A DNA stretch of 64,000 bases from Armatimonadota bacterium (GTDB taxonomy: Bacteria; Armatimonadota; SYMT01): positions 33,662-97,661 of the forward strand of contig JBKBRF010000025.1 in the NCBI GenBank assembly GCA_046292385.1. Direction: 5' to 3'. The translations under genes and the position numbers were made by a program. Below are positions 1 to 64,000 of the stretch, piece after piece. Below the pieces are notes generated by a model. It worked only from the letters and a program-made list of their open reading frames with translations. It was not told the DNA's origin and searched no databases. Position 1 is the first letter of the stretch; each line of letters begins with the position of its first letter.

Positions 1-2135
1 AGGGCGGCGGCCTCGACGGCAGTGAAGTCCTGGCCGGTCTTCTCCGGGCCGAGGGCTACGGAACGCGACGGAGGCTCGAACAGGTAGCCCTGCCGGGACG
101 GAGTGACCGTGTAGGAGCCGGCTACCAGACCCTCGAGCGCATAGTCTCCCGCGGCGTCGGTGAGCACGGTAGAGCCGCCAGCCGTGACCGAGACTCCTGC
201 CAGCCCCGCTCCGCCCGCGCGGATGCGCCCCGTGATCCGGTACGTCACCCGCTGGGCCGAGAAATCGATCGCGGACGCATCCGGCCCGACGATCACCTGG
301 TGCGATGCCGGGGAGAAGGTGTACTCCGTCTTGCTCGCGGTTACGGTGTAGGTCCCGGCCGGCAGCGGCGGCAGGAGGTAGGCGCCGTCCGCTCCGGTGG
401 TCGCCGTCTCACCGCCGGCTTCCACCGTGACTCCGGAGAGCCCGGCGCCGTCGAGCGTGACGGTGCCGCCGATCCGGTAGGCCGGGGTCCCCACGAAGTC
501 TTGCCCGGTCTGGTCCGGCCCGACCGAGACCAGGCGGCTCTCCGGCGCGAAGCGGTATCCGGCCCGGGAGGCGGTCAGCTCGTAGATCGCCGGCGCGAGC
601 CCGGAGAACGAGTAGGTGCCGTCCGCCGCGGTGATGGTCGACCGCCCGTCGGCGGAGATCGTCACGCCGGAGAGCGGCGATCCGCCCGCCGTCACGCGCC
701 CGGAAACCTGGTAGCCGGCGCGAGTCTCTACCGAAAGGGACGACGCGCTGAGCGACCCGTCCGTGGGCGTAACCTGGCACCGGAGCAGGTCGCCCCACTG
801 GAACAGGCCGTGCGGAATCGCGTCTGAGAGCGCAGCGGAGGTGACGTCGCGGACCGTGGCCCCGTTCACCGTCCACTGGTAGCGAAACCGCACGATGTCG
901 TAGTCGGGATCGTCCCGGACGAGCGGCGCGTTCACGCGGCAGAAGACGACCTGGCTGGGAGCCGGGCGCGGGGGATCGAAGGCGGCGCTCGCGGCGGAGA
1001 ACGGAGCCCGGTTGACCGGAGAGGCGCCCGCGGCGATCACCGTCAGCGGCACCTGCGTCACCAGCGTCCCGTTCATCGTCAGCTCCAGCGTCCAGGAGCC
1101 GGCGGTATCGAGGTCCAGGCTGTAGCGCCACCACCACCAGGAGCCGCGGTACGCCGTGTTGTTGTTCCGGCTCTGCGTGCCGCTGTCGTACCGGACGGTG
1201 CCGTTCGGCCGGAGGAACCGGACTCGCCAGGTGCTGAACGCCGGGAGGTTCTGGACTACCGCCCAGAACGCCACCGTGCGCGTGCCGGCAGTGAACGTGC
1301 CCGAGCGCGGCATGTCGAATGGCAGCCCGGGGTAGTCGGCCGGGTTGACGGCAGTGATGTTGAGGTCGCGGAGGTACAGCTCCCGGCGGATCGGCACCTG
1401 GCTCACCCAGTAGCTCTCCCCCGGGCGGGACGGGCCGGCATACGGCTCGTACCAGGTGTTGTTGTGGCGCGACTCGAAGTGGAGGTGCGGACCCGTGCTG
1501 AATCCGCTGCTGGCGGTGAGCCCGAGCTGCGTCCCCGCCTTCACCATCTGCCCGAGGGCCACTGCTACGCTGCCGCGCTTCAGGTGCCAGTACATGGTGA
1601 AGTGGGTGCCGCCGTGATGCAGCACCACGTAGTTCGCGGGCACGTTCGGAGCCGTGGTGTTCTGGTCCGGCTCACCATCGTGCACCGCAGTCACCTGCCC
1701 GTCCAGAGCGGCGAAGATCGGCACGCCGATCTCCTGCTCGCCGAACGATTTCAGGTCGACGTCGTGGCCCTGGTGCCCGTCGTACGTAAAGTTGGTGCCG
1801 TCCCAGTCGAGGATGCCGCTCGAGGGGTCGAGATCGACGAAGTTGTTGCCGAAGAGGTCCTGCCAGAGCGTGCCGGCCTGCGGGTGGAACGGATACTTCG
1901 GCAGGCTGCCGTGATCCAGCGCCCGCAGCTTGCCGTAGCGTCGCACGAACTCGGCCGCCTGGCGCTCCGCCAGCAGCCGCTCCGCCGGCGAGACACAGAC
2001 GTCCCGCCGGGGCGCCAGCTCCCCGCCCCCCGATCCGATCAGCGCATCGGGGCCCGCGGCGCGCGTCGGACCTCCCGCGAGCAGCAGGGCCACGAGGGCG
2101 CCGAAGAAGAGGAGCAAAGGGGCGATCCGGTGCAT
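1..2135 (-). CDS. Secreted M23 family metallopeptidase with C-terminal carboxypeptidase-regulatory/Cna-B-like repeats (3' end runs off the window)
   Basis: Not in the ORF track because there is no stop in the window. Manual translation from ATG 2135: MHRIAPLLLFFGALVALLLAG signal peptide, YDGHQGHD (HxxxD), MYWHLK, GFSTGPHLHFE (HxH), then three ~75-aa repeats of the type Y.(V/I).G...GL.GV.....T.A.G.Y....L..G.Y.....Y.F.P. Confidence 0.85.
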   Translation of the reverse strand, partial: MHRIAPLLLFFGALVALLLAGGPTRAAGPDALIGSGGGELAPRRDVCVSPAERLLAERQAAEFVRRYGKLRALDHGSLPKYPFHPQAGTLWQDLFGNNFVDLDPSSGILDWDGTNFTYDGHQGHDVDLKSFGEQEIGVPIFAALDGQVTAVHDGEPDQNTTAPNVPANYVVLHHGGTHFTMYWHLKRGSVAVALGQMVKAGTQLGLTASSGFSTGPHLHFESRHNNTWYEPYAGPSRPGESYWVSQVPIRRELYLRDLNITAVNPADYPGLPFDMPRSGTFTAGTRTVAFWAVVQNLPAFSTWRVRFLRPNGTVRYDSGTQSRNNNTAYRGSWWWWRYSLDLDTAGSWTLELTMNGTLVTQVPLTVIAAGASPVNRAPFSAASAAFDPPRPAPSQVVFCRVNAPLVRDDPDYDIVRFRYQWTVNGATVRDVTSAALSDAIPHGLFQWGDLLRCQVTPTDGSLSASSLSVETRAGYQVSGRVTAGGSPLSGVTISADGRSTITAADGTYSFSGLAPAIYELTASRAGYRFAPESRLVSVGPDQTGQDFVGTPAYRIGGTVTLDGAGLSGVTVEAGGETATTGADGAYLLPPLPAGTYTVTASKTEYTFSPASHQVIVGPDASAIDFSAQRVTYRITGRIRAGGAGLAGVSVTAGGSTVLTDAAGDYALEGLVAGSYTVTPSRQGYLFEPPSRSVALGPEKTGQDFTAVEAAA

Positions 2136-2392
2136 CGGGTGTCTCGCAGGAGGGGGTGAGCGGGCGATAGAAGGGGGCGGTCGGTCCATCGCTGGGGAAG
2201 CGGGGAAGGGGCGGACCAGGAACAGATTGTGCGCGCTTCCAATCCCCTCCTCCGCCCGGTTGCCGGCGGGCTCGCGCGACAACGCGCCGCCGTGGGAAGC
2301 CCCACAAACACGAGGAGCCTCTCCCGCCGGAGGCGAACTGAGTTGCCGGAGCCGGCCGCTCCCCCGAACTGGCGGCCTCTTACTTCGACCCG

Positions 2393-4777
2393 ATGATGCG
2401 ACGAACCCAACTCCTGCCGTTTCTCTGTCTCACCACGCTGCTCGCCCTGGGAGCAGGGTCTGGAGCCTCGCTTTCGGCCCAGGATGCCTGGAAGCCGGCC
2501 TCCGCGCCGCTGATGACTCGCTGGGCGAAGGACGTGTCCCCGGAGCGGGTGCGTCCGGAGTATCCCCGCCCGCTGCTGCAGCGGAAGGAGTGGCAGAGCC
2601 TGAACGGGCTCTGGGAGTTTGCGTTCGACGACCGCAACCAGGGCCGCACCGCCGGCTGGCAGAGCGGCAAGCCGCTCCCGCAGCGCATCCTGGTGCCGTT
2701 CACCTACGAGGCGGCGCTCTCCGGGATCGGCAAGGGGACGGAGATCCACGAGCGGGTCTGGTACCGCCGCAGCTTCCAGGTGCCGCAGGGGTGGCGGGAC
2801 CGCCGCGTGCGGCTGAACTTCAACGCGAGCGACTGGGAGACCACCGTCTGGGTGAACGGCAAGGAGCTGGGCAGCCACCGGGGCGGGTACGACCCGTTCT
2901 CCTTCGACATCACCGATGCCCTCAAGCCGGAATCGGAGCAGGAGGTCGTGGTAGCGATCTACGATCCCGCCGACCCGCGCCGCGGCGCCTACCAGCCGAA
3001 GGGGAAGCAGCTCGGCAGCGAGGGGATCTGGTACACCCGCACCACCGGCATCTGGCAGTCGGTCTGGCTGGAGCCGCTCCACCCCGCCGCGCTGGAGATC
3101 GCGGAGCTGAAGACCGGGGTCGATCCGGAGACCCGCCTGGGACAGGTGACGGTCGGCTTCATCGTCCGCGACCCGCGGGAGACCACGGTGGAGATGGAGG
3201 TCTCCCGCAACGGGCGCACCCTCGGCAAGCAGCACTTCGTCCAGCACATCGGCAGAGGGGCCCAGCCGCGCATCGCGTACGTCGGCGAGGTGGTGAAGAA
3301 GGCGGAGCTCTGGTCGCCGGAGAAGCCGGTCCTCTACGACCTCACCTTCCGGGCGAAGCAGAACGGCCGGGTGGTCGACGAGGTGAAGAGCTACTGCGCC
3401 TTCCGCCGGTACGACATCCGGGACGGGCGCCTCTGCCTGAACGGCAAGCCGTACCTGCTGCGCGGCGTGCTGGACCAGGGCTACTGGCCGGACGGCATCC
3501 TGACGCCGCCGACCGACGAGGCGATCCGGTACGACGTGGAGATGACGAAGAAGCTCGGCTTCAACATGTCTCGGAAGCACGTGAAGGTGGAGGACCCGCG
3601 CTGGTACTACTGGTGCGACCGCCTCGGCGTGGCGGTCTGGCAGGACATGCCGTCGGCGCACAACCTCGCGTCCCAGGAGGCGAAGGACAACTTCCGCCGC
3701 GAGTGGACGGAGGTGATCCGCACCACCGGCAGCTACCCCTCCGTGCTGCACTGGATCCCGTTTAACGAGAACTGGGGCGACCCGGGCGCGTTCCAGGACG
3801 AGATGGTCGTCCTCACCCGCTCGCTCGATCCGACCCGCCCGATCACCGACGCCTCCGGCTGGACCCAGCGGTCGCTCACCGACGTGATCGACGTCCACGA
3901 CTACTCGAACGACCTGGCGAAGCACGCGGTGGCGAACCCGGTGAAGCCGAAGGTGATCGGCGAGTACGGTGGGGTGGCGCTGCCGATCCCCGGCCACACC
4001 TGGTCGCAGGGGTGGGGCTACCAGACGGTGCGGAACGCGGACGGGCTGGTCCGCCGCATCGGCTCCCAGACGACACAGATCTTCGAGGCGGCGAACCTCT
4101 CCGGCTTCGTCTACACGCAGCTCACCGACGTGGAGCAGGAGCTCAACGGCCTACTCACCTACGACCGCATCCCGAAGACCGACCCGAAGCGGTTCGCGCA
4201 GATCTTCGAGGGCAAGGCGCGGTACGAGCCGATCGGGGGCTTCGTGAAGGACTGGCTGGTGCTCGGCCCGATCCCGACCGGTACCACCCTGCGCACCGCG
4301 GAGAACAACGACGCGAACCGCGCGCAGCTCCAGCGGATCCTCAGCCGGTCGTTCATCGCCAACGAGGGGAACCTGGATCCGCGCGACGGGGAGACGGTAG
4401 AGGCGGCCGGCGCGCGCGTGCGCTGGACCCGCGCCCGGGCCGAGAACGACGTGCTCGACTTCCACCGCGTCTTCGGCCGGGAGACCGGCAACGCCGTCGT
4501 CTACGCCGTCGCCGAGATCGACGTCCCTCGCGAGGTGAAGAACGCCACCCTGCTCTTCGGCTCCGACGACGCGGCCAAGGTCTGGCTGAACGGCGAGGAG
4601 GTCTGGAGCGTCACCCAGGTGCGCGGAGCCGGTCCGGACAGCGACGTCGTCCCGGGCCTCACGCTAAAGCGCGGCCGCAATCTCCTGGTGGTGAAGGTGG
4701 GACAGGGCATCGGGGGCTGGGGCGTGGTCGCCCGGTTCGAGACCGCGGACGGAAAAACGATTCCGGCCGGTCCGTAG
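2393..4777 (+). CDS. Glycoside hydrolase family 2, secreted, with extra C-terminal PA14-like domain
   Basis: Signal peptide; PEYPRP...LNGLWEF, HRGGYDPF, LDQGYWPDG, FNENWG, IGEYGG, YTQLTDVEQELNG; tail with FGSDDAAKVWLNG. Confidence 0.9.
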   Translation: MMRRTQLLPFLCLTTLLALGAGSGASLSAQDAWKPASAPLMTRWAKDVSPERVRPEYPRPLLQRKEWQSLNGLWEFAFDDRNQGRTAGWQSGKPLPQRILVPFTYEAALSGIGKGTEIHERVWYRRSFQVPQGWRDRRVRLNFNASDWETTVWVNGKELGSHRGGYDPFSFDITDALKPESEQEVVVAIYDPADPRRGAYQPKGKQLGSEGIWYTRTTGIWQSVWLEPLHPAALEIAELKTGVDPETRLGQVTVGFIVRDPRETTVEMEVSRNGRTLGKQHFVQHIGRGAQPRIAYVGEVVKKAELWSPEKPVLYDLTFRAKQNGRVVDEVKSYCAFRRYDIRDGRLCLNGKPYLLRGVLDQGYWPDGILTPPTDEAIRYDVEMTKKLGFNMSRKHVKVEDPRWYYWCDRLGVAVWQDMPSAHNLASQEAKDNFRREWTEVIRTTGSYPSVLHWIPFNENWGDPGAFQDEMVVLTRSLDPTRPITDASGWTQRSLTDVIDVHDYSNDLAKHAVANPVKPKVIGEYGGVALPIPGHTWSQGWGYQTVRNADGLVRRIGSQTTQIFEAANLSGFVYTQLTDVEQELNGLLTYDRIPKTDPKRFAQIFEGKARYEPIGGFVKDWLVLGPIPTGTTLRTAENNDANRAQLQRILSRSFIANEGNLDPRDGETVEAAGARVRWTRARAENDVLDFHRVFGRETGNAVVYAVAEIDVPREVKNATLLFGSDDAAKVWLNGEEVWSVTQVRGAGPDSDVVPGLTLKRGRNLLVVKVGQGIGGWGVVARFETADGKTIPAGP

Positions 4778-4810
4778 TAGATAGATCTAAACGCGTGTCA
4801 GGAGATCAAG

Positions 4811-5023
4811 GTGAAATATCGAGTGTTGCTTGAGCAAGATGAAGATGGCGCCTTCGTAGCTCAGGTGCCGTCACTCCCAGGCTGTATCTCCGGCGGAGCG
4901 ACCCGCAGAGAAGCGCTCGCAAATATCCGCGAGGCGATCGCCGGTTACCTGGAGAGCCTGGAGAAACACGGAGAGCCGGTCCCGCCGCCGATCACTGAGG
5001 AGTTGATTGAGGTGTCCGTGTGA
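4811..5023 (+). CDS. hicB: HicB family antitoxin (short form, no DNA-binding domain)
   Basis: EDGAFVAQVPSLPGCISGGATRREALANIREAI motif; RBS GGAG before GTG. Confidence 0.9.
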   Translation: MKYRVLLEQDEDGAFVAQVPSLPGCISGGATRREALANIREAIAGYLESLEKHGEPVPPPITEELIEVSV

Positions 5024-5247
5024 GCTCTCGCCTGCCGGTGGTCTCCGGAAGCGATGTGGTTCGCGCACTTCGGAAGATCGGATACGAGCCGGACCACCAG
5101 CGAGGTAGTCATACGGTGCTGCGGCAGGGAGATGCGCCCCATCGCCGCGTTACGGTACCGGACCACAATCCGCTGGCGAAAGGCACACTGCGAGCAATTC
5201 TGCGCGAGGTCGGGCTCACCGTAGACGAGTTCCGAGCCCTACTATAG
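5020..5247 (+). CDS. hicA: HicA family mRNA interferase toxin
   Basis: VVRALRKIGY..HQRGSH...VTVP.H.PLAKGTLRAILREVG; GTGA overlap with hicB. Confidence 0.9.
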   Translation: MSSRLPVVSGSDVVRALRKIGYEPDHQRGSHTVLRQGDAPHRRVTVPDHNPLAKGTLRAILREVGLTVDEFRALL

Positions 5248-5267
5248 ATCACCGTCTAAAGAAGCCC

Positions 5268-8200
5268 ATGAAGCGAAGTAAGTCTCATCCATCCCGACGT
5301 CACCGCGCGCTGGCGGCGCTCGGCGTGCTGCTGCCGGGGGTGGCGGCGCTCGCCGCAGCGGCCGCGCCGGACGGGCCGGCGGTCGATTTCAACCGGGACG
5401 TCAAGCCGATCCTGGCGGAGAACTGCTTTGCCTGCCACGGGGCGGACGGCGGCAAGCGGATGGCCGGCCTGCGCCTCGATACGCTGGAGGGGGCGCTCCA
5501 CCCCGCCGCTTCCGGGAAGAAGGCGCTGGTCCCCGGCAAGCCGGAGGAAAGCGAGCTGCTGAAGCGAGTGGTGGCCACCGACGCCCGCGTGATGCCGCCC
5601 GCCGCCACGGGGAAGAAGCTGACCCCGGCACAGATCGACACGCTGCGCCGCTGGATCGCGCAGGGCGGCAAGTACGCCGACCACTGGGCCTACCTGCCGA
5701 TCCAGCGCCCGGCGGTGCCGAAGGTGAAGAACGCGAAGTGGCCGCTCAGCACGCCGGACCGCTTCGTCCTGGCGCGGCTGGAGAAGGAGGGGCTGAAGCC
5801 GTCGCCGGAGGCGGACCGCCGTACGCTGATCCGCCGCGTCTCCCTCGACCTCACCGGACTGCCGCCGAAGCCGGAAGAGGTGGAGGCGTTCGTCGCCGAT
5901 AAGTCGCCGGATGCCTACGAGAAGGTGGTCGACCGCCTCCTCGCCTCCCCCCACTACGGCGAGCGGATGGCGGTCTACTGGCTCGACCTGGTGCGCTACG
6001 CGGACACCGTCGGCTACCACGGCGACCAGGACTACAACATCTGGCCGTATCGCGACTACGTGATCCGCAGCTTCAACGAGAACAAGCGGTTCGACCAGTT
6101 CACGAGGGAGCAGCTCGCGGGCGACCTGCTGGCCGGGGACGCGAAGCCGGAGCCGGGCTCGCAGGCGCGCGCGCAGCTCGTCGCCTCCGGGTACAACCGG
6201 CTCGGCATGATGAGCGCCGAGGGCGGCGTGCAGGACAAGGAGTACCTCGCCAAGTACGCCGCGGAGCGGGTGCGGAACACCTCCACCGTCTGGATGGGCT
6301 CCACGCTCGGCTGCGCGGAGTGCCACGACCACAAGTTCGACCCGTTCACCGCCAAGGACTTCTACCGGTTCGCCGCCTTCTTCGCGGACCTGACCGAGAA
6401 GGGCTTCTACGACGGCGGCTACGGCCGCGACGACTGGGGCCCCAGCCTCAAGCTCCCCACACCGGAGCAGCAGTCCCGCCTTTCGCAGCTCGACCGGGAA
6501 CTGGAGGAGGCGAAGAAAGCGCTCGCCGCCGTCTCCGACGAGGCGCTTGCCGGGGGCCGGGGGCGCTGGGAGCAGCAGGTGCGCGCCCTCGACGCCGAAA
6601 AGGCGCTCGGATGGAAGTCGCCGCGTCCGGTCGAGCTCGCCTCCTCCGGCGGCTCCACGCTGGAGATGCTGGGCGACGGCTCGGTCCTGGTGAAAGGCGA
6701 GCTTCCGGCGCGCGACACTTACCAGGTGGAGCTGCCGGTGTCTGGTGAGATTACCGCCGTCCGCCTGGAGGCGATCCCGGACGGCTCCCTGCCGGGGTCT
6801 GCGATCTCTCGCGCGGGCTACTACTTCGTGACCAGCGAGATCGAGGTGGCGGTCCAGAACGGCTCCGGCGCGCCGCAGCCGCTGCGCCTGGCCGCTGCCA
6901 GCGCGAACATGGCCGACGAGGGCTATCCGGCCTACGCGCTGATCGACGGCAAGCCGGAAACCGGGTGGGCGAAGGTGCTGCCGGCCGGCGGATCGCGCGT
7001 CGCCGTGATCCAGCTTGAAGAGCCGATCCGCGCCGCCGAGGGGACCCGGCTGGTGGTGCGCGTGAAGCACGACGCCGATCCGCACAAGAACATCGGCCGC
7101 TTCCGTGTCTCCGTCACCGGCGTTCCGGGCGCCGACGTGAGTCCGCAGGCGCTCCCGGATAACGTGCTGGCGGCGATCCGCAAGGAGCCCTCCGCCCGCA
7201 GCGCGGACGAGGCGAAGCTGGTCGCCGCCCACTACCGGACGGTTGCGCCGGAGTTGGAAGCGGCGCGGCGGCGGGTCCACCAGCTCGAAGGAGAGCGGAG
7301 CATCCTGACCGGCGTCATCCCCCAGACGCTCGTCTCCAAAGCGCGCGAGCCGCGCGTGATGCGCGTGCTGCCGCGCGGCAACTGGATGGACGACTCCGGC
7401 GAGGTGGTGCAGCCCGGGGCCCCGGAGTTCCTGAACCCGCCCGCGAAGCAGGGCCGCGCCACCCGCCTCGACCTGGCGAACTGGCTCGTGTCCCCGGAGA
7501 ACCCGCTCACCGCCCGCGTGCTGGCGAACCGGCTCTGGAAGCTGTTCTACGGGATCGGCCCCGCCAAGAGCCTCGACGACTTCGGCGCCCAGGGCGAGCC
7601 ACCGGTGCACCCGGAGCTGCTCGACTGGCTTGCCGGCGAGCTGATCCGCAGCGGCTGGGACGTGAAGCAGCTGGTGCGGCGGATGGTCACCACCCGCACC
7701 TACCGCCAGCGCTCCGACGCCGATCCGAAGCTGCTGGCCCGCGATCCGTACAACCGGCTCTACGCCCGGCAGAGCGCCGTCCGGCTCGACGCCGAGTTCA
7801 TCCGCGACGTCGCGCTCTCCGCCAGCGGCCTGCTGAAGCGGGAGATCGGCGGGCCGAGCGTCTACCCGTACCAGCCCGCCGGCTACCTCGCGCCGCTCAA
7901 CTTCCCCACGCGGGAGTGGGCGGCGGATACCGGCCCCGCGCTCTACCGGCGGGCGCTCTACACCCACTGGCAGCGGACCTTCGTCCATCCCAGCCTGCTC
8001 GCCTTCGACGCCCCGACCCGTGAGGAGTGCACCGCCCAGCGGGTGGTCTCCAACACGCCGATGCAGGCGCTGGTGCTGCTGAACGACCCGATCTTCGTGG
8101 AGGCGTCCCGCGTGTTCGCCCAGCGGATCCTGCGCGAAGGCGGCGAATCGCTGGAGAGCCGCGCCCGCTTCGCCTTCCGGACCGCCGTCTCCCGCGACCC

Positions 8201-8402
8201 GAGCGCCGAGGAGCTGAAGATCGTCCGCGAGCTCTACCACAACCGCCGCGCCCGCTACTCCGCGGACCGGAAGGAAGCGGAGAAAGCGATCCACGTCGGC
8301 GAGGCCCCCGTAGACCGGGAGCTCGACCCGGTAGAGCTGGCCACCTGGGCGACGATCGGCCGAGCGATTTTGAACCTCCACGAGACCATTACGAGGGGAT
8401 AG
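5268..8402 (+). CDS. Planctomycete-type cytochrome c protein (PSCyt1 + DUF1549 + DUF1553)
   Basis: VDFNRDVKPILAENCFACHG, LLASPHYGERMA.YWLDLVRY, CAECHDHKFDP, PPVHPELLDWLA, NTPMQALVLLND. Confidence 0.92.
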   Translation: MKRSKSHPSRRHRALAALGVLLPGVAALAAAAAPDGPAVDFNRDVKPILAENCFACHGADGGKRMAGLRLDTLEGALHPAASGKKALVPGKPEESELLKRVVATDARVMPPAATGKKLTPAQIDTLRRWIAQGGKYADHWAYLPIQRPAVPKVKNAKWPLSTPDRFVLARLEKEGLKPSPEADRRTLIRRVSLDLTGLPPKPEEVEAFVADKSPDAYEKVVDRLLASPHYGERMAVYWLDLVRYADTVGYHGDQDYNIWPYRDYVIRSFNENKRFDQFTREQLAGDLLAGDAKPEPGSQARAQLVASGYNRLGMMSAEGGVQDKEYLAKYAAERVRNTSTVWMGSTLGCAECHDHKFDPFTAKDFYRFAAFFADLTEKGFYDGGYGRDDWGPSLKLPTPEQQSRLSQLDRELEEAKKALAAVSDEALAGGRGRWEQQVRALDAEKALGWKSPRPVELASSGGSTLEMLGDGSVLVKGELPARDTYQVELPVSGEITAVRLEAIPDGSLPGSAISRAGYYFVTSEIEVAVQNGSGAPQPLRLAAASANMADEGYPAYALIDGKPETGWAKVLPAGGSRVAVIQLEEPIRAAEGTRLVVRVKHDADPHKNIGRFRVSVTGVPGADVSPQALPDNVLAAIRKEPSARSADEAKLVAAHYRTVAPELEAARRRVHQLEGERSILTGVIPQTLVSKAREPRVMRVLPRGNWMDDSGEVVQPGAPEFLNPPAKQGRATRLDLANWLVSPENPLTARVLANRLWKLFYGIGPAKSLDDFGAQGEPPVHPELLDWLAGELIRSGWDVKQLVRRMVTTRTYRQRSDADPKLLARDPYNRLYARQSAVRLDAEFIRDVALSASGLLKREIGGPSVYPYQPAGYLAPLNFPTREWAADTGPALYRRALYTHWQRTFVHPSLLAFDAPTREECTAQRVVSNTPMQALVLLNDPIFVEASRVFAQRILREGGESLESRARFAFRTAVSRDPSAEELKIVRELYHNRRARYSADRKEAEKAIHVGEAPVDRELDPVELATWATIGRAILNLHETITRG

Positions 8403-8423
8403 GGTCTAGGGTTTAGGGTGTAG
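8400..8423. repeat. Left arm of perfect 24-bp inverted repeat of TAGGGTN heptamers
   Basis: TAGGGTC TAGGGTT TAGGGTG TAG; exact reverse complement of 8801-8824; begins with the TAG stop of the upstream gene. Confidence 0.95.
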
Positions 8424-8433
8424 GACGTAACCG

Positions 8434-8811
8434 ATGGCGTTGAACTCTTACCGTGAGCTAAGCGTTTGGCAGAGGGGGATGGACCTCGCCGTCGCGTGCT
8501 ATCGCCTGACACAGGCGTTTCCGCGGGAAGAGCTATTCGGCCTCACCAGCCAGATCCGCCGCTCCGCCGCCGCAATCCCGGCCAACATCGCGGAAGGCTA
8601 CGGCCGCGGGCACCGTGCCGAATACGTGCAGTTCCTCCGGATCGCCCAGGGCAGCCTGAACGAGCTGGAAACCCACGTCACACTGGCGTCGAAAGTAGAA
8701 CTGCTCCACAACGATGCAGCTGGGCCCGTTCTGGCCCAGTGCGACGAACTGGGAAAGATGCTCGCCTCCCTCCTCCGCTCCCTCCAGCGGGAGAGTGGAG
8801 CTACACCCTAA
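8434..8811 (+). CDS. Four helix bundle protein (23S rRNA IVP / Avd-like family)
   Basis: SYRELSVWQRGMDL...FPREELFGLTSQIRRSA..IPANIAEG.GR...FL.IA.GSL.ELET. Confidence 0.93.
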   Translation: MALNSYRELSVWQRGMDLAVACYRLTQAFPREELFGLTSQIRRSAAAIPANIAEGYGRGHRAEYVQFLRIAQGSLNELETHVTLASKVELLHNDAAGPVLAQCDELGKMLASLLRSLQRESGATP

Positions 8812-8830
8812 ACCCTAGACCCTAAACCCT
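8801..8830. repeat. Right arm of heptamer inverted repeat
   Basis: CTACACCCTAAACCCTAGACCCTA(AACCCT); contains the TAA stop of the four-helix gene. Confidence 0.95.
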
Positions 8831-8874
8831 GCGCGCTTCGCCACTCGTGCGATGATGACGAAAGCGACACCACC

Positions 8875-10368
<1,494 letters not shown>

Positions 10369-10465
10369 CGGTGGTATCGAGAGCGACCGTAGGCCCGGCC
10401 AGTTACAGGGCAGTGTCTTAAGCGGTGCTGGCGAGTCCCGAGATCGGAGTACGGAGAACTTACCA

Positions 10466-10849
10466 GTGGGCGTGTCGCTATTCGATCGAAAGACTGACGA
10501 GATCGTCTTCGACATCAACTTCTGGCACTACCGCGCTATCGTAGAAGCTGTTCGCTCTTTGGGCGTTCTGCCTGATGAGCAAGTCGATCGCCTGCACGAG
10601 TCCTGGCAGGGCAACGGCTTAACCACCGAAGAAGCACGGCTTGTTGCGGCGGCAATGCGTGAACGGCTACTGCCAGCGCTCACCGGGGACGAGCGATTGC
10701 TTCTGGACGGACGACGGACGGAGGAGCCAGACGACGGCACGTTTTATCGGGAGCCCGACGAGCAACACAAGAACTACAGCACCAACCGAGACGTGCTGGA
10801 GGAGTTCGTCCGGTGCTGCGAGACGTGTAACGGTTTCAGGGTATGCTGA
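10466..10849 (+). CDS. Hypothetical protein, lower GC than flanks
   Basis: 127-aa ORF with natural composition; no family recognised. Confidence 0.7.
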   Translation: MGVSLFDRKTDEIVFDINFWHYRAIVEAVRSLGVLPDEQVDRLHESWQGNGLTTEEARLVAAAMRERLLPALTGDERLLLDGRRTEEPDDGTFYREPDEQHKNYSTNRDVLEEFVRCCETCNGFRVC

Positions 10850-10993
10850 GCGACAGTGATTCGTCTGCTTGCTTCGTGGTCCGGGAGGCTTCCGAGACCC
10901 CTCCTTAGTGCTGGATGAGGTAAGCAACAGGCGTGGCATCCGCTCGCTCTTCACCGGATTACAGTCGAGTTCCAATGATGGAGAGCCTGGTTG

Positions 10994-11830
10994 ATGTCAC
11001 CCTGCGCCATCGTGAACGCGGGGCCGGGGGCATGGGCGTTCGAGGAGATCGCGGGGCGGCTCTCTCGGGTGCTCTGGCTGGAGGTCGCCTCCGAGCCGGC
11101 CGAGCGGAGCTACTTGCTGGGATGGGATGATCCGGATCCGCCGGAGACGGAGCTGTTCATCCCGTTCCAGGCGGTCGTTCTCGCCTCGGACAAGCGGCTG
11201 CAGGCGGAGCTGTTCCGGCGGCACGGGATCGCCTGTCCCCGCACGGAGCTGCTCCCCTCCCCGGCCGAGGTGGAGCGGTTCCTGCGCCGCGAAACCGGTT
11301 CCCCGTGGGTGTTGAAGTACCCCACCGGCTGCGGCGCCTCCGGCCACCGGCTGATCGGCGCCGGCGATCCGGTCCCGGCCGACTGGCCGCGTCCCTACGT
11401 GCTCCAGGAGCTCGTTCGGATGGAGCGGCCGGAGGTCTATCGCCAGTACGGCGCCGGTGGTGAGACTTTTGGCTGGAACGTGCGGCGGTTTCCCGCGGGA
11501 GCGCGCCCGTCTCCGTGGGTCGCCCACGCCCGCGGCGCGCGGTACGAGCTGCCGGGCGACGCTCCGCCCGAGGCGGAGGAGCTGGCGCGGCAGACCCTCC
11601 AGGCCGCCGGGCTGCTCGACTCGTTCGGCTGCGTCGACCTCTTGCGAAACGAGGCGGGCCGGTGGCTCGTGCTGGAGGTCGGCACCGACGGTGTGTTCAA
11701 CCACGTCGACCGCGACCTGGGTCTCCCGCGCGAGGAGGCCGAGCTGGACCAACGGCTGGCGGAGGCGTTCTGGTCCGGGTCCTCTCGGAAGCCGTGGGGC
11801 AGCGGTCCCTACCGGCCTCGAGCCGCCTGA
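10994..11830 (+). CDS. ATP-grasp (RimK-like) domain protein
   Basis: DKRLQAELF...IACPRT, WVLKYPTGCGASG, YVLQELV, FGCVDLL...WLVLEV. Confidence 0.75.
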   Translation: MSPCAIVNAGPGAWAFEEIAGRLSRVLWLEVASEPAERSYLLGWDDPDPPETELFIPFQAVVLASDKRLQAELFRRHGIACPRTELLPSPAEVERFLRRETGSPWVLKYPTGCGASGHRLIGAGDPVPADWPRPYVLQELVRMERPEVYRQYGAGGETFGWNVRRFPAGARPSPWVAHARGARYELPGDAPPEAEELARQTLQAAGLLDSFGCVDLLRNEAGRWLVLEVGTDGVFNHVDRDLGLPREEAELDQRLAEAFWSGSSRKPWGSGPYRPRAA

Positions 11831-12019
11831 ACGCGGGATCCAAGCGCACCTGGAGAAGGTAATCCAGGCTCCTGGTGCCTAACATGGCGCAAGGGGGCGG
11901 GCGACAGCATCCGAAGCCAGCCCCGACTCCAGTTCTTACTCCTGTTCCTACCCGACGGCGGATCGAATCCGAGTCCGCTGTCGAGTCAGGGCGGTGAGCT
12001 ATCTGAGAAAACCAACGCG

Positions 12020-13171
12020 ATGAAGCTTCTCCTCACTCCCGTCGCCCTGGCTGCCGCCGCAGCGGCCGCGGTGGCGCTGACTGCCGCGCCGGCGGCCCAG
12101 AGCGCCCAGGCCGGCGTCAAGCGGACGCAGTTCGGCACGCTGGAAGACGGCCGCCGAGTCGATCTCTACACCCTCACCAACCAGAACGGCCTGGTCGCGA
12201 AGATCACCACCTACGGCGCCATCCTGACGGAGCTGCACGTGCCGGACAAGAACGGCAAGCTCGGCAACGTGGTGCTCGGCTTCAACAAGCTGCAGCCCTA
12301 TCTCGACGGCAGCCCGTTCTTCGGCGCCACCACCGGCCGGGTGGCGAACCGCATCGCCAAGGGGCAGTTCAAGCTCGACGGGCGGACCTACCGGCTCGCG
12401 GTAAACAACGGCCCGAACCACCTGCACGGCGGCGAGAAGGGCTTCGACAAGGTGCTCTGGACCGCCGCGCCGATCGCCTCGCCGCACGGTCCGGCGGTCG
12501 AGTTCCGCTACCGCAGCCCGCACATGGAAGAGGGCTACCCGGGCAACCTCGACACGGCGGTCGTCTACACGCTCACCAACAAGAACGAGCTGCGGCTGGA
12601 TTACACCGCCACCACCGACCGCGCTACGCCGGTCAACCTGACCCACCACAGCTACTTCAACCTGGCCGGCTCCGGGAAGATCCTGGACCACGTGCTCTAC
12701 CTGAACGCGAACCGATACACGCCGTGGGACGACACCTTCATCCCCACCGGCAAGATCGCCAGCGTCAAGGGCACCCCGTTCGACTTCACCAAGCCGACGC
12801 GGATCGGCTCCCGCTTCAACCGGCTCCGTCCGAACGCGGCGACGGGCGACCCGGGCGGCTACGACCTGAACTACGTCCTGAACGGCGGGGGCAAGTCGGT
12901 GGCGCTCGCGGCGCGCGTCAGCGAGCCGAAGACCGGCCGCGTGATGGAGATCTACACCGACGAGCCGGGCATCCAGTTCTACACCGGCAACTACCTGGAC
13001 GGCACCCTCAAGGGCGTCGGCGGGGTCACCTATACCAAGAACAGCGGCCTCTGCCTGGAGACCCAGCACTACCCCGACTCGATCAACCAGCCGAACTTCC
13101 CGTCGGTCGTGCTGCGTCCGGGTCAGATCTACCGGCAGACCACGGTCCACCGCTTCAGCGCCGGCAAGTAA
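12020..13171 (+). CDS. galM: Aldose 1-epimerase (mutarotase), with signal peptide
   Basis: GRVANRI, NHLHGG, GYPG, NLTHHSYFNL, QFYTGN, CLETQHYPD. Confidence 0.93.
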   Translation: MKLLLTPVALAAAAAAAVALTAAPAAQSAQAGVKRTQFGTLEDGRRVDLYTLTNQNGLVAKITTYGAILTELHVPDKNGKLGNVVLGFNKLQPYLDGSPFFGATTGRVANRIAKGQFKLDGRTYRLAVNNGPNHLHGGEKGFDKVLWTAAPIASPHGPAVEFRYRSPHMEEGYPGNLDTAVVYTLTNKNELRLDYTATTDRATPVNLTHHSYFNLAGSGKILDHVLYLNANRYTPWDDTFIPTGKIASVKGTPFDFTKPTRIGSRFNRLRPNAATGDPGGYDLNYVLNGGGKSVALAARVSEPKTGRVMEIYTDEPGIQFYTGNYLDGTLKGVGGVTYTKNSGLCLETQHYPDSINQPNFPSVVLRPGQIYRQTTVHRFSAGK

Positions 13172-13193
13172 CGCGCGCAGATCGGCCGAACCA

Positions 13194-13230
13194 ACGAAGC
13201 CCCGGGACCGCTCCCGGGGCTTCGTCTTGT
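13194..13230 (+). terminator. Intrinsic terminator after galM
   Basis: ACGAAGCCCCGGGA-ccgc-TCCCGGGGCTTCGT followed by CTTGT. Confidence 0.75.
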
Positions 13231-13245
13231 GGCGAAGCAATCTGA

Positions 13246-13555
13246 GGAGCCTGGAGGCGCTGCCGAAGGCAGTGGTGCAAGGCTCCCCTTGTGAAGGCCC
13301 CTAGCGAGGGGCCTTTGCTTGAGCCGGACGGAGCGGCCCGTGAACCGCAGCCCTGGAGCAACCGCAGCCAGCGGTCGCGGAGCTCAGGCTACCGGCGAGC
13401 ACGCCCGGACCAGCCCGCTAGCGGAGGCGCAGCCGGAGCGTGAAAGGGCTGTGGGAGGGCCAAGCACGCGTGAGGGCCGCTCCGGGAGGTGAGGGCACGG
13501 GGTGGAACTGCGGCGAGATCACGCTCTCGGGCAGTCAGCGACTGAATCCGACATC
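13246..13555 (+). ncRNA. Unidentified structured RNA/repeat element, copy 1
   Basis: Collinear motifs and covarying helices shared with 28366-28695. Confidence 0.65.
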
Positions 13556-13575
13556 AAACTAGCCAGGTAACCGCC

Positions 13576-14967
13576 ATGCGAACTATCCTCCCCCTCCTCC
13601 TCGCCACGCCGCTTCTCACAGCCGCAGCGCTCCCCGCCGGAAGCGCGGGAAGCGCCCCACGCGACACTAAGCCCCGCGTGCTCGTGCTCACCGACATCAG
13701 CAGCCTCACCGCCGGAGTGCGGGAGCCGGACGACGGCCAGTCGCTGATCCGCTTCCTGCTCTACAGCTGCCATTGGGACGTGGAAGGGCTGGTCGCCAGC
13801 TCGAACATGGGGCACGGGCAGGTGGTCCGCCCGGAGCTGATCCGGCAGGCAGTCGAGGCGTACGGAAAGGTGCTGCCGAACCTCCGGAGGCACCACCCGG
13901 GCTACCCTTCCGCGGCGGCGCTCATGAACGTCGTCAAGGCGGGCCAGCCGGTTGCCGATCGCGGCGTGCCGGTGGAGCGGAGCGTGGGCGAGGGGAAGGA
14001 CACGGAGGCGTCCGAGTGGATCATCCGCCAGGTCGACCGCCGCGACGACCGGCCGCTCTGGGTGCTGATCTGGGGCGGCTCCGCGGACCTGGCGCAGGCG
14101 CTCTGGAAGGTGCGGCAGACCCGCACGCCGGCGGAGGCGGAGCGCTGGATCTCGCGGGTGCGCGTCCACTCGATCGGCGACCAGGACAGCACCGGCCCGT
14201 GGATCCGGGAGCAGTTCCCCACCCTCTTTACCGTGCTGCGGGGGCGCGCGATCCGCGGGATGTACCGCGGCGGCGACCGCTCCCTCGTCTCGCCGGAGTG
14301 GGTGGAGGAGCACGCGCGGAACGGGCACGGACCGCTCGGCGCGCTCTACCCGAACTACAACGGCGGCGACATCTTTCCCGGCCCGGTCCGCGGGATCAAA
14401 GAGGGCGATACTCCCTCGTTCCTCTCGCTCATCCCGAACGGCCTGGGCGACCCCGCGCACCCGGAGTGGGGCGGCTGGGGCGGGCGGCTGCGCGTGGAGG
14501 GCGAGCGGGAGAACCTGCTGAGCGACGCCATCGACCCCCACCCGGACAACGAGAAAGACCACGACCCTCGGATGTCCGGCGTCTACCGCTGGCGGGAGGC
14601 GTACCAGGCCGACTTCCAGGCGCGGCTCGACTGGTGCGTCCGCCCCTACGCCGAGGCGAACCACCCGCCGAAGGTAGAGGTCGCCGGAGCGCTCCGCCGG
14701 ACGGTCCGGCCCGGCCAGTCCGTCACGCTCGACGCCGGCCGGTCCACCGATCCGGACCGCGACCGCCTCACCTACCGCTGGCTCCTCCACGAGGCGGGCA
14801 GCTACGCCGGACCCGTCGAGATCAGCGACGCCTCCTCCGCCCGCGCGCGCCTCACCGTCCCGGCCGACGCCGCCGGACGCACGCTCCACGTAGTGGTCGC
14901 CGTGCGGGACGACGGCACGCCGGCGCTCACCCACTACCGGCGCGTGGTGCTCGACTGCCGGCCCTGA
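13576..14967 (+). CDS. DUF1593 (nucleoside hydrolase-like) secreted protein with C-terminal PKD/REJ-like domain
   Basis: RVLVLTDI...EPDDGQSLIRFLLY, WGG, DQD, KEGDTPSF, GGWGGR, DFQARLDW, ANHPP, LDAGRSTDPD. Confidence 0.88.
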   Translation: MRTILPLLLATPLLTAAALPAGSAGSAPRDTKPRVLVLTDISSLTAGVREPDDGQSLIRFLLYSCHWDVEGLVASSNMGHGQVVRPELIRQAVEAYGKVLPNLRRHHPGYPSAAALMNVVKAGQPVADRGVPVERSVGEGKDTEASEWIIRQVDRRDDRPLWVLIWGGSADLAQALWKVRQTRTPAEAERWISRVRVHSIGDQDSTGPWIREQFPTLFTVLRGRAIRGMYRGGDRSLVSPEWVEEHARNGHGPLGALYPNYNGGDIFPGPVRGIKEGDTPSFLSLIPNGLGDPAHPEWGGWGGRLRVEGERENLLSDAIDPHPDNEKDHDPRMSGVYRWREAYQADFQARLDWCVRPYAEANHPPKVEVAGALRRTVRPGQSVTLDAGRSTDPDRDRLTYRWLLHEAGSYAGPVEISDASSARARLTVPADAAGRTLHVVVAVRDDGTPALTHYRRVVLDCRP

Positions 14968-14970
14968 GGC

Positions 14971-15050
14971 TGTTGCACGTTGGCAAGTTGGCAGGTTTCA
15001 GGTTCCGAACCCCGCTCGCCGTGAGCCAGAACCTGCAACCTGACAACTTG
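14971..15050. repeat. 7-8-mer periodic repeat hairpin (GGTTNCA / AACCTG)
   Basis: Shares CAGGTTTCAGGTTCCGAACCCC exactly with 57713-57734; TTGCACGTTGGCAAGTT occurs reverse-complemented at ~57764-57780. Confidence 0.8.
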
Positions 15051-15080
15051 AATCCGTGAACGCACCGGAACGGAGATTCC

Positions 15081-15785
15081 ATGCCGACCATTGTCGCTCA
15101 CCGCGGGGGCGCCGGGCTGGCGCCGGAGAACACGCTCCCTGCCTTCCGGAACGCGCTGCGGCTCGGGGTCCAGGCAGTGGAGCTCGACGTGCGCCTGACC
15201 GCCGATGAGGTGCCGGTCTGCTTCCACGACGAGCGGCTGGGGCGCATCACGCCCGCGCAGGGCCGGATCGCCGACTGGCAGTGGGCGCGGCTGCGGGAGG
15301 TGGCGGTGCAGTCGGGCGCCTTTGGCGGGGCCTATCCGGACGCCCGCATCCCCTCACTGGAGGAGGTCCTCGCCGGGTTTCCGGGCGACTGCCGCGTGCT
15401 GGTCGAGCTGAAGCCGGATCCTGCGCGCGCCGATCTACTCGTCCGACGGACGCTGGAGGTGATCGGCGGTGCAGCGAGCCGGTGCCGGCTCATCTCCTTC
15501 GACCCGGAGCTGCTGCGGCGGGTGCGCGCGGCCTGCCCGGGCGCGGCGCTCGGAGTGCTTGCGGGGCCGCGGGCGGCGGCGTCGCTCTTCCCGCTGGCCC
15601 GGGAACTGGGAGCGGAAGCGGTACAGCCGCAGTCCCGACTGGTCGACCCGGCGCTGGTGCAGGCCGCGCGAGAAGCAGGTTTCCTGGTGAACGCCTGGAC
15701 GGTAAACACAGCTGACGAGGGGCGGCGGTTGGCCGCCCTGGGAGTGGACGAGATCACCACCGACTATCCGGACCTGTTCCTATGA
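15081..15785 (+). CDS. Glycerophosphodiester phosphodiesterase
   Basis: AHRG...PENT, ELDV, HD, VELK, ISFD, WTVN, ITTDYP. Confidence 0.92.
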   Translation: MPTIVAHRGGAGLAPENTLPAFRNALRLGVQAVELDVRLTADEVPVCFHDERLGRITPAQGRIADWQWARLREVAVQSGAFGGAYPDARIPSLEEVLAGFPGDCRVLVELKPDPARADLLVRRTLEVIGGAASRCRLISFDPELLRRVRAACPGAALGVLAGPRAAASLFPLARELGAEAVQPQSRLVDPALVQAAREAGFLVNAWTVNTADEGRRLAALGVDEITTDYPDLFL

Positions 15786-17059
15786 TCACCGAGTCTGCAA
15801 GACTGGCTACTCCCGACGAAGTGCTGCGGCACCTCCGCCGGAACGCACCGAACCCGGGGCAGGTGCTCCCGGACTACTCGGGATACTCGATCTGCAACGT
15901 GAGCCAGTTGATCCTGCGCAACTTCGGGTTGAAGAACCGCTGTCCGGAGGTGCTGTCCGGCGTGCTCGACCGCACCTACTCCCGCGTGCTGCTGGTGATC
16001 ATGGACGCCTTCGGCTGGAACCAGCTCCACACCTGGGTGGACGAGCTGGGGCCGCTGAACCGCTTCTACAGCGCGGCGAAGCGCGTGCCGCTGACGGTGA
16101 CGTTCCCGTCCACCACCACCGTGGCCCTCACCGGCATCTACACCGGCCTCTCCCCCGCGGAGCACACGATTACGGGTCACTACCTCTTCCTCAAAGAAGT
16201 GGGCGCGGTGATGGACGTGCTCCGGTTCTCTCCGGCGGACGATCCCCGGCGAGAGGTCTACGCGGAGCGCGGGGTCGACGTGCACCGGCTCTTTCCGATG
16301 TACACCGTCTTCGAGCCGCTGAAGCAGGCGAGCTTGAAGGGCCTCTCCCTGACCCGCGGCATCTTCACCAACACGGCGCTCGGCTGGCTCCACCACGTCG
16401 GCGCGGACGTGATCGGCTACCTGACGGATGCGGACATGTTCGTGCACCTGCGCAACACGCTGCGCACCGACCGCCGGGAGGGGCTCACCGTGCTCTACTG
16501 GGACGTGGTCGACATGCTCTCCCACGAGTACGGCCCGTTCTCGGAGATGGTCCGCAGCGCGGTCGACCAGTTCTTCTACGGCCTGGAGCGCGAGGTGCTG
16601 CGCGGCCTCACCCGCGAAGAGCGGGCAGACACGCTGATGCTGCTGGTGGCCGACCACGGCCAGGTCGACGCGCACCCGCACGAGGCGGTCTGCCTTTCGG
16701 AAGAGCCGCGCCTGAAGGAGCTGCTCCTGCTCCCCCCGACCGGCCAGTCGCGCGCCGCCTACCTCTACGCGGAGCAGGGCAAGGTGGAGGAGCTCGGGGA
16801 GGAGCTGCAGCGCTTCGAGGGCCGGCTCTCGATCCGCCGCAGCGAAGAGGCGCTGCAGGCAGGGCTATTCGGCCCCCCGGAGCACGCCGACCGCATCCGG
16901 AGCCGCGTCGGCGACTACCTGGCGATCGGCAGGGGCGGCGCGCAGCTCCTCGGCGCGGAGGTCCACCGGGACCAGCTCTCGCTCAAGGGCCGCCACGGCA
17001 GCCTGAACGAAGACGAGATGCTCGTCCCGCTCCTGGCTGTGCCATTGGACGTCTTCTGA
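15782..17059 (+). CDS. Alkaline phosphatase superfamily (type I phosphodiesterase/nucleotide pyrophosphatase)
   Basis: MDAFG, FPSTTTVA, DMLSHEYGP, ADHG, GRHGSL..EM.VP; ATGA overlap with the GDPD gene. Confidence 0.88.
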   Translation: MITESARLATPDEVLRHLRRNAPNPGQVLPDYSGYSICNVSQLILRNFGLKNRCPEVLSGVLDRTYSRVLLVIMDAFGWNQLHTWVDELGPLNRFYSAAKRVPLTVTFPSTTTVALTGIYTGLSPAEHTITGHYLFLKEVGAVMDVLRFSPADDPRREVYAERGVDVHRLFPMYTVFEPLKQASLKGLSLTRGIFTNTALGWLHHVGADVIGYLTDADMFVHLRNTLRTDRREGLTVLYWDVVDMLSHEYGPFSEMVRSAVDQFFYGLEREVLRGLTREERADTLMLLVADHGQVDAHPHEAVCLSEEPRLKELLLLPPTGQSRAAYLYAEQGKVEELGEELQRFEGRLSIRRSEEALQAGLFGPPEHADRIRSRVGDYLAIGRGGAQLLGAEVHRDQLSLKGRHGSLNEDEMLVPLLAVPLDVF

Positions 17060-17077
17060 GGGACCGGGAACCGGGAA

Positions 17078-17260
17078 TTCACCGCAGAGACGCGGAGAGC
17101 GCGGAGAGAACCGGAACCAGGGGAGGGGCCTGGCCCGCCTGACGAGTCCGGACAGCGGCCCCGAAGTTTGTCACTTCTGGCTCCCCTTTGCGTTCTTGGC
17201 GTCTTGGCGGTTCAATCCCGGTTCGGGTTCTCTCCGCGTCCTCTGCGTCTCTGCGGTGAA
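17078..17260. repeat. 8-9-mer periodic inverted-repeat element (TTCACCGCAGAGACGC...)
   Basis: 17078-17110 and 17228-17260 form a near-perfect 33-bp inverted repeat; internal CTTTGCGTTCTTGGCGTCTTGGCGGTT. Confidence 0.85.
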
Positions 17261-17272
17261 GCAGGATCGGGA

Positions 17273-17860
17273 TCAGCAGAGGTCCTGGCGCATCGGCTCC
17301 ATGGCGCGGCGGAGGGCGCGGAGGGTGCGGCGCATCTGGCCGGCTACCGCCTGGCGGGTGGTGCCCCACTGGCGGGCGAGGTCGGCCAGGGAGTGGCCCT
17401 GGAAGAAGTGCGCCTTGATCAGCTCCTGCTGCTGCGGGCGCAGGCGGACCATGGCATGGTTCAGCAGCGCCAGCTCCTCGGTGCGGCCGATCTCCCGCTC
17501 CGCGCTTTCATCGCGCATCACGTCGACCCACCGCGTCTCCCCCTCGGAGGTGCCGGTCTCCCGCAGCGCCTCGTCCAGGCTCAGGAGGCGCGCCTGGTGG
17601 TTGGAGGCCTGCATCGCCCCGCGCGCGATGGAGCGCTCGATCGCCATCGCAGCGAGGGTGGAGAAGCGGAAGCCACGGTCCGGGTCGAACGCCCGGGCCG
17701 CGGAGAGGAGGCCCAAGAGCCCCCACGAGACCAGATCGTCGCGATCGGCGCCGGAGACGGCGTGGCGATCCAAGTAACGGTTCACGCTCCACTCGACCAG
17801 ACTTCGGTTGTCATTTACCAACCGGCGTACCTCATGGTCGGGCCGCATCACTGCTGCCAT
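17273..17860 (-). CDS. Alternative sigma-70 factor (FliA/WhiG/SigF-like region 2 plus region 4, short)
   Basis: DDLVSWGLLGLLSAARAFDPDRGFRFSTLA, SLD, SLADLARQWGTTRQAV; RBS AAGGAAGG upstream of ATG 17860. Confidence 0.85.
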   Translation of the reverse strand: MAAVMRPDHEVRRLVNDNRSLVEWSVNRYLDRHAVSGADRDDLVSWGLLGLLSAARAFDPDRGFRFSTLAAMAIERSIARGAMQASNHQARLLSLDEALRETGTSEGETRWVDVMRDESAEREIGRTEELALLNHAMVRLRPQQQELIKAHFFQGHSLADLARQWGTTRQAVAGQMRRTLRALRRAMEPMRQDLC

Positions 17861-18482
17861 TGCTTGCTTCCTTCCTTGTTCGGATGCCCTCCAGCGCCAG
17901 CTCGAAGAGGCGAACCTCATGCTCGGCCAGCGTGCCGGGGGCGAAGCCGTATGCCCACGTGACCACTGCCTGGAACTGCAGACCCAGAATGAAGCCGGCC
18001 AGCTCGCACGGCTCGAGATCGGGGCGGAGCTCTCCGGACTGCTGCCCTTCTCGAACCCAGCCCTCTACCATCTCGAAGATCTGCTGGCGGTGCGGCGGCA
18101 GCTCTCCCGGCTTCATCCCGCTCAGTGACTTCAAGAGCACCGCGCGGGTATGGTCCGGGTCGCGCCCCGGGAACTCCGCCATCAGGGCCAGCCACTGCGC
18201 GATCTTCTCGGCAGCGCTCGGCCCGCAGATGCGTCCGTCCTGGATCGCATCCCGCAAGATCTCCACCTGCAGCTCGCCCATCGCCTGGCAAAGGCTCTCT
18301 TTGGTGGCGAAATGGTTGAAGACCGTGCCCCGGGCCACGTCGGCCCGGTCCGCGATCTCTTCCACCGTCACCTCATCAAACCCCCGCTCCGCGAACAGGT
18401 CGAGTGCCGCCTGCAGGATCGTCCGGCGGGTCTCCCGCGCCTTTCGCTCCCGCCGGCCCTCACGAGCAGCTCCAGCCGTCAT
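17832..18482 (-). CDS. TetR/AcrR family regulator
   Basis: RRERKARETRRTILQAALDLFAERGFDEVTVEEIADRADVARGTVFNHFATKE. Confidence 0.92.
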   Translation of the reverse strand: MTAGAAREGRRERKARETRRTILQAALDLFAERGFDEVTVEEIADRADVARGTVFNHFATKESLCQAMGELQVEILRDAIQDGRICGPSAAEKIAQWLALMAEFPGRDPDHTRAVLLKSLSGMKPGELPPHRQQIFEMVEGWVREGQQSGELRPDLEPCELAGFILGLQFQAVVTWAYGFAPGTLAEHEVRLFELALEGIRTRKEASNGSSDAARP

Positions 18483-18554
18483 TTGGTTTCTGCCTGTCGT
18501 TCCCCAAGCCCAGGACAGTCCGGAAGCCGGGTCAGGCACCCGTGCTTAGCCGTT

Positions 18555-18613
18555 AGTCTATCACTGGACTCCAGGCGGATTTTATGCCGCCGTCTATCGG
18601 TGACCCGCGGTCA
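18555..18613. promoter_or_regulatory. Candidate operator palindromes upstream of tetR
   Basis: AGTCtA-TCAC-TgGACT (18555-18570) and TGACC-CGC-GGTCA (18601-18613). Confidence 0.35.
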
Positions 18614-18947
18614 TTATAAGACCCAAGTTCAACGTCGGCACATTTTGGGTTACGGATTACCCTCGATTCGCGTTCCGCCCCGCACCAGCGCGGGGAGGTC
18701 GCGCGAAGGCGCAGCTCGCCCCTACCTGGAGGAGTCAGGAGAGCGGCCCACGGATAGCCGCAAAGAGGAAGAGCTCGTCACGCACCCGTGCGGAGCACAG
18801 GAACGGAGGCAGATTCGAGGCTTCGGCTCTCGCTTGCGCCAGTCGTGAGGGCGGTTCGGTAGGTGCGGCGCACTGACGACCCATGAGCCGGAGCGGCCCC
18901 TTCCGGGAGGGTACAGCCTGCTTCCGCCCGCCCTTTCGGCGGCGCGC

Positions 18948-19571
18948 TCACTCCGTGGCGGGCGTTCCGGCGGGGTTGAAGCGGTTCATCGCCGCCTGGA
19001 GGCCGTCGGTGACGATCGCCTCCACCGCATCGGCGGCGGCGCGGATCGAGTCCTGCACCGGCTCCAGCTCCTCGCGCGTGAACTTGCCGAGCACGTGATC
19101 GACGGTGCCGCCCTTCGGGCCGGACGGGCGGCCGACCCCCACGCGCACCCGGGGGAACTCCGTGGTGCCGAGGTGCTGGATCAGGCTCTTCAGGCCGTTG
19201 TGGCCGCCGGCGGATCCGGAGGGGCGGATGCGGATCCGGCCGGGCGGGAGGTCCATGTCGTCGACCACGACGATGATCTCTTCCGGCCGGAGCTGGAGCA
19301 GCCGCGCCAGCGGAGCCACGCTCTCGCCGGAGAGGTTCATGTAGGTGAGCGGCTTGGCGAGGGCGACGACGGTCTCGCCGATGGCGCCGCGGCCGAAATT
19401 CGCCTGCCGCTCCACCTTACGGGTATCGATGCGGTGGCGCTCGGCGAGGAGGTCCACCACCCGGAAGCCGATGTTGTGGCGCGTGTTGTGGTACTGCGCG
19501 CCCGGGTTGCCCAGCCCCACGATCAGGTGTCGGACCGTCTCGAACGTCGGCTGCCGCCGGAAAAACCGCAT
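18948..19571 (-). CDS. pth: Peptidyl-tRNA hydrolase
   Basis: LIVGLGNPG..Y..TRHNIGF, KPLTYMNLSG, GSAGGHNGLKS. Confidence 0.96.
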   Translation of the reverse strand: MRFFRRQPTFETVRHLIVGLGNPGAQYHNTRHNIGFRVVDLLAERHRIDTRKVERQANFGRGAIGETVVALAKPLTYMNLSGESVAPLARLLQLRPEEIIVVVDDMDLPPGRIRIRPSGSAGGHNGLKSLIQHLGTTEFPRVRVGVGRPSGPKGGTVDHVLGKFTREELEPVQDSIRAAADAVEAIVTDGLQAAMNRFNPAGTPATE

Positions 19572-19584
19572 CGCCTGGCGCGCC

Positions 19585-20559
19585 TCAGAGGTACGGAAGG
19601 AAGAGCTCGCTCACGCTGGAGCCCCGATGGATGCGGTCGATCGCCTCCGCCAGGAGCGGCGCGACGCTGAGCTGGACGAACTTGCTCTTCAGCTTGCCGT
19701 CCGGCTGCGCGATCGTGTCGGTCAGGATCACCTGCTCGACGGCCTCGCAGTATTCCAGGCGGTCGACCGCCGGCCCGGAGAGCACGCCGTGGGTGCACGC
19801 CACCAGGATCCGGGCGGCGCCGCGCTCCTTCAGCGCCTCCACGCCGCCGATGATCGAGCCGCCGGTGTCGATCATGTCGTCGATCACGACGCAGGTCTTG
19901 CCCTGCACCTCGCCGACCACGCTCACCACCTCGCTGCGGTTCGGCTCCGGCCGGCGCTTGTGGATGATCGCCAGGCCGGCGTCGAGCTGCTGCCCCAGCG
20001 CCTGGGCACGGCCGACCCCGCCCTCGTCCGGGGAGACGATGACGACGTTCGAGTCCTTGACGCCCTGGCTGATCAGGTAGTCCGCGATCAGCGGGCCGCC
20101 GTAGAGATGGTCGACCGGAATGGTGAAGAAGCCCTGGATCTGCTCCGCGTGGAGGTCGATCGCCAGGACGCGGTTGGCTCCGGCCAGGGTCAGCAGGTCC
20201 GCGATCAGGCGGGCGGTAATCGGCTCGCGCGGCTTGACCTTCTTATCCTGGCGGGCGTAGCCGTAGTACGGCATCACCACCGTGATCCGCTCCGCGGATG
20301 CGCGGCGGAGGGCGTCGAGGATGATGAGCAGCTCCATCACGTGCTCGTTCACCGGCGCCGACGTCGGCTGGATGACGAAGACATCCATGCCGCGCATGCT
20401 CTCCTCGATCTTCATCCGCACTTCGCCGTCGCTGAAGCGGGTGAGCAGCCGGCGGCACGGCTTCATGCCGAGGTGATTGGCAATCGCTTCGGCCAGCGCC
20501 TCGTGCGCGCCTCCGGAGAGCACCCGGAGGTTGTCTCCTTCAATGCCTGCGAATCCCAC
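19585..20559 (-). CDS. prs: Ribose-phosphate pyrophosphokinase
   Basis: FSDGE, PYYGYARQD, DLHAEQIQGFF, VSPDEGG, IDDMIDTGGS; GTG start at 20559 after GGAGG. Confidence 0.96.
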   Translation of the reverse strand: MGFAGIEGDNLRVLSGGAHEALAEAIANHLGMKPCRRLLTRFSDGEVRMKIEESMRGMDVFVIQPTSAPVNEHVMELLIILDALRRASAERITVVMPYYGYARQDKKVKPREPITARLIADLLTLAGANRVLAIDLHAEQIQGFFTIPVDHLYGGPLIADYLISQGVKDSNVVIVSPDEGGVGRAQALGQQLDAGLAIIHKRRPEPNRSEVVSVVGEVQGKTCVVIDDMIDTGGSIIGGVEALKERGAARILVACTHGVLSGPAVDRLEYCEAVEQVILTDTIAQPDGKLKSKFVQLSVAPLLAEAIDRIHRGSSVSELFLPYL

Positions 20560-20606
20560 GGTCTTGCCTCCCTCTGCGGGTGCGCTTGCGCTCTGCTGCT
20601 CCAGGA

Positions 20607-21998
20607 TCACTCTGCCCCCTCCAGCTCTCTCCGCTTCCGGGCCCAGCCGGCCTTGTTGACCTGCCGCGCCCGTCCAATGGCGAGATCGTCTGCCGGTACG
20701 TCTTCCGTCACCACGCTGCCGGCCGCCACGAAGGAGCCGTCGCCCACGGAGACCGGCGCCACCAGCGTGGCGTGGCTGCCGACGAACGCCCGCCGGCCGA
20801 TCTCCGTGCGGTGCTTGTGCTTGCCGTCGTAGTTGCAGGTGATGGTGCCGGCACCGATGTTCGTCTTCTCCCCTACGAAGGCGTCGCCGATGTAGGCGAG
20901 GTGTCCCATGGAGGCGCCATCTTCCACCTCCGCCTTCTTCAGCTCCACGAAGTTCCCGATCTTGACCTTCCGGCCCACGCGGCAGCCGGGTCGGAGCTGC
21001 GCGAACGGCCCGATCTTGCACTCGTCGCCGACCGTGCTGTCGGTCAGCACCGCCTGCTGCACGGAGACCCGGTCGCCTAGGACGCAGCCGGTGATCCGGG
21101 CTCCCGGCCCGATCTCGCACTCCTCGCCGATCTCCGTCGCGCCGCTCAAGAAGGTCATCGGCCGGATCACGGTGTCGATGCCGATCCGGACGCCCGGCTC
21201 GATGTAGGTGGTGGCCGGGTCCTCGATCGTCACGCCGGCGCGCATCTGCTCCACCAGCACCCGCTTCCGGATGATGGCGGTCGCGGCGGCGAGCTCCACG
21301 CGGTCGTTAATACTCAGCCCTACCCGCGGATCGTCGGCCGTCACGCACTCCACGCGCTCTCCGCCCTCGGAGAGGAGGCGGATCACCTCGGTCAGGTAGA
21401 TCTCACCGGTGGCGGCGTCCGGCTCTACCCGGGAGAGCGTTTCCCAGAGCCGGGCGGAATCGAAAACGTAGGCGCCGGCGTTGATCTCCCGGACCGCCAG
21501 CACCTCCGGCGCGGCGCCGCGCGCCTCCACGACGGCGCGGACGGAGCCGTCCTCCGCCCGGACCACTCGCCCGTAGCTGGCGGGGTCCTCCGGGGTCACC
21601 GCCAGCAGCGTGCAGGCGGCTCCGGTCTGGGCATGCCGTTCGCAGAGACGGGAGACAACCTCGTCCGTCAGCAGCGCGTTATCCGCCTGCAGCACCAGGA
21701 TGGCGCCGCGGGTCTCCTCCAGGCGGGAGCGCGCCGCCAGGACCGCGTGCCCGGTGCCGCGCGGCTCCGCCTGCACCACGTGCTCCAGCTCCGGCCCCAG
21801 CGCCTCGCGCACGGCGTCCGCCTCGTGCCCCACCACCAGCACCAGCCGCGGGATCCCCAGCCGCCGGCAGATCTCCAGGGGGTAGGCGCCCATCGGCTTC
21901 CCGAGAATCCGGTGGGTCGCCTTGGGATAGCGGGACCGCATCCGCGTACCCTTGCCGGCGGCGAGCAGCAGGGCGGCGGAAGGGGTTTGGCTGGACAT
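20607..21998 (-). CDS. glmU: Bifunctional UDP-GlcNAc pyrophosphorylase/glucosamine-1-P acetyltransferase
   Basis: LAAGKGTRMRS..PK, GTGHA, EINAG.Y, GNFVELK, HLAYIGDA, GAGTITCNYDG. Confidence 0.96.
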   Translation of the reverse strand: MSSQTPSAALLLAAGKGTRMRSRYPKATHRILGKPMGAYPLEICRRLGIPRLVLVVGHEADAVREALGPELEHVVQAEPRGTGHAVLAARSRLEETRGAILVLQADNALLTDEVVSRLCERHAQTGAACTLLAVTPEDPASYGRVVRAEDGSVRAVVEARGAAPEVLAVREINAGAYVFDSARLWETLSRVEPDAATGEIYLTEVIRLLSEGGERVECVTADDPRVGLSINDRVELAAATAIIRKRVLVEQMRAGVTIEDPATTYIEPGVRIGIDTVIRPMTFLSGATEIGEECEIGPGARITGCVLGDRVSVQQAVLTDSTVGDECKIGPFAQLRPGCRVGRKVKIGNFVELKKAEVEDGASMGHLAYIGDAFVGEKTNIGAGTITCNYDGKHKHRTEIGRRAFVGSHATLVAPVSVGDGSFVAAGSVVTEDVPADDLAIGRARQVNKAGWARKRRELEGAE

Positions 21999-22320
21999 GA
22001 GCGCGTTCTCCGCGGTCGGAACTCGGCGCCATCCAGGGGGCGTGCCGCCGGTCGCAGCGCGACGGCCCGGCGGCGACAGTACCGCTTCACCACCGCCAGC
22101 GCAGGGTGGCGCGACGGCACCCCACGGCTGCGACGTGGAGAGTGTATCACCCGGGCCGAGACATCCGCCAAGCGCGCGGCCGGGCCGAGAGGAGGGCGCC
22201 GCCGGGAGCCGGGCGAGCGAGACCGCCGGCTCGCCGCACGCGCGCAGCCAGGGCTGCCAGTCCCGGGCGGCTCCGGGACGGTGCGGACGACGAGAGCGGC
22301 GGCCTCGCGGGAATCTGGCG

Positions 22321-22857
22321 CTACTTCGGGGAGAGCAGCATCGTCATCCGGCGGCCTTCCAGCACCGGAGGGCGCTCCACCACGGCGACGTCGGCCAGCG
22401 CCGTGGTCAACCGCTCCATCTGCTTCCGGGCAACCTCGGGATGGCTCATCTCGCGACCGCGGAAGATCAGGGTCACCTGGACCTTGTTGCCTTCCTCGAT
22501 GAAGCGGCGCGCGTCCTTCACGCGGTACTCGATGTCGTGCTCTTCCGTGCCGTACCGCATGCGGATGCCCTTCACGTCGACCGTGTGGGACTTCTTCTTG
22601 GTCTCGCGCTGCTTCTTGGCCTGGTCGTACTTGTACTTCCCATAGTCCAGGATGCGGCAGACCGGGGGTTGGGCCGTCGGCGAGATCTCGACCAGGTCGA
22701 GCCCCTGGTCCTGCGCGAGCTGGAGCGCGCGGCGCGTCTCCATCACGCCGAGCTGGTTGCCCTCCGCGTCGATGACGCGGACTTCCGGCACACGAATGCG
22801 GAAGTTGAGACGTGGCCCCATGTCGCGCGGGCCGCGTCGATCGTTGAAGCGGTTGAT
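22321..22857 (-). CDS. infC: Translation initiation factor IF-3, probable non-canonical ATC start
   Basis: IRVPEVRVID, LDLVEISP.AQPPVCRILDYGKYKY, FRGREMSH; RBS AAGGAAGGT 5' of an in-frame ATC at 22857. Confidence 0.93.
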   Translation of the reverse strand: MNRFNDRRGPRDMGPRLNFRIRVPEVRVIDAEGNQLGVMETRRALQLAQDQGLDLVEISPTAQPPVCRILDYGKYKYDQAKKQRETKKKSHTVDVKGIRMRYGTEEHDIEYRVKDARRFIEEGNKVQVTLIFRGREMSHPEVARKQMERLTTALADVAVVERPPVLEGRRMTMLLSPK

Positions 22858-23025
22858 AGGTGACCTTCCTTTTTCGACCGCCGCGACCGATATCGCGGCG
22901 GGGAACCACTCCGCACACGCCCCAGGGCGGTGCGGACAACGGAGAGAGCTATCGATAGCGTTGCACTCTCTCCTACCCGGAATCCTTCCGAATCCCGCCC
23001 CAAAACGGGGCAGAAAACCGGGAAG

Positions 23026-23054
23026 AGTATAGCGTAGCCTTCTTTCAGCCGCAA
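23026..23054 (-). promoter_or_regulatory. Sigma-70 promoter for infC
   Basis: TTGCGG-N17-TATACT on the minus strand. Confidence 0.6.
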
Positions 23055-23180
23055 TGGCCTGGCAGCGGCCTCTTCTCACTGCGAAGGCGTGTCCGAACGA
23101 ACGCGAAGGCGCGAAGATGGCGAAGGACGCGAAGGGAACCGCAACGGACCAGTGCGGCTGCGCGGAGATAGGATGGTTCC

Positions 23181-23232
23181 TGAGCCCGCGCAGGCGGGCT
23201 TCGCTCTGAGTAGCGCCGAGTTTACTCGCGCG
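23181..23232. repeat. REP-like element
   Basis: TGAGCCCGCGCAGGCGGGCTTCG...GTAGCGCCGAGTTTACTCG; related to the reverse complement of 52439-52488. Confidence 0.65.
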
Positions 23233-23270
23233 AGCCGACGCATTCCGGCGGACACTTCCCCCGTTCGCGA

Positions 23271-24383
23271 TCAGAACCGCGTGAGCCGGAATCGGGAGAG
23301 GTCGTGGCCCGGGTCGGCGTCTTCGGCCAGGCGCGCGGCGATCTGCCCCAGCAGCACGGTGAACTTGAAGCCGTGGCCGGAAAGCCCGCCGATGAAGACC
23401 ACCCGGGGCTCTCCCGGGAGCCGGTCGACGATGAAGTCCTCGTCCGGCGTCATCGTGTAGAGACAGACCTTGCTGAACGTCACCGGCCCGTCCGCCCCGG
23501 GAAGACGGCGCCGGACGTAGCGCCGCAGGTCGTCGTTGACCTCCGACCGGGGCTCGCGGTCCGGGGAGTCCGGATCGAGTGGCGGGCCGGGCCGGTGTAG
23601 GGCGACCTTGACCCCGGGAATCACCCCGTCCAGCGGAAAGCCGTAGTAGTGGCTCTCCATGTCGATCCAGACCGGGAACCGGTCGGACTCGAACGCCCCC
23701 GCGTGAACGCCCGGCTCGAAATGGGCGTACTGCTGCCGCGTGGGCGTCAGGGGCAGCCGCACGCGGTCCGCGAGCAGCGGCCCGGTCCAGGGCCCGGCCG
23801 TAGCGACCACGCGGTCGAACTCCTCGCCCCCGCCGTCCCAGCTGAGCCGCACGCCGCTCGTCCCGCTCTCGATCGCTTCCACCGCCACTCCGAAGCGCAG
23901 CTCCGCTCCGTGAGCCCGAGCGCCCCGCGCGTTGGTCTGCACGCAGCGGGAAGCGCGCACGAAGCCGCTCTGGGCGTCGAAAAGCGCGTACTCCGCGGAG
24001 GAGAGGCGGAACGGCGGGACGCGCTCCTGGGCGTCGCGGGCGCTCAGCCGCTCGTACGGCACGCCGACGGTCCGGAGCGCCGCCTCGGTCGCCGCCATCT
24101 CGGGGTGGCCTTCGGTACCGAAGTAGAGGCCTCCACAGCGCCGGAACAGCTCCTCCCCCGCCTCGCGCTCCAGCTCTTCCCACAGCGGGTAGGCCGCCTC
24201 CATCAGCGCGGCGTAGAGCGGGTCCGGGTAGACCTTGCGGATCACGCGCGAGGCGCCGAACGAGCTGCCGCGGTCGTGGTCGAGCTCGAATTGCTCGAAC
24301 CCGACCACGCGGTGTCCCCCCGCCGCCAGGAAGCGGGCCGCGGCGGTGCCGACGCCTCCCAGGCCTAGAATCGCCACGCGCAT
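23271..24383 (-). CDS. solA: Monomeric sarcosine oxidase / N-methyl-L-tryptophan oxidase family flavoprotein
   Basis: GLGGVG FAD motif, HDRGSSFGASRVIR, CLYTMTPDEDFIVD, SGHGFKF. Confidence 0.88.
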   Translation of the reverse strand: MRVAILGLGGVGTAAARFLAAGGHRVVGFEQFELDHDRGSSFGASRVIRKVYPDPLYAALMEAAYPLWEELEREAGEELFRRCGGLYFGTEGHPEMAATEAALRTVGVPYERLSARDAQERVPPFRLSSAEYALFDAQSGFVRASRCVQTNARGARAHGAELRFGVAVEAIESGTSGVRLSWDGGGEEFDRVVATAGPWTGPLLADRVRLPLTPTRQQYAHFEPGVHAGAFESDRFPVWIDMESHYYGFPLDGVIPGVKVALHRPGPPLDPDSPDREPRSEVNDDLRRYVRRRLPGADGPVTFSKVCLYTMTPDEDFIVDRLPGEPRVVFIGGLSGHGFKFTVLLGQIAARLAEDADPGHDLSRFRLTRF

Positions 24384-24474
24384 GGTAGGAACACTCCAGG
24401 CTGCCGCCATCCTGCTCCGGCTGCGCAGAACCGGGCGGGGGCGGGTAACATGGCAGACGGTGAGACAAGAACGG

Positions 24475-25224
24475 ATGCGGGTCCTTACCTATAATATCGC
24501 CGGCAACCGGGGCCGCGGCCGGGAGCACCTGGAGCAGGTAGCCGAGCTGGTGCTGCGGACCGGAGCGGACCTGGTGGGTCTGCAGGAAGTGATTCACCGG
24601 AACGGTCACGCGGCCCCCGAGGAAGAGCTGGCCCAGATGACGGGGATGCACGCCTGCTACCTGCCGGCGCACCAGCACCGCCGCTACACGCTGGGCAACG
24701 CGGTCCTCTGCCGGGACCCGATCCTGAAAACCGTCTCTCACGACCTGCCCCACCCCTGGCCGGAGCGCCGGGTGCTGCTGGAAGTGGAGACCACGGCGCA
24801 CGGCCTCCCGGTGACGGTCTTCTGCACCCACCTGGTGCACATGGCGCGGGTGGCGCGCCGCTTCCGGCTGGCGCAGGCGACCGCGGTGGCGAAACGGATG
24901 TCCGAATGCTGGCGCCCCCACGTGCTGGTGGGCGACCTCAATACCGCGCCGCACTCGCACGAGCTGCACCCGGTGCGGGAGCTGGGCGGCGTGGACGATC
25001 ACCTGGCCGGCCTCTCCACCTGGCCGGCGCGCCGCCCCTGGGTCCTGTACGACCATATCTGGCCCGGACCCGGGTGGGCGGTCGAGCAGATCGAGGCGCT
25101 GGATCCGCACCTCTCGGACCACCGCCCGCTGCTGGCGCAGCTCGGCTGGAAAGGCGCGCCGAAGTACAACATCATGCCGGACGCGCAGTACCTGCCGCCG
25201 CGCCCGGCGCACGTGGAGCGATAG
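24475..25224 (+). CDS. Endonuclease/exonuclease/phosphatase family protein
   Basis: RVLTYNI, DLVGLQEV, GNAVL, THL, GDLN, YDHI, SDHRP. Confidence 0.9.
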   Translation: MRVLTYNIAGNRGRGREHLEQVAELVLRTGADLVGLQEVIHRNGHAAPEEELAQMTGMHACYLPAHQHRRYTLGNAVLCRDPILKTVSHDLPHPWPERRVLLEVETTAHGLPVTVFCTHLVHMARVARRFRLAQATAVAKRMSECWRPHVLVGDLNTAPHSHELHPVRELGGVDDHLAGLSTWPARRPWVLYDHIWPGPGWAVEQIEALDPHLSDHRPLLAQLGWKGAPKYNIMPDAQYLPPRPAHVER

Positions 25225-25227
25225 GCC

Positions 25228-25995
25228 GTGCCCCCCGGCGGTGCAGGCGCGCTCACCCTCACGCTCGGCGGCAACGCGGCGGTGCTGCTGCAGGCGGACA
25301 ATCTGCGGGTGGCGACCGATCCGTGGCTCTCCGACCGCATCGGGCCCTGGAGCCGCTGGCGACCCGCGGGTCTCCGGCCGGAGGAGCTCGCCCCTCTCGA
25401 TGCCCTGCTGATCTCTCACGCCCACCCGGACCACCTCGACCTGCGCTCCCTGCGCGACCTGCCGCCCGAGACGCCGGTCCTTACCCCGGGCGGCACGCCG
25501 CTCCGCGCGCTCACCCGCGCCGGGTTCCGGAACGTCTTCCCGCAGCGGGAGTGGGAGCCGTGGGAGCGGGAGCGGCTGCGAGTCACCGCGGTGCCCTCGA
25601 TCCACACGCGCTGGTCGCTCGGCTACGTGGTCGAGCTTGGCGGCACCCGCGTCTACTTCGCCGGCGACGCTGGACCCGGCACGCCGTTCGGCGAGATCGC
25701 CCGGCGCTGCGGCCCGATCGACGTGGCGCTGATCCCGGTCGGCGGCTCCGCCCTCGCGCCCGGCCCGTTCCAGCGCCACCTGACCCCCCGCATGGCCGCG
25801 GAGGCGACCGCCGAGCTGCGGCCGTCCGTCGTCGTTCCGATGCACTGGGGGCACGTCCCCTGCGTCCCCGCCTGGCTCGACCGCTTCCGCGGCACCGCCG
25901 AGCGGTTCCGGACGGAGCTGGAAGCGCGCTCCCTCGAGACTCGCCTGCTGCTGCCCGAAGAGGGCGTGCCGACCCCGGTTCCGCTGCGGAGATGA
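25228..25995 (+). CDS. MBL-fold metallohydrolase
   Basis: TDPW, ISHAHPDHLD, YFAGD, VVPMHWG. Confidence 0.9.
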   Translation: MPPGGAGALTLTLGGNAAVLLQADNLRVATDPWLSDRIGPWSRWRPAGLRPEELAPLDALLISHAHPDHLDLRSLRDLPPETPVLTPGGTPLRALTRAGFRNVFPQREWEPWERERLRVTAVPSIHTRWSLGYVVELGGTRVYFAGDAGPGTPFGEIARRCGPIDVALIPVGGSALAPGPFQRHLTPRMAAEATAELRPSVVVPMHWGHVPCVPAWLDRFRGTAERFRTELEARSLETRLLLPEEGVPTPVPLRR

Positions 25996-26228
25996 GCCGC
26001 AGTCAACTCACCCGTCGGCGGCCGGGTCACGTCCGGGATCGCGGGCGCACCGCAGCAGCTCCACCTCTTCCTTGAAACGGAACCCTGTGGAGCGAAGCCT
26101 GAGGGGCGAGCAGGGGGTATTCTGAGAAACGGCGGCGGGGCTGAGCTGCGTAAAGGATTTTGGGGTGCGGCCGGCGGCCCGTCAACCAACTCTCAACCGA
26201 CTGCCGGCGCGGCGGCGGGTCTATCTGC

Positions 26229-26257
26229 TTGACCCCCTGGCCGCGGGTCAATAGAGT
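26229..26257 (+). promoter_or_regulatory. Sigma-70 promoter overlapped by a TTGACCC-N9-GGGTCAA palindrome
   Basis: TTGACC-N17-TAGAGT; perfect 7-bp inverted repeat at 26229-26235/26245-26251. Confidence 0.55.
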
Positions 26258-26303
26258 GGTAGCGGTAGGGCTGCCGCCCGACCGGTCCCGAGGAGTTTTC
26301 CGG

Positions 26304-28289
26304 ATGGCGATTCGACCTGCGCTCCTTACGCTTTCGCTGGTGATCACGCCGGCGCTGGTGATCTACGCGGCCGAGCCGGTCGGCAGCAAGCCTGCCGCCG
26401 CCAAAAAGGCGGCGAAGCCCGCGGCGAGCGAGCCGAAGGCGAAGAAGGTCGACTTCGCTCGCGACGTCACCGCGGTGCTCAAGAAGTACTGCTACAGCTG
26501 CCACAACTCGAAGCAGGAGATCGCCAGCGTCAACCTGGAGCTGCTCACCTCGCAGAAGTCGCTCGCCGAGAAGCGCGACGTCTGGGAGAAGGTGCTCCAC
26601 GTGATGAAGGCGAGCACCATGCCGCCTCGCAACCTGCCGCAGCCGACCAAGGCGGAGCGGGAGCGCCTCTCCACCTGGCTCGACGCGCAGCTCTTCGCCG
26701 TCAACTGCGACCTGAAGGACCCGGGCCGGGTCACGATGCGGCGCCTCAACCGCGTGGAGTACGACAACACGGTCCGCGACCTGACCGGTCTCGACGTGAA
26801 GCCGTCCGAGCTCTTCCCCTCCGACGACGTCGGCTACGGCTTCGACAACATCGGCGACGTGCTCACCATCTCGCCGCTGCTGATGGAGAAGTACCTGAAC
26901 GCGGCGGAGGAGATCGCCGACCGGGCGATCGTCACGCCCGAGTCCCGCGGCGGCAAGCTGCCGGCGGAGCTGCCGGAATCCCACAGGCGGATCATCACCA
27001 CCGCCGCCGCGCCGGACGCCTCGCTGGACGACAAGAAGAAGGCGGCGCGCGCCTCCCTGGCGGAGTTCGGCCGCCGCGCCTACCGCCGCCCGCTGCAGGA
27101 CGGCGAGCTGGACCGCCTGGTCAAGATCGTCGAGCTCTCGGTCAAGGACGGCGACAGCTTCGAGCGCGGAATGCAGCTCGCCACGCAGGCGGTGCTCGTC
27201 TCCCCGCACTTCCTCTTCCGGGTGGAGCTGGACGGTAAGGACAAGGATCCGGCTAAGGCGCGCGACCTGAACGGCTACGAGCTGGCGAGCCGCCTCTCCT
27301 ACTTCCTCTGGAGCACCATGCCGGACGACGAGCTGTTCCGGCTGGCGGAGAGCGGCACGCTGACCCAGCCGAAGGTGCTGGAAGCCCAGGTCCGCCGCAT
27401 GCTCGCGCACGAGAAGGCGTGGGCGCTGGTGGAGAACTTCGGCGAGCAGTGGCTGACGCTGCGGACGCTGAAGACCGCCAGCCCGGACCCGAAGCAGTTC
27501 CCCACCTTCAACGACCAGCTCCGGGACGCGATGCTGACCGAGACGCACATGTTCTTCCAGTCGATCCTGAAGGAAGACAAGAGCGTCCTCGACTTCATCG
27601 ACGGCAACTACACCTACCTGAACGAGCCGCTCGCGAAGCACTACGGCATCGACTTCGTGAAGGGCGACCACTTCCGCAAGGTGGTGCTCACCAACGACCA
27701 GCGCCGCGGCGTGCTGACCCAGGCGAGCATCCTCACCATCACCTCCAACCCGACGCGGACCTCGCCGGTGAAGCGCGGCAAGTGGGTGCTGGAGCAGATC
27801 CTCGGCACCCCGCCGCCCCCGCCGCCGCCGAACGTGCCGGAGCTGGAAGAGGCGAAGGAAGGCCAGGTGCTGAAGGGCACGCTGCGCGAGCGGATGGAGC
27901 AGCACCGGGCGGACCCCGGCTGCGCTTCCTGCCACTTGCGGATGGACGCACTCGGATTCGGGCTGGAGAACTTCGACCCGATCGGCGCGTGGCGTGAAAA
28001 GGATGGCGAGGACCCGATCGACGCCTCCGGCACGCTTCCGTCCGGCGAGGAGTTCAAGACGCCGGTCGAGCTGATCCAGATCCTCAAGGGCGAGAAGGAG
28101 CAGTTCGTCACCCACCTCGCCGGCCAGCTCCTCACGTTCGGCCTCGGCCGCGGCCTGGAGTACTACGACCGCTGCGCCGTCGACGAGATGGTGGCGAAGG
28201 CCGCCAAGGATAACTACCGCTTCTCCACCCTCATCATGGAGATCGTCAAGAGCGACCCGTTCCGGAAGAAGCGGGGAGACGGGAATTAA
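26304..28289 (+). CDS. DUF1587/DUF1592/DUF1588/DUF1585/DUF1595 cytochrome c protein
   Basis: CYSCH, RRLNRVEYDNTVRDL, ELASRLSYFLWSTMPD, TSPVKRGKWVL, CASCH..MD.LGFGLENFDPIG. Confidence 0.92.
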   Translation: MAIRPALLTLSLVITPALVIYAAEPVGSKPAAAKKAAKPAASEPKAKKVDFARDVTAVLKKYCYSCHNSKQEIASVNLELLTSQKSLAEKRDVWEKVLHVMKASTMPPRNLPQPTKAERERLSTWLDAQLFAVNCDLKDPGRVTMRRLNRVEYDNTVRDLTGLDVKPSELFPSDDVGYGFDNIGDVLTISPLLMEKYLNAAEEIADRAIVTPESRGGKLPAELPESHRRIITTAAAPDASLDDKKKAARASLAEFGRRAYRRPLQDGELDRLVKIVELSVKDGDSFERGMQLATQAVLVSPHFLFRVELDGKDKDPAKARDLNGYELASRLSYFLWSTMPDDELFRLAESGTLTQPKVLEAQVRRMLAHEKAWALVENFGEQWLTLRTLKTASPDPKQFPTFNDQLRDAMLTETHMFFQSILKEDKSVLDFIDGNYTYLNEPLAKHYGIDFVKGDHFRKVVLTNDQRRGVLTQASILTITSNPTRTSPVKRGKWVLEQILGTPPPPPPPNVPELEEAKEGQVLKGTLRERMEQHRADPGCASCHLRMDALGFGLENFDPIGAWREKDGEDPIDASGTLPSGEEFKTPVELIQILKGEKEQFVTHLAGQLLTFGLGRGLEYYDRCAVDEMVAKAAKDNYRFSTLIMEIVKSDPFRKKRGDGN

Positions 28290-28342
28290 AGGCAAAAGGC
28301 TAAAGGCAGAAGGCTAAAGGGGCTGAAGGCAGAGGCTGAAGG
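28287..28342. repeat. Heptamer tandem repeat (NNAAGGC) starting at the DUF1592 gene stop codon
   Basis: TAAAGGC AAAAGGC TAAAGGC AGAAGGC TAAAGGG GC TGAAGGC AGAGGC TGAAGG. Confidence 0.88.
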
Positions 28343-28365
28343 TTCACGCCCGCCGGAACCGCTGG

Positions 28366-28695
28366 CGTCCGGAGGAGCAGCCGGAGGCTGGGCCGGAGGA
28401 CGGCACTTGTGACCACCCCTGGGCGCCAGGGGTGGTTGCTCGAAGGGCCGGGATTCAGCCCGTGAACCGAGCTACGGTTGAGATCCGTAGCTGCGGCGCG
28501 GGAAAAGCCTGCCGAGGTGAACTCCCGGAGCGGCCCGCTAACGGAGCGAAGCGGAGTGTGAAAGGGCCGGCGGAGGGCCGACGCCGCGGGAGGGCTGAAT
28601 CCCGGCACAAGGGCGCGGGGTCGGACACTCGGAATGGACGCCGCCGGGCGGAAGGCGTCGTAAAGCTCTGGTGTCAGGGTTCGAGCCGGACAGAT
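28366..28695 (+). ncRNA. Unidentified structured RNA/repeat element, copy 2
   Basis: 15-bp long-range helix 28447-28461/28592-28606 and motifs collinear with 13246-13555. Confidence 0.65.
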
Positions 28696-28881
28696 GACGC
28701 TGTCGCCGAGCAAGCTCCGCCCGCGGCCCCGACAACTTTGGCTTCGCTGGCGGCTCGCACTCTGTTCGCAGGGTTTTCGCCGGGAAACCTAAAACAACTC
28801 AACGGCGGGCTCGCTCGCCCGGTGTCCTAGATCGGGTATAGGGTAGATACGAGTATTCCCTTCGGTAACGAGGAAGCGTGC

Positions 28882-30228
28882 ATGATCGACAAGCAACTGC
28901 CACGGCGGACGTTCCTGCGTGGGATGGGGACCGCCATGTCCCTCCCGCTGCTGGAGGCGATGCTCCCGTCCTCCGCGCTCGCCGCGCCGGACGTGAAGAA
29001 GGCCCCCCAGCGGATCGCATTCCTCTTTGTGCCGAACGGCGTGCACATGCAGGACTGGACGCCCAAGACCGAGGGCAGCCTGGAAGAACTGCCGTTCGTG
29101 CTGGAGCCGCTCAAGGAGATCCGGCACAAGGTCTCCGTCCTGACCAACCTGACGCACGACAAGGCGCGGCCGAACGGCGATGGCCCGGGCGACCACGCCC
29201 GCTCCGCCTCCGCGTTCCTGACCGCCTCCCAGCCGCGGAAGACGGCCGGGGCGGACATCCACGTCGGCGTCTCCGTAGACCAGGTGGCGGCGAAGCATAT
29301 CGGCCGCAACACCCGCTTCGCCTCTCTCGAGCTCGGCTGCGAGCGGGGCCGGCTGGCCGGCAACTGCGACTCCGGGTATAGCTGCGCCTACTCCAACGCG
29401 ATCTCCTGGCAGTCCCCCACCACGCCGGTGGCGAAGGAAGTCGACCCCCGCCTCGTCTTCGAGCGGCTCTTCGGGAGCGGCAGCAAGGAGAGCGCCGAGG
29501 CGCGGGCCAAGCGCGAGCGGAACCGGCTGAGCATCCTCGATTACGTGATGGACGACGCCAAGCAGCTCCAGAAGCAGCTCGGCGTGAAGGACCAGCAGAA
29601 GCTGGATGAGTACTTCACCGGCGTCCGCGAGATCGAGAAGCGGATCGAGCTGGCGCAGCAGGGGCAGAGCACCGTGAGCGCCAGCGGCTACACCCCGCCG
29701 AGCGGCATCCCGAAGGACTACGCGGAGCACCTGCGGCTGATGGCAGACATGATGGTGCTGGCGTTCCAGACCGACCAGACCCGCGTGCTCACCTTTATGC
29801 TGGCCAACGAGGGGAGCAACCGGCCGTACCCGATGCTGGAGATCCCGGACGGTCACCACGACCTCTCGCACCACGGCGGCGACAAGGTGAAGCACGACAA
29901 GATCCGGCGGATCAACCGGTTTCACGTGGAGACGCTGGCCTACGCGCTGCAGAAGCTCGACAGCATCAAGGAAGGCGACCAGACGATTCTCGACAACTCG
30001 ATGATCGTCTACGGCTGCGCGATCAGCGACGGCAACCGCCACAACCACGACGAGCTGCCGGTCCTGCTCGCGGGCCGCGGCGGCGGCTGGATCGACTCCG
30101 GGCGGCACATCGTCTACCAGGACGAGACCCCGATGGCGAACCTCTTCGTCACGATGCTGAACCGCGCGGGCGTGAAGACCGACGCCTTCGGCGACAGCAC
30201 CGGGCCGCTCGACATGCTCGACAAGTAG
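28882..30228 (+). CDS. DUF1552 domain protein (Tat-type leader)
   Basis: RRTFLRG.G.AMSLPLLEAM, PNG, SVDQV, PR.VFERLF, HHDLSHH, SDGNRHNH..LP. Confidence 0.92.
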   Translation: MIDKQLPRRTFLRGMGTAMSLPLLEAMLPSSALAAPDVKKAPQRIAFLFVPNGVHMQDWTPKTEGSLEELPFVLEPLKEIRHKVSVLTNLTHDKARPNGDGPGDHARSASAFLTASQPRKTAGADIHVGVSVDQVAAKHIGRNTRFASLELGCERGRLAGNCDSGYSCAYSNAISWQSPTTPVAKEVDPRLVFERLFGSGSKESAEARAKRERNRLSILDYVMDDAKQLQKQLGVKDQQKLDEYFTGVREIEKRIELAQQGQSTVSASGYTPPSGIPKDYAEHLRLMADMMVLAFQTDQTRVLTFMLANEGSNRPYPMLEIPDGHHDLSHHGGDKVKHDKIRRINRFHVETLAYALQKLDSIKEGDQTILDNSMIVYGCAISDGNRHNHDELPVLLAGRGGGWIDSGRHIVYQDETPMANLFVTMLNRAGVKTDAFGDSTGPLDMLDK

Positions 30229-30250
30229 TCGAGCCGGTAACGACGCACTG

Positions 30251-30299
30251 AAGAGGCCGTGCCCGCCGGGTGATCTCCCGCGCGGGCACGGCCTCTTTT
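30251..30299 (+). terminator. Intrinsic terminator
   Basis: AAGAGGCCGTGCCCGC...GCGGGCACGGCCTCTTTT. Confidence 0.8.
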
Positions 30300-30357
30300 C
30301 GTCTCCGGCGGAGCTCCCCGCCGTCCATCACCGGCAGCCCGCCGTCGGGCGGGTTGC

Positions 30358-30675
30358 TCACGCTCCTCCGAGTGTCTTGAACGGGTCCGGCTCGACCTGG
30401 CGCCGGTCATCCTCGCCGGACGCGAAGGCGTCGATCCGCTCCTGCCGCGCCGCTTCCCGGAGGCGCTGCTCCTGCGCCGGGCCCGGGCCGCCCAACCGGC
30501 GCGGGTTGCGGCACATGTAGCAAGCGCACCGCTTCAGGTAATCGTGGGTGCGCACCGCTACTTCCAGCCTCTCCTGCGGGTCCTCGTAATTAGCCCTCAC
30601 AAAAAAGCTCCGTAGGGCGTGACGGATCATGCGGCGGCGATGATGCCGCCGGAGCGCCCGCGTTGTCGATTTCAC
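30358..30675 (-). CDS. Small basic protein with RRHHR and CxCxxC(R/G)NPR motifs
   Basis: MKSTTRALRRHHRRRM...CACYMCRNPRR; strong RBS GGAGGAGG. Confidence 0.7.
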   Translation of the reverse strand: MKSTTRALRRHHRRRMIRHALRSFFVRANYEDPQERLEVAVRTHDYLKRCACYMCRNPRRLGGPGPAQEQRLREAARQERIDAFASGEDDRRQVEPDPFKTLGGA

Positions 30676-30906
30676 ACGGCCTCCTCCGTACGGGAGCGCA
30701 CCGGGATCGGCACGCTCCCTGCGTACGGCAGAGGCATCTGAGATGAAGCGCCAAGCGACTTCTCCGGACCTTGCGGCTCCTGATCAGGGGTGGGGAGCCG
30801 TAACAAGACAGACCAACGGGATTCTACCGTCACTCTGACGCGGAAACACCCGGACGTACGGCTGCACCTCCGGCAGGGGGCGGAGGCGACGTCGGCCCGC
30901 AGCGGG

Positions 30907-31272
30907 TTACGGTGACGCGGCGGGGGCTGCGGAGGCGCCCAGCGCCCTTACGTAACCGACCAGCGCGTCGAGCTCGTCCGGCTTCAACCGGTCCTTGAAC
31001 GCCGGCATCACCTGCTCCCGGCCTCCGGAGATGATCGCCCGCAGCTCCGCCTCGGAGCGCTGCGCCGCCCCCGTCAGGTGCATCTCCGGCTTGCCGCGGC
31101 GGCCGTCATCCCCGTGACAGCCGGCGCAGTGGAGCGCGTAGACCTTCGCGGCGACCGGACGCCCCGCCGCGTCCCGCGTGCTGGTCCGGCTGCAGCCGGC
31201 CAGGAGCAGGAGCACGCTTGCAAAGCTCCCCGCCGCACCCACTACCCACCTCGATCGACGATTCACGAACAC
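30907..31272 (-). CDS. Monoheme cytochrome c lipoprotein
   Basis: Lipobox LLAGC, CAGCH heme motif, VMPAF axial Met. Confidence 0.88.
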   Translation of the reverse strand: MFVNRRSRWVVGAAGSFASVLLLLAGCSRTSTRDAAGRPVAAKVYALHCAGCHGDDGRRGKPEMHLTGAAQRSEAELRAIISGGREQVMPAFKDRLKPDELDALVGYVRALGASAAPAASP

Positions 31273-31493
31273 CGCTCCCCCGTCCAGGCGCCGCCTCTTC
31301 CATCTTACCCTCGCCGGGCACGTGGGCGAGAAGCTCGCCCGGCTGCCGGTGGGAGCGCCGGAGATAGAGACCGCCTGCCTTGCTGCCAGAATGAGTCTTG
31401 CCGGCGAGCGCGACCGGCCCCGAACCCGGGCCGCCGATCGGATCCTCTCCGACCGCCTGGCTGCCCGGATGGGAGCCGAGCGAGTGTAGCGGA

Positions 31494-31522
31494 TTGCAAA
31501 AAGATTAATCTGCCGCTATCAT
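31494..31522 (+). promoter_or_regulatory. Sigma-70 promoter for the S8 protease, with palindrome in the spacer
   Basis: TTGCAA-N17-TATCAT; AGATTAATCT palindrome at 31502-31511. Confidence 0.55.
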
Positions 31523-31580
31523 CTAGAGGTTCTTCTCCTCTCCCCGTTCCGTCGGCCGCATCAGGAGCCAGGTTGTACCG

Positions 31581-33467
31581 ATGTTGAAGCCTACCCGGAC
31601 GTCACGGTTCTTCGTCTCCCTCTGTCTCTCATTCTGCGCCGCCGCCCTCACCGCGACGCTTCCCGACACTGCCCGCGCCGGAGTCCCCGCGGCTCCCCCG
31701 GCGCCGGAGCAGGTACGGGAGCTGATCGTGGCGTACCGCGGTAACCCGGCGCACTCCGGACCGGTGGCGCAGGCCGCCTCCGCCTACGGGCGCGTCGTCT
31801 CCGCCCAGCCGCACCTCGGCACCTACCGCATGGAGCTGCGCGCGGACGTCTCCCCCTACGCGGTCGCCGAGCGGCTGCGCAGCCGGGGCGACGTGCTTTA
31901 CGTGGAGCCGAACTACAAGGTGCGCGCCTTCGCCGTGCCCAACGATCCGTACTTCGCGTCCGAGCAGACCGCGCCGCAGCGGGTCCAGGCGCCCGCTGCC
32001 TGGGACCTGGTCAGCCCAGCCCGGCAGGTAGTGGTGGCGATCGTCGACACCGGCGTGGACGGCACGCATCCGGATCTCCGCGACGTGATGCTCCGGGATA
32101 GCGCGGGCAGCATCCTCGGCCACAACGCGATCACCGGGGGCAGCAACGCCAAAGACGACGAAGGGCACGGCACCCACTGCGCCGGGATCGCGGCGGCGAC
32201 CACCAACAACGCGGTCGGCATCGCGGGGGTGGCGGGCTGGAGCCCGAAAGGCGGACGCAATCAGTTCGTCCGGATCATGCCGGTGAAGGTGCTCGACGAG
32301 ACCGGCGAGGGCACGGTGGCGGACGTCGCCCGCGGCGTGATCTGGGCGGCAGACATGGGCGCCAACGTCATCAGCCTGAGCCTCGGCAGCCCGAGCCGCT
32401 CGATTACACTGGACAACGCGATCGACTACGCCTGGAGCCGCGGGTGCGTGATCGTGGGCGCCGCCGGCAACGAGAGCACCTCGGCGTACTCCTACCCCGG
32501 CGCCAGCCCCAACGTACTCGCCGTGGCGGCGACCGACAACTCGGACCGCCTGACCAACTTCTCCAACTACGGGTCATGGGTCCACGTGGCGGCGCCGGGG
32601 AAGAGCATCCTTTCCACGCTGCCGAACTCCGGCTACGGCTACGCCTCCGGCACCTCGATGGCCGCGCCGCTCGTGGCGGGGCAGCTCGCGCTGCTGATGG
32701 CGCAGAAGGCGGACCTGACGAACGCGCAGGCGGTCGCCGCGGTGGTCCAGAACACCGATCCGTACACCCCCTACTCCGGACGCACGCTTAGCCCCACCGC
32801 GGGCCGCGTGAACGTGCTTCGCGCGCTCCAGTCGCTCACCAGCGCTCCGGCGCCGGTGACGCTGAGTTCGGTGACGCTCAACCCCTCCACCCTGATCGGC
32901 GGGACGCCGTCGACCGGCACCGTGACGCTCTCCGCCGCGGCGCCGAGCGGCGGGGTTACCGTCTCGCTCAACTCCGGCAACCGCGACTACGTGGCGGTTC
33001 CCGCGCAGGTCGTGGTGCCGCACGGCGCCACTACGGCGGGCTTCACGGCCAACACGGCGCGCGTCTCCGCGCAGCTCGCCACCGCGGTGTCGGCGACCCT
33101 CGGCACGTCGACCGTGAGCTCCACGCTCACGCTGCAGCCGCAGCCGGCCGCCCCCGCGCAGGGGCTCCGGGAGGTGCGCGTCGATACCAGCTACACCCGC
33201 CGGGGAGCGCCGCGCTACGGCCTGTTCGTGACTCTCTCCTCGCCGGCGCCGAAGGGAGGCGTCACCGTGACGCTGACGAGCAGCAACTCCCGGCTGCTCC
33301 GCGTCCCCGCGCGACTGCGCTACCCGCAGGGCACGAACGAGGCGCGCGTCCGGCTCTCGGTCCGCAACGCCCGCAAGGTAGCCGACGTGACGGTCACCGC
33401 CCGGCTGGGCGAAAGCGAGGAGAGCACCGTCGTCTCGCTCGGCCGCTCCAGCCGCCGAGGGCGCTGA
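31581..33467 (+). CDS. Subtilisin/thermitase-like S8 serine protease with two C-terminal Ig-like domains
   Basis: VAIVDTGV, GHGTHCAG, AAGN, SGTSMAAP; signal peptide and propeptide. Confidence 0.94.
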   Translation: MLKPTRTSRFFVSLCLSFCAAALTATLPDTARAGVPAAPPAPEQVRELIVAYRGNPAHSGPVAQAASAYGRVVSAQPHLGTYRMELRADVSPYAVAERLRSRGDVLYVEPNYKVRAFAVPNDPYFASEQTAPQRVQAPAAWDLVSPARQVVVAIVDTGVDGTHPDLRDVMLRDSAGSILGHNAITGGSNAKDDEGHGTHCAGIAAATTNNAVGIAGVAGWSPKGGRNQFVRIMPVKVLDETGEGTVADVARGVIWAADMGANVISLSLGSPSRSITLDNAIDYAWSRGCVIVGAAGNESTSAYSYPGASPNVLAVAATDNSDRLTNFSNYGSWVHVAAPGKSILSTLPNSGYGYASGTSMAAPLVAGQLALLMAQKADLTNAQAVAAVVQNTDPYTPYSGRTLSPTAGRVNVLRALQSLTSAPAPVTLSSVTLNPSTLIGGTPSTGTVTLSAAAPSGGVTVSLNSGNRDYVAVPAQVVVPHGATTAGFTANTARVSAQLATAVSATLGTSTVSSTLTLQPQPAAPAQGLREVRVDTSYTRRGAPRYGLFVTLSSPAPKGGVTVTLTSSNSRLLRVPARLRYPQGTNEARVRLSVRNARKVADVTVTARLGESEESTVVSLGRSSRRGR

Positions 33468-33549
33468 CGCGCCGCCGGAGACAGAAAGACAGAGAGCATA
33501 GAGGGACGGAGCGCTGGCGGGAGGCAAACCCTCCCGCCAGCGTCCCTCA

Positions 33550-34368
33550 TTAGCCTGAAGTCAGCCGCAGCTCCGACTCGGACTGGATCTGCGTGCCGGT
33601 GGAGCCGAGCAGGATGCGGTCTACGCCGCGCCGGATCCGGCTGGCCGGCAGCGCGTAGACCGGGGTCGACGTCTCCTGCCGATCCCGGTCCCCCACCGCC
33701 ACCGCCAGGCCGAGCAGCTCGCCGCGACTGTTGATCAGCACGCCGCCCCAGGGTCCCGGCGAGTCCGCCACGCGGGCTTCCAGCGCGCGCCCCAGCGGCC
33801 CGGTCTCCACGTTCGCACTGCTGAGCCGCCCGGTGGCCAGCGCCACTTCACCGCGCTTCCAGGTCAGCAGCCCCACGGCCTGGCCGGCGCGCTCCTCGCA
33901 CGGAGGCGCCAGCGCCACGCCGTCGATACCGGCGGGCATGTTCGGGATGCGCAGCACCGCCACGTGGTTCCGCTCGTCGGTCGCCAGCACCTGGGCCGGG
34001 GCGCGCTTTCCGTGCGAGAAGCTCACGTAAAGGGCATCCGCGCCGCGAACCAGCGCCAACGGGGTGAAGACGTAGCCGCCCTGCGTTACCAGCACCCCCG
34101 TGCCGCGGTGGAACCGGGGTCCGTCTACCCCCGCGGTCAGCGCGTAGACCGTAAGCAGCGCCGAAGCGGCCTGCCGCCCCGCCTTCTTCAGGCGCTGCGC
34201 CTCTTCCGCTGCCACCGCGGCGCTCGCGCGCGGCTTGCTGCTCTCCCCGGCGCCGTCCGCGTGGGTTGCCGTCGCCGGCCGCGGAATACCCGGCGCCAGC
34301 ACGGAGAGCCCGAGCAGCGCGCACAACCCGGCGCGGTACGCCACCTTCCCGGCCAGGCCCATCTTCAT
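33550..34368 (-). CDS. Trypsin-like (HtrA/S1C) domain protein, catalytic residues degenerate
   Basis: GTGVLV...GYVFT, A.VLATD...VAVLRI, GG.LINSRGELLG; His and Ser motifs replaced. Confidence 0.7.
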   Translation of the reverse strand: MKMGLAGKVAYRAGLCALLGLSVLAPGIPRPATATHADGAGESSKPRASAAVAAEEAQRLKKAGRQAASALLTVYALTAGVDGPRFHRGTGVLVTQGGYVFTPLALVRGADALYVSFSHGKRAPAQVLATDERNHVAVLRIPNMPAGIDGVALAPPCEERAGQAVGLLTWKRGEVALATGRLSSANVETGPLGRALEARVADSPGPWGGVLINSRGELLGLAVAVGDRDRQETSTPVYALPASRIRRGVDRILLGSTGTQIQSESELRLTSG

Positions 34369-34841
34369 CCTCGTCCCCCAAATCCTGTGTCGTTCTCCGG
34401 ATCCTCTTTCGCGGGATCCGCTGGTTGTCCCGACCGGCTTATCCCCGCGGCGGGCAGATTTCACGCGGCGGAGCCCCCGCGCGGGGCGGAAAAAACTTCT
34501 TTAGCAGCGGCGGCAAGCTGCTCTATACTGCGGACAGAGCGCAAGACGGCGGATCGACCGCCGGGTTCTGCTCTACTCTTTCGACCTAACGGAGGGCGCA
34601 CATGCACGGAGCCACAGTGATTGCCGCGAACCAAGGCACCACAGGTCATCCCGGCCGCATCGTCGCCCTTCACGCCTGATCCGCTCCCCTTCGGGGCTCG
34701 GCTCTCACAACCTGGCGACATGCCTGGACCGGCTCCGGCGCTCCTCTAGCGAGGCGCTCCCGGCAGCGCGTCGGTCCGCGGGTGACCTGTCCCGCGGACC
34801 GTTTTTGCGTTTCTGGAGTGATCGGCTGGAGAGTGTCCGGA

Positions 34842-35381
34842 ATGAACGATTGGTTCGAGAGAGCGAGCGGGGGCGACCGCCGGGCGACCGCCCGGGTGGT
34901 AGACAGCCTGCGCCCGCGACTGGAAAAAATGGCGGCGTACTACGCCCGGCGCTGCGGTGAAGACGCGGACGACCTGCTGCAAGAGGCCTGGATGGGCGTG
35001 CTGGAGGCGATCCCGGCGCTCGACGTCCGGATCGGCAGCCCGCGCCAGCACCTGCTGAAGCGGGCGAAGTGGCGCCTCCTCGACTCCGTAAAGCGCGCGA
35101 AGGTGCGCCGCTGCGCCCCGCTGGACGAGGACCTGGCTCGCTGCCCCGATCCCGCCGGCGAGCCGGAGCGGGCGGCGGAGGTCTACACCTCCGAGTTCAT
35201 GGGCCAGCTCACGGCGAGGCAGCGGGAGGTGGTCGACTGCCTCCTCGCCGGCATGACCTGGCGCGAGGCGGGAGACGCGCTCGGCTGCACCTCCGCCAAC
35301 GTGGCGTATTACATGCGGCAGATCCGTACGCGCTACCGCACCTGGAGCGCTGAAGATCGCTTTAGCGCCAGAGCGCGGTAA
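34842..35381 (+). CDS. Small sigma-70 family factor (ECF/SigH-like)
   Basis: DADDLLQEAW.GVLEA, LTARQREVV..LL.GMTWREAGDALG. Confidence 0.85.
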   Translation: MNDWFERASGGDRRATARVVDSLRPRLEKMAAYYARRCGEDADDLLQEAWMGVLEAIPALDVRIGSPRQHLLKRAKWRLLDSVKRAKVRRCAPLDEDLARCPDPAGEPERAAEVYTSEFMGQLTARQREVVDCLLAGMTWREAGDALGCTSANVAYYMRQIRTRYRTWSAEDRFSARAR

Positions 35382-35525
35382 TGCGACAGGGGGAATGGCG
35401 GGGTGAACTCCTCCCGCAGAAAGGGGGTGCGGACACCGATGAAGAACTCAGGTTCCGCCCCGGAGAGGGGGCGCCGGTAACCGGGCTGCCTCCCGAACGG
35501 GAAGCGGTCAAAGTCCGGACAGAGC

Positions 35526-35564
35526 GGGGGGAGGGTCGTCGCACGCCGGCGGCCCTCCCCCTTT
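35526..35564 (+). terminator. Intrinsic terminator
   Basis: GGGGGAGGGTCGTCG...CGGCGGCCCTCCCCCTTT. Confidence 0.65.
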
Positions 35565-35640
35565 CCACATGTCCCGCCCCCAGCCTGTAGCACGTTGAGT
35601 AACTACTCTCTCGCGGCGATAATCCACCCGGGGGATCGAA

Positions 35641-36006
35641 ATGAGCGTAACGGACCTCACTACCCTGGTGGAAGTCGAACCGGACCACCCGATCATCGAA
35701 CGACCGTGGGAGTACCGTGTTATCGGTCTCGACTACCAGATCCCACTGGACGAGTCGCCCCCATACCTCGACCTGACGCTGGCGAAGGGAGACTCCCTCC
35801 GGCGGCTGCGGTTTCTCTGGCCGAGAGACCTGCACATCGAGAGGGGCTTTCCAGCCCGTACCGGAGGGATGCAGATCGTGGACGTCAGCGCTCGGGGCCT
35901 GGAAGGCATCCGCGTCTGGGTCCGGGACATTGAAGCCAGCCCTGGGGCGGTGGAGTTCTGGGCGGCGGAGGTGATCGACCTCGACAGCCCGCCGGAGGTG
36001 CCCTAA
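35641..36006 (+). CDS. Hypothetical protein (immunity-protein-like)
   Basis: 121-aa acidic, beta-rich ORF; family not firmly identified. Confidence 0.7.
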   Translation: MSVTDLTTLVEVEPDHPIIERPWEYRVIGLDYQIPLDESPPYLDLTLAKGDSLRRLRFLWPRDLHIERGFPARTGGMQIVDVSARGLEGIRVWVRDIEASPGAVEFWAAEVIDLDSPPEVP

Positions 36007-36065
36007 CCTTCTCCGGGCAAAGGTTCTGGAGAGTGGTGAGCAGAGCGCCCCACCCGGAGTTCACC

Positions 36066-36512
36066 ATGCCGAAGCGCCCCCCGAAGTCGGTCGCCCTGGT
36101 TCCCGACGACTACGCCGCCCGACACGTGGGGTGGACCGAAGACGGGCGCCAGTTCTTTCTCACCACCCCATTCGTGCCGGCGGTGGCCAGTCCCGGCCGG
36201 GAGTTCCTGGCGCTCTACCTCTTCGACAAGGATGGAGCGCTGCTCGAAGCGCGGATCGAAGACCTGGGCACCCGCGCGGAGCTGGACGAGGAGGTCGCGC
36301 GGCGGAAGCACGAGGAGCTGCTCGCCTCGCTGGGTCGGGTCCGACGACGACGGATCAAGGTCGCGCCGTTCCGGTTGGAGCGGTTCGGGGTGGAGTTCGG
36401 CTTCATCCCGCAGGCGCCGGAAGACCCGGACGACGACTGGAGCGTGATCGTGGAGCCGGGCAACTACATGTGCTTCCGGCCGCCCTGGTCGAGCGGGGAA
36501 TACGACACGTAG
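36066..36512 (+). CDS. Hypothetical protein
   Basis: GGAG RBS then ATG; host-like codon usage; ends PPWSSGEYDT. Confidence 0.75.
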   Translation: MPKRPPKSVALVPDDYAARHVGWTEDGRQFFLTTPFVPAVASPGREFLALYLFDKDGALLEARIEDLGTRAELDEEVARRKHEELLASLGRVRRRRIKVAPFRLERFGVEFGFIPQAPEDPDDDWSVIVEPGNYMCFRPPWSSGEYDT

Positions 36513-36564
36513 AGCCACCCTGATACGGGAGGCAGCTTCCACTCTCCAGAGAGGACGAAATCCG

Positions 36565-36996
36565 ATGCTCGTCCGGATGACCGAAAAGGAGCCTCCCGCG
36601 CGGAGCTCTCGGGCGAAGGGTCTCGGCGCTCTCCTGGCCGGGCTATTGCTCCTGCTCGCCAGCGTGTTCGCGGTGGGCGCCTACCTGTGGCTCGGTCCGG
36701 CCCCACTGCGCGCCGGCCCGTACCTGGTTGCGGGACCCAGCCACAGCCTCCCTATCCCCGGTGGGCAAGGCTACGCTGTTAGCGCTATCAGGGATCGAAG
36801 CGGCTACGGAGTGTCCAGCGTCTCCATATCAACTCCAGGCGGGTCAATGCATCCGGTCCTGGATCGCGTGTGGAACTGCGGCCCCTTCTCAGTCTGGAAG
36901 GCGGGCACCATCCCTCGCGGTCAGCAGATCACCCGCATCAGATTGACGCGATACGATCTCCGTTCTCGGTCCCGCCCGGCAAACGGGGGACAGTGA
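36565..36996 (+). CDS. Hypothetical membrane-anchored protein
   Basis: Single N-terminal hydrophobic helix; lower-GC 3' half. Confidence 0.55.
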   Translation: MLVRMTEKEPPARSSRAKGLGALLAGLLLLLASVFAVGAYLWLGPAPLRAGPYLVAGPSHSLPIPGGQGYAVSAIRDRSGYGVSSVSISTPGGSMHPVLDRVWNCGPFSVWKAGTIPRGQQITRIRLTRYDLRSRSRPANGGQ

Positions 36997-37070
36997 CCTT
37001 TAGCCCAACACGACCGCACCGAGAGGGTGGCGATCACACCAGCCGTGCCTGACGAGAGCCGTGGAGATCC

Positions 37071-38180
37071 TCACTTGACGGCGGCTTTTCCGATAGGAAC
37101 TGTCCCTGCCAGCCTGCCGGATGCAGCCTGACGCAGGTAGAACCGGTACTCGTTGAGTGGGAGCCCCCAAGCCGGGATCCAGCTGAAGCCCGGCGGCACC
37201 TGCAGCTGGGGAACAGGCGCACCGGCCGCGGCTAGCTCCGCCACCTGTCTCTCCAGCTCCTCGAACGGAGGCGCGACGACCTGGTTCCTTACCCGCACAA
37301 TCCCAAGCCCAGCCGACCCCCATCCACGCGTGACAATCGTTTCCTCGCCGTGGTCCTCCGGACGCCAGTCTCCGTTGGGGGCCTGCACGTGCCTCGGGGA
37401 CGGATTCGTGAACAAGATGTAGTCACCGCCCACCACGAGCGGCGGAAAGCGGCGGCCGCCGCAGTTGGTTGAACTGTAGCGGCCAACCGGCCAGCGGAGG
37501 CGAACATACCGCACAGGCCGGGCCTGGCTCGACTTCAGCTCTTCCGCTACCTGAACCACGTAGCTAGCCCACTGTTCCCGCGTCTCACACTCAACTCGAA
37601 GATCACTCACCCCCATAATGCGGCCGAGAAACACGTGACTCGAGCTGCCCACCAATACCCCCAGGCTTGGGATGTTCCCCTCTATCCGCGGCATGGCAGC
37701 GACATCACTCCCTCTCCCGGTCGAGATCTCTTTCGGGTCGATCCCCCGCGGCAGCTGCTGGAGCAGGCGCACCAGGTCTGCTGCCGTGCGGTACCGGGAG
37801 CTCCCCGCAGCTTGCCACTCAGACACGACCGCCGGCGCTTCCCAGAGCTGGTACGTGCGCTGCTCCGAGCCGCGGAAGAGCGTCACTTCCCAATCCGGTT
37901 CCATCGTTGGGGGAGTCCCAGTCAGCGGACGTGCTGTCGTGAGCGCAGTCTCGAACGCAGCCGTGTCGGACGACACGCGCAGCTGCCGATCCGGCCCTCG
38001 CCCCACCGCAATGAGAGACGACGCGGAGTGGTCCGGTCCCGGTGCTCTACCCGCGCTCTCCCCAGCACGTGCGAGCACCGGATCCGCCTCGGCACTGCTC
38101 CTCGCGGCAGTACCGGGTAAACCCATCAGCACTCCGATGCTCAGCAGACCCACCACGCAGAGCGGTCGTCTCCCGATCAT
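37071..38180 (-). CDS. Hypothetical secreted protein with OB/TIMP-like C-terminal segment
   Basis: Signal peptide from ATG 38180; LV.SSSHVFLGRI...V.EELK...LVVGGDYILF pattern. Confidence 0.6.
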   Translation of the reverse strand: MIGRRPLCVVGLLSIGVLMGLPGTAARSSAEADPVLARAGESAGRAPGPDHSASSLIAVGRGPDRQLRVSSDTAAFETALTTARPLTGTPPTMEPDWEVTLFRGSEQRTYQLWEAPAVVSEWQAAGSSRYRTAADLVRLLQQLPRGIDPKEISTGRGSDVAAMPRIEGNIPSLGVLVGSSSHVFLGRIMGVSDLRVECETREQWASYVVQVAEELKSSQARPVRYVRLRWPVGRYSSTNCGGRRFPPLVVGGDYILFTNPSPRHVQAPNGDWRPEDHGEETIVTRGWGSAGLGIVRVRNQVVAPPFEELERQVAELAAAGAPVPQLQVPPGFSWIPAWGLPLNEYRFYLRQAASGRLAGTVPIGKAAVK

Positions 38181-38405
38181 CTCATCCCACCTCCCGCTGG
38201 CAGAGCTGCGACGCCAGTTCAACCGGCCGATCCGGCGGCACGGGGTAGAGTTCAGCGGGACCAGCATGGTTCCTCTCCGTTAGGGATAGTGGAAACATTG
38301 CGGTGGCGCTGAGCGTCTAAAGCCTCAAATCAGGGCGCGGCTCCAGCGCCACCGATCCCTTCTCCGAGGGGCCGCAACGGAGCGGCGCGGTTAGCCGAGA
38401 ACGAC

Positions 38406-39989
38406 TCAGAGCGGAGTGAGACGGATGAGGAAGCCGCCCCCGTCCGGTCCGGTGATCCCGTAGAAGCCGTCCTTCTTGAGGAGCCGCGCGTTCAGCGGGT
38501 CGCGCGCGTACGACGGGAGCCCGTAGAAGATCCGCCCGAGCGTCTCCACGCTGTTGGAGCTATACGTCGCGAAGATCTTGTAGAGCACCAGGCGCTGGTG
38601 GTCGGCGCTCAGCTCGCTCCACGGCACGGGAGCGGAGAAGTCTCTGCCGCCGAGCGAGAGCTGGAGCTCGTCCACGACGAGCTCCGACTGCATCCGGAGC
38701 CGATTCTCGATAAAGAGCAAGACCTGCCGATCCGGTCCTTGCTGAGGCACCGGGACCGGGTCCCGGTAGTAGCGGACAGGATCCCCGTTGAGGCGCTGCG
38801 GAGGGGTGGTTAGGAGGCGCAGCAGATCGGCCGGCAGGGCGTCCTGGATGAGCTGCTTCAGATCCGCCGGTTGTCTCACCGCCGAGGGTCGACGTCTCCG
38901 CAGCCGGATCGTCTCCCTGGACCGGTTCTCCCCCCGGGTCAGGCTCCAGTTGTGGAGCTCCGCCAGGGCCGCCGGTCCGTGCGGCGCCATCTCCTTGTGA
39001 AGCAGCAGCACCAGACGCCGGTCGAGCAGCTCCGGTGCGAACACGACCTTCGAGCCGAGTGACTCGGACAGCCGCGCTCCCGCCTCCCGAACGGAGTAGG
39101 CGCGTACGAGCGACATGTCGAGCGCTGGGGGCACGGCACGGACGGGGCCAAGCAGCTTGGTAAGGGGGCGGCTCTCAGTGCCGACACGGAACAACGCGAT
39201 CGGGTGCCGCGGAACGGGACCCTGGCTCTTCGGAAAGCTCACCGACAGCGGGAGGGAGCCAGGAGGGGGAGGCCCGCTGGGGCGGATGAGGCCGACCGTC
39301 GCTCCGGGTAGGCCGTCCAGATACGCCTCTAGCAGCGACCAGGAGAAGAGGAGCCGGCCGAAAGTATGGCTCCGGATCGCCTCCAACGCCTGCTGTTGCT
39401 GCGCCGCTGGCAGGGCGGAGATCGGCACGCCTCCCTGTTCGAGCTGCGGTGATAGCTCCGGCGGCAGCGCCTCCGCAGCGCGCCGAAGGGCGCTCAGGGT
39501 GGCCGGGGCAGCGCCCTCGCTTTGCCGCCCGACGATGGCCAGTATGTCTTTCGCCACCGCGCGCAGCTCGGCTTCCGTCAGCTCCGGCCGGGAGTGCTCG
39601 TCCGAGAAGCGCTTCCGGAGCAGCACCACCCCCGTCCTGGAGACTTCCCAGGCATAGTCGTACGAGTCTGCCAGGCCGGTCAGCGCCTTCTCGGCCGTCA
39701 CCTTTCCAGGCGCCGGCTCTCCGGGTGTGGGCACATACGCCGTCTGTGGCGGCCAGCCCTCGATGATCAGGCTGATTCCGGCTCGTACCGCCAGCGCCTC
39801 CGCGGCTGCCTGCATGCTCTCCTGCGGCCCCAGCGGCTCGATCTCGCGGGCCTGCCATCCCGCGGCCCTGGCGTCCGGATGGCGAACAGCGCTCTGCACC
39901 GGAGGTTTCGCGCACGCGCCGGCGCTGACCAGCACCGCGACTAAGAACCCCAATGCGAGAGCAACCCATTGCCCTCCAGACGTTTTCAT
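38406..39989 (-). CDS. Hypothetical secreted protein/lipoprotein with STN-like (secretin N-terminal-like) segments
   Basis: Signal peptide ending SAGAC; LAVRAGISLII...AL..LADSYDY.WEV..GVVLL pattern and a second similar segment. Confidence 0.65.
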   Translation of the reverse strand: MKTSGGQWVALALGFLVAVLVSAGACAKPPVQSAVRHPDARAAGWQAREIEPLGPQESMQAAAEALAVRAGISLIIEGWPPQTAYVPTPGEPAPGKVTAEKALTGLADSYDYAWEVSRTGVVLLRKRFSDEHSRPELTEAELRAVAKDILAIVGRQSEGAAPATLSALRRAAEALPPELSPQLEQGGVPISALPAAQQQQALEAIRSHTFGRLLFSWSLLEAYLDGLPGATVGLIRPSGPPPPGSLPLSVSFPKSQGPVPRHPIALFRVGTESRPLTKLLGPVRAVPPALDMSLVRAYSVREAGARLSESLGSKVVFAPELLDRRLVLLLHKEMAPHGPAALAELHNWSLTRGENRSRETIRLRRRRPSAVRQPADLKQLIQDALPADLLRLLTTPPQRLNGDPVRYYRDPVPVPQQGPDRQVLLFIENRLRMQSELVVDELQLSLGGRDFSAPVPWSELSADHQRLVLYKIFATYSSNSVETLGRIFYGLPSYARDPLNARLLKKDGFYGITGPDGGGFLIRLTPL

Positions 39990-40036
39990 CGTGATTATTC
40001 CTTCACACTATTCAACTGTAGCCGCGCCTGTGTTGA

Positions 40037-40681
40037 TCAAGGGCCACATGGCCCCGGGTTCGGATCGATCGGAAGGACCGCGATCCATTCGATCTTTCCA
40101 TACCCTTGGTAGTCACCGGGCTTTGTTACTCCAGCAGTGGGATGGATGACGGCTTTACAGGTCTTTGCACCATTAAATATGTTCTGAACTACGTAGAATG
40201 ACTTGGGACCATCGGTGGCTGGCGCTTGCTTGCCGTTGGTGCTGGCGTCTGTCTGGACAACGCCCTGAATCCCAACCGCACCGAAGTCACCTCCACCCGT
40301 CATGAGCAGGGCTGACGTGCCGGCAAACGCATCAGCCCGGGCGGTGACCCAGACGTGAACCTTCTCGCCCTGCGGCACCGGTTCAGGACCGAGCCAGGCC
40401 CAGAGGACCTCGTAATTAACGTCATGCGCTGTAGTGAGTTGATTGTTCGCGGTGCTTCCGGCGGGCCTTGTGGCACGTGCCCATACGGCGACACCTCTGA
40501 ATGGAGCTTCTACGAAACCATGACTGACCCAGGTGCTATCGCCAGGCTGGAGCCCGTTGACCAACGGGTAGATTGGCGAAATCTCTATAGCTTCATATGC
40601 ATACCATTCGGCTTGCGCGGGACTGGACAACAACGCGACCAACGACGTTGCAAGCGTGCAGAGGCAGAGCAGTCTTCTCAT
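40037..40681 (-). CDS. Hypothetical secreted beta-rich protein, markedly low GC
   Basis: GGAGG RBS, signal peptide ending AQA, AT-rich codons. Confidence 0.75.
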   Translation of the reverse strand: MRRLLCLCTLATSLVALLSSPAQAEWYAYEAIEISPIYPLVNGLQPGDSTWVSHGFVEAPFRGVAVWARATRPAGSTANNQLTTAHDVNYEVLWAWLGPEPVPQGEKVHVWVTARADAFAGTSALLMTGGGDFGAVGIQGVVQTDASTNGKQAPATDGPKSFYVVQNIFNGAKTCKAVIHPTAGVTKPGDYQGYGKIEWIAVLPIDPNPGPCGP

Positions 40682-40806
40682 GACACAATCATCCTCCGAT
40701 AGCGCAACCGCAAAAGGCGATGCTTTACAGCGTTAGATTGTATGCTGGATGATCGCACTCCTTCCCGGCGGCCTCCTTGGTGGTGGAGCAGAGTCACGAG
40801 ACATCG

Positions 40807-41523
40807 TTAGAGTGACCGGTGGAGCGCGGCGGCCTCGGCGCGGAGGTCGGCGGCGGAGAGCGGCGTCTCCGCCTGGGTGCGCTCCCAGACCGCCACGACT
40901 CCCCGGTTGAACGGCGCGAGGCGGGTGGGGTCGACGGCGCCCTCGCGGCCGGTGAGCATGAAGTAGAGGACCCGTCCGGCGGCGCGCATGTCTTCTGCCT
41001 CGGAAGAGGGAGGCGCGCCAGGGGGCGGCTCGGTGCCGCCGGGGTCGGTTAGCACGGCGCCGCGATCGGCGGTGAGCATCACGTTCTGCGGGCGGAGGTC
41101 GCCGTGGAGCAGTCCTCGCGCGTGGAGGTGCGCCAGCCCGTCGGCGACCGCCTCCAGCGTCTCCAGCACCTGCCGCAGCGGCAGTCCCCGGGCAGGGACC
41201 GCGTCCGACAGCGTGCGGCCCTCCAGCCACTCAAGCGCGAGGAACGGCGCCGCGTCGCTGCTTCCGGAATCGAGCAGGCGCACGACGCGGGGATGGTCGG
41301 CCCGCCGGAGAACCGCTTCCTCTTCAGCCAGGCGACGCTCCGCTCCCGGGATCTCGGTCTTGGCGAGCTTCAGCGCGCACGCGGCCCCGCCCAGACGGGC
41401 CTGGTAGACGCGGGCGTAGGAGCCCTCCCCGACCCACGCCACCACTTCCAGCGTCTGACCCCGGTGCGTGGCAAATCGGTCGCCGCGGCGCAGCGGACGG
41501 TGTCCGGCGGTGGGGCGGCTCAC
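40807..41523 (-). CDS. Hanks-type protein kinase domain, atypical/minimal
   Basis: GEGSYARVY, ALK, HGDLRPQN, TDPG; GTGA overlap with the upstream gene. Confidence 0.82.
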   Translation of the reverse strand: MSRPTAGHRPLRRGDRFATHRGQTLEVVAWVGEGSYARVYQARLGGAACALKLAKTEIPGAERRLAEEEAVLRRADHPRVVRLLDSGSSDAAPFLALEWLEGRTLSDAVPARGLPLRQVLETLEAVADGLAHLHARGLLHGDLRPQNVMLTADRGAVLTDPGGTEPPPGAPPSSEAEDMRAAGRVLYFMLTGREGAVDPTRLAPFNRGVVAVWERTQAETPLSAADLRAEAAALHRSL

Positions 41524-42959
41524 GGCGCCCCCACGGAGAGCGTGGTGGACCGGCCGGCGACGACCTCGACCTCGCTCTCGGTCTGCCACGTGGCGCCGAC
41601 CACCCGCACCTGGTGCCGCCCGGCGGCGAGGGTCACGCGGAGCGGCGAGCTCCCGGCGAGCTGGCCGTCGACGAAGACGCGCGCGCCCTTCGGCTGCGTC
41701 TCGACCTGCAGCGTGCCGCCCCGGAGCACGCGGAGGGAGGCGGACGAGGCATCCAGCTCTACCGGGTAGCTGCGCCCGCCGGCGTCGGAGAGGAGACCGC
41801 GCGTGGGGTCGTAGCGAAACCGGCCCGCCGCGGCGAGGCGGCCGTCCCGGCCGACGGTGAAGCCCTGCAGGTCGAGCGGACCGCTCGGGGGGGCGACGTT
41901 CCGCGTGCCGAGCGCGTAGATGCGGTTTCCCAACTCGTCCCAGAGGATCACGTTCCCCGGCGGGAGGTGACGCAGGCTCCCCGGGTCCGCCGGCTCCCTC
42001 GCCGCCGCGCGGTCGGGAGCGCCCGGAGCGCCGGGGGGCGCGGGCACCAGGGTGCGGCCGGCGTAGAACCCACCGGCGAGCAGCCCCGCGCCGAGGAGTG
42101 CCGCCAAGAGCGGTGACACCCCTCGCGCTTTCGCGGGGCGGGCGGACGGCGCGGAGGCCATGACTGCATCCTCTCTCGGAAATTCGGGGCTCTTCGGCGG
42201 CACCGCCGCTCGGGCGGAGACGGGCCGCGGCGCTTCGGTCAGCGCCGTCACCTCCGCCACCGCGACAGTCGTATCGTCGTCGTAATCGCGCGAGCGGCTG
42301 TGGGCGGTCAACTGGCTCGCGATCACCTGGGGATCGGCGCCCGCCCGACCCAGCACCCGCGTCAGCTCCTCGCCGCCGGCCGCGCCGAAGTAGCGGGTCA
42401 GGCCGTCGGTGCAGAGCAGGAGGCGGTCGCCGACTGCCAACGCGAGCCGCCGGCACTCCGGCTCCAGGGGATCGTCCTGTCCCAGGAACTGGGCCGGCCG
42501 GTTCCCCGCGCGGCGGTCCTCGCCGCCGGCCAGGGCGCTCACCCGCCCCTCCCGCGCGAGGAAGACGGAGCCGTCGCCGACGTGCGCCACGTAGAGGACC
42601 CCCTCCGCCGCGAGTGCGAGGCTCAGGGTCGTCCCCGGCGGTTTTCCGGTGCCGCTAGTGCGGAGGGCGCGGACCGCGCGGTGGGCCGCCTGCAGCGCTT
42701 CGAGCAGGAGCCGCGCGGGATCCGGAGCCCGCTCCAGGCGGGCCGGGTCGAACAGCCGCTCCCGCGCCGCGGCGACCGCCGCCTGCGAGGCTTCCTGGGG
42801 CCGCGGGTGGCCGCCCATGCCGTCCGCCACCATCAGCACCGCATCGAAGACCGGATGCTCGTCGGTCACGAAAGCGGCGTCTTCGTTGCCCAGCCCCTCT
42901 ACGTGGTGACGGTGCCCGGCCTGGGTCTTCCAGGCGAGATTCACGATGGCACGCGGCAT
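41520..42959 (-). CDS. PP2C/PPM Ser/Thr phosphatase + TM helix + PEGA domain
   Basis: NED, VADGMGGH, HVGD, LLCTDGL, DDDTT; TM LLAALLGAGLLAGGFYAG; LQVETQPKGARVFVDG..G.SP. Confidence 0.88.
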   Translation of the reverse strand: MPRAIVNLAWKTQAGHRHHVEGLGNEDAAFVTDEHPVFDAVLMVADGMGGHPRPQEASQAAVAAARERLFDPARLERAPDPARLLLEALQAAHRAVRALRTSGTGKPPGTTLSLALAAEGVLYVAHVGDGSVFLAREGRVSALAGGEDRRAGNRPAQFLGQDDPLEPECRRLALAVGDRLLLCTDGLTRYFGAAGGEELTRVLGRAGADPQVIASQLTAHSRSRDYDDDTTVAVAEVTALTEAPRPVSARAAVPPKSPEFPREDAVMASAPSARPAKARGVSPLLAALLGAGLLAGGFYAGRTLVPAPPGAPGAPDRAAAREPADPGSLRHLPPGNVILWDELGNRIYALGTRNVAPPSGPLDLQGFTVGRDGRLAAAGRFRYDPTRGLLSDAGGRSYPVELDASSASLRVLRGGTLQVETQPKGARVFVDGQLAGSSPLRVTLAAGRHQVRVVGATWQTESEVEVVAGRSTTLSVGAP

Positions 42960-43456
42960 CACGCTCCCTCCGGCCCGCGCAGGGTGTAGCGGAAGCGCGA
43001 GAGCTGCCCCAGGTCGAGCGTGTCGCCGTCGGTCAGCTCCGCGCGGCGGCCGCGCTCGAGCGGCTCGTTGTTGTGGAGCACCGTGCCCTCCCCCAGCGGC
43101 TCCGCCTCGTAGCGGCCCAGCTCTGCGTTGTAGCGCAGGAGCAAGTGGTCCTGCGCGATGTCGTCCGCCGTCAGATAGAGGTAGCTCGTATCCGCCGTCG
43201 CCGACCGCGGCAGCGAGCCGACGACGGTCCGGCCCCCCGGCCGGAGCGGAAACCACTGCACCTTGCGGTCGAGCGCGCTGCCGTCCTCGCAGAAGAGCCA
43301 GGCGGGCGCCGCGGCGGGGCCGGCAGTCTTCGCCTCCACAGCCGGCAGCTCCGGCGGCGCCTGCAGGACCGCCGGCAGGTAGCGTTTCCAGAGCAGCCAC
43401 ACGATGTAGGCGCCAAACGCAGCCCACGCGACCCAGAGGAGAAAGTTACCGATCAT
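42959..43456 (-). CDS. Membrane-anchored FHA-like domain protein
   Basis: N-terminal TM; ...DHLLL...VLHNN...LTDGDTLDLG FHA fold signature. Confidence 0.75.
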   Translation of the reverse strand: MIGNFLLWVAWAAFGAYIVWLLWKRYLPAVLQAPPELPAVEAKTAGPAAAPAWLFCEDGSALDRKVQWFPLRPGGRTVVGSLPRSATADTSYLYLTADDIAQDHLLLRYNAELGRYEAEPLGEGTVLHNNEPLERGRRAELTDGDTLDLGQLSRFRYTLRGPEGA

Positions 43457-43468
43457 TGGCTAATGAAA

Positions 43469-43766
43469 TTCACCACGGAGCGCACAGAGAGCACAGAGAA
43501 GAACCCGAACCAGGATCCGGACCAGATTAACCGCCAAGAGCGCAAAGAGTGACCGGAAAAGACAAACCCCGGGGCCGCTGTACGGGACTCGCGAGACGGA
43601 TCAGGCCCCTCCCGCTCATCCTCTGGTTCCCCTCTGCGTTCCCTCAGCGCTCTCCGCGACCTCTGCGGTGAAACAGGTTCGGACTCGAGGCCGCAGTACG
43701 GCATACGTGAAGCGGAGCAGCTCTCCCCTGGATCCTCTCTGTGCCCTCTGTGTGCTCTGTGGTGAA
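43469..43766. repeat. Cluster of 8-9-mer periodic repeats in inverted arrangement
   Basis: TTCACCACGGAGCGCACAGAGAGCACAGAG ... CTCTCCGCGACCTCTGCGGTGAA ... CTCTGTGCCCTCTGTGTGCTCTGTGGTGAA; same family as 17078-17260. Confidence 0.85.
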
Positions 43767-43792
43767 TAACGATTCGGAATCACGTTTCGGGG

Positions 43793-44926
43793 TCACCCCC
43801 GCACCCGGGCCGCGATCCGCACCAGGGCGCCGGCGGCGGCATCGACCTCCGCCTCGGTCGTCCCCCGGCCGAGCGAGAGCCGCAGCGCGCTCACCTGCCG
43901 CTCGTACGGCACGCCGAGCGCCTTGACCACGTGCGACGGCTCGATGGCGCCCGCGGTGCAGGCGGAGCCGGAGGAGCAGGCGATTTTCTCCAGGTCCATG
44001 TTCAGCACCAGGAGGTCGCTCTCCACGCCGGGGATCGAGAAATGCGCGTTGTTCGGCAGCCGCTCGGTCGGATGGCCGTTCAGGCTGGCGTCCGGGACCT
44101 CGGCGAGCACCCGCCGGACCAGCCGCTGCCGCAGCGCGGTGATGCGGGCGGAGGTCTCCGGCTGCTCCGCCACTGCCAACTCCAGCGCGCGCGCAAAGCC
44201 GACCGCCCCCGCCACGTTCTCCGTGCCGGGCCGCCGGCCGCGCTCCTGCCCGCCGCCGTGCAGCAGCGGCTGGAAGCGGGCGCCCTTGCGCGCGTAGAGC
44301 GCGCCGGTGCCCTTGGGGCCATAGAACTTGTGCGCGGTCAGGACCAGGAAGTCGGCCTGGAAGTCGTCCACCCCCAGCGGCAGCGCCCCCGCCCACTGGA
44401 CCGCGTCCGAGTGGAACGGCACCCCCGCCTCGCGGCAGACCGCTGCGATCTCCCGCACCGGCGCCAGCGTGCCGATCTCGTTGTTCGCCGCCATGATCGA
44501 GACGAGGAACGTCTCCGGCCGCAGCGCCCGCCGCACGTCGTCCGGATCGACCCGCCCGCAGGAGTCGACCGGCAGCACCGTCACCTCCACCCCTCGGCCC
44601 TGCAGCCACTCGGCGGTGTGGAGCACCGCGTGATGCTCCGTGGCGGCGGTGATCAGGTGACCGGTGCGGCCCTTCTGCTGAAGGTAGGCCCCGATCAGCA
44701 CCATGTTGTCCGCCTCGGTGCCGCTGCCGGTGAAGATGATCTCGTCCGCCCGCGCCCCGATCAGCGCCGCCACGCGGTCTCGCGCGGAGTCCAGCGCCCG
44801 CCGCGCCTCCTGCCCCACGGCGTGGACGCTCGACGGATTGCCGAACAGCTCCGTGAAGTACGGGCGCATCGCTTCCGCCACTTCGGGCCGGCACGGAGTG
44901 GTCGCGGCGTGGTCGAGATAGATCAT
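43793..44926 (-). CDS. iscS: Cysteine desulfurase (group I, IscS/NifS-like)
   Basis: IYLDHAATTP, GNPSS, NNEIGT, AHKFYGPKG, SSGSAC. Confidence 0.93.
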   Translation of the reverse strand: MIYLDHAATTPCRPEVAEAMRPYFTELFGNPSSVHAVGQEARRALDSARDRVAALIGARADEIIFTGSGTEADNMVLIGAYLQQKGRTGHLITAATEHHAVLHTAEWLQGRGVEVTVLPVDSCGRVDPDDVRRALRPETFLVSIMAANNEIGTLAPVREIAAVCREAGVPFHSDAVQWAGALPLGVDDFQADFLVLTAHKFYGPKGTGALYARKGARFQPLLHGGGQERGRRPGTENVAGAVGFARALELAVAEQPETSARITALRQRLVRRVLAEVPDASLNGHPTERLPNNAHFSIPGVESDLLVLNMDLEKIACSSGSACTAGAIEPSHVVKALGVPYERQVSALRLSLGRGTTEAEVDAAAGALVRIAARVRG

Positions 44927-45045
44927 GGCCAAATCGGAGTGCGGAGCAGTTTCTCGGGACGAGCGCCGCAGTCTACGCTCGCCCACCGCAGCCGAGATTC
45001 TTTACTGCGTCAAGAATGACTGCTTACGCCTGCGCCGGGCGGTGC

Positions 45046-45909
45046 TTACTCGGCGCCACTCTTCAGCAGCTCGTTCATGCTGCCGCTGCGGAAGCCCTGC
45101 AAGTCGAGCGAAACGTAGTGGTAGCCCGCCGCCTTCACGCCGGCGACGATCCGGTCGAGCCGCGCGTCGTCGAGCAGGCGCGCGAACTCGGCCCGAGGGA
45201 TCTCGATCCGCGCGACCTCGTCGTGGTGCCGGACGCGGAACTGCTGGAAGCCTTCCGCCCGCAGCGCGTTCTCCGCCGCCTCGATGCGGGCTAGCGTCTC
45301 CGGCGAGACCGGAGTGCCGTACGGGATGCGGGAGCTCAGGCACGCCATTGCCGGCTTGCTCCAGTTCGGCAGCCCCATCCGGCGCGCCACCTCCCGGATC
45401 TCCGGCTTCGACATCCCCGCTTCGTAGAGCGGGCTGCGCACCTCGCGCTCCTTCGCGGCCTGGTGGCCGGGGCGCCAGTCCGACATGTCGTCCACGTTGG
45501 CGCCGTAGGCGATCTCCGCGTAGCCTTCCCGCTCCGCGATCTCCTTCAGGTGCACGAAAAGCTCCGACTTACAGAAGTAGCAGCGGCGGCCGTCGTTCTT
45601 CCGGTACTCCGGGTTCTCCATCTCCCGGGTCTCCACCACCCGGGTGTTCCAGCCGCGCTCGCGGGCGATCTCCAGCGCCAGCTCCAGCTCCGCGCGCGGG
45701 TACGACTCGCTCTGGGCGATCACCATCAGCGCGCGGTCGCCCAACGCCTCGTGGGCGGCGGCGGCAACCAGCGTGCTGTCCACGCCCCCGGAAAAGCCGA
45801 CCACCACGCTGCCCATCTCCCGAAGGAGGGCGAGCAGACGCTCCTGCTTCTCCGCAATCACTTCCGGATCGAGCGCGGGACGGGTCTCGAGTGATACCAG
45901 CGATGCCAT
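45046..45909 (-). CDS. larE: ATP-dependent sulfur transferase LarE (NPN cofactor biosynthesis)
   Basis: FSGGVDS PP-loop, RCYFCK, D.RPG, ACLSSRIPYG, RVRHH, GFRSGSMN. Confidence 0.93.
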   Translation of the reverse strand: MASLVSLETRPALDPEVIAEKQERLLALLREMGSVVVGFSGGVDSTLVAAAAHEALGDRALMVIAQSESYPRAELELALEIARERGWNTRVVETREMENPEYRKNDGRRCYFCKSELFVHLKEIAEREGYAEIAYGANVDDMSDWRPGHQAAKEREVRSPLYEAGMSKPEIREVARRMGLPNWSKPAMACLSSRIPYGTPVSPETLARIEAAENALRAEGFQQFRVRHHDEVARIEIPRAEFARLLDDARLDRIVAGVKAAGYHYVSLDLQGFRSGSMNELLKSGAE

Positions 45910-46106
45910 GAAACTCCTCGCAGCCGGCGCCCGTCACCGGGAGAAGACCGGGACGAGCGTACCCGCCCGATTATACCCGTCGCACGGAGAGGCACGCAAA
46001 TGCGCCCCGGGCCGCCTCGCGGGCGCCGTTCGCTTGACATGGGCCGTATAGAAGGATGAGGATTCACCAGACTGCCGAAAGCGGCGGGGACTGCGAAAGG
46101 CTTTTT

Positions 46107-46637
46107 GTGCGAAACCGATTCTGGCTCGTCGCCGGGGCAGTGGTCGTGCTGGACCAGCTCACCAAGCTCTGGGCGGTGCAGGCGCTCTCGCTGAGCGATC
46201 CCTCCCGCCCGTTGATTCCGGGGCTGATCTCGCTCGAGCTGGTCTACAACCTGGGCGTGGCGTTCGGACAGCTCTCCGGCTGGGGGCCGGTGCTGGTGGC
46301 CCTCTCCGCCGCCGCGTGCGCCGCGATGATCTACTACCGCGCCCGCGTGCTGCGGCGCGCCGGCACGATGCACTCGCTCCTCTCGCTGGGGCTGGCGCTG
46401 CCGCTCGGCGGCGCGGTGGGGAATCTGCTCGACCGCGCGCGGCTCGGGCACGTGGTCGACTTCATCGTGCTGGAGTTCTGGCCGCAGTTCCCGCGGTTCA
46501 ACATCGCGGACAGCGCCATTACGGTGGGAGCCGTGCTCCTGGCCGCCTACTTCGTCTTCGTGGTCGAGGCAGAGCCGCGGCCGGAAACGGAGCCTGCCGG
46601 AGCCGCCCCCGAGGCGGGGAGTGGGCAGGAGGCGTGA
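46107..46637 (+). CDS. lspA: Lipoprotein signal peptidase II (start uncertain, 46056 or 46107)
   Basis: DQLTK, NLGVAFG, GGAVGNLLDR, VVDFI, FNIADSAITVG. Confidence 0.94.
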   Translation: MRNRFWLVAGAVVVLDQLTKLWAVQALSLSDPSRPLIPGLISLELVYNLGVAFGQLSGWGPVLVALSAAACAAMIYYRARVLRRAGTMHSLLSLGLALPLGGAVGNLLDRARLGHVVDFIVLEFWPQFPRFNIADSAITVGAVLLAAYFVFVVEAEPRPETEPAGAAPEAGSGQEA

Positions 46638-46808
46638 TGGCTCCTTGCATTGCGAAGAGTCCGCGTTCGAGTGTGGACCGACCCCGAGCCCTAGTCGCGC
46701 CCGCCGGACGCCGACCGAGAGTCCCGTTGACGAGAGACCGTTGGCGAGCTCAGCGGGGCGGGAGCCTCACCGGCGGCCGAGCACTCCGGCGAGATTCCCC
46801 TGGCGGGG

Positions 46809-46917
46809 AAGCGGTGGCAAGCCACCGCACTCCACAGACTGCACCGATGAAGTCTCCCTTCCGACGTGAGGGACTCCCTTCCGGTCCGGCCTGTGGAGTG
46901 CGAATGCTTGCTTTCGC
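46809..46917. repeat. Inverted REP pair (REPIN-like)
   Basis: GCGGTGGCAAGCCACCGCACTCCACAG ... CTGTGGAGTGCGAATGCTTGCTTTCGC; 12-bp perfect IR at 46826-46837/46891-46902. Confidence 0.65.
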
Positions 46918-47004
46918 GCCCCGCGCCAGCGGGGCCGCCGGCCCAGCTTCCCGCCACCGGGGCCGGCTCCAGAGCCAGCGAACGGCCGCAAGAGAGATGA
47001 GGCC

Positions 47005-47826
47005 ATGCTTCCGCGCCTGATAGAAATCGGCCCGCTTACCTTCTACTCGTTCGGGCTCATGGTGGTCCTCGGGTTTATCCTCGCTGTGCTGCTGGCGGCG
47101 CGGCTGGCGCGGCTGCGCGGTCTGCCCGGCGACGCTTTCCTGGACGGCGCGGTGCTGATCCTGTTTGCCAGCATCGCCGGCGCGCGGCTCACCTACGTGG
47201 CGCTCAACTGGGAGGAGTTCGTCCGCAGTCCGGCCGGGATCGGGGCGATGTGGCAGGGGGGCATGACCTCGGTCGGCGGCATCGCGGCGGGAATCCTGAC
47301 CGGGGCCCTCTACATGCGCTGGAAGGGAATCTCCGTGCTGGCGATGGCGGACGCCGCCGCGCCGGCGCTGGGCCTGGGCACCGCGATCGGCCGCATCGGC
47401 TGCCTGCTGAACGGCTGCTGCTACGGCACGTCGACCGACCTTCCCTGGGGCATTCCGGGCAAGTTCCTGCACGGCGCGGACCCGGGCTTCCACTACCACC
47501 CGGCGCAGGTGTACGACGGCGCGCTGAACGCGCTGCTGATGGTGCTGCTCATCGTCGCCTACCTGCGCCCGCACCGCACGGGCCAGGTGATGGCGCTCTA
47601 CCTCGGCGGCTACTCCTTCTTCCGCTTCCTGGTGGAGAGCCTGCGGAAGGGCGTTACCGCCGACGTCCTCGCCTTCGGCCTCACCGAGGCACAGGTATTC
47701 ACCCTGGTGATGATGCTCGCCGCCGCCGCCTGGTGGGCCTGGCTGCAGCGCCACGGCCGGCCCGCCCCGCCGCTGGTTGCAAAGAGCCCGGGAGAGCCCA
47801 CACCCGAGGCTGCCGCCGGCGTGTAG
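47005..47826 (+). CDS. lgt: Prolipoprotein diacylglyceryl transferase
   Basis: GARL.YV, WQGG, D..AP...G.AIGRIGC..NGCCYG, HPAQVY, RF.VE.LR. Confidence 0.94.
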   Translation: MLPRLIEIGPLTFYSFGLMVVLGFILAVLLAARLARLRGLPGDAFLDGAVLILFASIAGARLTYVALNWEEFVRSPAGIGAMWQGGMTSVGGIAAGILTGALYMRWKGISVLAMADAAAPALGLGTAIGRIGCLLNGCCYGTSTDLPWGIPGKFLHGADPGFHYHPAQVYDGALNALLMVLLIVAYLRPHRTGQVMALYLGGYSFFRFLVESLRKGVTADVLAFGLTEAQVFTLVMMLAAAAWWAWLQRHGRPAPPLVAKSPGEPTPEAAAGV

Positions 47827-47922
47827 CGGCCCTGGTATTCACCGCAGAGGCCGCGGAGCGGAACGCAGACACCGTCTCCGGCGGGTGCCCCTGAAGGAGC
47901 ACCCTGACTTTCTAGAGGAAGA

Positions 47923-47980
47923 ACGCTGAAGCGCCCTGTACTTCCGCGAGGGTTCTCGTGAGTACAGGGCGCTTCAGCGT
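47923..47980. repeat. Perfect 20-bp inverted repeat (REP doublet / bidirectional terminator)
   Basis: ACGCTGAAGCGCCCTGTACT-N18-AGTACAGGGCGCTTCAGCGT between convergent genes. Confidence 0.8.
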
Positions 47981-48041
47981 CCTTCGGCAAAGCTCCCAGG
48001 CGGGTCGTTCACGGCGCCGCCGCGGTGGCAGTTGCCGCGCT

Positions 48042-48716
48042 CTAATAGAACCGCCGGAGGTCGGCGGCGCGGAAGCCGGGTGTTTTGGCGGTCTCCATGA
48101 TCTCCGCCTCCCGCTCGAGGATCTGCTGCGCCGCGGCCGGGATCTGGTCCGCGATCTCGGGCGGCACTACCACCACGCCGTGTCCGTCGCAGTGGAGCAG
48201 GTCGCCGGGGCGGACCGTCAGCCGGCCCAGCCGCACCGGGCCGCCTACTTCCAGGAACTTCACCTGGCCGTGGGAGACGATCACCCCGGCGCAGTGGTAC
48301 TGGAACCCCATCGCGCGGACCTGGTCCAGGTCCCGGTTCGCGCCGTTGGTGACGCAGCCGATCGCTCCGAGCGCCTGCATGCAGGTCGCCATCACTTCGC
48401 CGACGAGGGCGCCCTGCATCGGCCAGACCGGGGAGTCCTCGATCACGCAGATCGCCGGCTTGGGGCTCTCCTCGATGAGCTGGGTGTAGTTGAGCCAGCC
48501 CTGGCGCCAGCCCTGCTCCCCCACCTCACGCGGCCCCATCACGCCGGTGACGGCGTAGCCGAGCGTCACTCCCAACTCGGGAAACTGGCAGCGGATCTCC
48601 GGTCCGGTGTAGCCCCAGGTGTCCGGCCGGACCCCGAACTTCTCGATGGCGTTGGCGACCGTGCAGCTATCGATGCCCTTCAGCATCTCGAACGTCTCGG
48701 CAGAAATCGTCTTCAT
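48042..48716 (-). CDS. RraA/HMG aldolase family protein
   Basis: TVANAIE, GEVM, VTNGANRD, VRPGDLLH.D.HGVV.VP. Confidence 0.9.
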   Translation of the reverse strand: MKTISAETFEMLKGIDSCTVANAIEKFGVRPDTWGYTGPEIRCQFPELGVTLGYAVTGVMGPREVGEQGWRQGWLNYTQLIEESPKPAICVIEDSPVWPMQGALVGEVMATCMQALGAIGCVTNGANRDLDQVRAMGFQYHCAGVIVSHGQVKFLEVGGPVRLGRLTVRPGDLLHCDGHGVVVVPPEIADQIPAAAQQILEREAEIMETAKTPGFRAADLRRFY

Positions 48717-49566
48717 CGAACGCGGCTCCTGGGGCGAGGGGGACGCGGGGACCCGGTTCCCGCACCGCCTCGTTCGCGGGGGCAGGCCGGTTCCCCTGCG
48801 GCGGAACCGGCACCAGCTGCGAGCGGATCACTTCCGCGTCATCGAGGGCCACCAGCAGCCAGCGGGTCGCCTGGGAGGCGTCGAGACGGTCCCGCAGCTC
48901 CTTCAGCGCGGGGCAGAGGTGCTCGTTGCAGATGGCGGAGCGCAGCCTCCGCGGGAGCACGCAGCCCTCGCCGCCCTGGAAGACGCAGCCGTCCTGGAAG
49001 TGCACCTCGGGGAGCCGCTCCAGGTAAGTGTCGACAAACCCGGCGGTGTCGTCAGGGTGCTCCGCCAGGTAGCGCTCCAGCGCCTCGAGCCGGAGGTAGG
49101 CGTGGGTGCCGCCGGAGAGGCAGCAGAAGCCCCGGCAGGTAGCGCAGGCCGTCGCCGATACGCCGGGCGTGAAGCGGGAGCCGGCTTGAGTGGGACCGGG
49201 GGCCGAGTCCGAGGGCAGCACCGGCTCCGTGCCGGCGCGGCCGCGCTGGGCACAGAGTCTCTCCAGGTGCTCTCGGAAGCCGGCCCGCTCCTCCCGGCTC
49301 AACGGCACGAGCGGGCGGGTGTTGGCGGGAAGCGCGACCGTCTCTACCGGGGTGGACGGGGAGCCTCCCGGCTCGTCGCCCAGGCGCTGCCGCTCCCGCT
49401 CCAGTGCCCGTGACTGCCGCTTTCGGTGGGCGGAGAGCTGCTTCGCCCGCTGCGCCTCCACCTCGCGCAGCCGCGCGGTCCGGCACCGCAGGCTCTCGCA
49501 CACTCCCTGGAACCGGTAAAGCCCCCGGAGCGGAGCGCGACAGTAGGGGCAGGGGGGAGAGTGCAT
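48667..49566 (-). CDS. Cys-rich protein (YkgJ/CxxCxxCC-like Fe-S or Zn cluster) with N-terminal zinc ribbon
   Basis: CPYC...CESLRC; CATCRGFCC; GCVF....GCVL....R..ICNEHLC. Confidence 0.72.
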   Translation of the reverse strand: MHSPPCPYCRAPLRGLYRFQGVCESLRCRTARLREVEAQRAKQLSAHRKRQSRALERERQRLGDEPGGSPSTPVETVALPANTRPLVPLSREERAGFREHLERLCAQRGRAGTEPVLPSDSAPGPTQAGSRFTPGVSATACATCRGFCCLSGGTHAYLRLEALERYLAEHPDDTAGFVDTYLERLPEVHFQDGCVFQGGEGCVLPRRLRSAICNEHLCPALKELRDRLDASQATRWLLVALDDAEVIRSQLVPVPPQGNRPAPANEAVREPGPRVPLAPGAAFDEDDFCRDVRDAEGHR

Positions 49567-49605
49567 GGTGAGACTGCCGAGAGGATCCACTCTCCACCGG
49601 AGGCG

Positions 49606-50100
49606 TTAGATCGCCCGTGCCAGCGCCACGTCCCAGCCGGCGACGTTGACCGGGGTGCCCGCCTGGTTGGCGTACTCGCAGACGAACGAGCCGAACTGCA
49701 GAGTCAGGGTCTCCAGGAGCCGCAGGTCCGATCCGGTCCCCGCCTGCTCGATGCTCGCGATGATCACCTTGCCGAGCCGGTAGCGAACCCGCACGACCTC
49801 CGGGCCGGTCGACTGCACGCCCATCCCGGTGAACTCGAGAATCACCGGCTGTATGACGTCGCCCCGGGCGGCCGCGAGGAAGAGGGGATTACTGGCGGAG
49901 TCGACGGTCTTGGTGATCTGGATGCCCTGGAACTCGAAGCGCGCCGCGCCTTTGCCGGTCGTCTTCAGATCGACGCTGCTGCCGATGCTGTTCAGGTTCC
50001 GGCCCACCATCCACTGAAAGCTCAGGACCTCGATCCAGCTCTCCCGGCCCTTGATGAACGACTCACCGTCTACGCCTGCCACCTTCATAAAAATCGCCAT
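49606..50100 (-). CDS. hcp: Hcp1 family (T6SS tube-like) protein, orphan
   Basis: MAIFMKVAGVDGES...WIEVLSFQW...ITKTVDSASNPLF...ETLTL.F....EY...GWDV. Confidence 0.88.
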   Translation of the reverse strand: MAIFMKVAGVDGESFIKGRESWIEVLSFQWMVGRNLNSIGSSVDLKTTGKGAARFEFQGIQITKTVDSASNPLFLAAARGDVIQPVILEFTGMGVQSTGPEVVRVRYRLGKVIIASIEQAGTGSDLRLLETLTLQFGSFVCEYANQAGTPVNVAGWDVALARAI

Positions 50101-50128
50101 CGAAGCGTCTCCCGTCTTGGGCCGTGAC

Positions 50129-50719
50129 CTAGCCGAGCGTAGACCAGGTATCAGAGAAAGGATCGTACAGCTCTATCGCGCCCGGAGTGCGCCCCTCGCC
50201 GCCACTCAGCAGCACCCGGCCGTCCGCCAGCGTGACCGCCGCCGCGTCCGCGCGACCCGCGCCGGGGGACGCGACCGGGGTCCAGCTATTCCGGACGGGG
50301 TCGTACACCTCCGCTCCGGCGATGAGCATCGTGTTCACTCCGCCGACCACCAGCACCCTTCCGTCGGGCAGGGCTGCCGCGGCGTGGCGCGCGCGTGGGG
50401 AGCACATCGGGGCGACCGCGTGCCAGCTCTTCCGGATCGGGTCGAAGAGGAGGGCGCTCGCGAGGGGATGGCGGTGGAAGCCGCCCGCCACGAGGACGCG
50501 GCCGTCCTGCAGCAGGGTCGCCGTATGGTGGGCCCTCGGCTCCGGGGTCACCGGCGGCCCGGAAGGCGCCGGCGCCGCAGCGGTTCCGCGGGGCGCCGCC
50601 TCCGCGGGGGCGGCGGTGAGGACGCTGCCCACCAGCCCGGCTCCGAGCCCGCCGAGCGCCTCCCGCCGGCTGATGCGGACCCGCGCCTCCGTATCCGGGC
50701 GCGACTCTCTCTGGGGCAT
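50129..50719 (-). CDS. Tat-exported Kelch repeat protein (three repeats)
   Basis: SRREAL Tat motif; three PR..H.A..L.DGRVLV.GG...YDP...W repeats. Confidence 0.85.
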   Translation of the reverse strand: MPQRESRPDTEARVRISRREALGGLGAGLVGSVLTAAPAEAAPRGTAAAPAPSGPPVTPEPRAHHTATLLQDGRVLVAGGFHRHPLASALLFDPIRKSWHAVAPMCSPRARHAAAALPDGRVLVVGGVNTMLIAGAEVYDPVRNSWTPVASPGAGRADAAAVTLADGRVLLSGGEGRTPGAIELYDPFSDTWSTLG

Positions 50720-50931
50720 GGCACCACTCCTTACGTCACACCCGCACCAGCAGGCAAATGGGCTAAATGGGCGGGCGCTCGATCGCTCGCCGGCAGCACC
50801 ATAGAGTTAGATAGGGGTCAGTTTTATCTCCTTCAAGCCCTGCCGAAGATTTTTCCGCTCCAGACGCAGCGCGGCCCGGCAGGCTCACTGGTGGGGCCTG
50901 CCGGGCCGCAGGTCGGAACGAGGGCGGCTCG

Positions 50932-52287
50932 CTACTTGCCGCCGCAGGTGAGGGGGGCGATCAGGCTGCCGTCTTCGTCGAACTGCATCTGCGCGGGCGA
51001 GGCGCTGATCTCCAGGTGCGGCTGGGCCCGTGCCTCTTCCAGCAGGCCGGGGCTGATCCAGATCTCCCCGATCTCCAGCGTGTTGCGGATCAGGACGAAC
51101 CGCAGGCTCTCCGGCGTCACGCGGACCGCCGTCTTCACCGCGGCGGCGATGGCGGCGCGGTCGTTCTGCATGATCACCGGCAGGAACGCCCCGATCAGGT
51201 GCGAGGCGGTCATGCAGTTAGCGTAGGTGGCGGGGAGGTCGAGCTTCTGGAGCACCCGCAGGGTGATGACGTCGCCGAGGCCGATGCCGGAGGCGTTGCC
51301 GTGGGTCTCCGGGGTGAGGTCGAGCACCGCGATGTGCTGCACCGGCGGCGTATCGGTATAACGCGGGCCGTTGCTGCGGATGAAGCGGCCGCAGACGTTC
51401 GGGTCCATCCCGCTGCCGCTGATGTTTTTGCCGATCGCCTGGATCGTCAGCACGTCGATCGAGGTGAACGGCAGGCTCGGCATCAGCGACCGCGCCTCGA
51501 TCAGCAGCTCCTTCTCCCGCTCTTCGAAGAGCTCGGAGAGCACCGCCTCGATGCGCGCCGGCTCGTCGTAGCCGTTCTCCACCACCGCCAGACCGAAGAG
51601 GATCGGCTGGCTCTGCAGCACGATCCGGGCGGCGGCCGGGATCAGCTCTTCGAAGCGGTCCATCCCCGCCGCGTGCAGCGTATCGGCGCCGTTCTGCTTG
51701 CCGAGGCCGATGGTGAGCATCTTCATCAACCCGCTCTCGACCGGCCCCCGGAACCCGGTGTGCGGCTTCACGCGCGCCACGGGGATGATCCCGTCGGCGC
51801 CCATCGCGTCGGTGGAGCAGAAGACCGGCACGCCCTCCGGCGTGGTCCCGATCTGGCGCGTCTCGATGGAGGAGACGATCGGCGCCCCCATCCGCTCCTC
51901 GGTGATGCCGTAGTCCGCCAGCACGCGGATCTGCCCCTCCGCGGTGGCGCCGCCGTGGCTTCCCATCGCCGGAATGATGAACGGATCCGCCCCGGCCGCC
52001 TTCACCTCCCGCACCAGCGCGCGCACGATCTCGCCGATCTTCGCGATCCCGCGGCTCCCGACCGCCAGGCAGATCCGGCTGCCCGGCCGGATCCGCTCCC
52101 GCACCTCCGGCCGCTGCAGCTCCGCCGCCACCGCCGCCTGCACGTCTTCTATCAGCGGCCGGGGGAACTTCTGGCGCACGTGGTAGAGCGGCGGCAGCGG
52201 CACGTCCCGCAGCGCGGCGGAAAGGCCGGGGCCCAGGCGGGTGGAGATATCGGCAAGCTGGTCGATCCAGGGAAGCAGCGGGTTCAT
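50932..52287 (-). CDS. LarA-superfamily (lactate racemase domain, DUF362/DUF2088-like) protein
   Basis: VGSRGI, PAMGSHGGAT, RVKPHT, ESGLMKM..IGLGK, GKNISG.GMDPNV. Confidence 0.8.
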   Translation of the reverse strand: MNPLLPWIDQLADISTRLGPGLSAALRDVPLPPLYHVRQKFPRPLIEDVQAAVAAELQRPEVRERIRPGSRICLAVGSRGIAKIGEIVRALVREVKAAGADPFIIPAMGSHGGATAEGQIRVLADYGITEERMGAPIVSSIETRQIGTTPEGVPVFCSTDAMGADGIIPVARVKPHTGFRGPVESGLMKMLTIGLGKQNGADTLHAAGMDRFEELIPAAARIVLQSQPILFGLAVVENGYDEPARIEAVLSELFEEREKELLIEARSLMPSLPFTSIDVLTIQAIGKNISGSGMDPNVCGRFIRSNGPRYTDTPPVQHIAVLDLTPETHGNASGIGLGDVITLRVLQKLDLPATYANCMTASHLIGAFLPVIMQNDRAAIAAAVKTAVRVTPESLRFVLIRNTLEIGEIWISPGLLEEARAQPHLEISASPAQMQFDEDGSLIAPLTCGGK

Positions 52288-52363
52288 CGAGCACTCCGGG
52301 AGAAGCTGTTTACACTAGGAAAGTTCCGGGCGCGGCGCGGAAGCTCCTGCCGGCTCGAGGGTG

Positions 52364-52390
52364 CAGCGTTTAGCGTTTAGGGTGTAGGGG
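52364..52390. repeat. Solo TAG(C/G)GTN heptamer tract
   Basis: CAGCGTT TAGCGTT TAGGGTG TAGGGG; shares GTTTAGGGTGTAGG with 8411-8424. Confidence 0.7.
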
Positions 52391-52438
52391 TGGGCAGCGG
52401 GAGGGTCGCTCCTTCTCGTTCTCTCTCTCCGCCACCGG

Positions 52439-52488
52439 GCGGTTGAAACCGCGGCAACCACGGCACGAAGTCCGCCTCCGCGGACTCA
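52439..52488. repeat. REP-like element
   Basis: GCGGTTGAAACCGC...CGAAGTCCGCCTCCGCGGACTCA; reverse-oriented relative of 23181-23232. Confidence 0.65.
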
Positions 52489-52773
52489 GATGCGCCTGGT
52501 TTGGGCGTCCGGGGGACGCTTGGCCGGAGGCCGTCCAGCGAGGGAATTCACTCCCTCGCAGTGCCGAGCGTGGCTCTCCCCGTTACCGAGCTATCTGGTA
52601 AACCTCTGAAACTGCCGGCAATTCCCATCAGTGAAGCACCCTTCGTATCCAGAGATCGACGCGCTACCAGTTGGGAGATGCCCGGGAGGGAAACCGCGGC
52701 CGGGCGGCGGATAATTCCGGGAGCGAGCGACCGGCCGCACTCCTGCCATCCTGCCGATTTGTGAGGTCCCCCG

Positions 52774-54012
52774 ATGCGAGCTTCCCGACGTGACATCTTG
52801 CTGCTCCTGGGAGCGCTCGCTGCGGGCGGGGCGTCGGCGGCGCCGATCCGACGGCGCCCGGGGCTGGCGTCCAACCGGGTGCTCCGGGTGGGCGGGCTCT
52901 TCCCGCTGAGCGGTCCTTCCGGCGGCGCGGGAGCGGCGCGGCGGGCGGCGCTGGAGATCGCGGCGGAAGAGATCAACGCGGAGCTGGATCGCAAGAAGCG
53001 CCGCCTGCGGGTGCGGCTCTTCTTCGCCGACACGCAGCTCGACCCGGCGCAGGCCCTGAAGCAGCTGAAACGGCTCTACCGCCAGGGAGTGCGGACCGTG
53101 GTCGGACCGTTTACCAGCGCCGAGCTGGAGGTACTGAAGCCGTTCGCCGACGCGCGCGGAATCCTGCTCCTGAGCGCGGACAGCACCGCCAGCGCCCTGA
53201 GCATCCCGGGCGATAACGTGCTGCGGTTCTGCCCGAGCGACATCACCATGGGGCAGGCGATCGCGGCGCTCCTGGCGGCCGACGGCGTCGACGTAATCGT
53301 CCCGATCTGGCGCGGCGACTCCGGCAACGACGGCATCGTGAGCTCCGTCACCGCGGCGTTTACCGCTCTCGGCGGCGAGGTCCGGGAAGGGGTGCGGTAC
53401 GATCCGGGCACGACCGACTTCACCGCCGCCGCCGCGGGCCTGGCCGCCCTCTACGAGGAGGTCGAGGCGCAGGAGCCGGGGCGCATCGCCGTCTTTTACA
53501 GCGGCTTCGACGAGGCGATCCAGCTTTTCGCCGCGGTGCAGGCCCATGCGGCGCTCGCCGGGGCGGCGTGGTACGGCAGCGACGGCACCGTCCACAGTCC
53601 CGCGCTGCTGGCGGACGAGGCGGCGGCGGAGTTCGCGTTCCGGAGCGGCTATCCGAACGTCTCCGCCGGCCTGGACGAGTCGGCGCGCCCGATCTGGGAG
53701 CCGCTGGGGGCGGCAATCCAGGCAGAGAGCGGTGAGGAAGCCGACTTCTACTCCTTCGCCTGCTACGACGCGCTCTGGGTCGCCGCGCTGGCCCACCTGG
53801 AGGCCGGGGTGAACGCCCGGGCGGCTCGGCGGCGGGAAGCGGTGATCTCCATGGCCGGCCGCTACTTCGGCGCCTCCGGCTGGACCCGCCTGAACGAAGC
53901 CGGCGACCGCGAGAGCGGCAGCTACGACTTCTGGGCGATCCGCCCCACGGAGGGCGGCTACCAGTGGGAGCGGGTGGCGCGGTACACCGATGGGCACCTC
54001 CGGCGGGACTGA
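52774..54012 (+). CDS. Periplasmic binding protein (branched-chain amino acid/ANF type), Tat-like leader, orphan
   Basis: SRRDIL, RVGGLFPLSG, VVGPFTSAE, LRFCPSD, YDALWV. Confidence 0.85.
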   Translation: MRASRRDILLLLGALAAGGASAAPIRRRPGLASNRVLRVGGLFPLSGPSGGAGAARRAALEIAAEEINAELDRKKRRLRVRLFFADTQLDPAQALKQLKRLYRQGVRTVVGPFTSAELEVLKPFADARGILLLSADSTASALSIPGDNVLRFCPSDITMGQAIAALLAADGVDVIVPIWRGDSGNDGIVSSVTAAFTALGGEVREGVRYDPGTTDFTAAAAGLAALYEEVEAQEPGRIAVFYSGFDEAIQLFAAVQAHAALAGAAWYGSDGTVHSPALLADEAAAEFAFRSGYPNVSAGLDESARPIWEPLGAAIQAESGEEADFYSFACYDALWVAALAHLEAGVNARAARRREAVISMAGRYFGASGWTRLNEAGDRESGSYDFWAIRPTEGGYQWERVARYTDGHLRRD

Positions 54013-54105
54013 GCTCGGTTTTGCACGCAAGCGATCTGGAGAATACCTTCGATACGGCCGATCATTCCGGCTGATGCTGAACTGATCCGCCGCACCTGAC
54101 AGCCG

Positions 54106-54501
54106 ATGAGCCAGATCCGCCCCGAAACGATCCTGGTGGTTGAAGACGAGGAGATGGTCCGCGCCACCATCTGCGATCTGCTTGAGCTCGCCGGGTTCCA
54201 GGCAGAGCAGGCCGGGGACGGCCGTCACGCGCTGGAGTGGCTGCGCACCCACTCGCCCCCCTCGGTGATCCTGCTCGACCTGATGATGCCCCAGATGACC
54301 GGGCGGGACGTGCTGGACGCGCTCGAGAACGACGCTCGCCTCTCCGCGGTTCCGGTCATCGTGGTCACCGGCTACCCCGTGGAGGCGTCCGGTCTCAGCT
54401 ATCCGCAGATTCACGGCTTCTTCTCCAAGCCGTACAGCGTCGACAAGCTGCTCGACTGCATTGCCGACTGCCTGGCCGGAACGCCGCGGACCCTGAACTG
54501 A
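54106..54501 (+). CDS. Single-domain response regulator
   Basis: ILVVEDE, ILLDLMMPQMTG, VVTG, SKP. Confidence 0.93.
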   Translation: MSQIRPETILVVEDEEMVRATICDLLELAGFQAEQAGDGRHALEWLRTHSPPSVILLDLMMPQMTGRDVLDALENDARLSAVPVIVVTGYPVEASGLSYPQIHGFFSKPYSVDKLLDCIADCLAGTPRTLN

Positions 54502-54559
54502 GGGGCGACGGTAGACTGCCGTCCAACATGGCGGAGAGCATCGGGTAGACTACTGCGGT

Positions 54560-55852
54560 ATGTCTCCCGTCTCCTACGGTCAGCTCGTCCGCACCAACCG
54601 CAACTTTCGCCACTGGTGGGGTGGGCAGATCGTCTCGCAGCTCGGTGACTGGTTCAACGTCATCACCGTCAACGCGCTGCTGCTGCAGTACACCGGAAAC
54701 GAGCTCTCCCTGCTCGGCTTCACCCTGGCGCAGATGCTGCCCGGCTTCCTGCTGGGACCGCTGGCGGGGGTGATCGTCGACCGCTTCTCCCGCAAGGGGG
54801 TGATGATCGCGGCCGACCTGGCGCGGGCGGCGATCGCACTGGGGCTGCTGCTCTTCCGGGGCCCGGAAACCGCGTGGATCGCCTACGCGTGCATCCTGGG
54901 ACTTCAGGTCTTCGCCGCGTTCTTCGAGCCGGCGCGGATGGCGACGCTGCCGGCGATCACCACGAAGGACGAGCTGGTGACGGCCAATGCGCTCTCGTCG
55001 GTCACCTGGAGTATTCTCCTCACCTCCGGCGCGCTGGCGGGCTCGGTGGTGGCGGGCCTCTTCGGGCCGAGTGCCGCCTTCGTGCTGAACAGCGTCTCCT
55101 TTCTCGGCTCCGCGCTGCTGCTCGCCGGGCTGCGGGTGCCCCCGGCGGCAGGGGGCGGCGCGCCCTCGCGCGGGCTCGGAGACCTGGTGGACGGATTCGC
55201 CTACATGCGGCGGCACCCGCAGATCGCGGGAGCGCTCACCGCCAAACTGGGGTGGGGACTCGCCGGCGGGGTGCAGGTCCTGCTGATCGTCTACGGCCAG
55301 CGGATCTTTCCACTCGGAAACGATCCGAGCGGCGTGGTGGCGATCGGGATCCTCTACGCGGCGGGCGGGCTGGGCACCGCCCTGGGACCGATCGTGGCGC
55401 GGCGCCTCACCGGGCGAGAGCTGCCGCGCATCCGGTGGGCGATTGCCCTCTCCTTCCTGATGGCGGGAGTCTTCTATGCCTGCATGGGCGGCGCGCCGAA
55501 CCTGGGCGTCACCGCCGCGTTCCTGCTCGCGGCGCGGCTCCACGGCGCCATCGTGTGGGTCTTCAGCACCGTCTTGCTGCAGCTGCTGGTGGAGGACCGG
55601 TTCCGGGGCCGCGTCTTCGCGGCGGAGACCTCGCTCTTCACGCTGACGATGATGCTCTCTACAGCCGGGGTCACGCTGGCGCTCCGGCAGGACTGGGCGA
55701 GCGTGCCGCAGCTCATGGTGATCCTCGGCGGCAGCTCGCTGGGGGTGGGCATCGTCTGGCTCCTTCGCCTCCTGCGCGGGCGCCTGCCGGGGCCGGCGCC
55801 GGGGGCGGCCGGAGCGGCATCCGAACCGGAGGGCGAGAGTGCGGCGGGATAG
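54560..55852 (+). CDS. MFS transporter
   Basis: Multiple TM helices; GVIVDRFSRK motif A. Confidence 0.92.
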   Translation: MSPVSYGQLVRTNRNFRHWWGGQIVSQLGDWFNVITVNALLLQYTGNELSLLGFTLAQMLPGFLLGPLAGVIVDRFSRKGVMIAADLARAAIALGLLLFRGPETAWIAYACILGLQVFAAFFEPARMATLPAITTKDELVTANALSSVTWSILLTSGALAGSVVAGLFGPSAAFVLNSVSFLGSALLLAGLRVPPAAGGGAPSRGLGDLVDGFAYMRRHPQIAGALTAKLGWGLAGGVQVLLIVYGQRIFPLGNDPSGVVAIGILYAAGGLGTALGPIVARRLTGRELPRIRWAIALSFLMAGVFYACMGGAPNLGVTAAFLLAARLHGAIVWVFSTVLLQLLVEDRFRGRVFAAETSLFTLTMMLSTAGVTLALRQDWASVPQLMVILGGSSLGVGIVWLLRLLRGRLPGPAPGAAGAASEPEGESAAG

Positions 55853-57119
55853 CAGCGAGCCCGGTGAGGCGACGGAGCAGAGGCACGACGGCGAAGCGAC
55901 CTCCTGGAGGCGCGAGGTCGCTATCGTGTGGGTGGCAGTGCTGATCGCGCTGATGGGCATGTCGCTGGTGATCCCGTTCCTCCCGCTCTACCTGAAGCAG
56001 GACCTGGGGGTGCCGGAGGAGCAGACGCGCCTCTGGGCGGGCTGGGTCGGCGGCGCCAACTTCTTCATGGCGGCGCTCTGCGCGCCGCTCTGGGGCTCCC
56101 TGGCAGACCGCTACGGCCGCAAGCCGATGGCGATCCGGGCGCTGGTGGGCCTCGCGGTGGCGGTCGGGCTGATGGGGTTCGCACAGAACGTCTACCAGCT
56201 CTTCGCGCTGCGGATGCTGCAGGGCGCCTTCGGCGGCTTCGTCGCGGCGGCGATTGCGCTCGTCGGGACCACGGTCCCGCGCGACCGCCTCGGCGGCGTG
56301 CTCGGGTTCGTGCAGACCGCCGTGGTCGGCGGAAACCTGATCGGCCCGCTGCTCGGCGGGGAGCTCAGCCACCACTTCGGGTACCGGGCGACGTTTCAGA
56401 TCACCGGCGGCGCGCTGGTGGTCGCCATGCTGCTCATCGTCTTCCTGGTGCGGGAGCGCCACTCCCCGCCGGAGGGCGACGAGCGCCGGGGCGTGGTCCG
56501 CAACGTGCGGGACCTCCTCTCCGTCCCCACCCTGCGCTGGGTGCTGCTCGCGGTCGTCTGCGCGCAGACCGGCCTGATGCTGGTGAACCCGCAGATCTCG
56601 CTCTTCGTGGAGGAGCTGCTCCCGGACAGCCGGTCGGTGGAGCGGTGGGCCGGCCTCGTGACGGCGGCGCCCGGCTTCGCCAGCTTTCTCGCCGCGCCGC
56701 TCTGGGGCCGCGCCGGAGACCGGCGGGGCCACGCCACCGTCCTGACGCTTGCCCTGCTCGGCGCCGGGCTCGTCTCCCCCTGGGCCGCTGCCGTGAGCGC
56801 GGTCTGGCACCTGGTGGTGGTGCGCTTCATGCTCGGCGGCTTCACCGCGGCGATGAACCCGTGCCACCACTCGGTGGTGGCGCACCAGGTGGAGGAGCAC
56901 CGGACCGCCGGCGCCTTCTCGCTCCTCTCCAGCGCGCAGATGCTCGGCGCCTGCATCGGGCCGTTTGCGAGCGGACCCCTCGCCGCGAGCTGGGGCGTCC
57001 GCCCCCTCTTCCCGCTCGCGGGCGCGCTGCTCCTCGCCGCCGCCTGCGCCGTCCTCCGCGTGAGGCGCCTGGAAGCGCAGGCCCACCGCGGAGCCCCCAG
57101 CCCCGCCGCCGCGGAGTAG
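55839..57119 (+). CDS. MFS transporter (DHA1/MdtG-like); start uncertain
   Basis: PFLPLY, WGSLADRYGRKPM, RMLQG, GPLLGG. Confidence 0.9.
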   Translation: MRRDSSEPGEATEQRHDGEATSWRREVAIVWVAVLIALMGMSLVIPFLPLYLKQDLGVPEEQTRLWAGWVGGANFFMAALCAPLWGSLADRYGRKPMAIRALVGLAVAVGLMGFAQNVYQLFALRMLQGAFGGFVAAAIALVGTTVPRDRLGGVLGFVQTAVVGGNLIGPLLGGELSHHFGYRATFQITGGALVVAMLLIVFLVRERHSPPEGDERRGVVRNVRDLLSVPTLRWVLLAVVCAQTGLMLVNPQISLFVEELLPDSRSVERWAGLVTAAPGFASFLAAPLWGRAGDRRGHATVLTLALLGAGLVSPWAAAVSAVWHLVVVRFMLGGFTAAMNPCHHSVVAHQVEEHRTAGAFSLLSSAQMLGACIGPFASGPLAASWGVRPLFPLAGALLLAAACAVLRVRRLEAQAHRGAPSPAAAE

Positions 57120-57262
57120 CGGTTTTCTGGTTCCAAGTTGCAACCTGCAACGTGTCAGGCCAACGCGTCAACCCCGTGCCGGCATCGGGGTATCATACGG
57201 GTGGCGGCCCGGAGGTGGTGAGGCACGGCGCCGCCGAGACGCACGCGATGAAGGAGGCCCTC

Positions 57263-57685
57263 ATGATCCGCCTGGCACGCCTGGCATTCTCGGCGTTCAC
57301 CGCCGCCCTGCTCCTCCCCGGACTGCTCGCCGCGGTGCCCGCCGCCGCGCAGGGAGACGACCAGCCGCTCACCATCGGCACCACCCAGGTCTTCATCATC
57401 CGGAACGGCGATCGGCTGAACGGCCGGAGCTGGACGGTGCAGGACCGGATCGACCACGTGCAGGACGTGCTGCCGGAGCACCTGGGGAACCCGAACAGCC
57501 GCTTTACCACCAAGAAGTGGGGCGATCGGGTGCACATCTACCTGAACGGCGACTTCATCCTGGCGGTGACCCCCGCCGACGCCGGGTCGACCGCTTACAA
57601 GTCGGCCGCCGAGCTGGCGCCGATCTGGCTCAAGGGGCTGCAGCGCGGTTTCGAAGCCGCCCACGTGCGGCAGTCCGGCGGTTAG
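57263..57685 (+). CDS. Hypothetical secreted protein
   Basis: AAGGAGG RBS, signal peptide ending AAA, host codon usage. Confidence 0.8.
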   Translation: MIRLARLAFSAFTAALLLPGLLAAVPAAAQGDDQPLTIGTTQVFIIRNGDRLNGRSWTVQDRIDHVQDVLPEHLGNPNSRFTTKKWGDRVHIYLNGDFILAVTPADAGSTAYKSAAELAPIWLKGLQRGFEAAHVRQSGG

Positions 57686-57693
57686 CGACCGCC

Positions 57694-57789
57694 GGTTTCA
57701 GGTTGCATGTTCCAGGTTTCAGGTTCCGAACCCCTTCCACGGAGGGCGAGCCTGAAACCTGTTAACTTGCCAACGTGCAACCTGCTAAC
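57694..57789. repeat. 7-8-mer periodic repeat hairpin, same family as 14971-15050
   Basis: GGTTTCA GGTTGCA TGTTCCA GGTTTCA GGTTCCG ... AACCTGTT AACTTGCC AACGTGC AACCTGCT; a short relative lies at 57121-57155. Confidence 0.82.
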
Positions 57790-57810
57790 GCGGCCAACCC
57801 ACTCCCCCAC

Positions 57811-58956
57811 TCAGTTGAGTCGCTTGAGCGCGGGGGCGGGGCGGCCAAAGAGCAGCATGCTCAGGTGGAGCCGCTCCGCGAGCTGCGAGATCAGGAGCGA
57901 GATCCCGAAGGCGGAGGCCGCCACCAGCATCACTGTGAAGTGGAAGCGCGTGGTGCTCCCGGAGAAGGTGGCGGAGGCCCAGAGGTAGAGCACCATCGGG
58001 TGCACCAGGTAGACCTGCATCGACTGCGTCCCCATCCACTGGAGCGCCCCACCGAGCCGGGGCATGGTCCGCGCGATGTAGCGGCAGAAGGTAAGTAGGC
58101 AGAACGAGGTGCCGAGGGTGAAGGCCCAGTAGGAGTAGTGCAGCAGCTCCGAGTGGACCCGCACGTGGTGCAGCTCTTTGTACGACTCGGGCAGGTAGAA
58201 GGTCCAACCGCCCACCATCATCAGCACCGCCACCCTCTTGAGCCAGCGGTTCCAGAGGGTGGGCCATTCATCCAGGTGCACGCCGACCCAGGCCCCCGTC
58301 ACCACCGGGATCAGGTGCCAGATGAGCGCGGTGCCGGGATAAGGCAGCCGGAAGGTCATCCCCGGCCACAGCTCTCGCCCGTGAAAGTAGTGGATCGCGG
58401 CCTGCGCGGCGAGCGTGAGCACCAGGACCGGTGCCAGCCCGATGCGGATGCGCATGAAGAGCCGCATCAGCAGCGGGAAGACCAGGTAGAGCTGCAGCGC
58501 CAGGGAGAGGAAGTAGAGGTGGTCCCACGCCTTTCCCCAGAGCAGCCAGTGGAAGATCCGCTCCGGCTCCAGTAGGTTGTGCCACTGCAGGTCGTTCCGG
58601 CCCACGAGCACCCGGTAAGCGCCGTAGAGCGCGGTCCAGACCACGTACGGCCAGAGCGTCTGCTGCGCCCGCCGGGTGAAGAAGTCTTTCCAGCTCTTTC
58701 CCTTGCCCAGCATGGTCCGGGTAAGGAGCACCCCCATGATGAACAGGAAGGCCGGCACGGCGAAGTGGAGCGTGCGGTTCAGCACCACGTAGGCGTCGTG
58801 GGAGATCGTCCCCAGGCCGGTGCGGATCAGCGCGAACGAGCTGGTGTGGTGGATCACCACCTCCAGGATCGCCAGCCCCCGGAAGATATCGAGCGAGGTG
58901 TCTCGCGCGCGCTTCTTCTCCGGCGCTGCTGCGCTGCCGGACTCGGTTTGACTCAT
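57811..58956 (-). CDS. Acyltransferase family 3 (membrane O-acyltransferase)
   Basis: LDIFRGLAIL.VVIHH, FAVPAF, HLYFL...QLYLVFP, S..VYLVHP. Confidence 0.9.
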   Translation of the reverse strand: MSQTESGSAAAPEKKRARDTSLDIFRGLAILEVVIHHTSSFALIRTGLGTISHDAYVVLNRTLHFAVPAFLFIMGVLLTRTMLGKGKSWKDFFTRRAQQTLWPYVVWTALYGAYRVLVGRNDLQWHNLLEPERIFHWLLWGKAWDHLYFLSLALQLYLVFPLLMRLFMRIRIGLAPVLVLTLAAQAAIHYFHGRELWPGMTFRLPYPGTALIWHLIPVVTGAWVGVHLDEWPTLWNRWLKRVAVLMMVGGWTFYLPESYKELHHVRVHSELLHYSYWAFTLGTSFCLLTFCRYIARTMPRLGGALQWMGTQSMQVYLVHPMVLYLWASATFSGSTTRFHFTVMLVAASAFGISLLISQLAERLHLSMLLFGRPAPALKRLN

Positions 58957-59094
58957 CCGCTCCTGCCTCCGCTCCTCGCCAGGAGCCGACTTCCGCTCAG
59001 TTACTCGGTCGGACGGCGCCCCCCGGAACTCCAACCACGCGCCCGGATTGAGCCCCGTTTCCTGAGGGAATGGCTCAGTGGAGGGAGGAATCCG

Positions 59095-60669
59095 ATGATA
59101 GATACGCGTTCTACACTCAAATGGTGTCTGCTCGCGCTCGCCGTTCCGCTGGCGGGCTGCGCGCAGAACGCCGAGATGGCCCCGGCCGAACAGGCAAATC
59201 AAGGCCCGTTCACGCTCCGCTACCAGTTAACGGGGATGGACAACGGCCAGTACACGGTGCGGCTGAACGGCAGCACCGATACCCAGTTCCAGCGCACCGA
59301 CACCGGCACCGCGAGCCCGCAGCAGGTCCGCGCGGAGTTCCGGACCGACATGCGGGTGCAGCAGAGCGTCGATGCGATGAACGCCGCTGCCCCCGGAATG
59401 ACCCCCGGAGTGGACACCACCACGCCGGGCACGACGACACCGGCTCCGGCGAACTCTCCCGGAGCTCTCAACGTACCCGAACAGCATGGCAACGTTCCCG
59501 GCACCGCGGTCCGGCCGGGCGACACCATGTTGAATGCTCCGGATACCACCCCCGGAACCCTGAATGCGCCGGTCGGCAACACGCCGGGGACCACGACCAC
59601 TGACGACCTGCAGCCGGACACGACGACCACGGACCAGGCGCCCATGCCGGCCGAGCAGACTGCCACGCTGCGGCAGGAGATCGTCCAGTGGGATCTTCAG
59701 GTGCGGCTGCCGGAGCGGCAGGGTCCCAACGAGTTCACCGCGGCCTACCGAGACGGCAACATGACGGCGCAGGCCTCAGGCGTCAACGTGCCGGTGCCGG
59801 AGCGCTACCGAGCCCAGATCGAGTCCGCGCTGGAGCAGCCAGTGATCGCCACCGTCACCAACACCGGCAAGGTGCTGAGCGTGGAGTGGCCCGCCTCCGA
59901 CCAGTTCGCCTCGATGATGAACCCGGCCGCCCAACCGGACGAAGGTCCGCGGCAGATGCGATTGGCCGGCGGAGCCACCGGCGCGCTGAGCCTGTGGTTC
60001 GGCATGATCCACCTGCCGGAGCAGGCGGTGAGCGTGGGCGAGAGCTGGAAGGCGACCGACCGGTTCCCGCTGCGCACGCGCTCCGGCGGCACGGAGCGGA
60101 TGCTGGCGCGTGAGGCGAGTTACATCCTGCGCCGCGTCGAAGACAGCCCGAACGGGAAGCTGGCGGCGATTGACGTGCAGGAAGAGCTGCGAGTGCTCCG
60201 CAGCGGCGCGAATGCAGTGCCGGACACGACCACCGGCACCACGGAGACGACCCCCGGCAGCGCCACCTCCCAGGTGCAGGTGAACGACGCCGACCTGGTG
60301 CAGACCCGCACCGGTACGGTCTACTTCAACATCGACAAGGGCTACCTGGAGCGCGGTGAGGAGAAGTTCACCGTGACCTGGGATACCCAGGTCGATCCGG
60401 CGCAGGCCAACGCGAATGTGAACACCACGAGCACCAAGGGAACCGCGGAAGGCACGCTCAACATCGAGCGCGTCGCCGAGGGTGCGACGACCGGCGTGAC
60501 CGGCAGCACTGGCACGACCACCGACAACACCGGCAGCACGGGGGTGACCGGTAACACCGGCACGACCGGCACGACCGGCACGACCGGCACGACGACCACC
60601 ACGACGCCTCCGGCCGCGCCCGGGGCGCCGACCGGCACCGTGCGTGAGCAGGTTCCGGCTACCCGGTAA
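59095..60669 (+). CDS. Lipoprotein with Thr/Gly/Pro-rich low-complexity insertions
   Basis: GGAGG RBS, lipobox LAGC; LPEQAVSVGESW and GTVYFNIDKG beta-domain motifs; (ACCGGCACG)x4 at 60556-60591. Confidence 0.85.
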   Translation: MIDTRSTLKWCLLALAVPLAGCAQNAEMAPAEQANQGPFTLRYQLTGMDNGQYTVRLNGSTDTQFQRTDTGTASPQQVRAEFRTDMRVQQSVDAMNAAAPGMTPGVDTTTPGTTTPAPANSPGALNVPEQHGNVPGTAVRPGDTMLNAPDTTPGTLNAPVGNTPGTTTTDDLQPDTTTTDQAPMPAEQTATLRQEIVQWDLQVRLPERQGPNEFTAAYRDGNMTAQASGVNVPVPERYRAQIESALEQPVIATVTNTGKVLSVEWPASDQFASMMNPAAQPDEGPRQMRLAGGATGALSLWFGMIHLPEQAVSVGESWKATDRFPLRTRSGGTERMLAREASYILRRVEDSPNGKLAAIDVQEELRVLRSGANAVPDTTTGTTETTPGSATSQVQVNDADLVQTRTGTVYFNIDKGYLERGEEKFTVTWDTQVDPAQANANVNTTSTKGTAEGTLNIERVAEGATTGVTGSTGTTTDNTGSTGVTGNTGTTGTTGTTGTTTTTTPPAAPGAPTGTVREQVPATR

Positions 60670-60702
60670 CTACCCGCCAGGTTAGCATCCATCCACGCGA
60701 GA

Positions 60703-60733
60703 ACGGGCCGGGAGAGGTGCTCTCCCGGCCCGT
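60703..60733. terminator. Hairpin between convergent genes
   Basis: ACGGGCCGGGAGAG-gtg-CTCTCCCGGCCCGT. Confidence 0.7.
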
Positions 60734-60759
60734 ATCTCGACTCTACCTGGACGGACTGT

Positions 60760-61449
60760 CTAGAAGATGCCGCGAGGCCGCAGGACGGCGCGCACCTTCT
60801 TCTGCTTGCCCGGCTTCACCTTCGTCTGCAGCAGGGTGCCGGTCAGCCTGGGGTTGAACGCCCGCACCGCGATCGAGGTCGCCGGCACGTTCGGGAACTT
60901 CAACACGCGAACGCCGTTCACGGCCATATTGGTGGCGACCACGTCGCTGCCGATCTCGAGATTGACCTGCGTGCCTTCGAGCTGGCGCCGCACCGACTTA
61001 TTACCGGTTACCACCACGCGCATGCTGCCGTAGCGATAGTCGCGAACGTTGAGCTGCCCCTCGGTCAGACCGCTGATCGGATCGTTCCAGTTGATGGCGA
61101 TCGGGTGGTGGATCTGCAGCGCCGCGGCGCTGTCGACCGCGAAGCTGTCCAGCCCGGCAAGCTGGTAGCGGCCTTCGGCGTCGGTGCGGGTCTCCAGCGG
61201 CTCGCCGTCCACGTCGAGGATCGGGTTGCCGTCCAGGTCGACCAGCCGCACGGTCGCCTCCACCAGCGGGCGGCGGTTCGACTGCCGGACCGTGCCTTCC
61301 AGCGACGCCAGCGGCTCTTCGAGCTCTCCCTGGCTGCGCGGACCGGCCGCAGCCGCTACCGTGGAGGCGGTCAGCAGCGCGGCGCCCAGCGCGAGGAGCC
61401 GCAGGTAAGGAGAGCGTGAGGATAGCAGTTTGGGGAACGACGAAGTCAC
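60760..61449 (-). CDS. Secreted carboxypeptidase-regulatory-like domain protein
   Basis: GGAG RBS, signal peptide; LEGTV...PL..ATVRL...TRTDAEGRY.L.GL. Confidence 0.72.
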   Translation of the reverse strand: MTSSFPKLLSSRSPYLRLLALGAALLTASTVAAAAGPRSQGELEEPLASLEGTVRQSNRRPLVEATVRLVDLDGNPILDVDGEPLETRTDAEGRYQLAGLDSFAVDSAAALQIHHPIAINWNDPISGLTEGQLNVRDYRYGSMRVVVTGNKSVRRQLEGTQVNLEIGSDVVATNMAVNGVRVLKFPNVPATSIAVRAFNPRLTGTLLQTKVKPGKQKKVRAVLRPRGIF

Positions 61450-61823
61450 AGGCTCCCTCCGAATAGATGTTTTCGTGTACCGGCCGGGCCGGAGGCGTTC
61501 AGCGAGGGCGGGTGCGCGAGGAGTCTACAAACGGTGTTTGGCGGAGGCGCGCGCCGGATGAGGCGGTCCCCAACTGGAGTTTTCGCGTCTATCGCAAGAA
61601 GTCCTCCTCTGTTACGCCGGATTGGCTGCCTGGTCCTCTCGCGACCGTCCGTCCTCCTCCCTACAGGGTGGGCGCGCGCAGGGCCGGGACGCGTTCCGTC
61701 GCCGCTCCACCGCCCGATCGCTCCCTTAGTGCAACGGAAGGATGAGGTCACCCTACAGGTGGGGCAGACAACAGCAACAATGAGATAGGCGACGAACGTA
61801 TAAGCACTCTGGAGCGGAACCCG

Positions 61824-63053
61824 ATGTTGACCGAGCCCCTCGAGACAGCACAGACCCGGCGCACGCAGGCGCCGGAGCGGCTTGCGTGTCTGGTCGACGT
61901 CGCCGGGACGATCAACTCCACCCTGGAATTGAACGAGGTCCTGGAGCGGATCCTCTGCCAGGCGCGGTCGATCCTGGCCGCCGAAAGCGGCTCGATCATG
62001 CTGCTGGCGGAGACTCGCGAGGAGCTGAAGGTGCTGGCCGCCCAGGGCCCGCGGGCGCGGGAGATCTACGGGCGCACCCAGCGGCTGGGCGAAGGAATCG
62101 CGGGGTGGGTGGCGGAGCACGGCACGCCGCTGCTGCTCCACGGCTCCGCTCGAGACCCGCGCTTCCACCCGGTGGCCGAGCGTCACGACATCCGGGACGC
62201 GCTCTGCGTGCCGCTGCGAGCGGATCAGGAAGTCCTCGGCGTCCTCTGCGTGAACAACCCCGTGCACGAGAACTCGTTCGAAGAAGAGGACCTGAGCCTG
62301 CTGACCGCGCTGGCGCACCAGGCGGCCCTCGCGCTCCGCAACGCCTCCGCTTACCAGCAGATGCGCCGGCACCGCGCGCACGTGGAGCGGCTGCTGCGAG
62401 AGGTGACGCGGGCGCAGGAAGAAGAGCGCCGCCGGATCTCCCTGGAGATCCACGACGGCCCGGCGCAGACGATGTACGCGGCGCTGCGGGGGGTAGAGGC
62501 GGCCCGAGCCCTGGCGGCGCACGACCCCGCCCGGGCCGCCGCGGAGCTCGACGCGCTGGAGAGCACCGTCCGCCGCGCGATCGACGAGACCCGCGCCGTA
62601 ATGATCGGGCTGCGCCCCCCGTGCCTGGACGACATGGGCCTGCTCTGCGCGCTGCGGAGCTTTGCCCGCCAGTTGGAGCAGCGCAGCGGGCTGCGCGTGC
62701 GCGTGCTGCACGACGGCAGCGGTCAGCGGCTCGGCTCCGGCGTGGAGTCCGCCCTCTTTCGAATTGCGCAGGAAGCGCTTACCAATGTCTGGAAACACGC
62801 CCGCGCGGAGCAGGTGGAGGTCCGTCTCACGGTCACTCCGGAGAGCTGCGCGCTGGAGGTGACGGACGACGGCCGCGGCTTCGATCCGGCGGCCGCTGAA
62901 GCAAGAGCGAGCCAACACCTCGGCATGAGCTCCCTGCGCGACCGCGCGGAGCTGCTCGGGGGCCACCTGGAGATTCTTTCCTCTCCAGGCAACGGTACTA
63001 CGGTCCGCGTTACTGCCCCCGCGGCAGAAGGTGAAAGTGGAGGCTTACCGTGA
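61824..63053 (+). CDS. Cytoplasmic GAF-domain sensor histidine kinase (HisKA_3)
   Basis: GEGIAGWVA GAF, EEERRRISLEIHD, RIAQEALTNV.KH, DDGRGF, GNGT. Confidence 0.93.
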   Translation: MLTEPLETAQTRRTQAPERLACLVDVAGTINSTLELNEVLERILCQARSILAAESGSIMLLAETREELKVLAAQGPRAREIYGRTQRLGEGIAGWVAEHGTPLLLHGSARDPRFHPVAERHDIRDALCVPLRADQEVLGVLCVNNPVHENSFEEEDLSLLTALAHQAALALRNASAYQQMRRHRAHVERLLREVTRAQEEERRRISLEIHDGPAQTMYAALRGVEAARALAAHDPARAAAELDALESTVRRAIDETRAVMIGLRPPCLDDMGLLCALRSFARQLEQRSGLRVRVLHDGSGQRLGSGVESALFRIAQEALTNVWKHARAEQVEVRLTVTPESCALEVTDDGRGFDPAAAEARASQHLGMSSLRDRAELLGGHLEILSSPGNGTTVRVTAPAAEGESGGLP

Positions 63054-63721
63054 TTCGCGTTGTCGTCGCGGATGACCATCAACTCGTAAGAGAAGGTCTC
63101 GTCCGGCTGCTCAGCATCGAGCCGGACTTCGAAGTAGTAGGGATCGCGTCCGACGGCGAAGAGGCCGTGGCCCAGGTGGAGCGCCTCCGGCCCGACGTGG
63201 CACTGGTCGACGTGCGGATGCCCGGCATCGGCGGCATCGGCGCCACCCGGCAGATCGCCGCCAGCATGCCGGAAGTGGCCGTGGTCCTGTTGACGATGCA
63301 CGACGAAGACGACTTCGTCTTCGAAGGCATCGGCGCCGGCGCCCGCGCCTATCTCCTGAAGGACTGCAGCCACCAGGAGCTGCTCGGCACGCTGCGCGAG
63401 GTCGCCGCGGGCGGCGCCTACCTGCCGGCGGGGCTGCTCCGCAAGCTCTTCGGCGAGTTCCAGACCCTGCGCCGCCACCGCGCGCCGGGACCGCAGTCGT
63501 CCTGCGACGTCCTCTCCCGCCGCGAGCGGGACGTGCTGGAGTGGGTGGTGCGCGGCTACAGCAACAAGCAGATCGCCCGCCAGCTCTGTATCGACGAGAC
63601 GACGGTAAAGACCCACCTGCACCGGATCTTCGAGAAGCTGGACGTGCGGGACCGCACCCAGGCGGCGATCTTCGCGCTGCAGCAGGGCTGGTTCGCCACC
63701 ACCGGCGTCCAGGCGGGGTAG
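63050..63721 (+). CDS. NarL/LuxR family response regulator
   Basis: ADDHQLVREG, DVRMP, LSRRERDVL, SNKQIA, TVKTH. Confidence 0.95.
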   Translation: MIRVVVADDHQLVREGLVRLLSIEPDFEVVGIASDGEEAVAQVERLRPDVALVDVRMPGIGGIGATRQIAASMPEVAVVLLTMHDEDDFVFEGIGAGARAYLLKDCSHQELLGTLREVAAGGAYLPAGLLRKLFGEFQTLRRHRAPGPQSSCDVLSRRERDVLEWVVRGYSNKQIARQLCIDETTVKTHLHRIFEKLDVRDRTQAAIFALQQGWFATTGVQAG

Positions 63722-63747
63722 GTCGGGCCCGATTCCTTACTAAGCAG

Positions 63748-63783
63748 AGAAGGGGAAGCCGTCGCGGCTTCCCCTTCTTTCTT
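63748..63783 (+). terminator. Intrinsic terminator
   Basis: AGAAGGGGAAGCC-gtcgc-GGCTTCCCCTTCTTT. Confidence 0.82.
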
Positions 63784-64000
63784 CGACCCGACTGCGCTGA
63801 AGTTCACCCGAGGCTGGGGTGGCGCGCGCCTGCACTCCGTTCTCAATAAACTCCCTCCGCAAGCCGCTCCCATGGATCGGCGTTAGCCCAAGTTCCGCAG
63901 TTTGTAAGAAAGATTCAGCCTCGCGGTGGCTGCGAAGCATCAAGCGAGGCTGAATCTTTCCACTACACTTCGTACATCGGCATGGTTTCTGGCAGGTGCA

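Follow-up and report, generated by a model that had tools for sequence, protein, structure and literature searches.

The stretch under study is probably a copy of a lineage-specific, non-coding and non-autonomous mobile element that carries a strand-specifically folded module, most likely of RNA, and we give this reading a probability of about 0.6. The element family matches no Rfam family, and copies are known to date from a single family of uncultured Armatimonadota and from a few metagenome contigs. Mobility is supported by dispersed copies without orientation bias, by a site that is empty in relatives, and by shortened derivatives that keep both termini. We predict that the element would be moved as DNA by an enzyme acting in trans and that its core would be transcribed as RNA, either by read-through or from within the element. 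The folded RNA may then help the element itself to propagate or persist; multiplication would continue in lineages whose fold is kept, and single copies would decay or be interrupted.

The window (the whole stretch of DNA analysed, 64,000 nucleotides) was searched with a covariance model of the conserved core, CM R1, which has 259 positions and 45 pairs and was trimmed from a full-length model of 299 positions. Only two matches were found in the window. Copy 2 has its conserved structured core, a type A module, at 28363..28620 on the plus strand (239.8 bits, E = 4.8e-55), where it was aligned with 72 further copies. The core of copy 1, a type B module, lies at 13245..13502, also on the plus strand (212.3 bits, E = 1.3e-48). 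An earlier sequence-only reading had described two collinear stretches with common linkers and pairing helices, and alignment of the two copies found both where it had placed them, with the quoted helix coordinates correct base by base. Its extents, to 28695 and 13555, stood for the cores but not for the 3′ parts, which are weakly conserved tail. When the copies are aligned, column conservation decays 3′ of the ...GGGCGCGGGGT(C/G)GGA motif, and in copy 2 it falls past the GGGCGCGGGGTCGGA motif. The tail of copy 2 accordingly occupies 28621..28695 (plus strand), within the earlier interval, and that of copy 1 occupies 13503..13560 (plus strand), ending 16 nt ahead of the ATG of the next gene.

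Pfam confirmed that copy 2 lies in the gap between a DUF1592 and a DUF1552 gene, as had been proposed. The ORF upstream (26160..28289, plus strand) encodes a DUF1592/DUF1588/DUF1585/DUF1595 protein, and the ORF downstream (28882..30228, plus strand) encodes a DUF1552 (HXXSHH) protein. Copy 1 is preceded by an ORF for an aldose 1-epimerase (12020..13171, plus strand) and followed by one for a Sde182-like, nucleoside-hydrolase-like protein (13576..14967, plus strand), both assigned by Pfam. All four genes are outside the element. A heptamer simple-repeat tract, to which no strand is assigned (28288..28342; Tandem Repeats Finder, period 7/14/23), lies immediately 5′ of copy 2.

In a MAFFT alignment of 73 copies, invariant blocks alternate with variable stems. 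A first set of these blocks consists of CACTTGTGA, GCTCGA, GCCCGTGAAC, CCCGGAGC and GCTA(G/A)CGGAG, and a second set of GGAG(C/T)GTGAAAGG, GGAGGGCC, CGCGGGAGGGC and AGGGCGCGGGGT. Type-specific consensus folds contain approximately 80 pairs in approximately 260 nt. The predicted fold has a P1 hairpin with internal loops, a P2 hairpin, and a two-part long-range P3 helix that encloses P4, P5, P6/P7 and P8. In copy 2, where all of these features are on the plus strand, P1, which is part of the type-specific RNAalifold consensus, lies at 28366..28402, with the outer stem CGTCC/GGACG and the inner stem-loop CAGCC-GGA-GGCTG; helix 1 is 91% paired over 98 copies. The P2 hairpin (CCACCCCTGG / CCAGGGGTGG), the other of the smaller helices placed in copy 2, lies at 28413..28435 and is 98.8% paired, with five of its eight pairs changed on both sides. 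In other copies, P2 is the place where a second repeat family inserts.

The 5′ strand of P3 in copy 2 (GCTC, an internal loop and GCCGGGATTCAGCCC; 28438..28461) has its partner at 28592-28616 and shows at most 5-6 pair types per position. Covariation and a base check place the 3′ strand (GGGCTGAATCCCGGC, an internal loop and GGGCG) at 28592..28616. A base-by-base check showed that GCCGGGATTCAGCCC (28447-28461) pairs with GGGCTGAATCCCGGC (28592-28606) in copy 2 and that GGAGCGGCCC (13330-13339) pairs with GGGCCGCTCC (13474-13483) in copy 1. P4 is a variable hairpin (AGCTACGG / CCGTAGCT; 28470..28492) taken from the MFE fold, and the same position in other copies holds a hairpin of different sequence. 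The P6/P7 domain (GGCCC ... GCTAACGGAG ... GGAGTGTGAAAG ... GGGCC; 28532..28568), in which four of the five P6 pairs changed on both sides, is the best-conserved block across genera and is kept in the sister-genus genome G005. Mutual-information analysis recovered the same helices and added closing pairs of CGCUC with GGGCG, which join the segment after P2 to the 3′ end. Modelling also allows a possible helix P0, in which the terminal CGGG would pair with CUUG of the conserved linker, and the CACUUGUGA linker and the 3′ GCGGGG are candidates for a pseudoknot pairing. GCCC and GGGC motifs recur along the sequence, and many alternative pairings can be drawn.

Covariation was examined in two alignments. 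RNAalifold applied to the MAFFT alignment of 73 copies returned 43 pairs, 19 of them with compensatory changes. In a CM-guided alignment of 98 matches from three genera, standard pairs filled 95.7% of cells, versus 83.5 ± 0.3% after shuffling, and none of 500 shuffles reached the observed value. The covariation score of these 98 copies was 0.349, versus 0.137 for shuffled alignments and at most 0.090 when partners were slid by 1-3 columns, and 28 of the 45 modelled pairs had changed on both sides. Since the 98-copy alignment was fitted to the model and favours its structure, the MAFFT result serves as an independent check. The fold is strand-specific, with 441 G·U versus 22 A·C cells in the modelled pairs of the genome's own 73 copies, and the single-stranded linkers between helices are highly conserved. 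These results uphold the proposal that covarying stems reflect selection on a folded RNA or ssDNA, and they support the view that selection acts on a large folded single strand.

The element was also compared with known RNA families. A search of the window with Rfam 15 gave no match at the gathering score, and at E ≤ 10 it gave only hairpin-level matches of 9-21 bits, far under threshold. None of the 4227 Rfam models, among them HEARO, group II intron domains, RNase P, tmRNA and riboswitches, matches the element, which agrees with the earlier statement that it belongs to no known RNA family. A full-text literature search found nothing on this element.

The sequence-only reading knew of two diverged copies, a number that proved far too small: with CM R1, the source Armatimonadota genome holds about 145. 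Specifically, 145 of 150 scored candidates matched at E ≤ 1e-5 and 126 scored at least 128 bits. When queried with the two single sequences, nhmmer located 135 merged loci in the same genome; searching with a core profile yielded 158 matches, and BLAST gave at least 40 strong matches per query copy. Because several contigs end within a copy, the copy count is a lower bound. The source genome is a MAG of 7.04 Mb in 91 contigs, with 69% G+C and 98.45% completeness, and all of our genome comparisons are made between MAGs with rough gene calls. The copies split into two subtypes, A and B, represented in the window by copy 2 and copy 1 respectively.

Searching relatives with the covariance model, as had been suggested, showed a narrow host range. 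Three of 151 Armatimonadota genomes were positive (the source genome, G005 and G006), all of them in the family labelled f1, and the other 148 had no CM match. Fuller CM scoring of the two sister genera found 16 copies in G005 and 8 in G006; the remaining four genomes of the family that were searched (69-95% complete) gave no CM match. A pattern scan of 185,579 species genomes returned eight loci, six of them in G005, and a pattern scan of metagenomes returned seven loci, of which five were confirmed by CM at 102-132 bits. CM scoring failed to confirm the pattern matches from a Paracoccaceae MAG, a Serratia record and two of the metagenome contigs, and these were discarded. No match to the element was found in viral contigs or in plasmid and phage collections. 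In a tree of the copies, sequences group by genome and the A/B split falls inside the source-genome clade; the idea that an A/B pair has been conserved since before the genera split was therefore dropped.

The neighbourhoods of the copies are unrelated, as the first two had suggested. Pfam analysis of 136 flanking ORF fragments at 54 loci of the source genome returned unrelated families, with neighbours that include murG/murC, CTP synthase, glutamine synthetase (glnA), SMC, Sua5, sulfatases, oxidoreductases and DUF1552; IS21-type fragments lie beside one of these loci only. Neighbours in G005 and G006 are equally diverse and include a PQQ dehydrogenase, a DUF1592-DUF1552 pair, a type I-E cas locus, pfkB and an NRPS-like gene. 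In the source genome, 60 copies share the strand of the next gene downstream and 75 have that gene on the opposite strand, as counted with GC3-based gene calls spanning 72% of the sequence. Of the solo copies with close neighbours, those between co-directional genes are sense in 13 cases and antisense in nine; ten others lie between convergent genes and six between divergent ones. Some copies are sense-oriented within operons (murG-murC, DUF1592-DUF1552), and solo copies show no conserved upstream promoter block. We rejected a riboswitch or 5′ leader on these grounds, given the lack of a fixed sense position (60 same versus 75 opposite) and the unrelated neighbour families.

A check for empty sites was also informative. 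In the source genome murG and murC are 558 nt apart, versus 0-45 nt in G005, G004 and G002, and the 558-nt gap consists of an A-type core and the remnant of a reverse-oriented partner. This site is empty in sister genera. In G006 and G001, murG is not beside murC on the locus examined. With 145 dispersed copies, no orientation bias, an empty site and derivatives that keep both termini, the preference that had been expressed for a mobile non-autonomous element over a riboswitch is supported.

The source genome contains 26 head-to-head pairs of cores (minus then plus strand) with a gap of less than 150 nt, and every one of them combines an A and a B core, in either order. One additional head-to-head pair, with a 245-nt gap, was typed A+A, and no tail-to-tail core pairs were seen among source-genome copies. 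Twelve head-to-head pairs align over approximately 845 bp at 85-90% identity, and similarity stops sharply on both sides. Feature mapping identified 13 composite loci, one of them with internal deletions. The composite is ordered as a left tail of ~122 nt, the A core in reverse, a spacer of ~94 nt, the B core and a right tail of ~65 nt, with both modules reading outward, toward the termini. The left end (...TACTACTCACCG...) and the right end (...GCATCAGCCGCGCTGTG) are not inverted copies of each other. The left end opens with ...(Y)CTG-TACTACTCACCGCGAGAATC... and has the hairpin GAGAATCT...AGATTCT, and the right end closes with ...TTGCGGCATCAGCCGCGCTGTG and has the hairpin GCCGC...GCGGC; each end has a subterminal hairpin, and the left and right hairpins differ. 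No terminal inverted repeats or target duplications were seen at the ends of 12 composite and five short copies. Heptamer simple-repeat tracts surround several composite copies. Solo copies look in part like remnants of doublets, as partner fragments accompany some of them.

Shortened derivatives provide further information on the ends. In five elements of ~402-418 bp, left-tail positions 1-48 are joined through a common 15-nt junction to the B core and right tail, and the flanks on both sides are unrelated from one element to the next. The presence of a single internal junction at different sites indicates that the shortened element multiplied after its deletion, which suggests that the termini suffice in cis. 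In four derivatives the B core is absent or a remnant. The spacer, the A core and some or all of the left tail persist in each of these four, and the right tail in three. The units, of ~402-845 bp, have no consistent ORF. No autonomous parent came to light: both terminal tails (122 nt and 71 nt) and the spacer occurred only beside cores or at contig ends, no larger element with the same ends was found, and no head-to-head pair was 1-6 kb apart.

Adjoining genes were scanned for possible partner enzymes, as the sequence-only reading had advised. No transposase, RT or nuclease consistently adjoins the copies among the 136 + 25 + 15 neighbouring ORFs scanned, an IscB-type ORF is absent from the same set, and unannotated gaps beside the G005 copies contain no transposase. 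The IscB RRXRR domain (PF14239) also had no matches, but its control was silent as well. TnpB (PF07282) had no match in five genomes of the family, with the control positive in 8 of 14 genomes, and nothing links the element to a TnpB omega-RNA, one form of the guide RNA suggested earlier. The source genome has two IS110 genes (on contigs C91 and C6), G006 has one and G005 has none. Neither IS110 locus of the source genome resembles the element, and IS110 was rejected as mobiliser for lack of common sequence. No copy adjoins an IS110 gene, G005 has copies without IS110, and the variable parts are compensated stems; nothing links the element to the bridge-RNA type that had also been suggested. 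RVT_1 gave no candidate in the source genome (98.45% complete, although a MAG may miss repeats) and is present in G005, G006 and G001. A loose likeness to group II intron domain I had been remarked on, but with no RVT_1 in the source genome and no Rfam intron match, a group II intron or retron-type RNA was set aside. Y1_Tnp genes are found in all five family genomes searched, including G001 and G004, which are element-free. Two strong Y1 genes of the source genome (on contigs C51 and C22) are flanked by their own short REP-like palindromes, unlike the element ends; the C51 gene has one copy 5 kb away, and the 15 kb on either side of the C22 gene are free of copies. Because their flanking hairpins are different, these Y1 genes were rejected as mobiliser.

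The pattern of rare changes bears on the level at which selection acts. Pair states found in at most two copies comprise 12 G·U, 12 A·C, 20 other mismatches and 11 standard pairs, all of them small counts. The absence of strand bias among these presumably recent changes (12:12), versus 441:22 overall, suggests that selection acts on the lineages that proliferate and not on each copy. The spread of singleton states over columns points the same way, since it follows a Poisson distribution (169 zero columns versus 170.1 expected), but this is weak evidence because singletons undercount change at columns that are already variable. Around ten cores are cut near model position 56-76, in or next to P2, beside the second repeat family. 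In composite copies, conserved blocks are 95-99% identical, versus 72-91% for tails and spacer. This contrast could equally arise from constraint on each copy, meaning a host-level function, or from birth-death turnover of competent copies.

The locus occurs in two metatranscriptome runs and several DNA runs, and contigs from the two metatranscriptome runs and two of the DNA runs (contigs only) were compared over 12500-30500. The RNA contigs cover the genes that flank copy 2, stop at 28322 and restart at 28858. The DNA contigs break at the repeat as well, and the interruption of the RNA contigs is therefore uninformative about expression or silence. A promoter scan found no sigma-70-like site in a composite, although the sigma-70 pattern may not be the phylum's own, and a terminator scan found one terminator-like site; both results are uninformative for this phylum.

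Other explanations for these observations were considered. A chance resemblance or a GC-rich, low-complexity artefact might be expected in a genome of 69% G+C in which recurring GCCC/GGGC motifs permit many alternative pairings. It is refuted by 145 CM matches of up to 240 bits and by the controls, as no shuffle in 500 reached the observed pairing and slid alignments collapsed, and we regard it as exceedingly improbable. The copies could instead be host ncRNA genes or cis-acting modules (mRNA stabilisers, processing sites or protein-sponge RNAs) that were duplicated and are each kept for the benefit of the host. The conserved linkers and covarying stems, the strand-specific fold, the persistence of the family in three genera and the sense copies inside operons such as murG-murC and DUF1592-DUF1552 are all consistent with this, as is the slower evolution of the conserved blocks, by a factor of 2-5 relative to the tails and spacer of those copies. 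However, there is no association with a gene class and no orientation bias relative to neighbours, solo copies have no conserved upstream promoter block, and copies cluster by genome rather than being orthologous across genera, with an empty site in relatives. Many copies are also truncated or interrupted, rare changes disrupt a pair as often as they preserve it, and deletion derivatives retain discrete termini. A host function for each copy therefore seems improbable to us.

The selected fold might also be ssDNA, in which case the element would be a giant relative of REPIN/PATE-type repeats moved by an HUH (Y1) transposase during replication. Several observations would fit: the strand-specific constraint, the lack of TIR and TSD with a subterminal hairpin at each end, the 26 REPIN-like head-to-head pairs, which form inverted doublets, the Y1_Tnp genes in all five family genomes searched, and the absence of RT from the source genome and of TnpB from five genomes searched. 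Nevertheless, the two strong Y1 genes have REP-like hairpins of their own that are unlike the element ends, Y1 genes also occur in the element-free genomes G001 and G004, and the left and right end hairpins differ. The multi-junction fold, the conserved single-stranded linkers and the many G·U pairs also speak against ssDNA; to our knowledge, a 260-nt multi-junction fold with these features is without precedent among ssDNA recombination sites. On balance, we think an ssDNA fold unlikely. A further alternative is that the module is a scaffold or guide RNA of the omega-RNA or bridge-RNA type and that most copies are stand-alone, trans-acting RNA genes. TnpB-type RNAs run to the right end of their element, and HEARO, once a multi-copy orphan structured RNA, later proved to be the omega-RNA-type partner of IscB. 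The structured RNAs predicted here likewise read outward to the element termini, the HEARO precedent is favourable, and the source genome has two IS110-family genes. Against this, TnpB is absent from the five family genomes (control positive in 8/14), Rfam gives no HEARO match, G005 has 16 copies yet no IS110, the IS110 loci share nothing with the element, and no copy adjoins a nuclease gene. Moreover, a programmable guide or bridge RNA is expected to vary in its loops, and the variable positions here are compensated stems rather than free loops. We judge a guide function quite improbable. Another reading, doubtful but worth naming, is that the module represents a new class of transposon-borne functional RNA, either a self-processing ribozyme that excises the element from host transcripts or the scaffold of an unrecognised RNA-dependent mobilisation or homing enzyme. 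In either form it would be carried by an ORF-less element as twin outward-reading A/B RNAs, each extending past its end of the element into the neighbouring DNA.

The reading as a non-autonomous mobile element can be compared with known systems. BOX and RUP of pneumococci, ERIC/RU of enterobacteria and Correia of Neisseria are repeats of 100-200 bp that form simple hairpins and mostly have terminal inverted repeats. The behaviour of our element is closest to that of these structured small mobile repeats. Reviews by Delihas treat the structured non-autonomous intergenic repeats of bacteria (PMC2229807, PMC3184786). Such repeats resemble the element in being non-coding and modular, in having about a hundred dispersed intergenic copies with stable predicted folds, in movement in trans by foreign or unidentified enzymes (as proposed here), and in occurring inside operons and at gene ends. 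Unlike them, the element has a multi-branched module of ~260 nt and ~80 pairs in which the single-stranded linkers are conserved and compensatory changes are abundant. It also lacks visible TIR and TSD and forms a twin composite of outward-facing A and B modules. It is MITE-like in being short, non-coding and multi-copy (145 CM matches), but without TIR or TSD it is not a classical MITE.

REPs are 20-40-nt hairpins, and a REPIN is an inverted REP doublet associated with a RAYT Y1 transposase. As in REPINs, head-to-head doublets form a larger repeated unit, TIR and TSD are lacking, and Y1 genes are present in the genome; in contrast, the arms are ~300 nt long, each folds on its own, and the two are only ~65-70% alike. 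Nor do the repeats flank the Y1 genes, whose hairpins differ, as they would in a REPIN/RAYT system. The element shares with HEARO/IscB and TnpB omega-RNA a large, multi-copy, structured RNA-like module that is borne by a mobile element, covaries strongly and was an orphan at discovery. It differs from them in having no Rfam match, no TnpB, no adjoining nuclease ORF and no obvious variable guide segment. Orphan motifs such as Solibacter-1, Rhodopirellula-1 and Acido-1, reportedly described by Weinberg et al. in 2010 and all included in Rfam, are similarly lineage-restricted, have many copies per genome and are defined by covariation. Unlike these motifs, the element matches no Rfam model, and its boundaries and deletion derivatives are demonstrable.

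Small non-coding mobile repeats are common in bacteria, but one built on a 260-nt multi-junction fold of ~80 pairs is unusual, the more so with conserved linkers and strand-specific compensation. HEARO and IscB provide a precedent in which an orphan multi-copy structured RNA proved to be the cofactor of a new enzyme. If the transposon-borne functional RNA considered above were real, the element would be a HEARO-like orphan awaiting its protein or its chemistry. As long as no function has been found, its general importance is limited by a narrow range, which comprises three genera within a single Armatimonadota family and a few metagenome contigs. The family offers a ready-made deep alignment for structure work and a natural setting in which to ask whether an RNA fold is selected to benefit the host or the element itself. 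It also explains many of the assembly breaks and intergenic expansions in these MAGs; in the source genome, core matches (~145 × 260 nt) make up about 0.5% of the sequence.

A second abundant repeat family, separate from the structured element and here called family-2, is present in the window's own genome (G000; Cn denotes its contig n). This repeat is ~265-290 bp long (type copy, C35:70137-70399), carries TIRs of ~25 bp (...GGATACTGTTGGCGAAATC... / ...GATTTCGCCAACAGTATCC...) and looks like a classical MITE. A BLAST search with it returned 104 rows, many of the matches being located at contig ends. The window holds one copy (46734-46953, equivalent to C25:80395-80614).

Family-2 was repeatedly found directly adjoining structured-element cores whose cut falls at approximately model position 56-76, within the palindrome of the P2 hairpin or beside it. 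This was seen at C40:35045-35613, and further sites of this kind are C23:108571, C1:333145, C41:60762, C60:146, C28:212, C43:58830, C68:162 and C74:20638. At the C40 site, family-2 lies between core pieces 6-70 and 62-292, which overlap by ~9 nt. This arrangement is the one that a nested family-2 insertion with target duplication would produce, and P2 seems to be a preferred target of family-2. An IS110-family element of ~1.3 kb (C6:73995-75293) was in turn located within a family-2 repeat. Dozens of other family-2 copies lack this interruption and join its two flanks (C6:73804-73994 and 75294-75367) directly. The elements are thus layered: the structured element hosts family-2, which itself carries IS110. 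The same genome also encodes two Y1 (IS200/RAYT-like) transposases of 145-149 aa (C51:25900-26420 and C22:55560-56400). Each gene is bracketed by a short GC-rich palindrome of its own, GCGAGGGGTT-loop-AACCCCTCGC for the C51 gene and CCGGGGG...CCCCCGG for the C22 gene.

Structured-element copies were also examined in two sister genera of the same family (genomes G005 and G006). In G005, a type I-E CRISPR-cas locus (L107, G005 C3:823000-842999) contains four copies (7641-8722 and 13318-13928), two between cas1 and cas6e and two downstream of cas2, and the cas operon is thereby interrupted by ~2.8 kb. Copies in these genera also form same-strand tandem arrays (L107, 13332-13928; L112, G006 C236, 9019-9939; L113, G006 C47, 3731-4968), with three copies in 1.2 kb in G006. 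No such arrays were seen in G000, whose closely spaced copies are arranged head to head. Eight copies at G000 C40:13652-40025, all on the minus strand and spaced ~1.4-6 kb apart, may mark a segmentally duplicated region.

Many structured-element copies adjoin heptamer simple-repeat tracts, with the unit AAAGGCW in the window (28288-28342) and CCCTCTG/TGTGTCC elsewhere. Such tracts also flank copies of the composite, the ~845-bp unit of two head-to-head cores (e.g., G000 C8:52831 and C10:72536). Word depth in the DNA run rises 3- to 15-fold above a background of ~55-65x at window positions ~16950-17230, 23100-23215, 14970-15040 and 20160-20250. Contigs break at these same positions and, taken together, the raised depth and the breaks suggest additional short repeats in the window. 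The 23100-23215 stretch contains a 9-nt tandem repeat (23101-23135).
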